From Candidatus Methylomirabilis limnetica (lineage in GTDB: Bacteria; Methylomirabilota; Methylomirabilia; Methylomirabilales; Methylomirabilaceae): 32,000 nt of DNA. Every line of letters begins with the position of its first letter. Position 1 is the first letter of the stretch. The position numbers were made by a program, and so were the translations under genes. The notes below the pieces were generated by a model. It had not been told where the DNA came from and did not search any database. It worked only from the letters and a program-made list of their open reading frames with translations. The stretch lies in the NCBI RefSeq assembly GCF_003044035.1, contig NZ_NVQC01000017.1, forward strand, positions 183,290 to 215,289, given 5' to 3'. This document shows, piece after piece, positions 1-32,000 of this stretch.

Positions 1-6512: not shown

Positions 6513-7696
6513 GCGCAGCGATGGATAACGGGGCGGGAAAGATGACAGGAGGGATCGTGGCGGCAGGAACGAAGGTCATCCCGCGTGAGACAGCAGTGAA
6601 TGCCGTGCCGATCTCACCACCGCGTCCCATGGTTATCCGGCTCGATCGGGTGAGCAAGCACTATGGGGACGACACGATCCCCGCGGTAGAGGAAATCTCC
6701 TTCTCCGTTGAGCGAGGAGAGATCCTGGTGTTGTTGGGACCGAGCGGCTGCGGAAAGACCACGACGCTACGCCTGATCGCCGGGTTTGAGGCCCCTGATA
6801 GCGGGCGGATCGAGATTGGTAGCCGAACGGTAGCCCACGACACGATCTTGCTGCCACCGGAGCAGCGAGGCGTGGGCATGGTCTTCCAAGACTATGCGCT
6901 CTTCCCGCACCTGACAGTCCTGGAGAACGTCGCATTTGGCCTACGCCGCTATAATGCGGAGCAACAACGGAGCCGAATCGCGGAGGCGTTGGACTTGGTA
7001 GGACTCTCAACCCTTCAGGGACGGTACCCGTATGAGCTCTCCGGCGGGCAGCAGCAACGGGTTGCTCTGGCGCGTGCGCTGGCCCCCGGCCCGCAGGTCG
7101 TCTTGTTGGATGAGCCGTTCAGTAACCTGGATGCCGATATGCGGACGCAGATACGGGAAGATGTCCACTCGATCCTCCGCCAAGCCGGGACTACCGCCAT
7201 TTTCGTGACCCATGACCAGGAGGAGGCGTTTGTCATCGCCGATCGTGTTGGGGTACTGAACCATGGGCGCCTGGAGCAGCTCGACCATCCGGAGGCGATC
7301 TACCATACGCCGGTCACCCGTTTTATCGCTCAGTTCGTCGGTTCGGCCGATTTCATCCCCGGCCTCGTCCAAGGCGAGAGAATCACCACGGAGCTGGGCA
7401 CGTTCCCGAACCAGCAGGGGCTTTCGGTAGGGCAGGCGGTGGAGCTGATGATCAGGCCAGACGATATCGACCTGATCCCCGATGAGGCGAGCGAGGCGAC
7501 CGTGATCACCAGGCAGTTCCGTGGCCCAGACAACCTCTATTGCGTGCGCCTGCCATCCGGCCAGAAGATTCACAGCAGCCAGGGTTCAACGAAGCTCATC
7601 GAGCCGGGGACCAGGGTCACCGTAAAAGCCAATCCGACCCATGTGGTCTGTTTCGATGTAACAACTCAGGTGGATAGGCTGAAGGCTGAAGGCTGA
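6509..7696 (+). CDS. ABC transporter ATP-binding protein (FbpC/FutC-like)
   Basis: Walker A GPSGCGKTT, Q-loop, signature LSGGQQQRVALARAL, Walker B VVLLDEPFSNLD, H-loop VTHDQ, and a C-terminal TOBE-like domain. The TTG at 6509 overlaps the permease stop; alternative ATG starts are at 6521 and 6629. The last 12 codons (VTTQVDRLKAEG*) are supplied by repeat E3. Confidence 0.9.
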   Translation: MSAAMDNGAGKMTGGIVAAGTKVIPRETAVNAVPISPPRPMVIRLDRVSKHYGDDTIPAVEEISFSVERGEILVLLGPSGCGKTTTLRLIAGFEAPDSGRIEIGSRTVAHDTILLPPEQRGVGMVFQDYALFPHLTVLENVAFGLRRYNAEQQRSRIAEALDLVGLSTLQGRYPYELSGGQQQRVALARALAPGPQVVLLDEPFSNLDADMRTQIREDVHSILRQAGTTAIFVTHDQEEAFVIADRVGVLNHGRLEQLDHPEAIYHTPVTRFIAQFVGSADFIPGLVQGERITTELGTFPNQQGLSVGQAVELMIRPDDIDLIPDEASEATVITRQFRGPDNLYCVRLPSGQKIHSSQGSTKLIEPGTRVTVKANPTHVVCFDVTTQVDRLKAEG

Positions 7697-7760
7697 AGGT
7701 TTTGATGGGTAACGCAGTGATCACACAAAACCGTGGACATGCGAGTTGGCTAATGAACGA
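7658..7760 (+). mobile_element. 5' half copy (E3) of the heptamer-TIR / four-helix-bundle element, with the right end missing
   Basis: Left arm 7658-7699 is gtaacaactcaggtggataggctgaaggctgaaggctgaagg. It is followed by gtgatcacacaaaaccgtggacatgcgagttggctaatgaa, homologous to the start of the E2 ORF. No matching right arm occurs downstream; the sequence runs into REP-like hairpins. Confidence 0.55.
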
Positions 7761-7801
7761 CCGCGCAGCAAGCTGCGGGGTATCGTCTTCTGTTCTGGCC
7801 C

Positions 7802-7889
7802 GTCATTCCGTGCTTGACACGGAATCCAGTCGGACCCTCTGGATACCGGCGCCTGCCCCGGACTCCGATCCGGGGTCCACCGGTATGAC
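7802..7889. repeat. REP-like palindromic element (gtcattcc...ggaat / ataccgg...ccggtatgac class)
   Basis: Hairpin 1 is cattccgtg-cttga-cacggaat (7804-7825). Hairpin 2 is nested: ataccgg...ccccgga-ctccga-tccgggg...ccggtat (7842-7886). Its translation gives the spurious WIPAPAP...GSTGMT peptide typical of this widespread repeat class. It is the same class as 30414-30505. Confidence 0.5.
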
Positions 7890-8000
7890 GAACTCGCGGC
7901 AAGCCGCGGGGTATCAACCCTTAACGAAATGAAGTCGCGATTTGAGGAGATAAACTGAAGACGAGCTTTTAACGGTTCCAAGATTTCACGGAATAAGAGA

Positions 8001-8049
8001 AGGCGACTCCACCGCTCCCTGCTTGCCGGCCGGCGCGGTGGAGTCGCCT
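8001..8049. terminator. Perfect 15-bp inverted repeat (stem-loop), a possible terminator/insulator between the iron ABC operon and apbE
   Basis: aggcgactccaccgc (8001-8015) and gcggtggagtcgcct (8035-8049) are exact reverse complements with a 19-nt loop. There is no clear U-tract on the plus strand; the minus strand has a weak T-rich tail. Confidence 0.35.
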
Positions 8050-8221
8050 GACGCCTCGGATGGCCATTGTGTCAAGCGACCCCATGGGGCCTTTCCACTT
8101 TTGGCCTTCCTGGCTTTGTGATTTTAGCAACCTCCTGAGGAGAAGTCTAGTTTCGTTTCACTTAGAAGACACAGGGGCAACCGTAAAATGGAGGGGAGAA
8201 ACTTGAGGGAGGGATTTCCTT

Positions 8222-9328
8222 ATGGCTGAACGCGATCTGCAGATCCTTGACGAGTTCGGCCTCCGCCGAAGACGCTTCCTCCTGGCGATCGCCGGAGGCT
8301 TTGTGGGGACGCTTTTCGGGTCCCTCTCACCCGGAAGAGCATGGGGCAGATCGAGGATGCAGACACTCACACTCGGCCGTCTACTGATGGGCACGGCCGT
8401 GGAGATCGAGGCAAATCATCCTGACCTCTCGATCGCCAGGGAGGCGATTGAGACCGGCCTGCAACGAATGGTGGACGTCGATCGTCTGATGAGTATCTTT
8501 CGGTCCGACAGTGAGATCGGTCTGGTGAACCGTCTGGCCGCCACACTCCCTGTCTCGGTCGGGGAGGAAACCTTCGGCGTACTGACGGAAGCTAAGGATA
8601 TCGCGCTGATGAGCGGTGGCGCCCTTGATGTCACCATCCACCCGTTGATGCAGCTCTGGCGCCGCGCGACGCAGCGAGGCCGCCTTCCATCATCGCGGGA
8701 GATTGAGGCAGCCCTCGGTCTGGTGGCCCATAGTGGCCTTTCCGTTGATCCCAACAACCGCAGCGTTCAACTACAACAGCCTGGGATGGGCATCGATCTG
8801 GGGGGCATCGCCAAGGGCTATGCCGTTGACGTCGCGGCGGAGGCTCTCGCGAAGCAAGGCGTTCACAGTGGTTTGGTCAATGCTGGGGGCGACCTCCGAG
8901 TTGTCGGCCGCAACCGGGATGGGGGTATCTGGAGGATCGGCCTGCGGCATCCTCTCGCGCCTTCGAGGCTGCTGCTCTCGGTTCTGGCCGAGGATGAGGC
9001 TGCGGCGACATCCGGAAATTACTTTCGCTACTTCACTGTCGGCGGGATGCGTTACGGCCACCTATTACACCCTCGAACCGGAACGCCAGCAGATAGCGCG
9101 CTGAGCGCGACCATCATCGCAAAGAGCGCCATGCGCGCCGACGGCCTGGCGACCGCCGCCATGATCCACGGGGCAGGCGCAATGGCGTTCATACAACGCG
9201 TGAGCGGGGTCGAAGGGATCGTGGTCAACCCCCTCGCTCGCCATCCAGGGAAGGTCTCGGTTCAAATTACGCCGGGACTTCGTGGCCGGGTGGAGCTTCT
9301 GGATCGCTCGGCAGAACTTGAACGTTGA
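8222..9328 (+). CDS. apbE: FAD:protein FMN transferase (ApbE family), Tat-exported
   Basis: 368 aa. It has a twin-arginine signal (GLRRRRFLLAIAGG) and the ApbE hallmarks DLGGIAKGYAVD, VNAGGDL, ATSGNY and HLLHPRTG. Confidence 0.85.
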   Translation: MAERDLQILDEFGLRRRRFLLAIAGGFVGTLFGSLSPGRAWGRSRMQTLTLGRLLMGTAVEIEANHPDLSIAREAIETGLQRMVDVDRLMSIFRSDSEIGLVNRLAATLPVSVGEETFGVLTEAKDIALMSGGALDVTIHPLMQLWRRATQRGRLPSSREIEAALGLVAHSGLSVDPNNRSVQLQQPGMGIDLGGIAKGYAVDVAAEALAKQGVHSGLVNAGGDLRVVGRNRDGGIWRIGLRHPLAPSRLLLSVLAEDEAAATSGNYFRYFTVGGMRYGHLLHPRTGTPADSALSATIIAKSAMRADGLATAAMIHGAGAMAFIQRVSGVEGIVVNPLARHPGKVSVQITPGLRGRVELLDRSAELER

Positions 9329-9372
9329 TCCACTGACCCAAACAGGCGTCGAGGAACCTAAAGGAGGAAGAC

Positions 9373-10818
9373 ATGAACATAAAACTGTTGCGATGTTTCA
9401 TGGCTGCATTGATGGTCTGGATGGTCTCGCCCAACATGGCGGTCGCGGCGGCCCCATTGGAGGATCTGGAGAGGCAACTCAAAGATCTTCAGACGCAGAT
9501 CGAACGGCTTAAGCAGGACAAGGTAGAACAGGATCGAAGGGTGCGCGAGATCGAAACCGCTCAGAAGGAAAGGGCTGCCAAGGAGGCCGAGGCTCAACAG
9601 GAGCAGGCGAAGCGGAGAGAAGAACAGGAGCGAAAGACCGTCATCCTCGGCGAAGAGATGGAGACGCTCAAGAGCAAGATCACCCTACCTGAAACGATCG
9701 AGTACAAGAGCCTCTACGGCCTGGGTCCGGCAGCCTCGAAGGTTTACCAGATGCCGAGAGGGCTGTCAATCGGCGGCTACGGCGAGGCCAACGCCAACTT
9801 CTTCGTCGGCGATAATGAGGGACCGGACAAGAAGAGAGATGTCGGCGACCTCGCGCGCTTCATCACCTATATTGGGTACAAGTTCTCGGACCGGATCATC
9901 TTGAACTCAGAGATCGAGTATGAGCATGCAACGACCAGCACAACCAAGTCCGCCTCCTCGGGCTCGGTCTCAGTAGAATTTCTCACCTTGGACTTCCTCC
10001 TGACTGAGCGGGCAAACATCAGGGCGGGACTACTCCTGATGCCGATGGGATTCATCAACGAGATGCACGAGCCCACAACCTACTTCGGCAACCTCCGCCC
10101 GGAGGTGGAGCGGCGGATTCTCCCGAGCACCTGGCGGGAGCTTGGGGTGGGGCTCCACGGCACGATCCTGCCGGGGCTGACCTACCGGACCTATGTCACA
10201 AACAGTCTGAACGCCAAGGGCTTTTCCAAGAGCGATATCCGGAGCTCCCGCCAGAACGGGAACCGAGCCCTGTTTGAAGACTTCGCCTGGACCACGCGCC
10301 TCGATTACACCCCGATGCCGGGCCTCCTGCTCGGAGGGTCGGTCTTCTGGGGCGATACCGGACAGGATCAACTGTTCGCCGGGAAAGAAATCGCTGCAAA
10401 CCTCAGGCTCTACGAGTTCCATGGCCAGTATCAGTATCGAGGGCTGCAACTACGCGCGCTGTTCGCCCAGGGGCACATCAGCGACGCCGATGTTCTGAGC
10501 ACTGAGCTAAAGACACCCATCAGCCGGCGTATCGTAGGGGGTTACGCGGAGGCCAGCTATGATATCCTGCCGCTGTTCTTCCCTGGGACCGACATGTCGC
10601 TGTCTCCGTTCTTCCGATTCGAGCGGCTCAATACCCAGGCTGATGTCCCATCCGGCTTCACCCCCGACAGATTACAGAACACCACAGTGATCAACACGGG
10701 CCTGAGCTTCAAACCGATCCCCAACGTGGTGCTCAAGCTCGACTACCGGAACATGGATGGGAAAGGGCCGGGCCAGATCGCCGACGAGCTCAACGTCGGC
10801 CTCGGCTTCATCTTTTAG
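9373..10818 (+). CDS. Outer-membrane beta-barrel porin-like protein with an N-terminal coiled coil
   Basis: 481 aa. It has a signal peptide (ALMVWMVSPNMAVAAAP) and a roughly 80-aa charged coiled coil (LEDLERQLKDLQTQIERLKQDK...). The remainder has alternating amphipathic beta-strand character and ends in the OMP signature ...LNVGLGFIF (terminal Phe). Confidence 0.65.
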   Translation: MNIKLLRCFMAALMVWMVSPNMAVAAAPLEDLERQLKDLQTQIERLKQDKVEQDRRVREIETAQKERAAKEAEAQQEQAKRREEQERKTVILGEEMETLKSKITLPETIEYKSLYGLGPAASKVYQMPRGLSIGGYGEANANFFVGDNEGPDKKRDVGDLARFITYIGYKFSDRIILNSEIEYEHATTSTTKSASSGSVSVEFLTLDFLLTERANIRAGLLLMPMGFINEMHEPTTYFGNLRPEVERRILPSTWRELGVGLHGTILPGLTYRTYVTNSLNAKGFSKSDIRSSRQNGNRALFEDFAWTTRLDYTPMPGLLLGGSVFWGDTGQDQLFAGKEIAANLRLYEFHGQYQYRGLQLRALFAQGHISDADVLSTELKTPISRRIVGGYAEASYDILPLFFPGTDMSLSPFFRFERLNTQADVPSGFTPDRLQNTTVINTGLSFKPIPNVVLKLDYRNMDGKGPGQIADELNVGLGFIF

Positions 10819-10930
10819 CCGAAGCCGGGCAATCCTGAGAGTTGGGTGAGGCGGGGGAACCGAAGAGTGACCAGTTGGTCGCCTCGCGCCCCCCTCACCC
10901 CATCCCTAACGCTGTCAAGGAGATAAGGTT

Positions 10931-11479
10931 ATGCGCACCCTGGCCGGCCTGACCTTACTGCTCGTCTTGCACCTCTGCGCACCCGTTGGCCTCCTCGCCA
11001 AGGTGTTTTACGCCAAGGACGAGGCCGTCAAGGCGGCGTTCCCAGAGGCTGACATCATCGAGAAGCAGACATTTTTTCTGACAAACGACCAGAAAAAGCA
11101 GATCGAGACCCTCGCACGCACGCCGCTAGATTCCAAGCTTGTGACGATGTACATCGGAAAACGAGGCCAGAAGCTACTCGGCTATGCAATGATTGACGTT
11201 CACACGGTACGGACCCTGCCGGAGGCTGCCATGGTTGTGCTCTCCCCGGAAGGGCGGGTGGCCTCCACACTAATTCTAGCCTTCTATGAGCCACTGGAAT
11301 ACCTCCCAAATGAACGCTGGCTCAAGCAGTTCGATCAGGCAAGGCTCACCCCGGACCTCCGGGTGGGAGGAAAGATCGCGGGGATCACCGGGGCGACCTT
11401 GACGGCTCGGGCTATGTCTGAGTCGGTCCGTAAGGTTCTGGCCCTCTACCAGGTCTTGATCGAAAAAGGAGGGCGCTGA
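10931..11479 (+). CDS. Secreted FMN-bind domain protein (predicted ApbE substrate)
   Basis: 182 aa with a signal peptide (LTLLLVLHLCAPVGLLA). The motif ITGATLTARAM fits the flavinylation motif (S/T)GA(T)-(S/T) of FMN_bind domains (NqrC/RnfG/NosR/PplA type). Confidence 0.7.
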   Translation: MRTLAGLTLLLVLHLCAPVGLLAKVFYAKDEAVKAAFPEADIIEKQTFFLTNDQKKQIETLARTPLDSKLVTMYIGKRGQKLLGYAMIDVHTVRTLPEAAMVVLSPEGRVASTLILAFYEPLEYLPNERWLKQFDQARLTPDLRVGGKIAGITGATLTARAMSESVRKVLALYQVLIEKGGR

Positions 11480-11979
11480 TGCGTTTCGTCGTCACGGGGG
11501 AGTGGACCCAGAATCGCCTCCTTCGTCTCATCATATTGTGGTTTCTCATCTACAGTGCAGGCCTTTGGCTGACCAACACATTACTCTTCTTGAATCAGAT
11601 GGGGCTTCGTTACGAGTCCGTCGTCGCCTTCTACCGGGGATCCGAGACGCAGTATTTGCTGCCACGCAGCTACAAGGTCTTGCTCGAGATCAGTCATTTC
11701 CATCTCCTGGCAATGGGCATCTTCATCTTGACGCTGAGTCACCTGGTGCTATTCGTGCCCCTTACGCCTCGAGTCAAGTACTGGCTGATCCACCTGACCT
11801 TCCTATCCGCGATTTCAGACGAGGCCGCGGGCTGGCTGACCCGATTCGTACATCCCCTCTTCGCCTATTACAAGATCGGGGCTTTTGTTCTCCTCCAGAC
11901 AACCATGGCAGTACTGATTATAGCTGTCCTACTCGCTGTGCGCCTGAAGGCGCGCAGTGCATACACAGAGGACGTTTGA
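11479..11979 (+). CDS. Small integral membrane protein (about 4 TM helices), function unknown
   Basis: 166 aa. Its ATG overlaps the preceding stop (TGATG). There are four hydrophobic segments with conserved-looking His residues in TM regions (EISHFHLLAMGIF, TLSHLVLF, WLIHLTFL). The overlapping +2 ORF 11502-12008 is Arg/Pro-rich and rejected. Confidence 0.55.
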   Translation: MRFVVTGEWTQNRLLRLIILWFLIYSAGLWLTNTLLFLNQMGLRYESVVAFYRGSETQYLLPRSYKVLLEISHFHLLAMGIFILTLSHLVLFVPLTPRVKYWLIHLTFLSAISDEAAGWLTRFVHPLFAYYKIGAFVLLQTTMAVLIIAVLLAVRLKARSAYTEDV

Positions 11980-12004
11980 AAAACTTGAGATCAGGAGGGA
12001 TATC

Positions 12005-13153
12005 ATGAACAACTCGCGACAATCGTTTACCTACTACCGGTTGGGTCAATACCAGGGATTGAAGGTTCTCTTACTGCTGTTCGTCACGATGCTGATTGGG
12101 TGTACATCCGCCATAGCTCAACAGACCCGCACCTATCGCATCGCGGCTATCGAGGTGGACTGGGATTACGCGCCGACCGGCATCAACCAGATCAGCGGGA
12201 ACGCGTTTGGAGAGAGCGAAAATGTCTTTGTTCAGAGCGGCAAACAGCGGATCGGCAAAGTGTACCGCAAGGCGGTCTACCGCGAGTACACCGATGCCGC
12301 CTTTACCGCCGCAAAAGCTGTCGCGCCGCAATGGGAGCATTTGGGTGCTCTGGGCCCCGTCATCCGCGGGGAGGTTGGTGATACCATCCAGGTTGTCTTC
12401 AAGAACATGACCAGCTTTCCCACTAGCATCCACCCGCATGGCGTCTCATATCTCAAGAACTCCGAGGGGGCTCCGTACAACGATGGGACCTCTGGGGCCG
12501 ACATGGCTGACGATGCTGTCCCCTCTGGCGGGACCCACACCTATATCTGGCAGGTTCCAGAACGGGCAGGCCCGGGCCCGATGGACGGAAGCTCCGTCCT
12601 CTGGATGTATCACGCCCACACCGATGAGCCGGCGGACACGAATACCGGCCTGGTCGGGCCGCTCATCGTCACACGCAAGGGAAACGCAAACCCTGACGGT
12701 TCCCCCAAAGACATCGACCGGGAGTTTGTCACGCTGTTCACCGTCTTTAATGAGAACGCCAGCCACTATCTGGAGCACAATGTCAACCACTTTACCGGCA
12801 AGCCTAAGAAAACGATGAAGAACCTGGATGATCCCGAGTTTCAGGAGAGTAACCTGATGCACTCCGTCAACGGCTACGTCTATGGCAACTTGCCTGGATT
12901 AACCATGCAGCAGGGCGAACGCGTGCGCTGGTACGTGCTGAGTATTGGAACTGAGGTCGATCTGCACACGCCGCACTGGCATGGCCAGACCGTCCTCTGG
13001 ATGGGGAGTCGCATGGACATGGTGGAGCTCCTCCCGGGGAGTATGAAGACGATCGACATGGCACCGGACAACCCGGGAACATGGTTGTATCACTGCCACG
13101 TGAACGATCACATCACCGCTGGGATGATGGCGCTCTTTACGGTCACTGAGTAG
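12005..13153 (+). CDS. Ceruloplasmin-like two-domain multicopper oxidase lipoprotein (putative ferroxidase)
   Basis: I place the start at ATG 12005, preceded by AGGAGGG. There is a lipobox LIGC. YRIAAIEVDWDYAP resembles the ceruloplasmin/hephaestin domain start. Copper ligand motifs are IHPHG, YHAHTD, HTPHWHG and YHCHVNDHITAGMM (HCH...H...M). Confidence 0.85.
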   Translation: MNNSRQSFTYYRLGQYQGLKVLLLLFVTMLIGCTSAIAQQTRTYRIAAIEVDWDYAPTGINQISGNAFGESENVFVQSGKQRIGKVYRKAVYREYTDAAFTAAKAVAPQWEHLGALGPVIRGEVGDTIQVVFKNMTSFPTSIHPHGVSYLKNSEGAPYNDGTSGADMADDAVPSGGTHTYIWQVPERAGPGPMDGSSVLWMYHAHTDEPADTNTGLVGPLIVTRKGNANPDGSPKDIDREFVTLFTVFNENASHYLEHNVNHFTGKPKKTMKNLDDPEFQESNLMHSVNGYVYGNLPGLTMQQGERVRWYVLSIGTEVDLHTPHWHGQTVLWMGSRMDMVELLPGSMKTIDMAPDNPGTWLYHCHVNDHITAGMMALFTVTE

Positions 13154-13308
13154 CCAGAACGCTTTGGAATGACAGGGATAAAGGTTTATGAAAATGTCAG
13201 GAGAAAGACAAATTGTCCAGGTCAAGGCCTCATGGGCGGAGTTTTGCAAAACACACCTCACACGCCTGGTCGAAGAATAGATTATAACGTTCCCCAAAAA
13301 CTAGTGTA

Positions 13309-14145
13309 ATGGAGATACCGATGGCCGCGAAACGATCGACGCAATCAACGGATTTGCCGGGCAGCGAGTTGGATCCGGCGAAAATGCCGGGTCACTGGCT
13401 CCTTGCCCGACTTGGCAAGCGCGTCTTGCGCCCCGGAGGTCTCGGTCTAACGCGAGCGCTGCTCGATAGCTTGGCGATCGGACCGGACGACGACGTAGTC
13501 GAGTTCGCACCCGGCCTGGGCGTGACGGCGCGTATGATCCTGGAGCGGAAGCCTCGGCGCTATGTGGGCGTCGAGCGGGACGCAAAGGCAATGCAGTGGA
13601 CGGCCCGACAACTCCCCCGCAGCCCGAATGTATCAGTTATCGTCGGCGCCGCAGATCAAACGAATCAACCTGACGGCTCGGCATCGGTCGTCATCGGCGA
13701 GGCCATGTTGAGCATGCACACCCAGGAGCGAAAGCGCCTGATCGCGGCGGAAGCGTTCCGGCTCCTGCGTCCTGGGGGCCGCTACGGCATTCATGAGCTC
13801 GCTGTTGTTCCCGACGATATGCCGGCCGACCAAAAGCAGGAGATCGACGGTATGTTGTCGTCGGTGATCCATGTTGGCACCCGCTCCTTGCCAGAACACG
13901 AGTGGAGGGCCCTGTTGGAGGGAGTCGGATTCCGCGTCGTAGCGTCCGGATACGCGCCGATGCACCTGCTGAGGCCGCGGCGCCTAGTCCAGGATGAGGG
14001 GGTATTCGGAGCGCTGAGGCTCGCGAAGAACCTCCTACTCGATGGCGCGGCGCGGCGACGGGTAGTCGCGATGCGACGGGTGTTCGAGCATTATCGTAAC
14101 AACCTGAGCGCGATCTTCCTCATCGCGCAGAAGGGTCTGGATTGA
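13309..14145 (+). CDS. Class I SAM-dependent methyltransferase
   Basis: 278 aa. Motif I is VVEFAPGLGVTA (E/DxGxGxG-like), with an acidic post-I residue (GVERD) and motif II/III-like LRPGGRYGIHEL. The start may be the ATG at 13321. Confidence 0.75.
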   Translation: MEIPMAAKRSTQSTDLPGSELDPAKMPGHWLLARLGKRVLRPGGLGLTRALLDSLAIGPDDDVVEFAPGLGVTARMILERKPRRYVGVERDAKAMQWTARQLPRSPNVSVIVGAADQTNQPDGSASVVIGEAMLSMHTQERKRLIAAEAFRLLRPGGRYGIHELAVVPDDMPADQKQEIDGMLSSVIHVGTRSLPEHEWRALLEGVGFRVVASGYAPMHLLRPRRLVQDEGVFGALRLAKNLLLDGAARRRVVAMRRVFEHYRNNLSAIFLIAQKGLD

Positions 14146-14403
14146 ACCGGCCTAGTAGCTCTGTTGTGCGCATGGGTGGTTGGGGTATGGCGCGTTGATA
14201 CTCCGCCCGCTGTATGAGATGTGGGGAAAAGGCTGGGAGCACCGATCTCCTCGGTCCTCACGAGCCCTATGCCCATGAGATCCCGACCCCACTAGTCATT
14301 CGGGAGGATGTAAAGTTAGAGTACGGTGAGCGCCGTCCCACCGTTGGATGGGCTACGCTATCGAGATGTCAGGAGAGAGCTATCCGTTGACGGGTTGGCG
14401 TGA

Positions 14404-14748
14404 TCACATCAGGTCCCCGAGCGGCCCGAGCGACAGGTTGAGGTCGTCCTCGGCGAGGCCGAAGTGTGCCCGGAGTTCCACCATCTTCTCCTCCAGCCGG
14501 ATGAAGGTCACCCCCATCCGCTCGATCTCCTCGGAGGTGAGGGAGCCCCCCTCCATCCTTCGAAGGGCCTGACGCTCGAGAAGCTTTCTGAGGAGTTCGA
14601 TGAGGGTGAGCACGAGCTTGGCCAGCCCCTGCTCGACCTTCTCAGGGTCGGCGTTGATCCGTCTCGGCAGGGCCTGGGTGAGCTGCTCCAGCTCCCCCTC
14701 AAACTCCGCCAGAGAGCTCTCAGGCGCCGAGAGTGTCTTTGGTTTCAT
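14404..14748 (-). CDS. gvpK: Gas vesicle protein GvpK
   Basis: RINADPEKVEQGLAKLVLTLIELLRKLLERQALRRMEGGSLTSEEIERMGVTFIRLEEKMVELRAHFGL..DDLNLSLGPLGDLM is the conserved GvpK core. I chose the start at the internal Met (MKPKT, 14748), giving a 29-nt overlap with the upstream gvpF/L gene. The ORF track extends to 14844. Confidence 0.85.
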   Translation of the reverse strand: MKPKTLSAPESSLAEFEGELEQLTQALPRRINADPEKVEQGLAKLVLTLIELLRKLLERQALRRMEGGSLTSEEIERMGVTFIRLEEKMVELRAHFGLAEDDLNLSLGPLGDLM

Positions 14749-15448
14749 CGTGGGCTCCGTTGACGAAGTGGTAGGGAGGCCAGGGGCCGGTGAGGAGGAA
14801 GCTAAGGCGGGGAAACTCTTCCCGGATCTTTGCCACGCCTTCACGGAAGGCGTCCACTCGATCCCGCTCCACCAGATAGGCCCCGGTGAGAAGCAGCCGC
14901 TCTGTGGGGAACCGCTGGAGCCGGCTTTCCCCAGCCAGGGAGGGGAAAGAGGCCTGGAGCTCCTGAATCAACCGCTCCCCCGCCGCTCGAAACCTAGCCC
15001 GATGCCGCTCCTCCGTAAGCCTCCTGTGGAGGTATTCCGTTCCAGGGCCTTCATCGCTAGTCTTTTGATCCACCGCCGTGGCGGAGTCACCAGGCGGTTC
15101 CCAGAGCACCCTGAGCCCCAGCTCCACCTTTCCTGTCACCCGCTCCAGCGCAGAGCGGAATGGCCGAGCGCGTTCGTTGAGGAGCGCGATCGCAGCATCC
15201 TCAGTTCTGAAGAGCGTGTTGAAGCGGGCGGGAAGGACAGGGCGGGAGATCATCACCTCCTCTAGCACCGTCTCGTGGAGGGTCAGGTGGTCTTCGTCGA
15301 CGGGCCATAGGGTGAGCGGCGACCGGCTGACCACAGCGGCTAGGTCCCCCTGCGGAACAAGGAAGACGGGACGCCTCCCGAGCCCAACGATCTGCTGTAA
15401 CAGCGGCGGGGGGAAGGCGACGATCCCGTAAAGGTAGATCCCCTCCAT
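14720..15448 (-). CDS. GvpL/GvpF-family gas vesicle protein (paralogue 5)
   Basis: 242 aa. It has the N-terminal YLYGIV, the VLPARFNT motif, KVELGLRVLW and the C-terminal LTGPWPPYHFV, all hallmarks of GvpL/GvpF. Confidence 0.85.
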   Translation of the reverse strand: MEGIYLYGIVAFPPPLLQQIVGLGRRPVFLVPQGDLAAVVSRSPLTLWPVDEDHLTLHETVLEEVMISRPVLPARFNTLFRTEDAAIALLNERARPFRSALERVTGKVELGLRVLWEPPGDSATAVDQKTSDEGPGTEYLHRRLTEERHRARFRAAGERLIQELQASFPSLAGESRLQRFPTERLLLTGAYLVERDRVDAFREGVAKIREEFPRLSFLLTGPWPPYHFVNGAHDETKDTLGA

Positions 15449-15451
15449 GGC

Positions 15452-15661
15452 TCACTCCTCGACGCTCTTAACACCCCATTCCCTAGCCGTTTCCACAGAG
15501 CAGAGGAGGAGCCGGAGACCAACATAGATGAGGTCCACATCGGCTACGGATAGGGTCACATCCCCCGCTACCACGACGCCCTTGTTGAGGAGGCGGTCCA
15601 GCGTCTCGAGGAGCGTGACCTGCCGTTCCAGGCTGGAAGCAGGCCGGCCGTTATCCTTCAT
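15452..15661 (-). CDS. Short GvpA-family paralogue (GvpM/GvpS-like)
   Basis: The core is TLLETLDRLLNKGVVVAGDVTLSVADVDLIYVGLRLLLCSVETA, the GvpA/J/M alpha-beta-beta-alpha core. I set the start at Met 15661 (69 aa), just overlapping the upstream gene end. The ORF track extends to 15733. Confidence 0.75.
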   Translation of the reverse strand: MKDNGRPASSLERQVTLLETLDRLLNKGVVVAGDVTLSVADVDLIYVGLRLLLCSVETAREWGVKSVEE

Positions 15662-16454
15662 CGTCAAGCCTCGGGACAAAGTGGTATGGTGGCCAGGGGC
15701 CCGAGACAACGAGCCTGAAGGCTTCTTCGGCATGGCTCTGGTTCCACTGCTCCACCCCGGAGAGGAGGTCCTCCACTCCCTCCCGCCTCACGAGACAGGC
15801 CAGATTAAGCACGATCCTCTCCCCCTCTCTGGCCTCGGGGAGGATGGAAGGATACTCCACCAGCTCCACCACTTTCCCCCGGAGGGCCTCCAGCGCCTGA
15901 CTGGCAAGCGCATCTTCACGCTCCTGGGATTTCGTCGAGGCGCTCTCCTCGATTTTTCTCTTGAGGAAGAATGCCAGCCCGGGCGGTTTAGTGCTTGCCT
16001 CGCGGGCCAAGGCAAGGAGCGCCGCATCGTTCTTGAGCACGGCGGCTCGAAGGGCCGTCCGGTCCGCGAACCCCTTCACGCCCCACTCGACCTTATCTCT
16101 CAGGAACTCCAGGGCCTCTTGGATGCGCCGAGTATTCCTCCGAATGACCGACCGGATCGTCCCCGCGTCAAGGAAGATAGTGCCAAACCTCATCGGGAGA
16201 AGCGGACCCGTGGCCAGAGCCGACTCCACGATCGACTCGTGAAGGCGCACTTTCTCCTCCAGCCAAGAGGGGTCCTCCAGGTTGCGGCGGAGAGCCTCCT
16301 CCCCGAACTCGGTCAGGGGGACCGGGCTGGACAGTGCCACGATCCCGTTCTCGGCGATGAGGCTCAAAGGAGAGTGCCCGTCGATTCCCATCATTGGCGG
16401 CAGGTCTCCGTGGGGGGAAAAAGCATAGAGGTACCAGCCAATCTCGGAAGGCAT
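15651..16454 (-). CDS. GvpL/GvpF-family gas vesicle protein (paralogue 4)
   Basis: WYLYAF..., LLPMRFGTIF, KVEWGVKGF and the C-terminal VSGPWPPYHFV. The start at 16454 forms an ATGA overlap with the upstream stop. The ORF track extends to 16475. Confidence 0.85.
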   Translation of the reverse strand: MPSEIGWYLYAFSPHGDLPPMMGIDGHSPLSLIAENGIVALSSPVPLTEFGEEALRRNLEDPSWLEEKVRLHESIVESALATGPLLPMRFGTIFLDAGTIRSVIRRNTRRIQEALEFLRDKVEWGVKGFADRTALRAAVLKNDAALLALAREASTKPPGLAFFLKRKIEESASTKSQEREDALASQALEALRGKVVELVEYPSILPEAREGERIVLNLACLVRREGVEDLLSGVEQWNQSHAEEAFRLVVSGPWPPYHFVPRLDDEG

Positions 16455-17068
16455 CAGCGCTCCTTTGCGTCCCACAGTGGGAGCCGATCGATGAGAAACT
16501 CCACCTGGATTCCCTCTGGCAGGAGCCGATCCACTTCGTGCATCATCCCCAGGAAGAGGAGAGCCACTTCACCCTCCTCCAGGGTCTCGGCAATCCGCTG
16601 GGCGATGAAGGTGTCCCGCGCCTTCAGGATCTCCGCGCTCTCAGCAGCGTAGCTCCGCTTGGCCTCTTCCCGCTCGGCGTCTGTCTGGGCCTCGGTGATC
16701 TGCTTAACGTGGGCGTACTCTCGAAGTAAGAGCTCTGGTGACTCGGTCCCAATCAGCTTCGCCCCCTTGTCAACCAGCTCAAGGACGATCTGGTAGTTCT
16801 TACTCCCCTGGGCTGCCACACCCCGCGCAATCTCCAGCTCTTTCCCCGAGACGGGCAGGCCGTCCTGATAGATCCTGACCCGCTCCCACGGGAGATTCCT
16901 GATCAGGAGCTTCGCCCTGATCCCCTCCCAGACATCATCAATGACCCGTCGGCTCCGCTCCCAGCTTTCGACCCCGAATCGTCTGATGGACTCCTGCCGG
17001 AGCGCCTCCGACTTGGACCCCATATCCGCCATGGTGTGAATGATGGGGACGTAGATGAGCCGCCTCAT
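16454..17068 (-). CDS. Conserved-looking hypothetical protein embedded in the gvp operon (no family recognised)
   Basis: 204 aa from MRRLIYVPIIHTMADMGS..., starting 4 nt after the CheY stop (translational coupling). It has no TM segments or signal peptide. There is a weak, unverified resemblance to the TraB/GumN/ChaN fold (N-terminal IHT, C-terminal LLFLGMMHEVDRLLPEG). Confidence 0.55.
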   Translation of the reverse strand: MRRLIYVPIIHTMADMGSKSEALRQESIRRFGVESWERSRRVIDDVWEGIRAKLLIRNLPWERVRIYQDGLPVSGKELEIARGVAAQGSKNYQIVLELVDKGAKLIGTESPELLLREYAHVKQITEAQTDAEREEAKRSYAAESAEILKARDTFIAQRIAETLEEGEVALLFLGMMHEVDRLLPEGIQVEFLIDRLPLWDAKER

Positions 17069-17072
17069 CGCG

Positions 17073-20540
<3,468 letters not shown>

Positions 20541-20544
<4 letters not shown>

Positions 20545-21056
20545 GCGCTCTTGCCGGCCTTAGCGACAGTGACCTCCAGGATGCCGTTCCGGTAGGAGGT
20601 CTTCAGCGATTCCTGCTTTCCCTTGGCAGGGAGGAGAATCTCTTTGCTGTACTTCCGGTCCTTGCCCTCGGCGGAGATGGTGAGAATGTCATCTTTCAGC
20701 TCTACCCGGACGTCACCGGTATCCACTCCGGGCATCTCGGCAATCACTCGGATGGCCTCGTTCTCATCGAAGACGTCTACCAGCGGCTCCCGCACCTCCT
20801 CGACCACGGCCCCCGCTTCGCCCTTCTTGATGTTGCCGAAGGTCTCGACGGTGGGTTCGCCCCCCAGGCCGACCTTGACGTTGAAGCCGTACACTCCTCT
20901 CAGATCTTTAAGCCGCCCTTTCCCCCTGAGCTCCCCCGTGCGAGTCGTCTCGGTCTTCCCCTCCGCCTCCATCTCCTTGAGGAGCTCGATGAGGTCGCCA
21001 ATTCCCTTGAAGAGGTCGCCGAGGCCGAATCCCGCTCCACCTTTTCGCTCTGTCAT
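20541..21056 (-). CDS. Hsp20/alpha-crystallin-family small heat-shock protein (GvpH-like position)
   Basis: The alpha-crystallin domain reads VIAEMPGVDTGDVRVELKDDILTISAEGKDRKYSKEILLPA...YRNGILEVTV. I set the start at Met 21056 (MTERKGG), preceded by GGGAGGAAG. The ORF track extends to 21104 and would overlap gvpJ. Confidence 0.85.
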
Positions 21057-21072
21057 ATCTTCCTCCCATGCC

Positions 21073-21366
21073 TTACCCGCCGAGGCGGGCCTCAAGTCGG
21101 TCAAGCCGCTCCTTGAGTTGATGGTTCTCCTCTTCCAGGACCCTGGCCTTCGAGGAGAGGGCGGGGTCGCTCTGCCACCAGTCGATTCCCATCTCCTTGG
21201 CCTTCTCCACCGAGGCGACCAGGAGCCGGATCTTGATGGTCAACAACTCGACGTCGGCGAGGCAGATCTTGATGTCGCCGGCGATGACGATCCCCTTGTC
21301 GAGGACCCGTTCCAGGATGTCAGCCAGGCTGGTGGTCTGGATGCTGTGGGGGATGTTCTGTGGCAT
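21073..21366 (-). CDS. gvpJ: Gas vesicle protein GvpJ (GvpA-family paralogue with a C-terminal coiled-coil extension)
   Basis: SLADILERVLDKGIVIAGDIKICLADVELLTIKIRLLVASVEKAKEMGIDWW is the GvpA/J core with the GvpJ-typical GIDWW. The tail is charged and helical (LEEENHQLKERLDRLEARL). Confidence 0.85.
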   Translation of the reverse strand: MPQNIPHSIQTTSLADILERVLDKGIVIAGDIKICLADVELLTIKIRLLVASVEKAKEMGIDWWQSDPALSSKARVLEEENHQLKERLDRLEARLGG

Positions 21367-21375
21367 GTCGTCCCC

Positions 21376-21570
21376 CTACCGTCCCACTCTGGCCGGCTCG
21401 ACCCTCGCCCCGCAGGACGGACAGAACTTGTAGTCATCCTTGTAGATGTACCGCCACGTTCCCCCGCACTCGGGGCATCGCCGTGTTAACGGCTCCCCGC
21501 ACTTCGTGCAATGCTTGAGCGCCCCCCACGTCGTCTCCCCACACCCCGGACACTTGAATGACCCTACCAT
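21376..21570 (-). CDS. Double zinc-ribbon protein
   Basis: 64 aa from MVGSFK, with four CxxC pairs: CPGC...CTKC...CPEC...CPSC. I set the start at Met 21570, 5 nt after the gvpG stop. The ORF track extends to 21603. Confidence 0.6.
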   Translation of the reverse strand: MVGSFKCPGCGETTWGALKHCTKCGEPLTRRCPECGGTWRYIYKDDYKFCPSCGARVEPARVGR

Positions 21571-21574
21571 AGCG

Positions 21575-21907
21575 TTACACCTCCCCTTCATGCGGGGGCC
21601 CACCGCTGCCAGTCACGGCATCGCCCCCACCGGTCTCCGCAGGGCCTGGCACCGCCTCACCTCCCGCCAACTCCACCTCTTCGTCGGCCTGCCGGACGGC
21701 ATTGAGCCTCGCCTCCCATTCCGCTGCTTGCACAGTGTACTCCGCCTCGCCGATCTCGTCCATCTCGTAGAGGAGTTGGAGTTCCAGGAGCTTTTCCTGG
21801 ATGTACCCCTCATCGTTCTGCTCCCGGTCGGCCATCTCGTGGATCTTCTCGAAGACGCCGATGAGGCCCTTGAAGGGGAGCGCGATGAGATCGTCAATGA
21901 GGAGCAT
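21575..21907 (-). CDS. gvpG: Gas vesicle protein GvpG
   Basis: MLLIDDLIALPFKGLIGVFEKIHEMADRE...IQEKLLELQLLYEMDEIGEAEY matches the conserved GvpG N-terminus and the EL...E.GEI..EEY motif. AGGAGAGG SD. Confidence 0.8.
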   Translation of the reverse strand: MLLIDDLIALPFKGLIGVFEKIHEMADREQNDEGYIQEKLLELQLLYEMDEIGEAEYTVQAAEWEARLNAVRQADEEVELAGGEAVPGPAETGGGDAVTGSGGPPHEGEV

Positions 21908-21918
21908 GAATTCCTCTC

Positions 21919-22662
21919 CTAGACCTGAATGACCAGGTTCACGAAGTTGAAGGGGGGGAACCCCCCCACATACTTGAACCTGACCATCTCCCGATACCGC
22001 TCAGCCAGCTCGTCCATTCTCCGATCAAAGGCCGCCTCCTGGTCCCGGTCTATCAGGAAGGCCGCATTCATGATCATCCGCTCCCCCAGGAGCCGATTGG
22101 TCAGGCGGAAGTCGTGACAGGCCCCCTTCAGCGCCTCCACGATCTCCTCCCGGACTCTATCCTTCTCGACCTTAAGGGCCGCCTCCACCATCCTCCCAAC
22201 CTCGACAAGCTGCCAGTGGGCCTGCTGGGGAGGCAGTTTGGCGATGGCCTCTTTCCGCCTCCGGATCTCCCCGTATCGCTCGAGAATCTCTTGGTATATG
22301 AGCGTTTCGTTGAAGATCGCCTTCACCCCCACCTCCACCTTTCCGCGCATCCGCTCCAGGAGGCCCCTGAACTCGACATACTCCCGCTCCAGGATGGCCC
22401 GCACCCTCGCTTCGTTCTCGGCAATAGTGCAGAATCGGGCGGGCAGGACAGTATGGCATTTGAAGACGGCCTCAATGGCCCGCTCGTGAACCAGCGAGTT
22501 CTCCCGAGAGACGGGATAGCGCATGACGGGGGAGTCGCTCACGATGGCTGCAATGTCGCGATACGCGATGGCGGTCAACTCATCATCCCGGCCGCCGATT
22601 CCTAAAAGGCCGAAGCTCTCCTCTCGAGCCTCATCCGTGACGCAATAGATGTACTTTCCCAT
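21919..22662 (-). CDS. GvpL/GvpF-family gas vesicle protein (paralogue 3)
   Basis: From MGKYIYCV...: VLPARFCTI, KVEVGVKAIF and the C-terminal YVGGFPPFNFV. I set the start at Met 22662. The ORF track extends to 22713, overlapping the upstream gene. Confidence 0.85.
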   Translation of the reverse strand: MGKYIYCVTDEAREESFGLLGIGGRDDELTAIAYRDIAAIVSDSPVMRYPVSRENSLVHERAIEAVFKCHTVLPARFCTIAENEARVRAILEREYVEFRGLLERMRGKVEVGVKAIFNETLIYQEILERYGEIRRRKEAIAKLPPQQAHWQLVEVGRMVEAALKVEKDRVREEIVEALKGACHDFRLTNRLLGERMIMNAAFLIDRDQEAAFDRRMDELAERYREMVRFKYVGGFPPFNFVNLVIQV

Positions 22663-22681
22663 AGAGGAAATCCCTTCTGAG

Positions 22682-23434
22682 TCACTCGTCAGGGTGGAGG
22701 ATGATGTTGACAAAGTTGTAAGGGGGGACTGGCCCCACGTAGGCGAACTTCACGCGTTCCCGGTATCGAAGGGACAGCCGCTCCATCTGGTCGTCGAACT
22801 CCTTCTCCCTGGCCCGATCCACCAGGAATGCAGCGTTGAGGAACATCCTGTCGCCGACGGTCGCGTTGAGACGGTGCTCCGCAGCCAGACGCCTCAATAC
22901 CCAGAGGATCTGCTCTCCCTCCCCCTCCTTCTTCGCCTCCAGGGCGGCCTGGACCATCTTGCCGATGGCGATCCGCTGAGGATGGGTCTGACGGGACGGC
23001 TGCCTGGCGATCTCCGCCTTCAGATGCTTAATCGCCTCGTTCTCATCCACGATCTCCTGGAAGAGGAGATCCATCTCCCGCCAGAAGGCCTTCACCCCCA
23101 GCTCCACCTTCCCGTCCAGGTCTCGCAGGAGATGTTTCAGTTCCTGGTACCGCCGCTCCAGGAGCTGCCGGATCTCCTCAGCGTTCTGGGCGACAGTGCA
23201 GTATCTGACCGGGAGGACAGTATGCTCGTTCATGACTCGCTCCAGTACCCGCTCATGGGCCAGGAGGTTCGCCTTGCTGACCTCATACTTGCGCAAGGGT
23301 GCAGTACTCATGACCGCGCTGAGATCCCGGTAGGCGATGGTCTCGACCTCCCGGCCGCCCAGGCCGATGGGGCCGAAGTTCCTTTCCTCGTTGGTCCCGA
23401 TGATCGCATACAGGTACTTCCCCTCCTCACGCAC
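22682..23434 (-). CDS. GvpL/GvpF-family gas vesicle protein (paralogue 2)
   Basis: GKYLYAIIG, VLPVRYCTV, KVELGVKAFW and YVGPVPPYNFV. The GTG start overlaps the upstream stop by 8 nt. Confidence 0.85.
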   Translation of the reverse strand: MREEGKYLYAIIGTNEERNFGPIGLGGREVETIAYRDLSAVMSTAPLRKYEVSKANLLAHERVLERVMNEHTVLPVRYCTVAQNAEEIRQLLERRYQELKHLLRDLDGKVELGVKAFWREMDLLFQEIVDENEAIKHLKAEIARQPSRQTHPQRIAIGKMVQAALEAKKEGEGEQILWVLRRLAAEHRLNATVGDRMFLNAAFLVDRAREKEFDDQMERLSLRYRERVKFAYVGPVPPYNFVNIILHPDE

Positions 23435-24479
23435 CGGCGGGCTCCTGAGACAATTGAAAGAGTTTTACTGCCACAGTGTCCAGGACGTCTGGCGCGCGAA
23501 AGGATGAGCCCACCTGGCTGTATTCCCCCAGAAGCCGGTAGGCCCGCGTCACCGCCTCGAATGCGCCGTTGGCCTTCTGGCCGACCTTGCCCCCATCGGA
23601 GATAAGGTCTGGATGGCACTGCTGGACGAGCCGCCGGTAGGCCTCCTTGGCATCCTGAAGGGTGGCCTGTTCCCCCAGTTCCAAGAGCCGCCGCGCGGAG
23701 TCAATCTCCTCAAACTCGAATGACCTGACCTCAACGGTGGCAAAACTGTATGGGGGAAGTGGCCCCACGCAGCGAAAATCGATGGCGTTGTCGTATCGGT
23801 TGTTCAGCCGCTCCAGAGCCTTGCCGACTTCTCCTTCCCTGTCCCTGTCCACCAAGAAGGCGGTGTTCAGGATCATTCGATCGTCCAGAAGAGCATGAGG
23901 GCAGAGGCCGTGGGCCAAGGGCTTGAGGGCTAGGGCGATCTCAGCGCCCAGGGCCTCCCGTCGCTGATCCAGCCGGACCTTGACCATCTGACCGACTCTG
24001 ATCCGTTCTTCCGTGGTCTCCTGCGGGGACCGGTCCGCGATTGCGGCCCTGTTCTGCCTGATCTCCGGCTCTTCGCCGATCTGCCGTAACACCGAAATGA
24101 GGTCGCGCCACTGGGCCACCAGGTTGAGCTCAATCTTCCCCTCCATAGCCTCCAGGGCGGCCGTAAGCTGGGGGTAGCCTGACTCCAGGATCTTCCGCAC
24201 CCGGGCCTCATCCCGAGCCATAGTCCCGAACTTCACGGGTACCACTGTCTGGCGCTTCATGACCTGCTCGAGGACGACCTGATGGGTGAAGAGGTATGGG
24301 ATGACCTCCTCCTTCTTCATGGACTTGTAGGCCCGGATAGGAGTGAGGCTGACGAGAGCTGTCAGACCGCGATGGCAGACGTCTGAGACCTGACGCCCAT
24401 CGAGGCCGATCAGGCCGGAGTCTACCTGCACGCCATTCCCGAGAACACAGTAGAGGTGGAGGGCTTCCATAATTATCAT
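23427..24479 (-). CDS. GvpL/GvpF-family domain fused to a C-terminal DnaJ J-domain
   Basis: The N-terminal roughly 255 aa read LHLYCVLG, VVPVKFGTM, KIELNLVAQW and CVGPLPPYSFATV. The C-terminal part, LELGEQATLQDAKEAYRRLVQQCHPDLISDGG...AFEAVTRAYRLLGEY, has an intact HPD tripeptide. The start at 24479 forms an ATGA overlap with the zinc-finger gene stop. Confidence 0.85.
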   Translation of the reverse strand: MIIMEALHLYCVLGNGVQVDSGLIGLDGRQVSDVCHRGLTALVSLTPIRAYKSMKKEEVIPYLFTHQVVLEQVMKRQTVVPVKFGTMARDEARVRKILESGYPQLTAALEAMEGKIELNLVAQWRDLISVLRQIGEEPEIRQNRAAIADRSPQETTEERIRVGQMVKVRLDQRREALGAEIALALKPLAHGLCPHALLDDRMILNTAFLVDRDREGEVGKALERLNNRYDNAIDFRCVGPLPPYSFATVEVRSFEFEEIDSARRLLELGEQATLQDAKEAYRRLVQQCHPDLISDGGKVGQKANGAFEAVTRAYRLLGEYSQVGSSFRAPDVLDTVAVKLFQLSQEPAGA

Positions 24480-24877
24480 CCCTTCGCTTGGACGAGTGCC
24501 TGGACAACGCCCTTGCCGCGGCACGCCAGGCAGGGGAGCTTGCTGTTGGCCTCAATCCCGCTGCCCCGGCACTGGCGGCATTCGGTGAAGGGCTCTTTGA
24601 CGGGGACGACCCCTTTGCCCCGACAGACAATGCAAGTAATGTTGGTCTGGGGATTGGCCTCACCCCTTCCACCGCAATAGGCGCAGATGATAGCCGGTGG
24701 GTCAACTTCCACACTGCCTGCACCCCGGCAGACGGGGCATTGGATCCCCTTCGAGCGGGGGAGGACTCCGGTCCCGCGACAGAAGGCGCAGGAGAAGATC
24801 CTCCCCGGGACGACCTCTCGCCCCCTCTTTGCGGCCGTCCCCCTCCGCCAGGAGCCCCACTCCATCAGCTTCATCAT
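24476..24877 (-). CDS. DnaJ-type cysteine-rich zinc-finger protein (six CxxCxGxG repeats), paralogue 1
   Basis: 133 aa with CAFCRGTG, CPVCRGAG, CAYCGGRG, CIVCRGKG, CRQCRGSG and CLACRGKG. This is the CxxCxGxG repeat of the DnaJ central domain, present six times with no J-domain or C-terminal client-binding domain. Confidence 0.8.
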   Translation of the reverse strand: MMKLMEWGSWRRGTAAKRGREVVPGRIFSCAFCRGTGVLPRSKGIQCPVCRGAGSVEVDPPAIICAYCGGRGEANPQTNITCIVCRGKGVVPVKEPFTECRQCRGSGIEANSKLPCLACRGKGVVQALVQAKG

Positions 24878-24906
24878 GATACCCTATCCCCTCCCCAGTG
24901 ATCTCA

Positions 24907-25227
24907 TCAGTAGTTCATGGAGAACGTTTTCCACTTCTTCGCGGGGGCGTTCCGCGCTGTTGCCGTTTCCCCTGCATTGCTGGGGCGTTCTGACTGAGCC
25001 GGCCGCTCCAGGTCCTCCATCTGCCGATGGATATCAGAGAGACGCTTCTGGATTCCCTGGCTGCGCTTGGCCAGGAGGGCCGCCTCCTTGTCGAGCCGCC
25101 CCTTCTCCACCCGCAGCATGTAGAGCTCGAGGTAGGTGGACCCCTGCCTCCGGGGTATGGCGCGCTGGCCGGTGGTGTGCAGGCTCCGGATGTCCCGGAG
25201 CCCAGTGACGTCCGTGACCCCTCTCAT
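24907..25227 (-). CDS. Hypothetical coiled-coil protein in the gvp operon
   Basis: 106 aa with a GGGAGG SD. The central predicted helix is STYLELYMLRVEKGRLDKEAALLAKRSQGIQKRLSDIHRQMEDLE. I recognise no family. Confidence 0.5.
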   Translation of the reverse strand: MRGVTDVTGLRDIRSLHTTGQRAIPRRQGSTYLELYMLRVEKGRLDKEAALLAKRSQGIQKRLSDIHRQMEDLERPAQSERPSNAGETATARNAPAKKWKTFSMNY

Positions 25228-25240
25228 GGCTGCCTCCCGA

Positions 25241-25408
25241 TCACCGGGCGCTCTCGCGCGCGGAGAGTAGAAGCTGCTTCTTCTTGCTGGCCCCCACCAC
25301 CTTCAACTCCACCAGTTGGCCGGCCTTGAGCCCCACTTCCAGCCGGATGTTGTTGGGGATGGAGAGCTTCCCATCGGCGTCTACCTTTGCAAAGGCTCGC
25401 ATCAGCAT
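25241..25408 (-). CDS. Unlisted 55-aa AbrB/SpoVT/MazE-fold (swapped-hairpin) protein
   Basis: Below the 60-aa ORF-track cutoff. A GGAGGTGG SD lies 6 nt before the ATG at 25408. The translation is MLMRAFAKVDADGKLSIPNNIRLEVGLKAGQLVELKVVGASKKKQLLLSARESAR*. It matches the SpoVT-AbrB signature (k.d..Gr.sIP..iR..lgl..Gd.vel) and exactly fills the gvpN/next-gene gap. Confidence 0.6.
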   Translation of the reverse strand: MLMRAFAKVDADGKLSIPNNIRLEVGLKAGQLVELKVVGASKKKQLLLSARESAR

Positions 25409-25423
25409 CAGAGCCACCTCCCC

Positions 25424-26344
25424 TCAGCAGTATTGTTTGACGATCTTCTTCACCAGCTCCCTGACCTTGGCCTGATTGCTCTTGCTCCCCACCCGACTCG
25501 TCTCCGAGGCCAGAATGTCCTGGCAGACCTGCCGGAAGACTCCACTGGACCCCTTGACGTGGCCATTGAGCACCGTGAGGGATCTGGCGATCATGATCGC
25601 GCCGCGGACGGTGGGAGAGAATTCACACGCTCCCGACTCCCGGAGGGCCCGGACGACCTTGACGATCTTCTCCGCCTCCTTCCGGGGGAGACCGGACTTA
25701 GCCTGGGTGATGGCGGCCTCCGTTTCCTCATCGAAGTGGTCCAAGTCCATGGTGATCATTCGGTCGCGGAGGGCATCCTGGCTCCGGTGGACGCCGGCGT
25801 ACTCCTCGGGGTTCGAGGTGAAGATCGCCGTGAAGTTCGGATCGACCCTCAAGTAGGTCTCCTCCCCCCCACGACGGATGGGGAGGTCCAGCATCCGCTC
25901 CTGGAGAATGGCGAGAAAGATGTTGTTGGCCTCGGGCCGGGAGCGGGTGAACTCGTCGTAGATGAGGGTGAAGCCGTACTTGCAGGCAATGGTGAGGCGG
26001 TTATCGACCCACCGCTTGACCATGTCTTCCTCGACCTTCAGGACCCGGGAAACGAAGCGGTCAATGACCTTCCTCAGGTGATAGCCGTACTCTCCTCCCA
26101 CCAGGTCCGAGGTGGTGTACTCTTCGTCGCCGTGGATTAGCACGACAGGACGTTCGAGCTTCGAGGCCACATGGAGGGCCAGGGTGGTCTTGCCCGTGCC
26201 GGAGGCCCCCCGGAAGTGAATCGGGAAGCCCGCCTTGATATAGCCCATGGCCCGTTCGGTGAGGTCTTTGACATGCTTTGTTTCCACAAAATCCGGCAAC
26301 GGGGCAGGCTCGATGACCGTGCTGAGTTCCTCTATACCTCTCAT
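25424..26344 (-). CDS. gvpN: Gas vesicle protein GvpN (AAA+ ATPase)
   Basis: 306 aa. FVETKHVKDLTERAMGYIKAGFPIHFRGASGTGKTTLALHVA...RPVVLIHGD and Walker B LIYDEFTRS match the characteristic GvpN sequence. AGGAGG SD. Confidence 0.9.
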   Translation of the reverse strand: MRGIEELSTVIEPAPLPDFVETKHVKDLTERAMGYIKAGFPIHFRGASGTGKTTLALHVASKLERPVVLIHGDEEYTTSDLVGGEYGYHLRKVIDRFVSRVLKVEEDMVKRWVDNRLTIACKYGFTLIYDEFTRSRPEANNIFLAILQERMLDLPIRRGGEETYLRVDPNFTAIFTSNPEEYAGVHRSQDALRDRMITMDLDHFDEETEAAITQAKSGLPRKEAEKIVKVVRALRESGACEFSPTVRGAIMIARSLTVLNGHVKGSSGVFRQVCQDILASETSRVGSKSNQAKVRELVKKIVKQYC

Positions 26345-26353
26345 GGATACCTC

Positions 26354-26692
26354 CTATACAGGGAGCGCAGGACGGCGGGGGATCGCGCCTCTCCCACGGC
26401 AGTGAGTGCATGGAAGGCCATTCCCAGCGGTGCGCCCGCTTCCCCGGCAGTCAGGGCACGCTTCTCCGGGTCCCCCGAATCGCACGACTCCCTTTCCCCC
26501 GCAGACCTGGCACGTGACCCTCATGCCATAGGGCTGGATCCCGCTCCCGCGACAGTAGACGCACATCCCATTGGGCTCCTCGACCATGACCGTACCTTTT
26601 CCCCCGCAGACCTGGCACCTGGACAGGCGCGAGAGGCAGTTAAAGGGGTCGGACCCCTTCCCCTGGCAGAAGGCGCACCGGATTGCCGTCAT
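26354..26692 (-). CDS. DnaJ-type cysteine-rich zinc-finger protein (six CxxCxGxG repeats), paralogue 2
   Basis: 112 aa with CAFCQGKG, CQVCGGKG, CVYCRGSG, CQVCGGKG, CPDCRGSG and CTHCRGRG. Confidence 0.8.
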   Translation of the reverse strand: MTAIRCAFCQGKGSDPFNCLSRLSRCQVCGGKGTVMVEEPNGMCVYCRGSGIQPYGMRVTCQVCGGKGVVRFGGPGEACPDCRGSGRTAGNGLPCTHCRGRGAIPRRPALPV

Positions 26693-27287
26693 CTCTTCCC
26701 CCGTTTACTCTCCCGGCGCAGCACCGGGATTGAATGGCTCTGAGGGTGGCCTTGAACTCTTTGACCCTGACGGGGCCACCGTTGGACAGAAGCCCCTGCA
26801 AGGCCCGGGTTAGCTCCTCCTGCTCGCCTTGGAACTCGGCCAGGAGGGTCTTGACTTCCCGCTCCCGCTCTTCACGCCTGGCCGTGATCTCTTCCAGCAG
26901 TTCCTTGAGACCGCCGACCCGTTGCGCTTCACCCCTGGCCAGGGCTTCCCGCAGGGTGGCGGCCAGTGTCCTCTGTTCATGGAGGTAGTGCTTCATCGTC
27001 CCCCTGACCGCTTCCTCCCGCTCCCGTTGGTGGGCGAGGACCCCCTCCATCATGGCATCGAAGTCCCGCCTCCGGAGGGAGGCGGCCCTGGCTAGGGCCT
27101 CCTTGAGCTGGGCCCGCATCTCTTCTCGCTGGCTTCGAAACGTTCCCAGCATCTCGTGGGTGGACTCGACGATCTGCTCCACCGACGAGACCCTGGCCTC
27201 GTAGGAGGCGATGACCTCCCGGGCCAGGAGCGCCATCTCCTCCCCCCTTCCCATCGGGCTTACCTGAACGCTTCTCTTTCCTCTCAA
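26640..27287 (-). CDS. Arg/Glu-rich coiled-coil protein with an internal ~50-aa duplication (GvpC-analogue candidate), paralogue B
   Basis: The 215-aa ORF has a TTG start at 27287; ATG alternatives are at 27254 and 27236. The internal repeat pairs QLKEALARAASLRRRDF...HQREREEAV with TLREALARGEAQRVGGL...ARREEREREV. The N-terminal third is paralogous to 27298-27792. The 3' end overlaps the next gene by 53 nt. Confidence 0.55.
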   Translation of the reverse strand: MRGKRSVQVSPMGRGEEMALLAREVIASYEARVSSVEQIVESTHEMLGTFRSQREEMRAQLKEALARAASLRRRDFDAMMEGVLAHQREREEAVRGTMKHYLHEQRTLAATLREALARGEAQRVGGLKELLEEITARREEREREVKTLLAEFQGEQEELTRALQGLLSNGGPVRVKEFKATLRAIQSRCCAGRVNGGRDDGNPVRLLPGEGVRPL

Positions 27288-27297
27288 CTCTTCCCTC

Positions 27298-27792
27298 TCA
27301 TCTGCCGCCGGCGCGCTTCCCCGCCATCGTGGCGGTCATATTCCGCCAATGACCAGCCATGGCCTCCTGCTCCCGGCGAAAGCCAGCCAGCATGCCTCCG
27401 ACCTCCTGGGCCCGCTGCTCGCTCCCGCGGTAGAAGCGATTCATGAGTTCGGCGGTTTCCCCACTTCTCTCCTCCTGGCGAGCCCGAATACCCTGGTGCA
27501 TCGCCCGGAAGTCTCTCAGCCGGGTAGACTCGGAAGTGCTGAGGAATCGCTTGAGGTCCGCTGCCTTCCGCCTGAGGTCGTGGCGAAACTCCTTCAGCTT
27601 TGCCGCGGTCTCATCCCTCAGCGCCGCCACCCTTGCCACTCGTGTGTCGAACGAATTGACGATCTCCTGGGCCAGATCCCGCATATCCTCGGCCAGTGTC
27701 ATTGTGCCGACCCTCCCTTCTTGCGTCATCCCCTCCTGGGGGAAGAAGTGAACCCTTTCAGGAGCTCTCTTTCCTTTTTTCTTCGATCCCAT
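27298..27792 (-). CDS. Arg/Glu-rich coiled-coil protein (GvpC-analogue candidate), paralogue A
   Basis: LAQEIVNSFDTRVARVAALRDETAAKLKEFRHDLRRKAADLKRFLSTSESTRLRDFRAMHQGI aligns with LAREVIASYEARVSSVEQIVESTHEMLGTFRSQREEMRAQLKEALARAASLRRRDFDAMMEGV of the next gene. I set the start at ATG 27792 (GGGAGGGG SD). The ORF track extends to a GTG at 27912 that has no SD. Confidence 0.5.
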   Translation of the reverse strand: MGSKKKGKRAPERVHFFPQEGMTQEGRVGTMTLAEDMRDLAQEIVNSFDTRVARVAALRDETAAKLKEFRHDLRRKAADLKRFLSTSESTRLRDFRAMHQGIRARQEERSGETAELMNRFYRGSEQRAQEVGGMLAGFRREQEAMAGHWRNMTATMAGKRAGGR

Positions 27793-27928
27793 GTTCCCCT
27801 CCCAGGGCGTTAACACGCCCCACGTGTCCTCAGGTTGGACTAGAGGGAGATCCTGGCGAGGCATACTCTCTGCGGTTGTCCGCTCAAGGATGCCCCGGCA
27901 GACACCCCTCACTGGTTCCAGGCCGACC

Positions 27929-28144
27929 TTACGCCGGTGCCGCCGCTGTAGCGGTCAGGCCGATGGCCTCAGCATACTTCAGGTACGTCTCGACGGAGGC
28001 CACCACCACCCGGGCCTCGATAGCCAGGAGCTCGATCCCAACCAGGGAGACGCGCACCCAGGCATCGATGACCACACCCTTGTCCAGGATCCGATCGATC
28101 ACCTCAACCAGACTTGACGACGCGATTGCCTTCTCCACTGCCAT
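27929..28144 (-). CDS. gvpA: Major gas vesicle structural protein GvpA
   Basis: [63 protein letters not shown] is near-identical to the universal GvpA consensus. An AAGGAGGTGA SD lies 6 nt before the ATG at 28144. The ORF track starts at a TTG at 28150. Confidence 0.95.
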
Positions 28145-28173
28145 TGTCAATCACCTCCTTTCGGTTTTTCCCC

Positions 28174-28199
28174 TTGCCACCGTTCACCGGCTCTGGCAA
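28174..28199. promoter_or_regulatory. Palindrome TTGCCA-N14-TGGCAA in the 61-nt gap immediately upstream of gvpA
   Basis: ttgcca lies at 28174-28179 and tggcaa at 28194-28199. It is not a sigma-54 promoter, because no TTGC follows at the correct spacing. It could be a protein-binding site or an RNA stem in the leader. Confidence 0.25.
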
Positions 28200-28205
28200 A
28201 GGGCT

Positions 28206-28580
28206 CTATACGCCCTCCCTGATGGCACGCTTCAGGAGGGTCGTGACGTGATGGAGTTCAAAGGGCTTGCTGATGAAGCCCTGGAAATCGCCTCTCCTTA
28301 TCCCCTCCACGATTGGCTGATCCTCCTCGTAGTGGTAACCCGAGATCATCAGGATTGGCAGCCGGGGAACAAGCCGCCGGATGACGTGAGAGACCTCGAT
28401 ACCGCTCATGCCGGGGAGTTTCACGTCGATGATGGCAGCGTCAAACCTCCGCCCTTGCACCTGACGCATCGCATCCTCCCCACGGTAGACGTGGGTAATG
28501 TGGACCCCCTCGTCCTTCAGGCCTATCTGTAGGGCCCAACAAATGTCCTTTTCGTCATCCACGACGAGGACCTCAAGCAT
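28206..28580 (-). CDS. Stand-alone CheY-like response-regulator receiver domain
   Basis: 124 aa with VLVVDDEKD, the phospho-acceptor AAIIDVKLPGMSG, S (LMISGY) and K (FISKPF). The ATG overlaps the kinase stop by 8 nt. Confidence 0.85.
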   Translation of the reverse strand: MLEVLVVDDEKDICWALQIGLKDEGVHITHVYRGEDAMRQVQGRRFDAAIIDVKLPGMSGIEVSHVIRRLVPRLPILMISGYHYEEDQPIVEGIRRGDFQGFISKPFELHHVTTLLKRAIREGV

Positions 28581-30078
28581 CTGAACCCTCCGCAGGCAGG
28601 ATGACAGTGAACGTCGAGCCCTTCCCTACCTCGCTCTCGACTCGGATCGTTCCCCCATGCTGGTGAACGAGGCTGTAGGCGATAGAGAGACCCAGCCCCG
28701 TCCCTTGCCCCACTGGCATGGTGGTGAAGAAGGGATCGAAGAGGCGGGAAAGGTGCTGCTCAGGGATGCCACGCCCGCTGTCTGCGAATCTGATCTCGAT
28801 TGCCGGCGGCAGAGTCGCCGGGGCAAGTCGGCTCTCGATGGCGAGCCGCCCTCCCTCTTCCATAGCGTAGTAGGCGTTCATGATGATATTCATGAACGCC
28901 TGCTGGAGCTGATTCTTGTTGCCCTTCACCTTCGGAAGCGCCGGGGACAACTGCTTGACGATCTCGATAGACTGAAGCGAGATCTGATGACCGATGAGGG
29001 AGAGCGTTTCCTCGACAGCGCTGTTCACATCCACTAGCTCGGACAGCCCCTGTGAAGGTCGAGCGAACCTGAGGAGGGTCTCGATGATGGCGGCGGCCCG
29101 AGCGGCGGCGAGGCGGATCTTCTCCGCGCACTCCTGCAGAAGCTCGGGGTCGTTCCCCTTTTTCAGGAGAATCTGAGCAGCCGAAGCGGTGATGGCCAAA
29201 GGATTCCGAATCTCGTGGGCGATGCCGCCAGCCATCTCTCCGAGGCTGGCCATCTTGGCTGATTGGATCAATTGGAGCTCCAGGCGCTGCTTTTCTGTCA
29301 GGTCGCGCCCCACCCCTACCAGGGCCACCACCCGACCGCCCTCCTCCTTCATAGCCGAAAAGCGCCAGGAGATGAGGCGCCTCTCGCCACCCTTCGCCTG
29401 TATCCCCGTCTCCATCTCCTGGGACTTCCCCTCCCTGGCGAGGTGGATGAGGAGGGCCTGAAGCTGAGGCCGATCGGGCTCGGTGAAGAAATCGGCGAAC
29501 TGCCTCTTGGTCACCTCCTGAGAGGAGAAACCCAGGATCCGCTGAGCAGCGCTATTCCAGGTCATCACTGCGCCGGCCGAATCCAGGGAAACAATCAGGT
29601 CGTTGGCGCTCTCCACTACGCTGGCCAAATGGCGCTCAACTTCTCGAACCCTCTTGCCCAGACTCTTCTTCTCCGTGACGTCGTCCATGAAGAGCATGAC
29701 GCTTTCTACTCGCCCCGCCTCGTCCTTCAGGGGTGTCAGACTATAAAAGTAGATGCGGGCGGCCAGTCCCGGAGCTCGATACTCCATCTCGCCTCCCTCA
29801 AAAGGCTGCGCGGTCAGGCAGACTGTCCGGGCCCGCCCCTCAAGGTCGGTGTAGTGGAGGATCGCAGGAGGAAAAATCTCGTTGAGCCTCTTCCCCAGCA
29901 CCTCCCTCTCTTCCTTCCGCATTTTGAGAAGAAAGTTTTCGTTGGCAAAGATCACCCTCAGGACTGTATCCATGACCAGGATGGAGGAGGGAATGTGAGC
30001 AACGATCTCCTGTTCCAGATTCGCGGCGGGAGCTTGCGTGGCGGTCATTTCACAAAGGGTCGTATTCTGCGGTTTCAC
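28573..30078 (-). CDS. Soluble PAS-domain sensor histidine kinase (NtrB-like HisKA/HATPase_c)
   Basis: 501 aa with a GTG start preceded by AAGGAG at 6 nt, and no TM segments. It has two PAS-like regions. The H-box is MAGGIAHEIRNPL, the N-box NIIMNAYYAM, the G1 box DSGRGI and the G2 box GTGLGLS. Confidence 0.9.
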   Translation of the reverse strand: MKPQNTTLCEMTATQAPAANLEQEIVAHIPSSILVMDTVLRVIFANENFLLKMRKEEREVLGKRLNEIFPPAILHYTDLEGRARTVCLTAQPFEGGEMEYRAPGLAARIYFYSLTPLKDEAGRVESVMLFMDDVTEKKSLGKRVREVERHLASVVESANDLIVSLDSAGAVMTWNSAAQRILGFSSQEVTKRQFADFFTEPDRPQLQALLIHLAREGKSQEMETGIQAKGGERRLISWRFSAMKEEGGRVVALVGVGRDLTEKQRLELQLIQSAKMASLGEMAGGIAHEIRNPLAITASAAQILLKKGNDPELLQECAEKIRLAAARAAAIIETLLRFARPSQGLSELVDVNSAVEETLSLIGHQISLQSIEIVKQLSPALPKVKGNKNQLQQAFMNIIMNAYYAMEEGGRLAIESRLAPATLPPAIEIRFADSGRGIPEQHLSRLFDPFFTTMPVGQGTGLGLSIAYSLVHQHGGTIRVESEVGKGSTFTVILPAEGSDA

Positions 30079-30140
30079 AGCGAACTCCTTTTTCCCTGAA
30101 CAGAAGCCCTGGCCTTGCCACTGCGTCCACTACTATTACT

Positions 30141-30156
30141 AGCAAGCGTGGTGCCA
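30141..30156 (-). promoter_or_regulatory. Sigma-54 (RpoN) -24/-12 promoter driving the kinase-regulator-gvpA transcription unit
   Basis: The minus strand reads TGGCACcacgcTTGCT, a perfect match to TGGCAC-N5-TTGCW. It lies about 60 nt upstream of the kinase GTG and downstream of a gene for an NtrC-type sigma-54 activator. Confidence 0.75.
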
Positions 30157-30304
30157 GACCTGAGGCCCCCTGCACCCTGCTTCGAGAGAGCACAACAACT
30201 GGTTGCAGCCAACGCAACGAGACGCCAGATGAAGGGGATACCTAGCAGGGGCGTTAGGCAGTGTGTGGCAAGCAACCTGGTGAGAGTCTGGAGGGGACGC
30301 CAGA

Positions 30305-30340
30305 GCTATGGCGGAGACTCCATGGCATGGATGCCATAGC
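30305..30340. promoter_or_regulatory. Candidate enhancer (UAS) for the NtrC-type activator
   Basis: The palindrome ATGGCAT-GG-ATGCCAT (30322-30337) is nested in the outer inverted repeat gctatggc...gccatagc (30305-30340). Its centre lies about 175 bp upstream of the -24 element, a typical bEBP distance. Confidence 0.35.
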
Positions 30341-30413
30341 GGAGCGCTCAGCGGTCAGCTATCGGCTGTGAGTCTAGGAGCTATATATCGCGTCATAAAT
30401 CGCAACAATGGAC

Positions 30414-30505
30414 GTCATTCCCGCGAAGCTTGTCCCCGCATGTTTTAAGCGGGGAGCGGGAATCCATCGCTGCAAGACTGGATTCCGGATCAAGTCCGGA
30501 ATGAC
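30414..30505. repeat. REP-like palindromic element (gtcattcc...ggaatgac class)
   Basis: gtcattcccgc...tccccgc-atgttttaa-gcgggga-gcgggaatcc is followed by ggattccgga-tcaag-tccggaatgac. It has the same terminal gtcattcc/ggaatgac signature as 7802-7889. Confidence 0.5.
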
Positions 30506-30560
30506 AAAACGCCCGAGACTTATGTCGTGATATTAGCAAGGAGGAGTGGAGAGTCTGGGG

Positions 30561-31952
30561 TTACCGGAACTCCGGAGCCGAAATGCCATACCGCTTCATC
30601 TTGATGTGAAGCGTCTTGTAGTCGGTCCGAAGGAGCCGGGCCGCCTCACTCTTGTTCCCACGGGTCGCTTGCAGGGCCTGGTGGATCACCTGCCGCTCCG
30701 CCTCGGCGGCGGCCTTATCGCTCGCCTCTTTTAAGGAGAGACCCGCCGATACGGGGCCAGGCTCTATGGCCGAAGCTGCACCAGGGTCTTTGGCGCCCAG
30801 GGTCGGGAGGTGTTCCGGCCGAATGAGGCCCGGACTCATCAGGACAGCCTGGCGAATCACGTTCCTGAGCTCCCGTACGTTACCGGGCCAGGGATATTGG
30901 AGAAGGATCTGGGCTGCCTCGTCCGATATCCCGCGGACGGGCCGCTTGAACTCCATACTGGCTTCTTCAAAAAAGCGCTTGGCCAAGTAGGGGATGTCTT
31001 CCGGCCGCTCCCGAAGGGGTGGCAGGCTGATCGTGAATTCATTCAGGCGGTAATAGAGGTCTTGCCTGAACCGGCCTGCTCGCATCTCTTTCTCCAGCGG
31101 GACATTGGAGGCCGCGATGATGCGCACGTCCACGGGGCGCGCGCGTTTCCCTCCCAGGAGCTGCACCTGTCGCTCCTGGAGCACCCGCAGGAGCTTTGAC
31201 TGGGTACTCAGGGGGAGGTTGATGATCTCGTCGAGGAACAGGCTTCCTCCTTCGGCAAGTTGAAAATGGCCCTCTTTCTTCCTATCCGCGCCGGTGAAGG
31301 CGCCTTTCTCGTGGCCGAACAGCTCCGACTCGATCAGGGTCTCGGGGATGGCCCCGCAGTCCACGGCGATAAAGGGTTGCTGGTGGCGGGCGCTCTGCTG
31401 ATGGATGGCCCGGGCCAGCAGCTCCTTGCCAGTCCCCGTCTCCCCCTGGAGCAGGATCGTCAAGGGAGATCGGGCCACCAGATTGACCTGCTGGATGATT
31501 TGCTGGACATGCTGACTCGGGCCCATCAGCTCTCGGAGGGAACCGCCCTTGGCGAGCTGATTCCGCAGCGACTCCACCTCGGCCAGGAGCGCCTGCTGCT
31601 CCAGTGCCCGTCGTATGGTGAGGATGACATCATCGTTTTGAAACGGCTTGGTGATGTAGTCGTAGGCTCCGAGCCGCATGGCAGACACTGCTGTGAAGAT
31701 TTCCCCACAGGCAGTCAGGATGATTATCGGCACGTGAGGGTCTATCTTCTTTATCTCCGCGAGGGTCTCCATTCCTCCGAGATTCGGCATCTTGAGGTCG
31801 AGGAGGATCGCTGAGGGCGCGTCCTGCCGGACCCTTTCCAGGGCGATCGCCCCGTCCTCCGCCGTAACCACTTCAAGTCCCTCGGCTTCGAGAATACCGC
31901 TGAGGAACCAGCGCATGTCGGGCTCGTCATCCACCACCAGGACCTTAGGCAT
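30561..31952 (-). CDS. NtrC-family sigma-54-dependent response regulator (receiver + AAA+ + Fis-type HTH)
   Basis: 463 aa. The receiver has VLVVDDEPD and [12 protein letters not shown]. The AAA+ domain has [11 protein letters not shown], the sigma-54 contact loop GAFTGA and FLDEI. The C-terminal HTH is [26 protein letters not shown]. Confidence 0.9.
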
Positions 31953-31965
31953 CGACCGCTCTGTT

Positions 31966-32000
<35 letters not shown>

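What the first reader, a model, noticed from the sequence alone, without database searches (positions are those of the whole stretch)
8222..13153. ApbE - porin - FMN-bind protein - 4-TM protein - multicopper oxidase: an envelope flavin/copper redox module beside the iron importer
Seen in sequence: five co-directional, closely spaced genes all encode exported or membrane proteins. These are a Tat-signal ApbE, an outer-membrane barrel with a coiled-coil neck, a secreted FMN_bind protein with the flavinylation motif ITGATLT, a His-rich 4-TM protein whose ATG overlaps the previous stop, and a lipobox-bearing multicopper oxidase.

Established knowledge: ApbE covalently attaches FMN to the Thr of such motifs outside the cytoplasm. 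ApbE-like FmnB plus the FMN-binding lipoprotein PplA form the extracellular electron-transfer terminus in Listeria. Ceruloplasmin-type oxidases are ferroxidases.

Inference: this is a periplasmic or outer-envelope electron path for Fe(II)/Fe(III) or Cu(I) redox cycling, linked to metal uptake or detoxification. I do not recognise this gene combination (flavoprotein + MCO + dedicated porin) as a named system.
Basis: partly seen in the sequence, partly recalled or inferred. Interest (0 to 1): 0.7.

Follow-up and report, generated by a model that had tools for sequence, protein, structure and literature searches.

The report
Conserved flavin-porin iron module plus ferroxidase
Four of the five genes form a widespread but undescribed envelope module (flavin-attaching enzyme, porin, RnfG-like flavoprotein, small four-helix membrane protein) that usually sits beside iron-uptake genes, and only Methylomirabilis adds a ceruloplasmin-like copper oxidase that probably oxidises Fe(II).

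Summary
All five genes are real, co-directional and tightly spaced, in Candidatus Methylomirabilis limnetica.

- **What each gene encodes:** a Tat-signal ApbE; a 16-strand porin with a long N-terminal helix; an RnfG-like FMN-binding protein carrying the TGAT flavinylation motif; a 4-TM protein (Pfam PF27139, Aq_1264_TM); and a lipobox-bearing two-domain multicopper oxidase.
- **The five genes are not one conserved unit.** The core is porin, flavoprotein and 4-TM protein, with ApbE before or after. Relatives of the 4-TM protein occur in 372 species-level genomes.
- **Neighbours point to iron.** In 31 of the 80 loci examined the neighbours include Fur, FbpA-type ABC importer, FTR1/P19, ferritin-like or imelysin/di-haem genes.
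- **The oxidase is a lineage-specific add-on.** It stays with the module only in Methylomirabilis, in shuffled order. In Methylobacter it sits with the 4-TM protein and an FTR1-Rieske fusion. It scores about 290 bits per ceruloplasmin repeat and keeps every copper ligand and all four ceruloplasmin Fe(II)-site residues.
- **Best reading (inferred):** a periplasmic iron redox module. A flavin-based ferric reductase, plus a ferroxidase here, feeds the adjacent Fe(III) importer, as yeast Fre1/Fet3 do.
- **Literature:** the flavinylation surveys I read list six membrane partner classes, and this one is not among them.

No biochemistry was tested.

The parts
2991..3464 (+). fur (ferric uptake regulator). 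This is context for the iron island.
   Evidence: Pfam FUR E=1.1e-35. Fur-box-like 19-mers (14/19 matches) lie at 2959-2983, just upstream.
3461..7696 (+). FbpABC/HitABC-type Fe(III) ABC importer: binding protein (ORF from 3461, probable start 3554, to 4588), fused double permease (4875-6512), and ATPase (6509-7696).
   Evidence: Pfam SBP_bac_6, BPD_transp_1, and ABC_tran plus TOBE_2. The binding protein matches solved FbpA/HitA ferric-binding proteins at E=4e-40 to 1e-27. A Fur-box-like site (15/19) lies at 3500-3518. The same ABC set precedes the module in L010, L012, L094, L096 and L097.
7757..7915 (.). Two copies of a 28-nt element in the 525-nt gap before apbE (7757-7784 and 7888-7915). 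Each holds a short palindrome. It may be an operator or a repeat element.
   Evidence: 2 matches against 0 expected. The palindrome differs by a compensatory change (GCAGCAAGCTGC versus GCGGCAAGCCGC). Function was not tested.
8222..9328 (+). ApbE, the FAD:protein FMN transferase, with a Tat signal peptide. It is the maturation enzyme for the flavoprotein.
   Evidence: Pfam ApbE 258 bits. NCBI names it FAD:protein FMN transferase. The RRRRF motif is visible in the sequence. An ApbE gene lies within the cluster in 46 of 58 loci with enough flanking sequence.
9373..10818 (+). Outer-membrane 16-strand porin with a periplasmic helix of about 74 residues (coiled-coil neck). It is the conserved first gene of the core.
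   Evidence: AlphaFold2 model. Foldseek matches OmpC/OmpF/OprP at probability 1.0. Some homologues carry PF07642 or PF07396. The C-terminus is ...GLGFIF. The gene lies upstream of the flavoprotein in 61 of 70 eligible loci. Invariant Glu/His/Arg clusters include EIEYEH and NEMHEP.
10844..10900 (+). GC-rich stem-loop between the porin and flavoprotein genes.
   Evidence: Fold of 10816-10935: -49.7 kcal/mol, z=-2.7, 1 of 200 shuffles as stable. Its role was not tested.
10931..11479 (+). Exported RnfG/NqrC-like FMN-binding protein. The predicted flavinylation site is Thr156 of ITGATLT (codon 11396-11398).
   Evidence: The family profile matches RnfG at E=7e-11 over full length. T156, G154 and L157 are invariant. 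Many homologues carry PF04205. The signal peptide is visible in the sequence.
11479..11979 (+). Four-helix inner-membrane protein of family PF27139 (Aq_1264_TM), translationally coupled to the flavoprotein gene. It is the proposed membrane redox partner.
   Evidence: PF27139 is precomputed for this product. The AlphaFold2 model has 4 TM helices, pLDDT 79. E70, H73, H75, H88, E115 and R122 are invariant and H125 is at least 90% conserved. No fold or sequence relative exists in the PDB. There are at least 4189 clusters at 90% identity, all 'hypothetical'. The gap to the flavoprotein stop is -13 to +19 nt in 72 of 78 loci, most often -1.
12005..13153 (+). Lipoprotein two-domain multicopper oxidase of the ceruloplasmin type (one A-domain unit). 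It is the proposed ferroxidase and a lineage-specific accessory.
   Evidence: Pfam Cu-oxidase_3 and Cu-oxidase_2. It scores 274-298 bits against each of the three repeats of human ceruloplasmin. Copper ligands are H143/H145, H203/H205, H321/H324/H326, H363/C364/H365, H369 and M374. The ceruloplasmin Fe(II)-site equivalents E281, H286, E317 and D368 are present. The orthologue in M. lanthanidiphila is 78% identical and sits before apbE.

Best explanation
The region is an iron-acquisition island with two layers.

**Layer 1: the conserved core.** This is a widely conserved four-gene envelope module.
- An OmpF/OprP-like porin with a periplasmic helical neck admits a small iron species.
- A periplasmic RnfG-like protein carries FMN, attached covalently by the co-encoded Tat-exported ApbE at Thr156.
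- A four-helix inner-membrane protein (Aq_1264_TM family) is translationally coupled to the flavoprotein. It has a conserved Glu/His cluster at the predicted periplasmic face and one invariant His near the cytoplasmic face. It connects the flavin to the membrane or cytoplasmic electron pool.
- The most likely chemistry is one-electron reduction of chelated or colloidal Fe(III) by the reduced flavin. This would be an assimilatory ferric reductase serving whichever importer is encoded alongside: an FbpA-type ABC system, FTR1/P19, or imelysin/di-haem systems.

**Layer 2: the Methylomirabilis addition.** A lipoprotein ceruloplasmin-type two-domain multicopper oxidase re-oxidises the released Fe(II), using O2, to Fe(III). 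The adjacent FbpA-type binding protein then takes it up. Reduce-to-release followed by oxidise-to-hand-off is the same logic as yeast Fre1/Fet3/Ftr1.

**Shown:** gene identities, folds, motifs, synteny and the iron-gene neighbourhood.

**Inferred:** that the 4-TM protein carries electrons, and its cofactor; the direction of electron flow; the substrate of the porin; the ferroxidase activity; and the coupling of the oxidase to the flavin module.
For: **The core is one unit**
- The 4-TM protein has relatives in 372 species-level genomes.
- In the 80 loci examined, the flavoprotein gene abuts it in 72 of 78, with a gap of -13 to +19 nt, most often a one-base overlap as in the window.
- The porin precedes in 61 of 70 loci.
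- ApbE is in the cluster in 46 of 58 loci: 15 upstream and 31 downstream.
- These loci span Methylomirabilota, Rokubacteria, Entotheonella, Binatia, Myxococcota and Methylococcales.

**Flavinylation logic**
- ApbE scores 258 bits.
- The flavoprotein aligns with RnfG over its full length, motif on motif.
- The target Thr is invariant.

**Iron link**
- 31 of 80 loci carry at least one of Fur (12), ferritin-like (16), Peptidase_M75 (10), di-haem DHOR (9), FTR1 (7), P19, DtxR or an Fe ABC importer.
- In the window, Fur plus an FbpA-type importer with Fur-box-like sites lie directly upstream.

**The 4-TM protein as a redox partner**
- In Methylobacter the flavoprotein is absent, and the 4-TM gene follows an FTR1 fused to a Rieske [2Fe-2S] domain.
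- The conserved His and Glu residues sit in TM helices.

**The oxidase as a ferroxidase**
- It scores 274-298 bits per ceruloplasmin repeat.
- It has all T1 and trinuclear copper ligands, plus the four ceruloplasmin Fe(II)-site residues.
- It stays with the Fe ABC importer and the flavin module in Methylomirabilis despite shuffled order.
- It sits with FTR1 and a ferritin-like gene in Methylobacter.

**From established knowledge, not tested here**
- Reduced flavins reduce Fe(III) chelates readily.
- Fet3/Ftr1 and ceruloplasmin couple Fe(II) oxidation to Fe(III) hand-off.
Against: - No biochemical or expression data exist for any component.
- No Fur-box-like site of 13/19 or better lies in the 525-nt region before apbE. 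Iron regulation of this operon in the window is therefore not shown.
- About 60% of the examined loci have no iron gene that my limited query set could recognise. Two loci inspected by Pfam (L028, L070) had unrelated neighbours.
- The 4-TM protein has no detectable relative among solved structures or known cytochrome families. Its His pattern (three near one face, one near the other) does not fit a classical di-haem bundle in a monomer.
- The oxidase family at large is not iron-linked. 78 of the 80 nearest metagenomic relatives lack iron or flavin neighbours. A Frankiales homologue sits beside a two-component system.
- A close Methylomirabilota relative (L011, 90% identical 4-TM protein) has P19 and no oxidase.
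- A reductase and an oxidase side by side could equally be alternatives for different redox conditions rather than a relay.
Confidence: 0.5

Rival explanations
1. The flavoprotein feeds the copper enzyme. Electrons pass from the membrane pool through the 4-TM protein and the covalently bound FMN to the type-1 copper of the multicopper oxidase, which reduces O2. The module would then be a small periplasmic oxidase branch, or an oxygen or peroxide scavenger, analogous to NosR/NosX supplying the copper enzyme NosZ.
For: The flavin genes and the oxidase are adjacent and co-directional, 25 nt apart. They stay together in several Methylomirabilis arrangements. From established knowledge, NosR (an FMN_bind domain flavinylated by an ApbE-family NosX) supports a copper enzyme.
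Against: The oxidase is absent from nearly all instances of the module (3 of 80 loci), so the module must have another acceptor. The oxidase keeps the complete ceruloplasmin Fe(II)-binding site, which it would not need if a protein were the donor. In L097 the oxidase stays with the porin and ABC genes while the flavin genes are displaced and divergent.
Confidence: 0.1
2. This is copper handling rather than iron handling. The oxidase is a cuprous oxidase like CueO. The His/Glu-rich 4-TM protein and the porin handle copper for a copper-hungry methanotroph that depends on particulate methane monooxygenase.
For: The two lineages in which the oxidase joins the 4-TM gene are both methanotrophs, NC10 and Methylococcales. 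From established knowledge, ceruloplasmin and CueO oxidise Cu(I). The Frankiales homologue lies next to an OmpR-type two-component pair, as copper-responsive systems often do. P19 proteins bind copper as well as iron.
Against: No copper-specific gene (CopA/B/C/D, CusCFBA, CueR, CsoR, or MopE/methanobactin) was seen in the window or the sampled loci. The recurrent neighbours are iron-specific: Fur, FbpA, FTR1, ferritin-like and hemP. Most carriers of the core module are not methanotrophs.
Confidence: 0.12
3. The module runs in the opposite direction, or serves respiration. In one version it accepts electrons from periplasmic Fe(II) oxidation, acting as an electron sink for oxidase-dependent uptake like FtrD in FtrABCD. 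In another it exports respiratory electrons to extracellular Fe(III) or humics, as the Listeria FmnB/PplA pathway does.
For: Many neighbouring importers (FTR1/P19, imelysin plus di-haem, the multicopper oxidase) are thought to oxidise Fe(II) and need an electron outlet. From established knowledge, flavinylated proteins mediate extracellular electron transfer.
Against: From established knowledge, oxidation of Fe(II) by a low-potential FMN is thermodynamically uphill. The module has no multi-haem or multi-flavin wire and no Ndh2/EetAB/Dmk genes. A 16-strand porin cannot house a redox protein. The association with Fur and ferritin-like genes points to assimilation.
Confidence: 0.13
4. The 4-TM protein is not an electron carrier. 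It would be a small permease that exports FAD or riboflavin for ApbE, or moves Fe(II), or simply a membrane anchor for the flavoprotein. Electrons would reach the flavin from a soluble periplasmic donor.
For: It has no similarity to any known cytochrome or iron-sulphur membrane protein. How FAD reaches periplasmic ApbE is generally unclear (own knowledge). Conserved Glu/His clusters also suit metal transport.
Against: The 4-TM gene occurs without ApbE or a flavoprotein nearby, next to the FTR1-Rieske fusion, in Methylobacter. That does not fit a flavin exporter. Four helices are few for a permease. The one-base overlap with the flavoprotein gene suggests a stoichiometric complex.
Confidence: 0.15

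Closest known systems
ApbE-flavinylated extracytosolic electron-transfer systems implicated in iron assimilation: PepSY-like/DUF2271, MsrQ-like, P19-associated FMN_bind and DUF4405 systems (Meheust et al. 2021, PMC8238504; Huang et al. 2024, PMC10979944)
   Same: An ApbE gene is clustered with an exported flavinylation substrate and a small membrane protein. Fur-regulated or iron-transporter genes are frequent neighbours. The proposed role is periplasmic iron reduction.
   Different: The membrane partner is none of the six described classes (NapH-like, MsrQ-like, PepSY-like, DsbD, NQR/RNF-like, DUF4405). It gives no Pfam hit to them even at E<=10. It is a 4-helix family, PF27139, with no structural relative. 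A dedicated porin is part of the conserved core, and neither paper mentions porins or multicopper oxidases. One similar cluster (Emcibacter: ApbE, OprO/P-like porin, FMN_bind, K09939 protein) sits uncommented in their supplementary table.
Yeast reductive iron uptake: Fre1 ferric reductase, Fet3 multicopper ferroxidase and Ftr1 permease (own knowledge)
   Same: A flavin-dependent membrane reductase and a multicopper ferroxidase are encoded with an Fe(III) importer. In Methylobacter the partner is a true FTR1.
   Different: The reductase here is split into a covalent-FMN periplasmic protein plus a 4-TM protein, rather than one flavocytochrome b558. The oxidase is a two-domain ceruloplasmin-type unit, not a three-domain Fet3. 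The importer in the window is an ABC system. No activity has been tested.
Vertebrate ceruloplasmin/hephaestin, and bacterial two-domain oxidases such as SLAC
   Same: It scores 274-298 bits against each two-domain repeat of ceruloplasmin. It has identical copper-ligand motifs and the four Fe(II)-site residues. Like SLAC-type small laccases it has two cupredoxin domains, with the T1 site in the second, which implies a trimer.
   Different: It is a single repeat of 382 aa with a lipobox, not six domains. It is far closer to ceruloplasmin than to SLAC (about 65 bits, N-domain only). The 2013 phylogeny I read found only remote six-domain bacterial relatives.
RnfG / NqrC subunits of the Rnf and Nqr complexes
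   Same: The flavoprotein is similar to RnfG over its full length, with the same Thr-linked FMN motif.
   Different: No RnfA-E or NqrA-F genes are nearby. The partner is a single 4-TM protein.
FtrABCD (Bordetella/Brucella) and P19-FTR1 systems; cyanobacterial porin/FutA2/reductive uptake (own knowledge)
   Same: Periplasmic redox conditioning of iron is coupled to a permease or an FbpA-type binding protein. P19 and FTR1 occur beside the module in several loci.
   Different: These systems use a cupredoxin plus a polyferredoxin, or a respiratory oxidase, not a flavinylated protein with an Aq_1264_TM partner.
Listeria FmnB/PplA extracellular electron transfer
   Same: An ApbE-family enzyme flavinylates an exported FMN_bind protein.
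   Different: There are no Ndh2, EetA/B, DmkA/B or PplA-type lipoprotein genes. This is a Gram-negative envelope with a porin. The context is assimilatory iron.

Membership tests
ApbE (FAD:protein FMN transferase, PF02424) | Full-length match to the ApbE profile above the curated cut-off | tested here: met
   258.1 bits against a 25.6-bit cut-off, residues 56-331.
ApbE (FAD:protein FMN transferase, PF02424) | Extracytosolic location (signal peptide) | tested here: met
   A twin-arginine leader, RRRRFLLAIAGG...AWG, is visible in the sequence. No predictor was run.
ApbE (FAD:protein FMN transferase, PF02424) | FMN transferase activity on the neighbouring substrate | not testable with these tools
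   This needs co-expression followed by in-gel flavin fluorescence or mass spectrometry.
FMN_bind / RnfG-NqrC-like flavinylation substrates (PF04205) | Match to the FMN_bind profile | tested here: inconclusive
   The window protein scores 20.1 bits, below the 22-bit cut-off. However, many homologues of 60-80% identity carry PF04205, and the family profile hits RnfG at E=7e-11 over full length.
FMN_bind / RnfG-NqrC-like flavinylation substrates (PF04205) | [S/T]GA[S/T] flavinylation motif with a conserved acceptor Thr or Ser, in an exported protein | tested here: met
   I152-T-G-A-T156-L-T aligns to RnfG ITGSTIT. T156 is invariant in 41 sequences. An N-terminal signal sequence is present.
General and OprO/P-type 16-strand outer-membrane porins | Signal peptide, 16-strand beta-barrel, C-terminal aromatic residue | tested here: met
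   The AlphaFold2 model has 16 strands. Foldseek matches OmpC/OmpF/OprP at probability 1.0 with TM-score about 0.66-0.70 on the target. The protein ends in ...GLGFIF.
General and OprO/P-type 16-strand outer-membrane porins | Sequence membership of Porin_O_P (PF07396) or BBP2 (PF07642) | tested here: inconclusive
   The window protein gives no Pfam hit. A minority of its homologues carry PF07642 or PF07396.
Aq_1264_TM (PF27139) | Match to the family profile | tested here: met
   The precomputed Pfam hit is listed for this exact product and for all 120 listed homologues. The model is absent from the local Pfam copy.
Described flavinylation-associated membrane electron carriers (NapH-like, MsrQ-like, PepSY-like, DsbD, NQR/RNF-like, DUF4405) | Sequence or fold similarity of the membrane protein to one of these classes | tested here: not met
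   No such Pfam hit even at E<=10. Foldseek against the PDB, which per Huang et al. 2024 holds solved structures of FoxB and the Nqr and Rnf complexes, gives nothing below E=1. The profile search against the PDB gives nothing.
Multicopper oxidases | Four conserved copper motifs (HxHG, HxH, HxxHxH, HCHxxxHxxxxM) | tested here: met
   H143-P-H145-G, H203-A-H205, H321-TP-H324-W-H326, and H363-C364-H365...H369...M374. Pfam Cu-oxidase_3 and Cu-oxidase_2 pass their cut-offs.
Ceruloplasmin-type ferroxidases | Close similarity to the ceruloplasmin A-domain unit | tested here: met
   274-298 bits per repeat against human ceruloplasmin 4enz. Identity is 40-49% to three-repeat proteins of about 1,050-1,200 aa.
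Ceruloplasmin-type ferroxidases | Acidic/His Fe(II)-binding site next to the T1 copper (human E272/E935/H940/D1025 and E597/H602/D684/E971) | tested here: met
   E317 (GTEVD), E281 (FQESN), H286 (LMHSV) and D368 (HCHVNDH) align with those residues. The residue numbering for ceruloplasmin is from my own knowledge of the literature.
Ceruloplasmin-type ferroxidases | Fe(II) oxidase activity with low Km | not testable with these tools
   This needs an enzyme assay.
Listeria-type flavin-based extracellular electron transfer | Ndh2, EetA/EetB, DmkA/DmkB and a PplA lipoprotein alongside FmnB | tested here: not met
   None of these appears among the Pfam-annotated genes of the window or of the related loci.

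The most novel reading that the evidence does not exclude
The porin, RnfG-like flavoprotein, Aq_1264_TM protein and ApbE make up a seventh, previously unrecognised class of flavinylation-based trans-envelope redox system. In it, a new four-helix membrane protein with a novel cofactor site carries electrons. The porin's periplasmic coiled coil physically docks the outer-membrane channel to the inner-membrane redox unit. The result would be a dedicated TonB-independent reductive iron-uptake machine found in hundreds of environmental lineages. In methanotrophs it would be completed by a single-unit prokaryotic ceruloplasmin, giving a bacterial counterpart of the eukaryotic Fre/Fet3/Ftr1 pathway and a living example of the two-domain ancestor proposed for ceruloplasmin.
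Probability: 0.25. Interest if true: 0.8.

Novelty: new variant of a known kind. Interest (0 to 1): 0.62.

Why it matters
ApbE-dependent flavinylation is now recognised as a major route for moving electrons outside the bacterial cytoplasm, and its membrane partners have been catalogued.

- **A missing partner family.** This locus points to an uncatalogued partner family with more than 4,000 sequence clusters, all annotated as hypothetical, and to a dedicated porin.
- **Where it occurs.** The module is conserved across Methylomirabilota, Binatia, Myxococcota, Entotheonella and Methylococcales. These environmental groups are hard to study genetically.
- **What it would explain.** If it is a ferric reductase, it would show how these bacteria obtain iron without obvious siderophore systems. 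It would also assign a testable function to Pfam PF27139.
- **The oxidase.** It is a compact prokaryotic relative of ceruloplasmin with an intact Fe(II) site. That makes it useful for studying how ferroxidases evolved and for simple structural work. In nitrite-dependent methanotrophs it would tie iron uptake to internally generated oxygen.

Tried and rejected
- **Pfam and NCBIfam on the porin and the 4-TM protein:** nothing usable, even at E<=10.
- **Foldseek and a profile search of the 4-TM protein against the PDB:** no hit below E about 1. The haem A synthase and cytochrome b matches at E=4-5 are not meaningful.
- **Fur-box scan of the apbE upstream region:** no site of 13/19 or better. Sites occur only before fur and before the binding-protein gene.
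- **Rfam over the whole window:** no family.
- **Promoter and terminator scan of 7600-13400:** at or below the shuffle expectation.
- **Literature:** searches for aq_1264 and PF27139 returned no papers. Searches for the gene combination in Methylomirabilis or iron papers returned nothing relevant.
- **Is the oxidase generally iron-linked?** I checked 80 metagenomic loci. It is not. The recurrent neighbours there are a TPR/OmpR-type regulator and unknown small proteins. The iron inference for the oxidase therefore rests on Methylomirabilis and Methylobacter only.
- **P19, FTR1, ferritin-like and the small conserved 96-120-aa gene in the window:** absent.
- **Considered and rejected:**
  - Nitrite-reductase-like function for the oxidase. 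It has the full trinuclear cluster and HCH motif, and the NirK profile scores only 26 bits.
  - A porin-cytochrome-like complex. A 16-strand barrel is too narrow.
  - The minus-strand ORFs overlapping the cluster (for example 10030-10449 and 12446-12862). They have no support and lie antisense to well-supported genes.

Full report
**Source and layout**

The flavoprotein, 4-TM protein, porin, ApbE and oxidase are each identical to proteins of Candidatus Methylomirabilis limnetica, phylum NC10. The + strand carries, in order:
- fur (2991-3464);
- an ABC importer (3461-7696);
- a 525-nt gap;
- apbE (8222-9328);
- a 481-aa gene with no Pfam hit (9373-10818);
- a 182-aa gene (10931-11479);
- a 166-aa gene whose ATG shares a base with the preceding stop (11479-11979);
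- a multicopper oxidase.

A methyltransferase gene and a minus-strand gas-vesicle cluster follow.

**Checking each gene**

- **ApbE.** It scores 258 bits and has an RRRRF Tat leader.
- **Porin.** The 481-aa protein gave no Pfam hit. An AlphaFold2 model built on 60 homologues (pLDDT 79) has a signal peptide, a single helix over residues 30-103 and 16 strands. Foldseek matches OmpC, OmpF, OmpK36 and OprP at probability 1.00. A minority of homologues carry PF07642 or PF07396. 'Porin with a coiled-coil neck' is therefore correct.
- **Flavoprotein.** The 182-aa protein is just below the FMN_bind cut-off, at 20.1 against 22 bits. A profile of 41 homologues matches the RnfG subunit of a solved Rnf complex over its whole length (E=7e-11), with ITGATLT on RnfG's ITGSTIT. 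Thr156 is invariant.
- **4-TM protein.** The 166-aa protein belongs to Pfam PF27139, Aq_1264_TM, a model newer than the local Pfam copy.
  - Its AlphaFold2 model (pLDDT 79) has four TM helices at 13-41, 65-90, 97-123 and 128-156.
  - E70, H73, H75, H88, E115 and R122 are invariant across 68 sequences, and H125 is at least 90% conserved.
  - By the positive-inside rule (my reading of the sequence) both termini are cytoplasmic. That places E70, H73, H75, E115, R122 and H125 near the periplasmic face and H88 near the cytoplasmic face.
  - No structure or sequence in the PDB resembles it.
- **Oxidase.** It most likely starts at ATG 12005, which has an AGGAGG site and matches NCBI's 382-aa model. 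It has a lipobox, LIGC.

**The oxidase is ceruloplasmin-like**

- Against solved structures, the best hits by far are ceruloplasmins. Each of the three two-domain repeats of human ceruloplasmin aligns end to end at 274-298 bits. Bacterial small laccases reach only about 65 bits over one domain.
- All copper ligands are present: H143/H145, H203/H205, H321/H324/H326, H363/C364/H365, H369 and M374.
- The residues that form ceruloplasmin's Fe(II) sites (E272/E935/H940/D1025 and E597/H602/D684/E971, numbering from the literature as I recall it) align with E317, E281, H286 and D368.
- A search of 1.84 billion representative proteins returns many three-repeat proteins at 40-49% identity. It also returns about twenty single-unit proteins of 370-640 aa at 48-61% identity.
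- One cluster of single-unit relatives includes a Frankiales protein.
- The protein is thus one 'A-domain' unit with both halves of the trinuclear site, which implies a trimer as in other two-domain oxidases (inference).

**What is conserved**

- Look-ups of three distant flavoprotein homologues all showed the same arrangement: porin, flavoprotein, 4-TM protein and ApbE, with no oxidase. They sat beside iron genes:
  - Peptidase_M75 plus a di-haem protein;
  - ferritin plus FTR1 plus P19;
  - DtxR plus an Fe ABC importer plus P19.
- A scan of one genome per species with a 4-TM alignment found 372 genomes with a relative. I annotated the best 80 loci with phmmer:
  - The flavoprotein gene abuts the 4-TM gene in 72 of 78 loci. 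The gap is -13 to +19 nt, most often a one-base overlap as in the window.
  - The porin precedes in 61 of 70 loci.
  - ApbE is in the cluster in 46 of 58 loci, 15 upstream and 31 downstream. The Methylococcales loci lack it locally.
  - Carriers include Methylomirabilota, Rokubacteria, Entotheonella, Binatia, Myxococcota, other 'Deltaproteobacteria' and Methylococcales.
- Recognisable iron genes occur in 31 of 80 loci: ferritin-like 16, Fur 12, Peptidase_M75 10, di-haem 9, FTR1 7, and a few with P19, DtxR or an Fe ABC importer.
- Two loci inspected by Pfam had unrelated neighbours, one with GTP cyclohydrolase II nearby.

**Where the oxidase goes**

- In the genome scan it occurs only in L012, a Methylomirabilis-like contig titled Patescibacteria, and as fragments in Methylobacter and Methylomicrobium.
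- Within Methylomirabilis the gene set stays together while the order changes:
  - M. limnetica, L012 and L096 have the oxidase after the 4-TM gene.
  - M. lanthanidiphila has a 78%-identical orthologue before apbE, with the Fe ABC importer upstream and ferritin, ExbB and hemP downstream.
  - L097 keeps Fur, the ABC importer, a porin and the oxidase, but its flavin genes are divergent and displaced.
  - L011 (90% identical 4-TM protein) has P19 and no oxidase.
- In Methylobacter the cluster runs: ceruloplasmin-like oxidase (split by an IS element), ferritin-like gene, FTR1 fused to a C-terminal Rieske domain, then the 4-TM gene, with no flavoprotein.
- Among the 80 closest metagenomic relatives of the oxidase, 78 have no flavin or iron neighbours. 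A Frankiales homologue sits next to a two-component pair.

**Interpretation**

The tightly coupled flavoprotein/4-TM pair, the invariant acceptor Thr and the co-encoded ApbE argue for a flavinylated redox unit at the inner membrane. In Methylobacter the flavoprotein is missing and a Rieske domain appears on the neighbouring FTR1. This suggests the 4-TM protein works with redox partners rather than as a flavin exporter, but its cofactor is unknown.

The recurrent iron neighbours, and the fact that the module accompanies several different importer types, fit a general iron-conditioning role. Because reduced flavins reduce Fe(III) chelates easily, while flavin oxidation of Fe(II) is uphill (established chemistry), I favour a ferric reductase.

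In the window the importer is of the FbpA type, which binds Fe(III). A ferroxidase therefore makes sense as the hand-off step. This is the logic of the yeast Fre1/Fet3/Ftr1 pathway.

None of this has been tested, and no Fur-box-like site precedes apbE.

**Comparison with the literature**

- Meheust et al. 2021 list five uncharacterised membrane classes: NapH-like, MsrQ-like, PepSY-like, DsbD and NQR/RNF-like. They also describe P19-linked FMN_bind genes.
- Huang et al. 2024 add DUF4405 cytochromes.
- Neither paper mentions porins, multicopper oxidases or this family.
- Searches for aq_1264 and PF27139 found no paper.
- Their supplementary table does contain an Emcibacter cluster (ApbE, OprO/P-like porin, FMN_bind, K09939 protein). 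It is filed under organohalide reductases because of a nearby PceA-like gene. Related clusters were therefore captured but not discussed.
- A 2013 phylogeny of six-domain copper proteins found only remote bacterial relatives.

**Verdict**

The real conserved entity is a four-gene module with a new membrane partner. It is most likely an assimilatory iron redox system. The ceruloplasmin-like oxidase is a Methylomirabilis-specific addition.

I class it as a new variant of a known kind (ApbE-flavinylated envelope redox systems linked to iron). Interest is moderate to high, because the module is widespread, unannotated and readily testable.

Noticed in passing
window 12005-13153: The oxidase is a single-unit prokaryotic relative of ceruloplasmin. 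It scores 274-298 bits per ceruloplasmin repeat and is 40-49% identical to three-repeat proteins. At least 580 metagenomic relatives exist, mostly from soil-type samples and outside any iron context. It looks like the two-domain ancestor form proposed for ceruloplasmin, and I found no paper describing it.
   Followed up: partly
L014 6947-7987 (Methylobacter sp.); also L015 and L016: An FTR1 iron permease is fused to a C-terminal Rieske [2Fe-2S] domain (CPH...CPCH). By the 7-TM topology and the RDRRLMRWR linker, the Rieske domain is probably cytoplasmic. The 4-TM gene follows directly. In L014 the upstream ceruloplasmin-like oxidase is split by a DDE transposase.
   Followed up: partly
window 7757-7784 and 7888-7915: A 28-nt direct repeat lies in the apbE upstream gap. 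It contains a short palindrome that differs by a compensatory change (GCAGCAAGCTGC versus GCGGCAAGCCGC). There are 2 matches against 0 expected. It may be an operator or a repeat element.
   Followed up: partly
window 8001-8049 and 10844-10900: There are two strong GC-rich hairpins. One has 18-nt arms after the ABC operon. The other lies between the porin and flavoprotein genes (fold z=-2.7). They may act as a terminator and as a differential-expression element within the operon.
   Followed up: partly
window 3461-3553: The binding-protein ORF is listed from 3461. However, a 15/19 Fur-box-like site lies at 3500-3518 and a signal-peptide-like sequence begins at Met32. The real start is therefore probably 3554, with a Fur operator in front.
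   Followed up: partly
L094 10238-10600, L012 9745-10107, L007 10301-10591, and others: A conserved gene of 96-120 aa with no Pfam hit follows the module in 12 of 80 loci. A divergently oriented ferritin-like gene often comes next. Both are absent from the window.
   Followed up: partly
window 2258-2844 (-): A BrnT toxin / CopG-type antitoxin pair lies just upstream of fur.
   Followed up: no
window about 14400-27900 (-): A large gas-vesicle gene cluster is present: several GvpL/F genes, GvpA-type genes, GvpK, GvpG, a CDC48-type AAA ATPase, an HSP20 and an ArsA/ParA-like ATPase. A PAS histidine kinase and a sigma-54 response regulator follow at 28573-31952.
   Followed up: no
L012 (DATMXF010000201.1): This contig is titled 'Patescibacteria group bacterium', yet it carries a Methylomirabilis-like iron island (86% identical 4-TM protein, same gene order). 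It is probably mis-binned.
   Followed up: no
L070 3963-4577 (-) (Ca. Methylobacter favarea): GTP cyclohydrolase II, the first step of riboflavin synthesis, lies upstream of the porin-flavoprotein-4-TM module, separated from it by a gap of about 1.3 kb. This locus has no ApbE nearby.
   Followed up: no
Meheust et al. 2021, supplementary file 1 (Emcibacter NVVY01000001.1_100-103): A cluster of ApbE, an OprO/P-like porin, a 184-aa FMN_bind protein and a 210-aa K09939 protein is labelled 'OrganohalideReductase' only because a PceA-like gene lies three genes away. It may be a variant of the same module with a different membrane partner.
   Followed up: partly

Follow-up and report, generated by a model that had tools for sequence, protein, structure and literature searches.

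A gas-vesicle operon of Candidatus Methylomirabilis limnetica with predicted chaperone and unfoldase genes of its own

To our knowledge, the gas-vesicle (gvp) clusters of Halobacterium, Bacillus megaterium, Anabaena and Serratia yield vesicles without a Cdc48 or a J-domain fusion, so a module containing them is not universally needed. In haloarchaea, GvpF binds monomeric GvpA, GvpL binds GvpJ and GvpM, aggregation of GvpM is prevented by GvpH, and without chaperones the A, J and M proteins form inclusion bodies (PMC9501494). Castillo and Saier described the linkage of ArsA and Hsp20 genes to gvp genes in 2010 (PMC2963123), and our literature search found nothing on gvp-linked Cdc48, J-domain fusions or zinc-finger proteins. 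According to a review that draws on Graf et al. (2018), the gvp cluster of Candidatus Methylomirabilis limnetica (NC10) is well transcribed in situ in a lake bloom.

Within the window analyzed here, a stretch of 32 kb from M. limnetica, we found 23 closely packed genes at 14404-28144, all on the minus strand (Table 1), where a first-pass annotation had counted about 24; this set agrees with public gene calls on an identical contig. The Cdc48 and the 106-aa protein unk106 encoded here match M. limnetica entries at 100% identity. Intergenic gaps range from -53 to +136 nt. The exception is the junction of gvpF/L with gvpK: the two genes overlap by 29 nt with the 114-aa gvpK start, chosen by length analogy with the 114-aa orthologue in related locus L005, or by 125 nt with the longest gvpK ORF. 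Start and stop codons of neighboring genes overlap, which is consistent with translational coupling, and gvpA is preceded by a strong ribosome-binding site (AAGGAGG). Pfam matches bore out the gvp core named in the first pass (gvpA, gvpN, gvpG, gvpJ, a GvpM/S-like gene, gvpK and five GvpF/L genes), with five GvpL_GvpF matches (E 1e-56 to 1e-71) and three Gas_vesicle matches (GvpA, the GvpJ-like protein and the 69-aa GvpM/S-like protein). The non-core calls (Hsp20, ArsA, Cdc48, the J-domain fusion, two zinc-finger proteins, a double zinc ribbon and a receiver) also held, whereas the AbrB-fold call found only sub-threshold matches (Pfam MazE_antitoxin 2.4e-3, 18.2 bits vs. a cutoff of 24.7; TIGR01439 2.6e-4); the four proteins that could not be placed indeed match no Pfam or NCBIfam family. 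Judged from its sequence, this is a gas-vesicle gene cluster that is complete, organized as a single operon and equipped with its own chaperone and unfoldase genes.

Table 1. Features of the gvp operon and its upstream region (positions in the window).
Feature	Position	Strand	Basis or remark
NtrC-type sigma-54 enhancer-binding response regulator, candidate operon activator	30561..31952	-	Pfam Response_reg + Sigma54_activat (1e-70) + HTH_8
Sigma-54 -24/-12 promoter, TGGCAC-N5-TTGCT	30141..30156	-	~90 nt upstream of histidine kinase start
PAS-domain sensor histidine kinase	28573..30048	-	Pfam PAS_4, HisKA, HATPase_c
Stand-alone response-regulator receiver	28206..28580	-	Pfam Response_reg 4.7e-21
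gvpA, major shell protein, 71 aa	27929..28144	-	Pfam Gas_vesicle 1.3e-16
Helical protein A, 164 aa, candidate GvpC-like shell-binding protein	27298..27792	-	No Pfam/NCBIfam family
Helical protein B (unkB204), 204 aa	26640..27254	-	Internal duplication ~110 aa
Zinc-finger protein 1, 112 aa, six CxxCxGxG	26354..26692	-	Pfam DnaJ_CXXCXGXG 1e-9
gvpN, AAA+ (MoxR-like) ATPase	25424..26344	-	Pfam AAA_5 2e-16
AbrB/MazE/SpoVT-like mini-protein, 55 aa	25241..25408	-	Sub-threshold matches only
unk106 (CLG94_06300), 106 aa	24907..25227	-	Adaptor-like layout; no Pfam/NCBIfam family
Zinc-finger protein 2, 133 aa, six CxxCxGxG	24476..24877	-	Pfam DnaJ_CXXCXGXG 6e-13, Anti-TRAP 1.5e-9
GvpF/L fused to C-terminal J-domain, 350 aa	23427..24479	-	Pfam GvpL_GvpF 1e-59 + DnaJ 1.4e-7
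GvpF/L paralogue 2	22682..23434	-	Pfam GvpL_GvpF 4.8e-71
GvpF/L paralogue 3	21919..22662	-	Pfam GvpL_GvpF 1.8e-61
gvpG	21575..21907	-	Pfam GvpG 1.4e-15
Double zinc-ribbon protein, 64 aa	21376..21570	-	Pfam DZR 1.1e-8
gvpJ-like GvpA-family protein, 97 aa	21073..21366	-	Pfam Gas_vesicle 1.6e-17
Small heat-shock protein, Hsp20, GvpH-like, 171 aa	20541..21056	-	Pfam HSP20 2.5e-9
Single-domain Get3/TRC40/ArsA-type ATPase, 318 aa	19588..20544	-	TIGR00345 256 bits (cutoff 135)
Cdc48/VCP-type double-ring AAA+ ATPase, 714 aa	17444..19588	-	TIGR01243 962 bits (cutoff 803)
CheY-like stand-alone receiver, 124 aa	17073..17447	-	Pfam Response_reg 1.9e-31
unkC204, alpha/beta protein, 204 aa	16454..17068	-	No Pfam/NCBIfam family; AF2 pLDDT 88, pTM 0.82
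GvpF/L paralogue 4	15651..16454	-	Pfam GvpL_GvpF 3.3e-56
Short GvpA-family protein, GvpM/S-like, 69 aa	15452..15661	-	Pfam Gas_vesicle 1.1e-16
GvpF/L paralogue 5	14720..15448	-	Pfam GvpL_GvpF 4.2e-57
gvpK, 114 aa from internal ATG	14404..14748	-	Pfam GvpK 8.7e-34; longest ORF to 14844

The Hsp20 (Pfam HSP20 37.6 bits; NCBIfam NF041800 159 bits vs. a cutoff of 140), initially set outside the gvp genes, is not clearly so: its best plasmid matches are the Hsp20 of an Octadecabacter gvp cluster and a 31%-identical homologue in the Methylosinus gvp cluster, labelled GvpH by NCBI. ArsA (Pfam ArsA_ATPase 2e-75) has ARSA1 and archaeal Get3 as its best PDB matches; its C253-P-F-C256 aligned with the CxxC of solved archaeal and S. 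pombe Get3 structures, and this zinc motif occurs in 45 of 46 orthologues. The grooves of eukaryotic Get3 are Met-rich, whereas the Met content of ArsA here is only 1.9%, a point against Get3-style client binding. Cdc48 combines CDC48_N, CDC48_2 and two AAA domains (Pfam), each ring with Walker A, Walker B, Arg fingers and aromatic pore loops (KFYG, KWVG), and motif inspection of its C-terminus revealed no HbYX tail. The DnaJ domain of the GvpF/L fusion (31.9 bits vs. the Pfam cutoff of 27.8) lies at aa 280-333 of the scanned 365-aa longest ORF, which corresponds to roughly aa 265-318 in the 350-aa protein as called, and HPD, within a typical helix II-HPD-helix III consensus, was present in all 47 orthologues. 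Zinc-finger protein 1 scored 39 bits against DnaJ_CXXCXGXG (cutoff 32.7). At the level of primary structure, the activity motifs of the J-domain, Cdc48 and ArsA are intact.

Conservation was followed in the 80 closest GvpN relatives only, a biased sample consisting almost entirely of metagenome bins, in which GvpN is 72-93% identical across many phyla. Among the 42 GvpN-anchored loci counted (at least 7 kb downstream, many phyla), Hsp20 was found in 41, Cdc48 in 40, the GvpF/L-J fusion in 39, ArsA in 33 and a zinc-finger protein with six CxxCxGxG in 29; between one-fifth and one-third of related loci lack the last two. A zinc-finger gene lies upstream of gvpN in 41 of 60 loci. Hsp20-ArsA-Cdc48 travels as a single block, placed after gvpJ in the NC10 lineage and before the J-fusion elsewhere, and an Hsp70 gene sits inside the gvp cluster in Hakubella and two Dehalococcoidia loci. 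All five Cdc48 relatives checked at 65-83% identity are gvp-linked, as is Cdc48 on plasmids of two cultured methanotrophs, Methylosinus and Methylocella; a Rhizobium Cdc48, 52% identical, lies outside a gvp cluster. Pairwise-distance correlations (GvpN-Cdc48, r = 0.84; Cdc48-ArsA, 0.86) indicate that Cdc48 and ArsA co-evolve with GvpN. Chance falls far short of explaining the arrangement; the same gene order recurs on dozens of independent contigs. It spans uncultured bacteria with ~19 phylum-level labels, and the non-core genes, recurring in many phyla, are not the lineage-specific insertion that the first-pass annotation had named as a refutation. Its proposal that the gas-vesicle cluster has the chaperone and ATPase genes as dedicated members is upheld by this linkage, the co-evolution, the start/stop overlaps and the intact motifs; the holdase, targeting and unfoldase route that it drew for feeding or recycling GvpA is a candidate mechanism. 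By these comparisons, the cluster is a member of a widespread gvp family carrying its own proteostasis module.

Several smaller genes share the operon. Protein A is a paralogue of protein B (BLASTP 4e-12), and one or two copies of this type follow gvpA in 58 of 60 loci; a single-sequence AF2 model of protein B predicted four long helices (pLDDT 74), and GvpC was not matched in its Pfam search. The unk106 gene immediately follows gvpN or the AbrB-like gene (the latter in 17 of 42 loci) and is present in all 42; its product has a conserved N-terminal peptide, a central helix, a linker that varies and, at the C-terminus, a strongly conserved KKWKTFSMNY motif with invariant W99 and terminal Y106. 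The double zinc-ribbon gene occupies an equivalent position in L005, L006 and L007. The unkC204 product is probably a remote hydrolase of the Tiki/TraB/ChaN superfamily, below every curated threshold: ChaN is its top fold match in the PDB (E 0.1), 10 of 30 homologues weakly match TraB_PrgY_gumN, and hhalign to PrgY gave E 9e-4 over an invariant RD...GxxH segment; invariant His, Glu, Arg and GxxH residues accompany these similarities. The CheY-like receiver overlaps the Cdc48 stop by 4 nt; together with the putative hydrolase beside Cdc48, it is at least as compatible with regulated turnover as with assembly.

With about even confidence, we propose that the module serves GvpA-family proteins as their dedicated holdase and disaggregase system, and we infer its mechanism, clients, step order and direction (assembly or rescue). 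The clients would be the small, very hydrophobic GvpA, GvpJ and GvpM/S. ATP-independent holdases, namely the GvpH-like Hsp20 and both DnaJ-type zinc-finger proteins, may catch new or misassembled subunits, and a zinc-linked Get3-type ArsA dimer may shield a hydrophobic segment in an ATP-controlled clamp, although Get3-style client binding is an extrapolation since GvpA-family proteins are not tail-anchored membrane proteins. Because one GvpF/L paralogue carries a J-domain, it could recruit the cell's Hsp70 to bound client, and the Cdc48-type hexamer would thread aggregated, misassembled or collapsed-shell protein via its aromatic pore loops back to the soluble pool. The shell would then be built by GvpN and the GvpF/G/J/K/L core, as in classical systems. 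The logic would match the canonical triad of sHsp, Hsp70-J-protein and AAA+ disaggregase, except that Cdc48 would replace ClpB and GvpF/L would be the client-binding domain of the J-protein.

The main rival, which we consider rather unlikely, is regulated dismantling: Cdc48, the CheY receiver and the putative Tiki/TraB-like hydrolase would form a phospho-controlled machine that pulls GvpA out of intact or collapsed vesicles and then processes or degrades it, while Hsp20, ArsA and the zinc fingers hold extracted subunits. The cell could thereby shed buoyancy actively or dispose of collapsed shells; whether vesicles are degraded, and how this is regulated, is listed as an open question in a 2024 review (PMC10903477). 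Cdc48, CheY and unkC204 are contiguous and overlapping here and in L005, L006 and L090, Hsp20, unkC204 and Cdc48 lie side by side in Methylocella and L089, one unkC204 homologue carries a fused receiver domain, weak similarities of unkC204 converge on one hydrolase superfamily, and the Cdc48 pore loops are of the threading-unfoldase type. However, unkC204 was found in only 12 of 42 loci (within 10 kb flanks), its hydrolase assignment is sub-threshold, and Cdc48 has neither a fused or universally paired protease domain nor the HbYX tail for proteasome docking. The module also shares an operon with the structural genes, so it is made during vesicle building.

It is less probable still that the Get3-type ArsA, as a SIMIBI-class targeting or positioning ATPase, delivers a hydrophobic Gvp protein (GvpG or GvpK, for instance) to the nucleation site or spaces vesicles in the cell, with Cdc48 and Hsp20 only a generic back-up for aggregation stress from GvpA overproduction. 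Membership of ArsA in the GET3/ArsA/TRC40 subfamily with its dimer zinc motif, the hydrophobic N-terminal helix of GvpG (from its sequence), and the Hsp20-Cdc48 pairs without ArsA in several gvp clusters would fit, and ArsA has been proposed to energize a biogenesis step (Castillo and Saier, 2010; PMC2963123); yet the cluster shows no evident Get1/Get2-like receptor or partner, conservation within the Hsp20/ArsA/Cdc48 set is lowest for ArsA, and generic back-up leaves a gvp-specific Cdc48 subclade co-evolving with GvpN unexplained. Clusters with the module have probably spread horizontally, as GvpN 72-78% identical across many phyla and the plasmid copies suggest, and bacterial Cdc48 also occurs outside gvp clusters, but that these are general stress genes hitch-hiking with a mobile gvp island, lacking a vesicle-specific role, is disfavored as very improbable by their 80-98% retention in conserved order and overlapping frames across the ~19 phylum-level labels, by a J-domain physically joined in one gene to GvpF/L, a gvp-specific domain, and by the co-evolution with GvpN.

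Expression of the operon seems to depend on a sigma-54 promoter upstream of gvpA, controlled by an NtrC-type activator together with a PAS kinase/receiver pair. TGGCAC-N5-TTGCT is the sole zero-mismatch sigma-54 promoter match in the window (~0.03 expected by chance, by our own estimate). The NtrC-type regulator gene is also upstream in L005 and the Methylosinus plasmid cluster, 31 of 60 related loci have a histidine kinase gene upstream of gvpA, and here the kinase stop and the receiver gene overlap by 8 nt. Neither this sigma-54/two-component control, the Tiki/TraB-like candidate nor the wide spread of the arrangement figured in the first-pass annotation.

Taken as a whole, the proteostasis genes of this operon are candidates for the means by which a very hydrophobic shell protein stays soluble, reaches its destination or is recycled.

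The gas-vesicle (gvp) operon of Candidatus Methylomirabilis limnetica was found to comprise 23 genes, with gene starts taken from the public gene calls on the identical contig. The first-pass annotation had described about 24 abutting or overlapping minus-strand genes; strand and packing stood, all real genes lying on that strand, and the count was revised. Intergenic distances ranged from -53 to +136 nt except at the gvpF/L-gvpK junction, where the overlap is 29 nt if gvpK is given a 114-aa start by length analogy with L005 (an NC10-related gvp locus, as is L006) or 125 nt if the longest ORF is used. Start/stop overlaps of 1, 4 or 8 nt occurred at many junctions of the operon. Pfam searches placed gvpA-family, gvpN, gvpF/L, gvpG, gvpJ/M/S and gvpK genes in this one locus, and the families that had been read from the sequence for the gvp core, Hsp20, ArsA, Cdc48, a GvpF/L protein with a C-terminal J-domain, the zinc fingers, the double zinc ribbon (DZR) and the stand-alone CheY receiver all scored above profile cutoffs. 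The proposed AbrB-fold mini-protein gave sub-threshold matches only, scoring 18.2 bits in Pfam (cutoff 24.7) and 20.6 bits in NCBIfam (cutoff 28.3); its homologues in L006 and in L007 (Candidatus Hakubella) carry weak precomputed AbrB/MazE/SpoVT matches. No Pfam match to GvpC or GvpO was found anywhere in the window. The four proteins that the first reading could not place are also without a family in Pfam and NCBIfam: unkA164, unk106 and unkC204 (named by length in aa) matched none, and unkB204 gave chance-level matches only (SMC, ferritin, DUF2383). The last ~20 residues of unkB204, whose gene runs into zinc-finger gene 1, are predicted to be disordered (pLDDT below 50). None of the plus-strand genes in the first part of the window is related to the gvp operon.

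Features of the window and of related gvp loci, with family matches and with occurrence among the 42 loci whose sequence downstream of gvpN spans 7 kb or more
Feature	Sequence	Position	Strand	Family match or content	Loci
gvp operon	window	14404-28144	-		
GvpA (71 aa), GvpJ-like (97 aa), GvpM/S-like (69 aa)	window		-	Pfam Gas_vesicle in all three, above cutoffs	
GvpN	window		-	Pfam AAA_5, above cutoff	
GvpG; GvpK	window		-	Pfam GvpG, GvpK, above cutoffs	
GvpF/L, five proteins	window		-	Pfam GvpL_GvpF, E 1e-56 to 1e-71	
Double zinc ribbon	window		-	Pfam DZR	
CheY-type receiver	window		-	Pfam	
unk106					42/42
Hsp20					41/42
Cdc48					40/42
J-domain fusion					39/42
ArsA					33/42
Zinc-finger protein					29/42
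unkB204 3' end over zinc-finger gene 1 start	window	26640-26692		53-nt overlap, other frame	
Sigma-54 -24/-12 element	window	30141-30156	-	TGGCAC-N5-TTGCT (TGGCACCACGCTTGCT)	
Genes of the left half	window	2991-13153	+	Fur, iron-type ABC transporter (binding protein, permease, ATPase), ApbE, multicopper oxidase, three Pfam-less proteins	
Three tandem gvpA of equal length	L088 (Desulfofundulus sp. TPOSR)	5444-6436		then gvpN, Hsp20 homologue, ArsA, Cdc48	
SLT gene directly after gvpK	L005	15306-15887		soluble lytic transglycosylase	
SLT gene directly after gvpK	L006	14653-15345		soluble lytic transglycosylase	
Hsp70 gene	L007 (Candidatus Hakubella)	20977-22178			
Genes following gvpK	L090	14065-14427 and beyond		unannotated	

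A genome scan with the window GvpN, limited to one genome per species, returned 80 loci with GvpN 72-93% identical, every one from a metagenome or single-cell assembly; as these loci are the nearest to the window by GvpN, the frequencies apply to a single GvpN clade rather than to gvp clusters at large. The exact window GvpN was present on 13 public contigs, and Cdc48 and unk106 of the window matched NCBI entries of Candidatus Methylomirabilis limnetica (phylum NC10) at 100% identity. Loci were annotated by searching six-frame ORFs with the window proteins (phmmer), which under-detects short divergent genes; a zinc ribbon, for example, was seen by Pfam in L005-L007 and rarely by phmmer. The gvp cluster with its interleaved chaperone and ATPase genes, here called the toolkit, was found in organisms carrying about 19 phylum-level labels; nearly all of these organisms are uncultured, and the labels of metagenome bins are open to error. 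Those of the 80 loci included Methylomirabilota, Nitrospirota, Nitrospinota, Planctomycetota, Omnitrophota, Elusimicrobiota, Ignavibacteria, Dehalococcoidia, Cloacimonadota, Thermodesulfobacteriota and several candidate phyla. Nearly all loci had one architecture, in which gvpA is followed by one or two helical unknowns, an optional zinc finger and gvpN, then by an optional AbrB-like gene, unk106, an optional zinc finger, Hsp20, ArsA, Cdc48 and GvpF/L-J, and finally by GvpF/L, GvpF/L, gvpG, GvpF/L, a gvpA-like gene, GvpF/L, gvpK and a second gvpA-like gene. The NC10 lineage differs in that the Hsp20-ArsA-Cdc48-CheY-unkC204 block comes after gvpJ; the block therefore moves as a unit.

Anchoring the search on Cdc48 gave the same picture. 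All five homologues of 65-83% identity lie in gvp clusters, among them those of Candidatus Hakubella (an actinobacterial lineage) and Desulfofundulus sp. TPOSR (Bacillota), and gvp-linked Cdc48 proteins of 56-57% identity are encoded on plasmids of the cultured methanotrophs Methylosinus sp. C49 and Methylocella tundrae T4. Pairwise distances were correlated between GvpN and Cdc48 (r=0.84) and between Cdc48 and ArsA (r=0.86). Linkage was conserved in both GvpN- and Cdc48-anchored loci, and the counts in the 42 loci, the five Cdc48 relatives, the plasmids and the distance correlations clearly show that the toolkit is not a lineage-specific insertion lacking conserved linkage to gvp genes, an outcome that would have counted against the first reading.

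Several features of individual loci were also recorded. Bins whose labels place them in phyla far apart (Planctomycetota, Omnitrophota, Elusimicrobiota, Dehalococcoidia, Nitrospirota and others) shared GvpN at 72-78% identity, which suggests that the protein is under extreme constraint or that the entire cluster has been transferred horizontally more than once. No J-domain was called in the GvpF/L genes of Desulfofundulus sp. TPOSR. On the side where L005 and L006 carry a transglycosylase gene, the window has a methyltransferase on the opposite strand. On L090, a 5.6-Mb contig with the gene order of the window, gvpK is followed by two unannotated genes and, past these, by a KaiB-family gene and very large PAS/GAF sensor kinases.

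The window Cdc48 matched TIGR01243 at 962 bits (cutoff 803), together with Pfam CDC48_N, CDC48_2, two AAA and two AAA_lid_3 domains. Walker A motifs lie at positions 224 and 497 of the protein, Walker B motifs at 279 and 552, and RPGRFD at 338 and 612, and the pore loops are aromatic (KFYG in D1 and KWVG in D2, with the D2 consensus K[Y/W/F][V/I/L]G in orthologues). Walker A was kept in 47/48 orthologues, and the Walker, arginine-finger and pore-loop motifs were conserved; judged by these motifs, both rings look catalytically competent. The N-D1-D2 architecture is common to archaeal Cdc48/VAT, p97 and actinobacterial Cpa, but the window protein lacks the C-terminal HbYX proteasome-docking motif, ending in ...KGGAR, and the C-termini of its orthologues varied. 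Proteasome docking is thus not indicated, and a role as proteasome activator was rejected for want of this tail. The protein is a member of a bacterial Cdc48 subclade, with identities of about 56% and above, that is found in gvp clusters, whereas remoter bacterial homologues are not gvp-linked; a Rhizobium plasmid Cdc48 of 52% identity had no gvp neighbours. CDC48-family ATPases of ~51% identity without gvp genes were seen on many alphaproteobacterial and haloarchaeal plasmids, including R. leguminosarum pR132502 and other rhizobial and Methylobacterium plasmids. One Natrinema match overlaps an annotated Hsp20, so that an Hsp20-Cdc48 pair may be a module outside gas-vesicle clusters as well.

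The window ArsA was assigned to the GET3/ArsA/TRC40 family by TIGR00345 (256 bits; cutoff 135) and by Pfam ArsA_ATPase (2e-75), and its best relatives in the PDB were chloroplast ARSA1 and archaeal Get3 (5zme, 9e-74; 3ug6, 7e-51). Its C253-P-F-C256 motif aligned exactly to the CDFC, CEFC and CPQC of 3ug6, 3zq6 and 2woo (archaeal and fission-yeast Get3), and this predicted zinc CxxC, which marks the homodimer interface of Get3-type ATPases as opposed to pseudo-dimeric ArsA, was present in 45/46 orthologues. The protein has a single domain in 44/46 loci, at about 311-358 aa (318 aa in the window). An arsenite pump or arsenic-resistance function was rejected, given the single 318-aa domain, a TIGR04291 score of 142 bits (cutoff 650) and a window free of ars genes. 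The ATPase core and zinc CxxC are those of yeast Get3, archaeal Get3 and ARSA1; in contrast to the GET/TRC40 systems, the window protein is low in Met (1.9%), no candidate for a Get1/2-like receptor was recognised in the gvp cluster, and the presumed clients are shell proteins of a soluble organelle rather than tail-anchored proteins.

The small heat-shock protein scored 37.6 bits with Pfam HSP20 (cutoff 20.8) and 159 bits with NCBIfam NF041800 (cutoff 140), and in NCBIfam it matched Hsp20-type models only. It shares 31% identity over 97% of the protein (6e-9) with a Methylosinus protein named GvpH in RefSeq, which, with the gvp-cluster Hsp20 of Octadecabacter arcticus, is its nearest plasmid relative. 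The J-domain at the C-terminus of one GvpF/L scored 31.9 bits with Pfam DnaJ (cutoff 27.8); HPD was present in 47/47 orthologous fusions, within a typical helix II-HPD-helix III consensus. Three orthologous clusters carry an Hsp70 of their own, at the cluster end in Candidatus Hakubella and at the 3' ends of the clusters in two Dehalococcoidia bins (L049 and L081), and by this placement the in-cluster Hsp70 is the natural candidate partner for the GvpF/L-J fusion. The two zinc-finger proteins matched Pfam DnaJ_CXXCXGXG at 39 and 49 bits (cutoff 32.7) with six motifs each, compared with four in DnaJ, and we infer that the six would form three zinc centres. BSD2, ZnJ2, PSA2 and anti-TRAP are likewise small, stand-alone CxxCxGxG-repeat proteins without a J-domain, and proteins of this kind are reported to serve in plastids as client-specific assembly chaperones.

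The window shares with the classical gvp clusters (Halobacterium gvpACNO/DEFGHIJKLM, Bacillus megaterium gvpB-U, Anabaena and Serratia 39006) gvpA, gvpN, gvpF/L paralogues, gvpG, gvpJ/M/S-type paralogues, gvpK and, putatively, a GvpH-like small heat-shock protein. In contrast to those clusters, two novel helical paralogues stand at the gvpC position, and 8-10 conserved genes are added, namely those for Cdc48, the Get3-type ArsA, the J-fusion, two proteins with six CxxCxGxG motifs, DZR, the AbrB-like protein, unk106, unkC204 and CheY. The M. limnetica cluster itself is already public and mentioned in the literature; its gvpA/gvpLF/gvpN/gvpK genes were reported to be well transcribed in situ in a Lake Zug bloom of the organism (Graf et al., 2018, as cited in the review PMC11008690). 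The linkage of ArsA and Hsp20 to gvp genes, with a proposed role in biogenesis, was likewise described in 2010: an arsA homologue and hsp20 were found inside gvp clusters with 4-5 gvpL/F paralogues in Chlorobi, Bacteroidetes, Geobacter, cyanobacteria and one acidobacterium, and a step of biogenesis driven by ATP was proposed, as was a chaperone function (Castillo and Saier, 2010; PMC2963123). The gvp-linked ArsA of that study has two domains and about 600 aa, whereas that of the window has one domain with the Get3 CxxC, and Cdc48, the J-domain fusion and the zinc-finger proteins are not mentioned there. Hsp20 was also noted close to gvp genes in Hakubella (PMC7325909). Cdc48, the J-domain-GvpF/L fusion, the CxxCxGxG proteins and the other conserved unknowns were not found as gvp-cluster members in open-access papers or preprints, and two recent reviews of the field do not name them either; PMC9501494 uses neither the term ArsA nor the term Hsp20, and no toolkit gene appears in the available passages of PMC10903477.

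In haloarchaea, GvpF binds monomeric GvpA, GvpL binds GvpJ and GvpM, GvpH stops GvpM aggregation, and the A/J/M proteins aggregate without chaperones (PMC9501494). Given these interactions, the fusion would most simply serve as a client-specific J-protein through which Hsp70 reaches a GvpA-family subunit. The Hsp20, the GvpF/L-J/Hsp70 pair and Cdc48 would then reproduce the triad of sHsp, Hsp70-J-protein and disaggregase, with Cdc48 replacing ClpB (Hsp104). The window encodes the same three classes with HPD and aromatic pore loops intact, and some orthologous clusters add their own Hsp70; in contrast to the ClpB system, the AAA+ protein is of the Cdc48/VCP type with an N-domain double-psi barrel rather than an M-domain, and the client-binding part of the J-protein is a GvpF/L domain. 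The Get3-type dimer and the zinc-finger proteins may provide extra holdase capacity. What is said here of function, as distinct from family membership and linkage, is inferential. The explanation that we favour, at about even odds, is that the toolkit is a dedicated system for the solubilisation, delivery and rescue of GvpA-family proteins.

Of the familyless proteins, unkA164 and unkB204 are paralogues (4e-12), the latter with an internal duplication, and proteins of this type follow gvpA in one or two copies in 58/60 loci. A single-sequence model of unkB204 showed four long helices whose fold matches, generic coiled coils and BAR domains, were uninformative, and neither protein matched the GvpC repeat family in Pfam or NCBIfam. 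Both are helical and occupy the gvpC position of classical clusters, and we tentatively nominate them, with low confidence, as candidate shell-binding proteins. In every locus, unk106 lies directly behind gvpN or the AbrB-like gene. Its conserved N-terminal peptide is followed by a central helix, then by a linker that varies, and finally by the strongly conserved C-terminal motif KKWKTFSMNY, with W99 and the terminal Y106 invariant; this layout is reminiscent of AAA+ adaptors.

For unkC204, a confident alpha/beta model was obtained (pLDDT 88), the best Foldseek match of which in the PDB, ChaN, was not significant (E 0.1, TM 0.37); a profile search of PDB sequences gave nothing meaningful. Ten of 30 homologues matched the Pfam TraB family weakly and below cutoff (best per-member E 4e-4), and hhalign related unkC204 to PrgY over an invariant RD...GxxH segment (probability 23%, E 9e-4). 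Fold and segment are like those of Tiki/TraB/PrgY/ChaN/EreA proteins, with all scores below curated thresholds, but unkC204 is only ~200 aa long and has no transmembrane part. As the fold and profile searches of the PDB gave no significant match, putative membership in the Tiki/TraB/PrgY/ChaN superfamily remains a lead. A 333-aa homologue, P0177, is fused to a response-regulator receiver domain, which would link the CheY gene and unkC204 functionally. The unkC204 gene adjoins Cdc48 in the window, in L089 (a further Cdc48/gvp locus) and in Methylocella. The main alternative to a solubilisation and rescue system builds on these three genes: Cdc48, with CheY and unkC204 as a putative hydrolase, would carry out regulated dismantling of vesicles. 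We consider this rather unlikely; it and the solubilisation and rescue system are not mutually exclusive.

Signal input is suggested by the surroundings of the operon. Upstream of it on the same strand, Pfam searches identified a stand-alone receiver, a PAS histidine kinase and an NtrC-type sigma-54 activator, a set that we take to be like the GvrA/GvrB/GvrC control in Serratia. The predicted sigma-54 element, the sole exact match in the 32-kb window, lies between the activator gene and the kinase gene, ~90 nt upstream of the latter. About half of the related loci likewise have a kinase and a receiver ahead of gvpA, and the annotation of the gvp cluster on the Methylosinus plasmid includes a sigma-54 regulator. 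Scans for sigma-70 promoters and terminators showed no excess over shuffled sequences and no useful site within the operon.

Solubilisation and dismantling could also be joined in an ATP-driven, signal-controlled machine that both builds and takes apart vesicles, a reading that we hold to be quite improbable as a whole. The gvp-specific Cdc48, gated by CheY and working with the adaptor-like unk106 and the Tiki/TraB-like hydrolase, would extract GvpA from the shell, and the Get3 homologue, the GvpH-type sHsp, the six-motif zinc-finger holdases and the GvpF/L-J/Hsp70 relay would hold and re-deliver the subunits. If true, this would give a bacterial protein organelle its first enzymatic pathway of disassembly and recycling, and the Get3-family ATPases their first non-membrane client class.

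How GvpA is kept soluble and inserted into the growing shell, and whether gas vesicles are degraded and under what regulation, are listed as open questions in a 2024 structural review (PMC10903477). The cluster family offers concrete, conserved candidate proteins for both GvpA solubilisation and vesicle degradation, with predictions for mutants and substrate traps. Experiments are feasible because orthologous clusters occur in Methylosinus sp. C49 and Methylocella tundrae T4 (on plasmids) and in Desulfofundulus sp. TPOSR (on a 1.69-Mb contig). Gas vesicles serve as genetically encoded ultrasound reporters, and a dedicated chaperone set might improve their heterologous expression. Taken as a whole, the cluster points to the recruitment of Cdc48-type and Get3-type ATPases to a bacterial protein-shelled organelle, and its spread over so many phylum-level labels of almost entirely uncultured organisms suggests that buoyancy control is commoner in bacteria of groundwater and anoxic water than culture work indicates.

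What the first reader, a model, noticed from the sequence alone, without database searches (positions are those of the whole stretch)
23427..24877. A DnaJ split into pieces: J-domain fused to a GvpF/L protein next to a stand-alone CxxCxGxG x6 zinc-finger gene
Seen in sequence: ORF 23427-24479 has a full GvpF/L body ending in CVGPLPPYSFATV. It then carries a J-domain with an intact HPD (AKEAYRRLVQQCHPDL...AYRLLGEY). Its ATG overlaps (ATGA) the stop of a 133-aa protein made of six DnaJ-type CxxCxGxG zinc-finger repeats. A second six-repeat paralogue lies at 26354-26692, next to gvpN.

Established knowledge: in type I DnaJ, the J-domain stimulates the DnaK ATPase and the CxxCxGxG zinc centres contribute to client handling.

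Inference: GvpF/L, which binds GvpA-type subunits, serves here as the client-binding module of a bespoke J-protein. That would couple host Hsp70 directly to gas-vesicle assembly. The zinc-finger proteins would act as separate holdase or redox-sensing subunits.
Basis: partly seen in the sequence, partly recalled or inferred. Interest (0 to 1): 0.85.

Follow-up and report, generated by a model that had tools for sequence, protein, structure and literature searches.

The report
Gas-vesicle GvpF fused to a J-domain
A gas-vesicle assembly protein (GvpF) in this methane-oxidising bacterium carries a genuine Hsp70-recruiting J-domain, a fusion conserved in hundreds of uncultured bacteria whose gas-vesicle gene clusters often encode their own Hsp70, which suggests that building gas vesicles in these lineages is an Hsp70-assisted process that has not been described.

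Summary
ORF 23427-24479 (minus strand; the window matches Ca. Methylomirabilis limnetica) encodes a complete GvpL/GvpF domain followed by a bona fide J-domain. The J-domain scores above Pfam's threshold, HPD is invariant, and a confident AlphaFold model matches both GvpF crystal structures and solved J-domains. It is not an assembly artefact. The same architecture occurs in at least 119 protein clusters and over 80 species-level genomes from more than 20 phyla, and the fusions form one clade among GvpF/L paralogues.

The strongest new evidence is comparative. In sibling clusters a full-length DnaK-type Hsp70 gene lies co-oriented at the end of the gvp cluster: 9 of 25 and 19 of 27 well-covered loci in two independent samples. 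This window's cluster has none, so host DnaK is the presumed partner here.

The two six-repeat CxxCxGxG proteins are real DnaJ cysteine-rich-domain homologues found in gvp clusters. They also occur in clusters without a J-domain and usually sit next to gvpN, not the fusion. The "split DnaJ" reading is therefore only partly supported.

No paper in the searchable library describes either feature. Verdict: a new variant of known kinds, namely a specialised J-protein and a new gas-vesicle accessory set.

The parts
23427..24479 (-). gvpF-J gene: GvpL/GvpF domain, J-domain and conserved C-terminal extension (350 aa from ATG 24479; 347 aa from ATG 24470, the start NCBI annotates)
   Evidence: P0001, 100% identical, NCBI 'GvpL/GvpF family gas vesicle protein', Ca. 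Methylomirabilis limnetica. AlphaFold pLDDT 91.8, pTM 0.84.
23739..24461 (-). GvpL/GvpF domain (residues 7-247)
   Evidence: Pfam PF06386, 203 bits. Foldseek to GvpF crystal structures 6l5d and 4qsg, E 5e-15 to 7e-14, TM 0.76-0.78 normalised to target.
23517..23714 (-). J-domain (residues 256-321: helix I 256-265, helix II 274-288, helix III 300-321)
   Evidence: Pfam PF00226, 32.1 bits against a cut-off of 27.8. A PDB sequence search returns only J-domain proteins. Foldseek probability 1.00 and rmsd 1.5-2.1 A to solved J-domains, including 5nro_B.
23607..23615 (-). HPD codons (His289-Pro290-Asp291)
   Evidence: Read directly. Invariant in 119/119 homologues and 64/64 alignment rows.
23430..23516 (-). 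C-terminal extension after the J-domain (short helix 329-334, strand 336-341), family consensus YCQ....SFR..DV.....V..L
   Evidence: Consensus. High pLDDT and secondary structure. Packing back onto the GvpF sheet is inferred, because no coordinates were available.
24476..24877 (-). ZnF133: stand-alone protein with six CxxCxGxG repeats, arranged as three tandem modules of about 35 residues
   Evidence: Pfam PF00684, 49.2 bits. 12 Cys invariant in 53 homologues. Family profile hits the E. coli DnaJ cysteine-rich domain 1exk at E 4.6e-11. AlphaFold pLDDT 86.3.
26354..26692 (-). ZnF112: second six-repeat paralogue, immediately upstream of gvpN
   Evidence: Pfam PF00684, 39 bits. The ZnF-then-gvpN arrangement recurs in 22 of 79 ZnF genes in related loci.
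25424..26344 (-). gvpN (AAA+ ATPase)
   Evidence: Pfam AAA_5. Homologues in related gvp loci at E down to 1e-149.
27929..28150 (-). gvpA (major shell protein), first gene of the cluster
   Evidence: Pfam Gas_vesicle, 60.9 bits.
21919..23434 (-). two further GvpL/GvpF paralogues (22682-23434 and 21919-22713), start/stop-overlapping with the fusion
   Evidence: Pfam PF06386, 240 and 209 bits.
21073..21907 (-). gvpG (21575-21907), double zinc-ribbon protein (21376-21603), GvpJ-like protein (21073-21366)
   Evidence: Pfam hits.
17444..21104 (-). chaperone/ATPase block: Hsp20 (20541-21104), ArsA/Get3-type ATPase (19588-20544), CDC48-type double AAA+ (17444-19636)
   Evidence: Pfam hits. Present in 25, 18 and 20 of 25 well-covered fusion loci respectively.
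14404..17146 (-). distal cluster genes: conserved 230-aa protein without Pfam match (16454-17146), GvpL/F (15651-16475), GvpS/M-like (15452-15733), GvpL/F (14720-15448), gvpK (14404-14844). The cluster ends here with no Hsp70 gene.
   Evidence: Pfam and NCBIfam hits. The next gene is a plus-strand methyltransferase at 13309-14145.

Best explanation
The gene encodes a specialised (class C / type III-like) J-domain co-chaperone. Its client-binding module is a GvpF/L gas-vesicle assembly domain.

Proposed mechanism:
- The GvpF body binds hydrophobic GvpA-family subunits or the GvpJ/S/K seeding complex.
- The rigidly mounted J-domain docks ATP-bound Hsp70 through its HPD loop and basic helix II. 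It triggers ATP hydrolysis, so Hsp70 clamps onto the GvpF-bound client.
- This keeps aggregation-prone shell protein soluble and/or drives its hand-over and release during vesicle nucleation and growth.
- In many related clusters the Hsp70 is encoded in the gvp cluster itself. In this Methylomirabilis cluster it is not, so housekeeping DnaK is presumed to be the partner.

The two six-repeat CxxCxGxG proteins are separate accessory proteins of gas-vesicle clusters. They derive from the DnaJ cysteine-rich domain and probably carry three Zn(Cys)4 centres in tandem. They most likely act as small holdase or assembly chaperones, comparable to plant BSD2 for Rubisco, and are not obligate subunits of the J fusion.

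Shown: domain identities, fold, conservation, monophyly of the fusion, cluster membership, and co-occurrence with Hsp70.
Inferred: the client, the Hsp70 partner in this organism, zinc binding, and the step of assembly served.
For: Domain identity and fold:
- Pfam GvpL_GvpF 203 bits plus DnaJ 32.1 bits, above the 27.8 cut-off.
- PDB sequence hits of the C-terminal 102 aa are exclusively J-domain proteins.
- AlphaFold pLDDT 91.8, pTM 0.84.
- Foldseek matches GvpF 6l5d/4qsg at E about 1e-14. It matches J-domains at probability 1.0 and rmsd 1.5-2 A, including the DnaJ J-domain bound to DnaK in 5nro_B.

Functional J-domain residues are under selection. Mapping to E. coli DnaJ numbering is from my own knowledge.
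- HPD 64/64 in the alignment and 119/119 in the hit list.
- R282 62/64 (equivalent to DnaJ K26), R/K283 54/64 (R27), Y/H281 64/64 (Y25), F307 59/64 (F47).
- Among distant members the J-domain is as conserved as the GvpF body (45.7% against 45.8% mean pairwise identity).

Not an artefact, and a single old invention:
- 119 protein clusters carry PF00226+PF06386.
- 363 representatives at 50% identity match the junction-spanning query at E<=1e-10, and the best 150 span both domains.
- All 80 species-level genome loci kept encode it: 79 by the GvpF-motif+HPD test, the 80th (L081) by the J-domain profile. They span more than 20 phyla.
- 26 of 26 fusions form one clade among 97 GvpF/L domains.

Hsp70 link:
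- A co-oriented Hsp70 ORF is embedded at the distal end of the gvp cluster in 17 of 84 fusion loci, and in 9 of 25 with full coverage.
- In an independent gvpK-anchored metagenome sample it is present in 19 of 27 loci with at least 4 kb downstream.
- These are full-length Hsp70s, 640-755 bits over profile positions 1-592.
- They are DnaK-type: best PDB hit 2v7y at 8e-192.
- 16 of 17 keep the R-I/L-I/V-N-E-P-T-A-A segment. By my own knowledge this segment holds the arginine that contacts the HPD aspartate.

Literature: GvpF is the primary, transient, chaperone-like binder of GvpA2, and H. salinarum GvpF binds GvpA helix alpha1 (PMC11445434).
Against: - No Hsp70, GrpE or other Hsp70-system gene lies in this 32-kb window. 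The partner here is assumed.
- The cluster-encoded Hsp70s of other phyla do not form an obviously separate clade. They are 47-62% identical to each other and 42-56% identical to a recalled E. coli DnaK sequence. A dedicated Hsp70 lineage is not shown.
- The association of Hsp70 with the J fusion could not be tested against enough J-less clusters. Only two were adequately covered, L086 and L156, and both lack Hsp70.
- Helix IV of the canonical J fold is short and atypical, and the loop after HPD is long in the NC10 subgroup.
- In NC10-like sequences the J-domain is somewhat less conserved than the body (53% against 63%).
- Which Gvp protein this particular GvpF paralogue binds is unknown; it is one of five in the cluster.
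Confidence: 0.7

Rival explanations
1. Composite or 'split' DnaJ. The J-bearing GvpF and one or both CxxCxGxG proteins assemble into a single multi-subunit co-chaperone. It would reproduce a type I DnaJ, with the J-domain for Hsp70 activation, zinc centres for client locking, and GvpF in place of the C-terminal client-binding domains.
For: - In this window ZnF133 is immediately upstream of the fusion and tightly packed with it.
- The same adjacency occurs in close relatives (L004, L009) and in two distant lineages, L031 (Dehalococcoidia) and L033 (Actinomycetota).
- The ZnF family is homologous to the DnaJ cysteine-rich domain (1exk, E 4.6e-11).
- It co-occurs with the fusion in 17 of 25 well-covered loci.
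Against: - ZnF genes occur in gvp clusters with no J-domain anywhere within 10 kb either side (L085, L086).
- Several fusion-bearing clusters have no ZnF gene (L002, L003, L011).
- Only 5 of 79 ZnF genes are followed by the fusion, against 22 by gvpN, 12 by Hsp20 and 10 by GvpA-like genes.
- The architecture is three tandem modules, not DnaJ's nested four-repeat hairpin. Foldseek finds only local similarity.
Confidence: 0.15
2. Remodelling or uncoating role. The J-domain recruits Hsp70 to act on the GvpF/L scaffold itself. Hsp70 would strip GvpF/L from shell protein or dissolve the nucleation complex so that assembly can proceed, as auxilin does with Hsc70 on clathrin coats or HscB with HscA on IscU. 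It would not hold free GvpA.
For: - The J-domain appears rigidly mounted on GvpF, with high pTM and a conserved C-terminal strand after the J-domain.
- There are five GvpF/L paralogues, which points to a multi-subunit scaffold.
- The GvpF-GvpA interaction is reported as transient and displaced by GvpG (PMC11445434).
- The cluster also carries CDC48-type and ArsA-type ATPases, which suggests energy-dependent remodelling.
Against: No evidence here separates this from client holding. Both use the same parts, and they may coexist.
Confidence: 0.2
3. In this organism the J-domain is a non-functional or purely structural remnant. The Methylomirabilis cluster lost the cluster Hsp70, and the domain now only stabilises GvpF.
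For: - No Hsp70 gene in the window.
- The NC10 subgroup has a lengthened, variable loop after HPD, and HPDL/HPDH in place of the usual HPDK/R.
- J-domain identity in this subgroup is lower than that of the GvpF body (53% against 63%).
Against: - HPD and the helix II and helix III signature residues are intact in every NC10-type homologue.
- These residues are needed only for Hsp70 interaction (my own knowledge of J-domain biology).
- Bacteria as a rule encode a housekeeping DnaK that any J-domain can use (my own knowledge).
Confidence: 0.05
4. Frameshift or mis-assembly artificially joined a gvpF gene to a separate J-protein gene.
For: None found.
Against: - The same single-ORF architecture appears in 119 independent protein clusters from NCBI, JGI, ENA and Logan assemblies.
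- It appears in 84 of the 88 sequences then in hand (the window and loci L001-L087) by the J-domain profile.
- AlphaFold models the junction and both domains confidently.
Confidence: 0.01

Closest known systems
GvpF / GvpL gas-vesicle assembly proteins (Pfam PF06386; crystal structures 4QSG from Microcystis and 6L5D from Anabaena)
   Same: The N-terminal 245 residues share the fold and family (203 bits; Foldseek E about 1e-14). The gene lies in a gvp cluster beside other GvpF/L paralogues, gvpG, gvpN and gvpA.
   Different: The characterised GvpF/L proteins compared here, the GvpF crystal structures 6l5d and 4qsg (237-244 residues), end shortly after the GPxPPYxF motif. This protein continues into a beta-strand, a J-domain and a conserved C-terminal strand. 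The fusions form their own clade. It stays below NCBIfam's curated GvpF and GvpL cut-offs (91 against 350 bits; 67 against 200 bits).
Specialised single-client J-domain proteins (class C / type III), such as HscB with HscA and IscU, auxilin with Hsc70 and clathrin, and DjlA (comparison from my own knowledge)
   Same: A J-domain with HPD is joined to a dedicated targeting or client-binding domain, with no G/F region, no zinc-finger domain and no DnaJ C-terminal domains. The logic is to deliver one client class to Hsp70.
   Different: The targeting domain is a GvpF fold. The J-domain is C-terminal and apparently clamped between two strands. The client would be a gas-vesicle shell or seeding protein. 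No sequence relationship exists outside the J-domain; the best NCBIfam J hits (DnaJ, DjlA, ActJ) are far below their cut-offs.
Type I (class A) DnaJ, for example E. coli DnaJ with cysteine-rich domain structure 1EXK
   Same: The J-domain of the fusion and the CxxCxGxG repeats of the ZnF proteins are each homologous to the corresponding DnaJ modules.
   Different: The modules sit on separate polypeptides. There is no G/F linker and no C-terminal domains I/II. There are six repeats in three tandem modules, not four nested repeats forming two zinc centres. ZnF genes do not consistently pair with the J fusion.
Stand-alone DnaJ-like zinc-finger proteins: Bacillus anti-TRAP (RtpA; 2BX9, 3LD0) and plant BSD2 (Rubisco assembly; 8ILB)
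   Same: Small proteins built only from CxxCxGxG zinc knuckles and lacking a J-domain. There is local structural similarity to anti-TRAP (29 residues, rmsd 1.5 A, probability 0.84-0.97) and to BSD2 (39 residues, rmsd 2.6 A). BSD2 sets a precedent for an assembly-chaperone role, by my own knowledge.
   Different: Three tandem modules rather than one or two. RtpA scores 40.9 bits against a cut-off of 65. All contexts examined are gas-vesicle clusters. No global structural match.
Chaperone-type genes already noted in gvp clusters: Hsp20/GvpH and ArsA homologues (Castillo and Saier 2010, PMC2963123)
   Same: This cluster carries Hsp20 and an ArsA-type ATPase, as reported for Geobacter, Pelodictyon and Polaribacter clusters with many GvpL/F paralogues.
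   Different: That work does not mention a J-domain, Hsp70, CDC48-type ATPase or CxxCxGxG proteins. 'DnaJ' occurs 0 times in the paper.

Membership tests
J-domain proteins (Pfam PF00226) | Sequence match to the J-domain profile above the curated threshold | tested here: met
   32.1 bits against a gathering score of 27.8, residues 265-318. PDB phmmer hits are J-domain proteins only.
J-domain proteins (Pfam PF00226) | Helical J fold with the helix II / helix III hairpin | tested here: met
   AlphaFold helices 256-265, 274-288 and 300-321 with pLDDT above 90. Foldseek probability 1.00 and rmsd 1.5-2.1 A over 56-64 residues to many solved J-domains. Helix IV is short (329-334) and atypical.
J-domain proteins (Pfam PF00226) | HPD tripeptide in the loop between helices II and III, plus basic helix II | tested here: met
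   H289-P290-D291 invariant in 119/119 and 64/64 sequences. R282 62/64, R/K283 54/64.
J-domain proteins (Pfam PF00226) | Stimulates Hsp70 ATPase in an HPD-dependent way | not testable with these tools
   Biochemical assay needed. Indirect support comes from Hsp70 genes embedded in sibling clusters.
Type I / class A DnaJ | J-domain, G/F region, four-repeat zinc-finger domain and C-terminal domains in one polypeptide | tested here: not met
   The fusion has only GvpL_GvpF and DnaJ domains. NCBIfam DnaJ models score 15-24 bits against cut-offs of 338-502. The zinc fingers are on separate genes.
GvpL/GvpF family (Pfam PF06386) | Profile match, GvpF fold, and location in a gvp cluster | tested here: met
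   203 bits over profile positions 2-244 of 245. Foldseek to 6l5d and 4qsg at E about 1e-14. Flanked by gvpA, N, G, J, K and four other GvpF/L genes.
GvpL/GvpF family (Pfam PF06386) | Binds GvpA-family or accessory Gvp proteins | not testable with these tools
   Known for GvpF and GvpL of B. megaterium and H. salinarum (PMC11445434). Not tested for this paralogue.
DnaJ cysteine-rich domain (Pfam PF00684) | CxxCxGxG repeats matching the profile above threshold | tested here: met
   49.2 and 39.0 bits against a cut-off of 32.7. Family profile against 1exk gives E 4.6e-11. 12 Cys invariant in 53 sequences.
DnaJ cysteine-rich domain (Pfam PF00684) | Four repeats forming two nested zinc centres (repeats 1+4 and 2+3) in a V-shaped hairpin inserted in CTD I | tested here: not met
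   Six repeats at a period of about 35 residues (Cys 30, 65, 100) form three tandem strand-flanked modules. There is no global Foldseek match to DnaJ zinc-finger structures; the best is 2ctt at E 3.8e-3 and rmsd 21.7 A.
DnaJ cysteine-rich domain (Pfam PF00684) | Binds zinc through the cysteines | not testable with these tools
   Requires metal analysis. Inferred from invariant cysteines.
Anti-TRAP (RtpA) | NCBIfam/Pfam anti-TRAP model above cut-off; protein of about 53 aa regulating TRAP | tested here: not met
   NCBIfam RtpA scores 40.9 and 38.4 bits against a cut-off of 65. Pfam Anti-TRAP: ZnF133 scores 38.1 bits against a cut-off of 32, but over only one stretch covering 28 residues; ZnF112 scores 28.4, below the cut-off. 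The genomic context is gvp, not trp.

The most novel reading that the evidence does not exclude
A large, mostly uncultured group of bacteria builds gas vesicles with a dedicated, previously unrecognised chaperone system. The system is centred on Hsp70. A GvpF paralogue acts as the J-domain adaptor that presents shell or seeding proteins. Triple-zinc DnaJ-like proteins, a CDC48-type unfoldase, an ArsA/Get3-type ATPase and Hsp20s make up the rest. This would be the first defined ATP-driven step for handling hydrophobic GvpA, and natural evidence that GvpF is a chaperone adaptor rather than a structural component.
Probability: 0.4. Interest if true: 0.8.

Novelty: new variant of a known kind. Interest (0 to 1): 0.66.

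Why it matters
How the extremely hydrophobic shell protein GvpA is kept soluble, delivered and inserted into a growing gas vesicle is a central open question in the field. It also limits heterologous expression of gas vesicles as acoustic reporters, where proteotoxic stress is a known problem (PMC12848028).

A GvpF paralogue with a conserved, functional-looking J-domain, travelling with an in-cluster Hsp70 in many lineages, gives a concrete and testable mechanism: GvpF acts as an Hsp70 adaptor. It fits the recent proposal that GvpF chaperones GvpA (PMC11445434).

It also suggests parts that could be tried for improving gas-vesicle assembly in engineered hosts: the fusion, the cluster Hsp70 and the triple-zinc proteins. 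Finally, it extends the catalogue of specialised J-proteins to a prokaryotic organelle.

Tried and rejected
1. Assembly or frameshift artefact. Rejected on conservation across independent assemblies.

2. Obligate ZnF/J pairing. Tested by context look-ups of four ZnF homologues, a J-domain HMM scan of all loci and downstream-neighbour counts. Pairing is not general.

3. Cluster Hsp70s as a separate clade from housekeeping DnaK. Pairwise identities were inconclusive.

4. Statistical test of Hsp70 against J-fusion co-occurrence, using a gvpK-anchored metagenome scan seeded from a J-less cluster. Nearly all well-covered loci carried the fusion, which left only two usable J-less controls. Both lack Hsp70, but no statistics are possible.

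5. Global structural match for ZnF133 in the PDB. Only local matches were found.

I could not check whether the HPD loop is exposed, or whether strands 248-253 and 336-341 pair.

7. Gene calls in the deposited M. limnetica record. The look-up found nothing on record. Exact-sequence look-ups of the ZnF proteins also found nothing.

8. Nine literature searches. None found a description of a J-domain, Hsp70 or CxxCxGxG component of gvp clusters. Subscription-only papers were not searchable.

9. No tRNA gene is present in the window. Base composition is uniform across the cluster, so there is no sign of a recent insertion.


Full report
**What is in the window**

The minus strand from about 14404 to 28150 carries one long gas-vesicle (gvp) cluster. 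The fusion protein is 100% identical to an NCBI protein of Candidatus Methylomirabilis limnetica (phylum NC10), annotated only as 'GvpL/GvpF family gas vesicle protein'.

Gene order, read 5' to 3' on the minus strand:
- gvpA, 27929-28150
- two coiled-coil proteins, 27298-27912 and 26640-27287
- a six-repeat CxxCxGxG protein (ZnF112), 26354-26692
- gvpN, 25424-26344
- an AbrB-like 58-aa protein and a 106-aa protein with no family match
- a second six-repeat CxxCxGxG protein (ZnF133), 24476-24877
- the GvpF-J fusion, 23427-24479
- two more GvpL/F paralogues
- gvpG
- a double zinc-ribbon protein
- a GvpJ-like protein
- Hsp20
- an ArsA/Get3-type ATPase
- a CDC48-type double AAA+ ATPase
- a response regulator
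- a conserved 230-aa protein
- a GvpL/F paralogue, a GvpS/M-like protein, another GvpL/F paralogue, and gvpK

Upstream lie a response regulator, a PAS histidine kinase and a sigma-54 activator. There is no Hsp70, GrpE or canonical DnaJ gene in the 32 kb. Downstream of gvpK the next gene is a plus-strand methyltransferase.

**Checking the observation**

- The 350-aa product has Pfam GvpL_GvpF at residues 7-247 (203 bits). It has Pfam DnaJ at residues 265-318 (32.1 bits, above the curated 27.8).
- The HPD codons are at 23607-23615.
- Both zinc-finger ORFs have exactly six CxxCxGxG repeats and pass the Pfam DnaJ_CXXCXGXG threshold.

The one qualification concerns the ATGA overlap, which depends on the start codon chosen. 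NCBI's 347-aa product starts at ATG 24470. That codon has an AAGGGA motif 8 nt upstream and fits the homologues' N-termini, so a 5-nt spacer is at least as likely as an overlap. At the 3' end the fusion's TGA overlaps the GTG start of the next GvpL/F gene.

**Is the J-domain real?**

Four lines of evidence say yes.
- A phmmer search of the last 102 residues against all PDB sequences returns only J-domain proteins (best E 3.6e-5).
- An AlphaFold model built on 64 homologues is confident throughout (mean pLDDT 91.8, pTM 0.84). After the GvpF body it shows a strand (248-253), helices at 256-265, 274-288 and 300-321 with HPD in the loop between the last two, a short helix (329-334) and a final strand (336-341).
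- Foldseek against the PDB splits the model as expected. The first 245 residues match the GvpF crystal structures 6l5d and 4qsg (E 5e-15 to 7e-14). The C-terminal part matches dozens of solved J-domains at probability 1.00 and rmsd 1.5-2.1 A. These include the E. coli DnaJ J-domain bound to DnaK (5nro_B).
- Residues that matter for Hsp70 activation are conserved across the family: HPD 64/64, R282 62/64, R/K283 54/64, Y/H281 64/64, F307 59/64. By my own knowledge of E. coli DnaJ numbering these correspond to K26, R27, Y25 and F47.

Among distant family members the J-domain is as conserved as the GvpF body (45.7% against 45.8% mean pairwise identity). In the NC10 subgroup it is somewhat less conserved (53% against 63%) and the loop after HPD is longer. 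After the J-domain there is a conserved tail with consensus YCQ....SFR..DV.....V..L. It is modelled with high confidence as a strand. I infer that it packs back on the GvpF sheet so that the J-domain is held rigidly, but I could not inspect coordinates.

**Is the fusion real and how widespread is it?**

It is not an artefact.
- The 119 best database protein clusters, down to 39% identity, all carry PF06386 plus PF00226 and come from NCBI, JGI, ENA and Logan assemblies.
- A junction-spanning 150-residue query was searched against 1.84 billion representative proteins. It finds 363 representatives at E<=1e-10, and the best 150 align across both domains.
- A scan of one genome per GTDB species finds 328 genomes with a relative. 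The best 80 all encode the fusion. The phyla represented include NC10, Omnitrophota, Nitrospirota, Desulfobacterota, Planctomycetota, Chloroflexota, Actinomycetota, Zixibacteria, Aerophobetes, Bipolaricaulia, Verrucomicrobiota, Acidobacteriota, Patescibacteria and others.
- In a neighbour-joining tree of 97 GvpL/F domains from 28 loci, the 26 J-bearing proteins form one clade with no J-less member inside.

The fusion is therefore a single, old invention that defines its own GvpF orthologue group. NCBIfam has no model that captures it.

**The key comparative finding: Hsp70 inside sibling clusters**

I scanned the fetched loci for other chaperone genes. Seventeen of 84 fusion-bearing loci contain a co-oriented Hsp70 ORF. 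Among 25 loci with at least 6 kb upstream and 8 kb downstream of the fusion, 9 do.

The gene sits at the distal end of the gvp cluster, right after gvpK, a GvpL/F gene and a GvpS/A-like gene. Hsp20-like genes follow it, and in some loci further cluster genes do too: the 230-aa protein in L068, ArsA in L057, and a GvpL/F gene in L059. It is therefore embedded in the cluster and not merely adjacent to it.

In an independent sample of metagenome contigs anchored on gvpK, 19 of 27 loci with at least 4 kb downstream carry a co-oriented Hsp70 1-5 kb after gvpK. Fifteen of 18 loci with at least 8 kb upstream carry the J fusion.

These Hsp70s have the following properties:
- They are full length, 640-755 bits over Pfam HSP70 positions 1-592.
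- They are DnaK-type, with best PDB hit Geobacillus DnaK 2v7y at E 8e-192.
- Sixteen of 17 retain the R-I/L-I/V-NEPTAA segment. By my own knowledge this segment contains the arginine that contacts the HPD aspartate.
- They do not form a clearly separate clade by simple identity.

Too few J-less clusters were recovered to test the association statistically. The two adequately covered ones, L086 and L156, lack Hsp70. The NC10-type clusters, including this window, L003 and L011, have the fusion but no in-cluster Hsp70.

**The zinc-finger proteins**

ZnF133 and ZnF112 belong to a family of at least 107 protein clusters. All twelve cysteines and most glycines of the six repeats are invariant across 53 aligned members.
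- The family profile's best PDB relatives are the E. coli DnaJ cysteine-rich domain 1exk (E 4.6e-11), other DnaJ/DNAJA zinc-finger domains, and anti-TRAP.
- The repeats recur with a period of about 35 residues (first Cys at 30, 65, 100).
- AlphaFold (pLDDT 86.3) predicts three strand-flanked modules, each holding two adjacent repeats.
- I infer three tandem Zn(Cys)4 centres, each resembling anti-TRAP's single centre. This is unlike DnaJ's nested arrangement. Foldseek accordingly finds only local matches to anti-TRAP, BSD2 and the DNAJA3 zinc finger.

All four ZnF homologues whose contigs I examined lie in gvp clusters. Two of those clusters (L085, L086) have no J-domain within 10 kb either side. 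Several fusion-bearing clusters have no ZnF gene at all.

Across all loci then in hand (the window and L001-L087), I tabulated the gene immediately downstream of each of 79 ZnF genes:

| Downstream gene | Count |
|---|---|
| gvpN | 22 |
| Hsp20 | 12 |
| GvpA-like | 10 |
| J fusion | 5 |
| CDC48-type ATPase | 4 |
| Other labelled genes (gvpG, zinc-ribbon) | 2 |
| Unlabelled | 24 |

The ZnF proteins are therefore a distinct accessory family of gas-vesicle clusters and not dedicated partners of the fusion. Some lineages have long versions: 262-384 aa forms, and one 488-aa ORF with 14 repeats.

**How it most likely works**

Established knowledge is that a J-domain's HPD loop and basic helix II dock on ATP-bound Hsp70 and trigger hydrolysis, so that Hsp70 clamps the client presented by the rest of the J-protein. 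Published interaction mapping shows GvpF to be the primary, transient binder of the hydrophobic shell protein GvpA2. It proposes that GvpF chaperones it, while GvpL binds the GvpJ/S/K seeding proteins (PMC11445434).

Combining these points, the best-supported model is that this GvpF paralogue is an Hsp70 adaptor for gas-vesicle assembly. It would bind a GvpA-family client or seeding complex and recruit Hsp70 to hold the client, hand it over, or release it. Whether Hsp70 acts on free client or remodels the GvpF/L scaffold cannot be decided from sequence. In this organism the Hsp70 must be encoded elsewhere, presumably as housekeeping DnaK; that step is inference.

The ZnF proteins probably act as small zinc-dependent holdase or assembly factors. 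Their recurrent position before gvpN, Hsp20 and GvpA-like genes hints at clients other than the fusion. The presence of Hsp20, an ArsA/Get3-type ATPase and a CDC48-type unfoldase in the same clusters (25, 18 and 20 of 25 well-covered loci) points to an unusually chaperone-rich assembly pathway.

**Comparison with what is known, and novelty**

ArsA and Hsp20 genes in gvp clusters with many GvpL/F paralogues were noted in 2010 (PMC2963123). That paper mentions no J-domain, Hsp70, CDC48 or CxxCxGxG protein.

I ran nine full-text searches combining gas vesicle or Gvp terms with J-domain, DnaJ, DnaK, Hsp70, CDC48, chaperone, CXXCXGXG or the organism name. None found a description of these components. 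Subscription-only literature could not be searched.

The architecture is visible in precomputed Pfam annotations, but sources name it only as a GvpL/GvpF protein. The fusion is best filed as a new variant of two known kinds: a specialised class-C-like J-protein with a GvpF client domain, and a new orthologue group of GvpF. It is not a type I DnaJ, and the ZnF proteins are not anti-TRAP; defining features were tested and not met in both cases.

**Verdict**

Hsp70 coupling gains support from comparative data. The 'split DnaJ' and redox ideas do not.
- Interest is moderately high. The finding converts an open question, how GvpA is chaperoned and what GvpF does, into direct experiments, and it exposes an undescribed chaperone-rich type of gas-vesicle cluster. 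The individual modules are familiar, however, and function remains untested.

Noticed in passing
window 14720-15448, 15651-16475, 21919-22713, 22682-23434, 23427-24479 (all minus strand): One cluster holds five GvpL/GvpF paralogues, each with a 190-240 bit Pfam match. Only one carries the J-domain. The paralogues have separate orthologues in other phyla (nearest-neighbour analysis).
   Followed up: partly
window 17444-19636, 19588-20544, 20541-21104 (minus strand): A CDC48-type double AAA+ ATPase with CDC48_N and CDC48_2 domains, an ArsA/Get3-type ATPase and an Hsp20 sit inside the gvp cluster. They recur in 20, 18 and 25 of 25 well-covered related loci. The CDC48-type unfoldase in bacterial gvp clusters appears undescribed in the searched literature.
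   Followed up: partly
window 16454-17146 (minus strand); L035 10987-11709, L042 10945-11709, L051 3375-4124, L057 10972-11709: A conserved protein of about 230-250 aa with no Pfam or NCBIfam match travels with the cluster. In Desulfobacteraceae it lies directly after the GvpF-J gene and overlaps it, which suggests a functional link with the fusion.
   Followed up: no
window 24907-25227 and 25241-25417 (minus strand): A weak AbrB/MazE-like 58-aa protein and a 106-aa protein with no family match follow gvpN. The same pair follows gvpN in Desulfobacteraceae and Nitrospirota loci (L042, L057, L017).
   Followed up: no
window 26640-27287 and 27298-27912 (minus strand): Two coiled-coil-like proteins (215 and 204 aa, no significant family match) directly follow gvpA. 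Homologues of the 215-aa protein follow gvpA in other phyla. They could be functional counterparts of GvpC. The 215-aa ORF overlaps the start of ZnF112 by 53 nt.
   Followed up: no
window 24476-24877 and 26354-26692: The exact sequences of both ZnF proteins (three start variants tried for ZnF133) are absent from the 15-billion-protein collection. The neighbouring fusion protein is present from NCBI. The two small Cys-rich genes may be unannotated, or annotated with another start, in the deposited genome.
   Followed up: partly
L053 2523-3986; L042 13763-14881; L043, L061, L069, L021: Expanded relatives of the ZnF proteins exist. One is a 488-aa ORF with 14 CxxCxGxG repeats (Pfam 114 bits) in a Phycisphaerales cluster. 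Others are 360-384-aa proteins with six repeats plus an N-terminal region of about 200 residues with no domain match in Desulfobacteraceae.
   Followed up: partly
L035 19029-19973 and equivalents in L053, L057, L059: The in-cluster Hsp70 is regularly followed by an ORF of about 300-330 aa with only weak Hsp20 similarity and no Pfam match, and then by a small Hsp20. No GrpE-like exchange factor was recognised, so this ORF is a candidate cofactor.
   Followed up: no
window 28206-31952 (minus strand) and 17073-17447: A response regulator, a PAS histidine kinase and a sigma-54-dependent activator lie upstream of gvpA, with another stand-alone receiver domain inside the cluster. The same regulatory set flanks related clusters (L001-L003), which suggests sigma-54-controlled gas-vesicle expression.
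   Followed up: no
L003, L046, L074 and the window against L086, L035, L053 (gvpK genes): There are two clearly different GvpK subtypes. The NC10-type ends in ...GLAEDDLNLSLGPLGDLM. The other type reads ...VRDGLDDIVDDVLD..NPERW. The in-cluster Hsp70 was seen mainly with the second subtype.
   Followed up: partly
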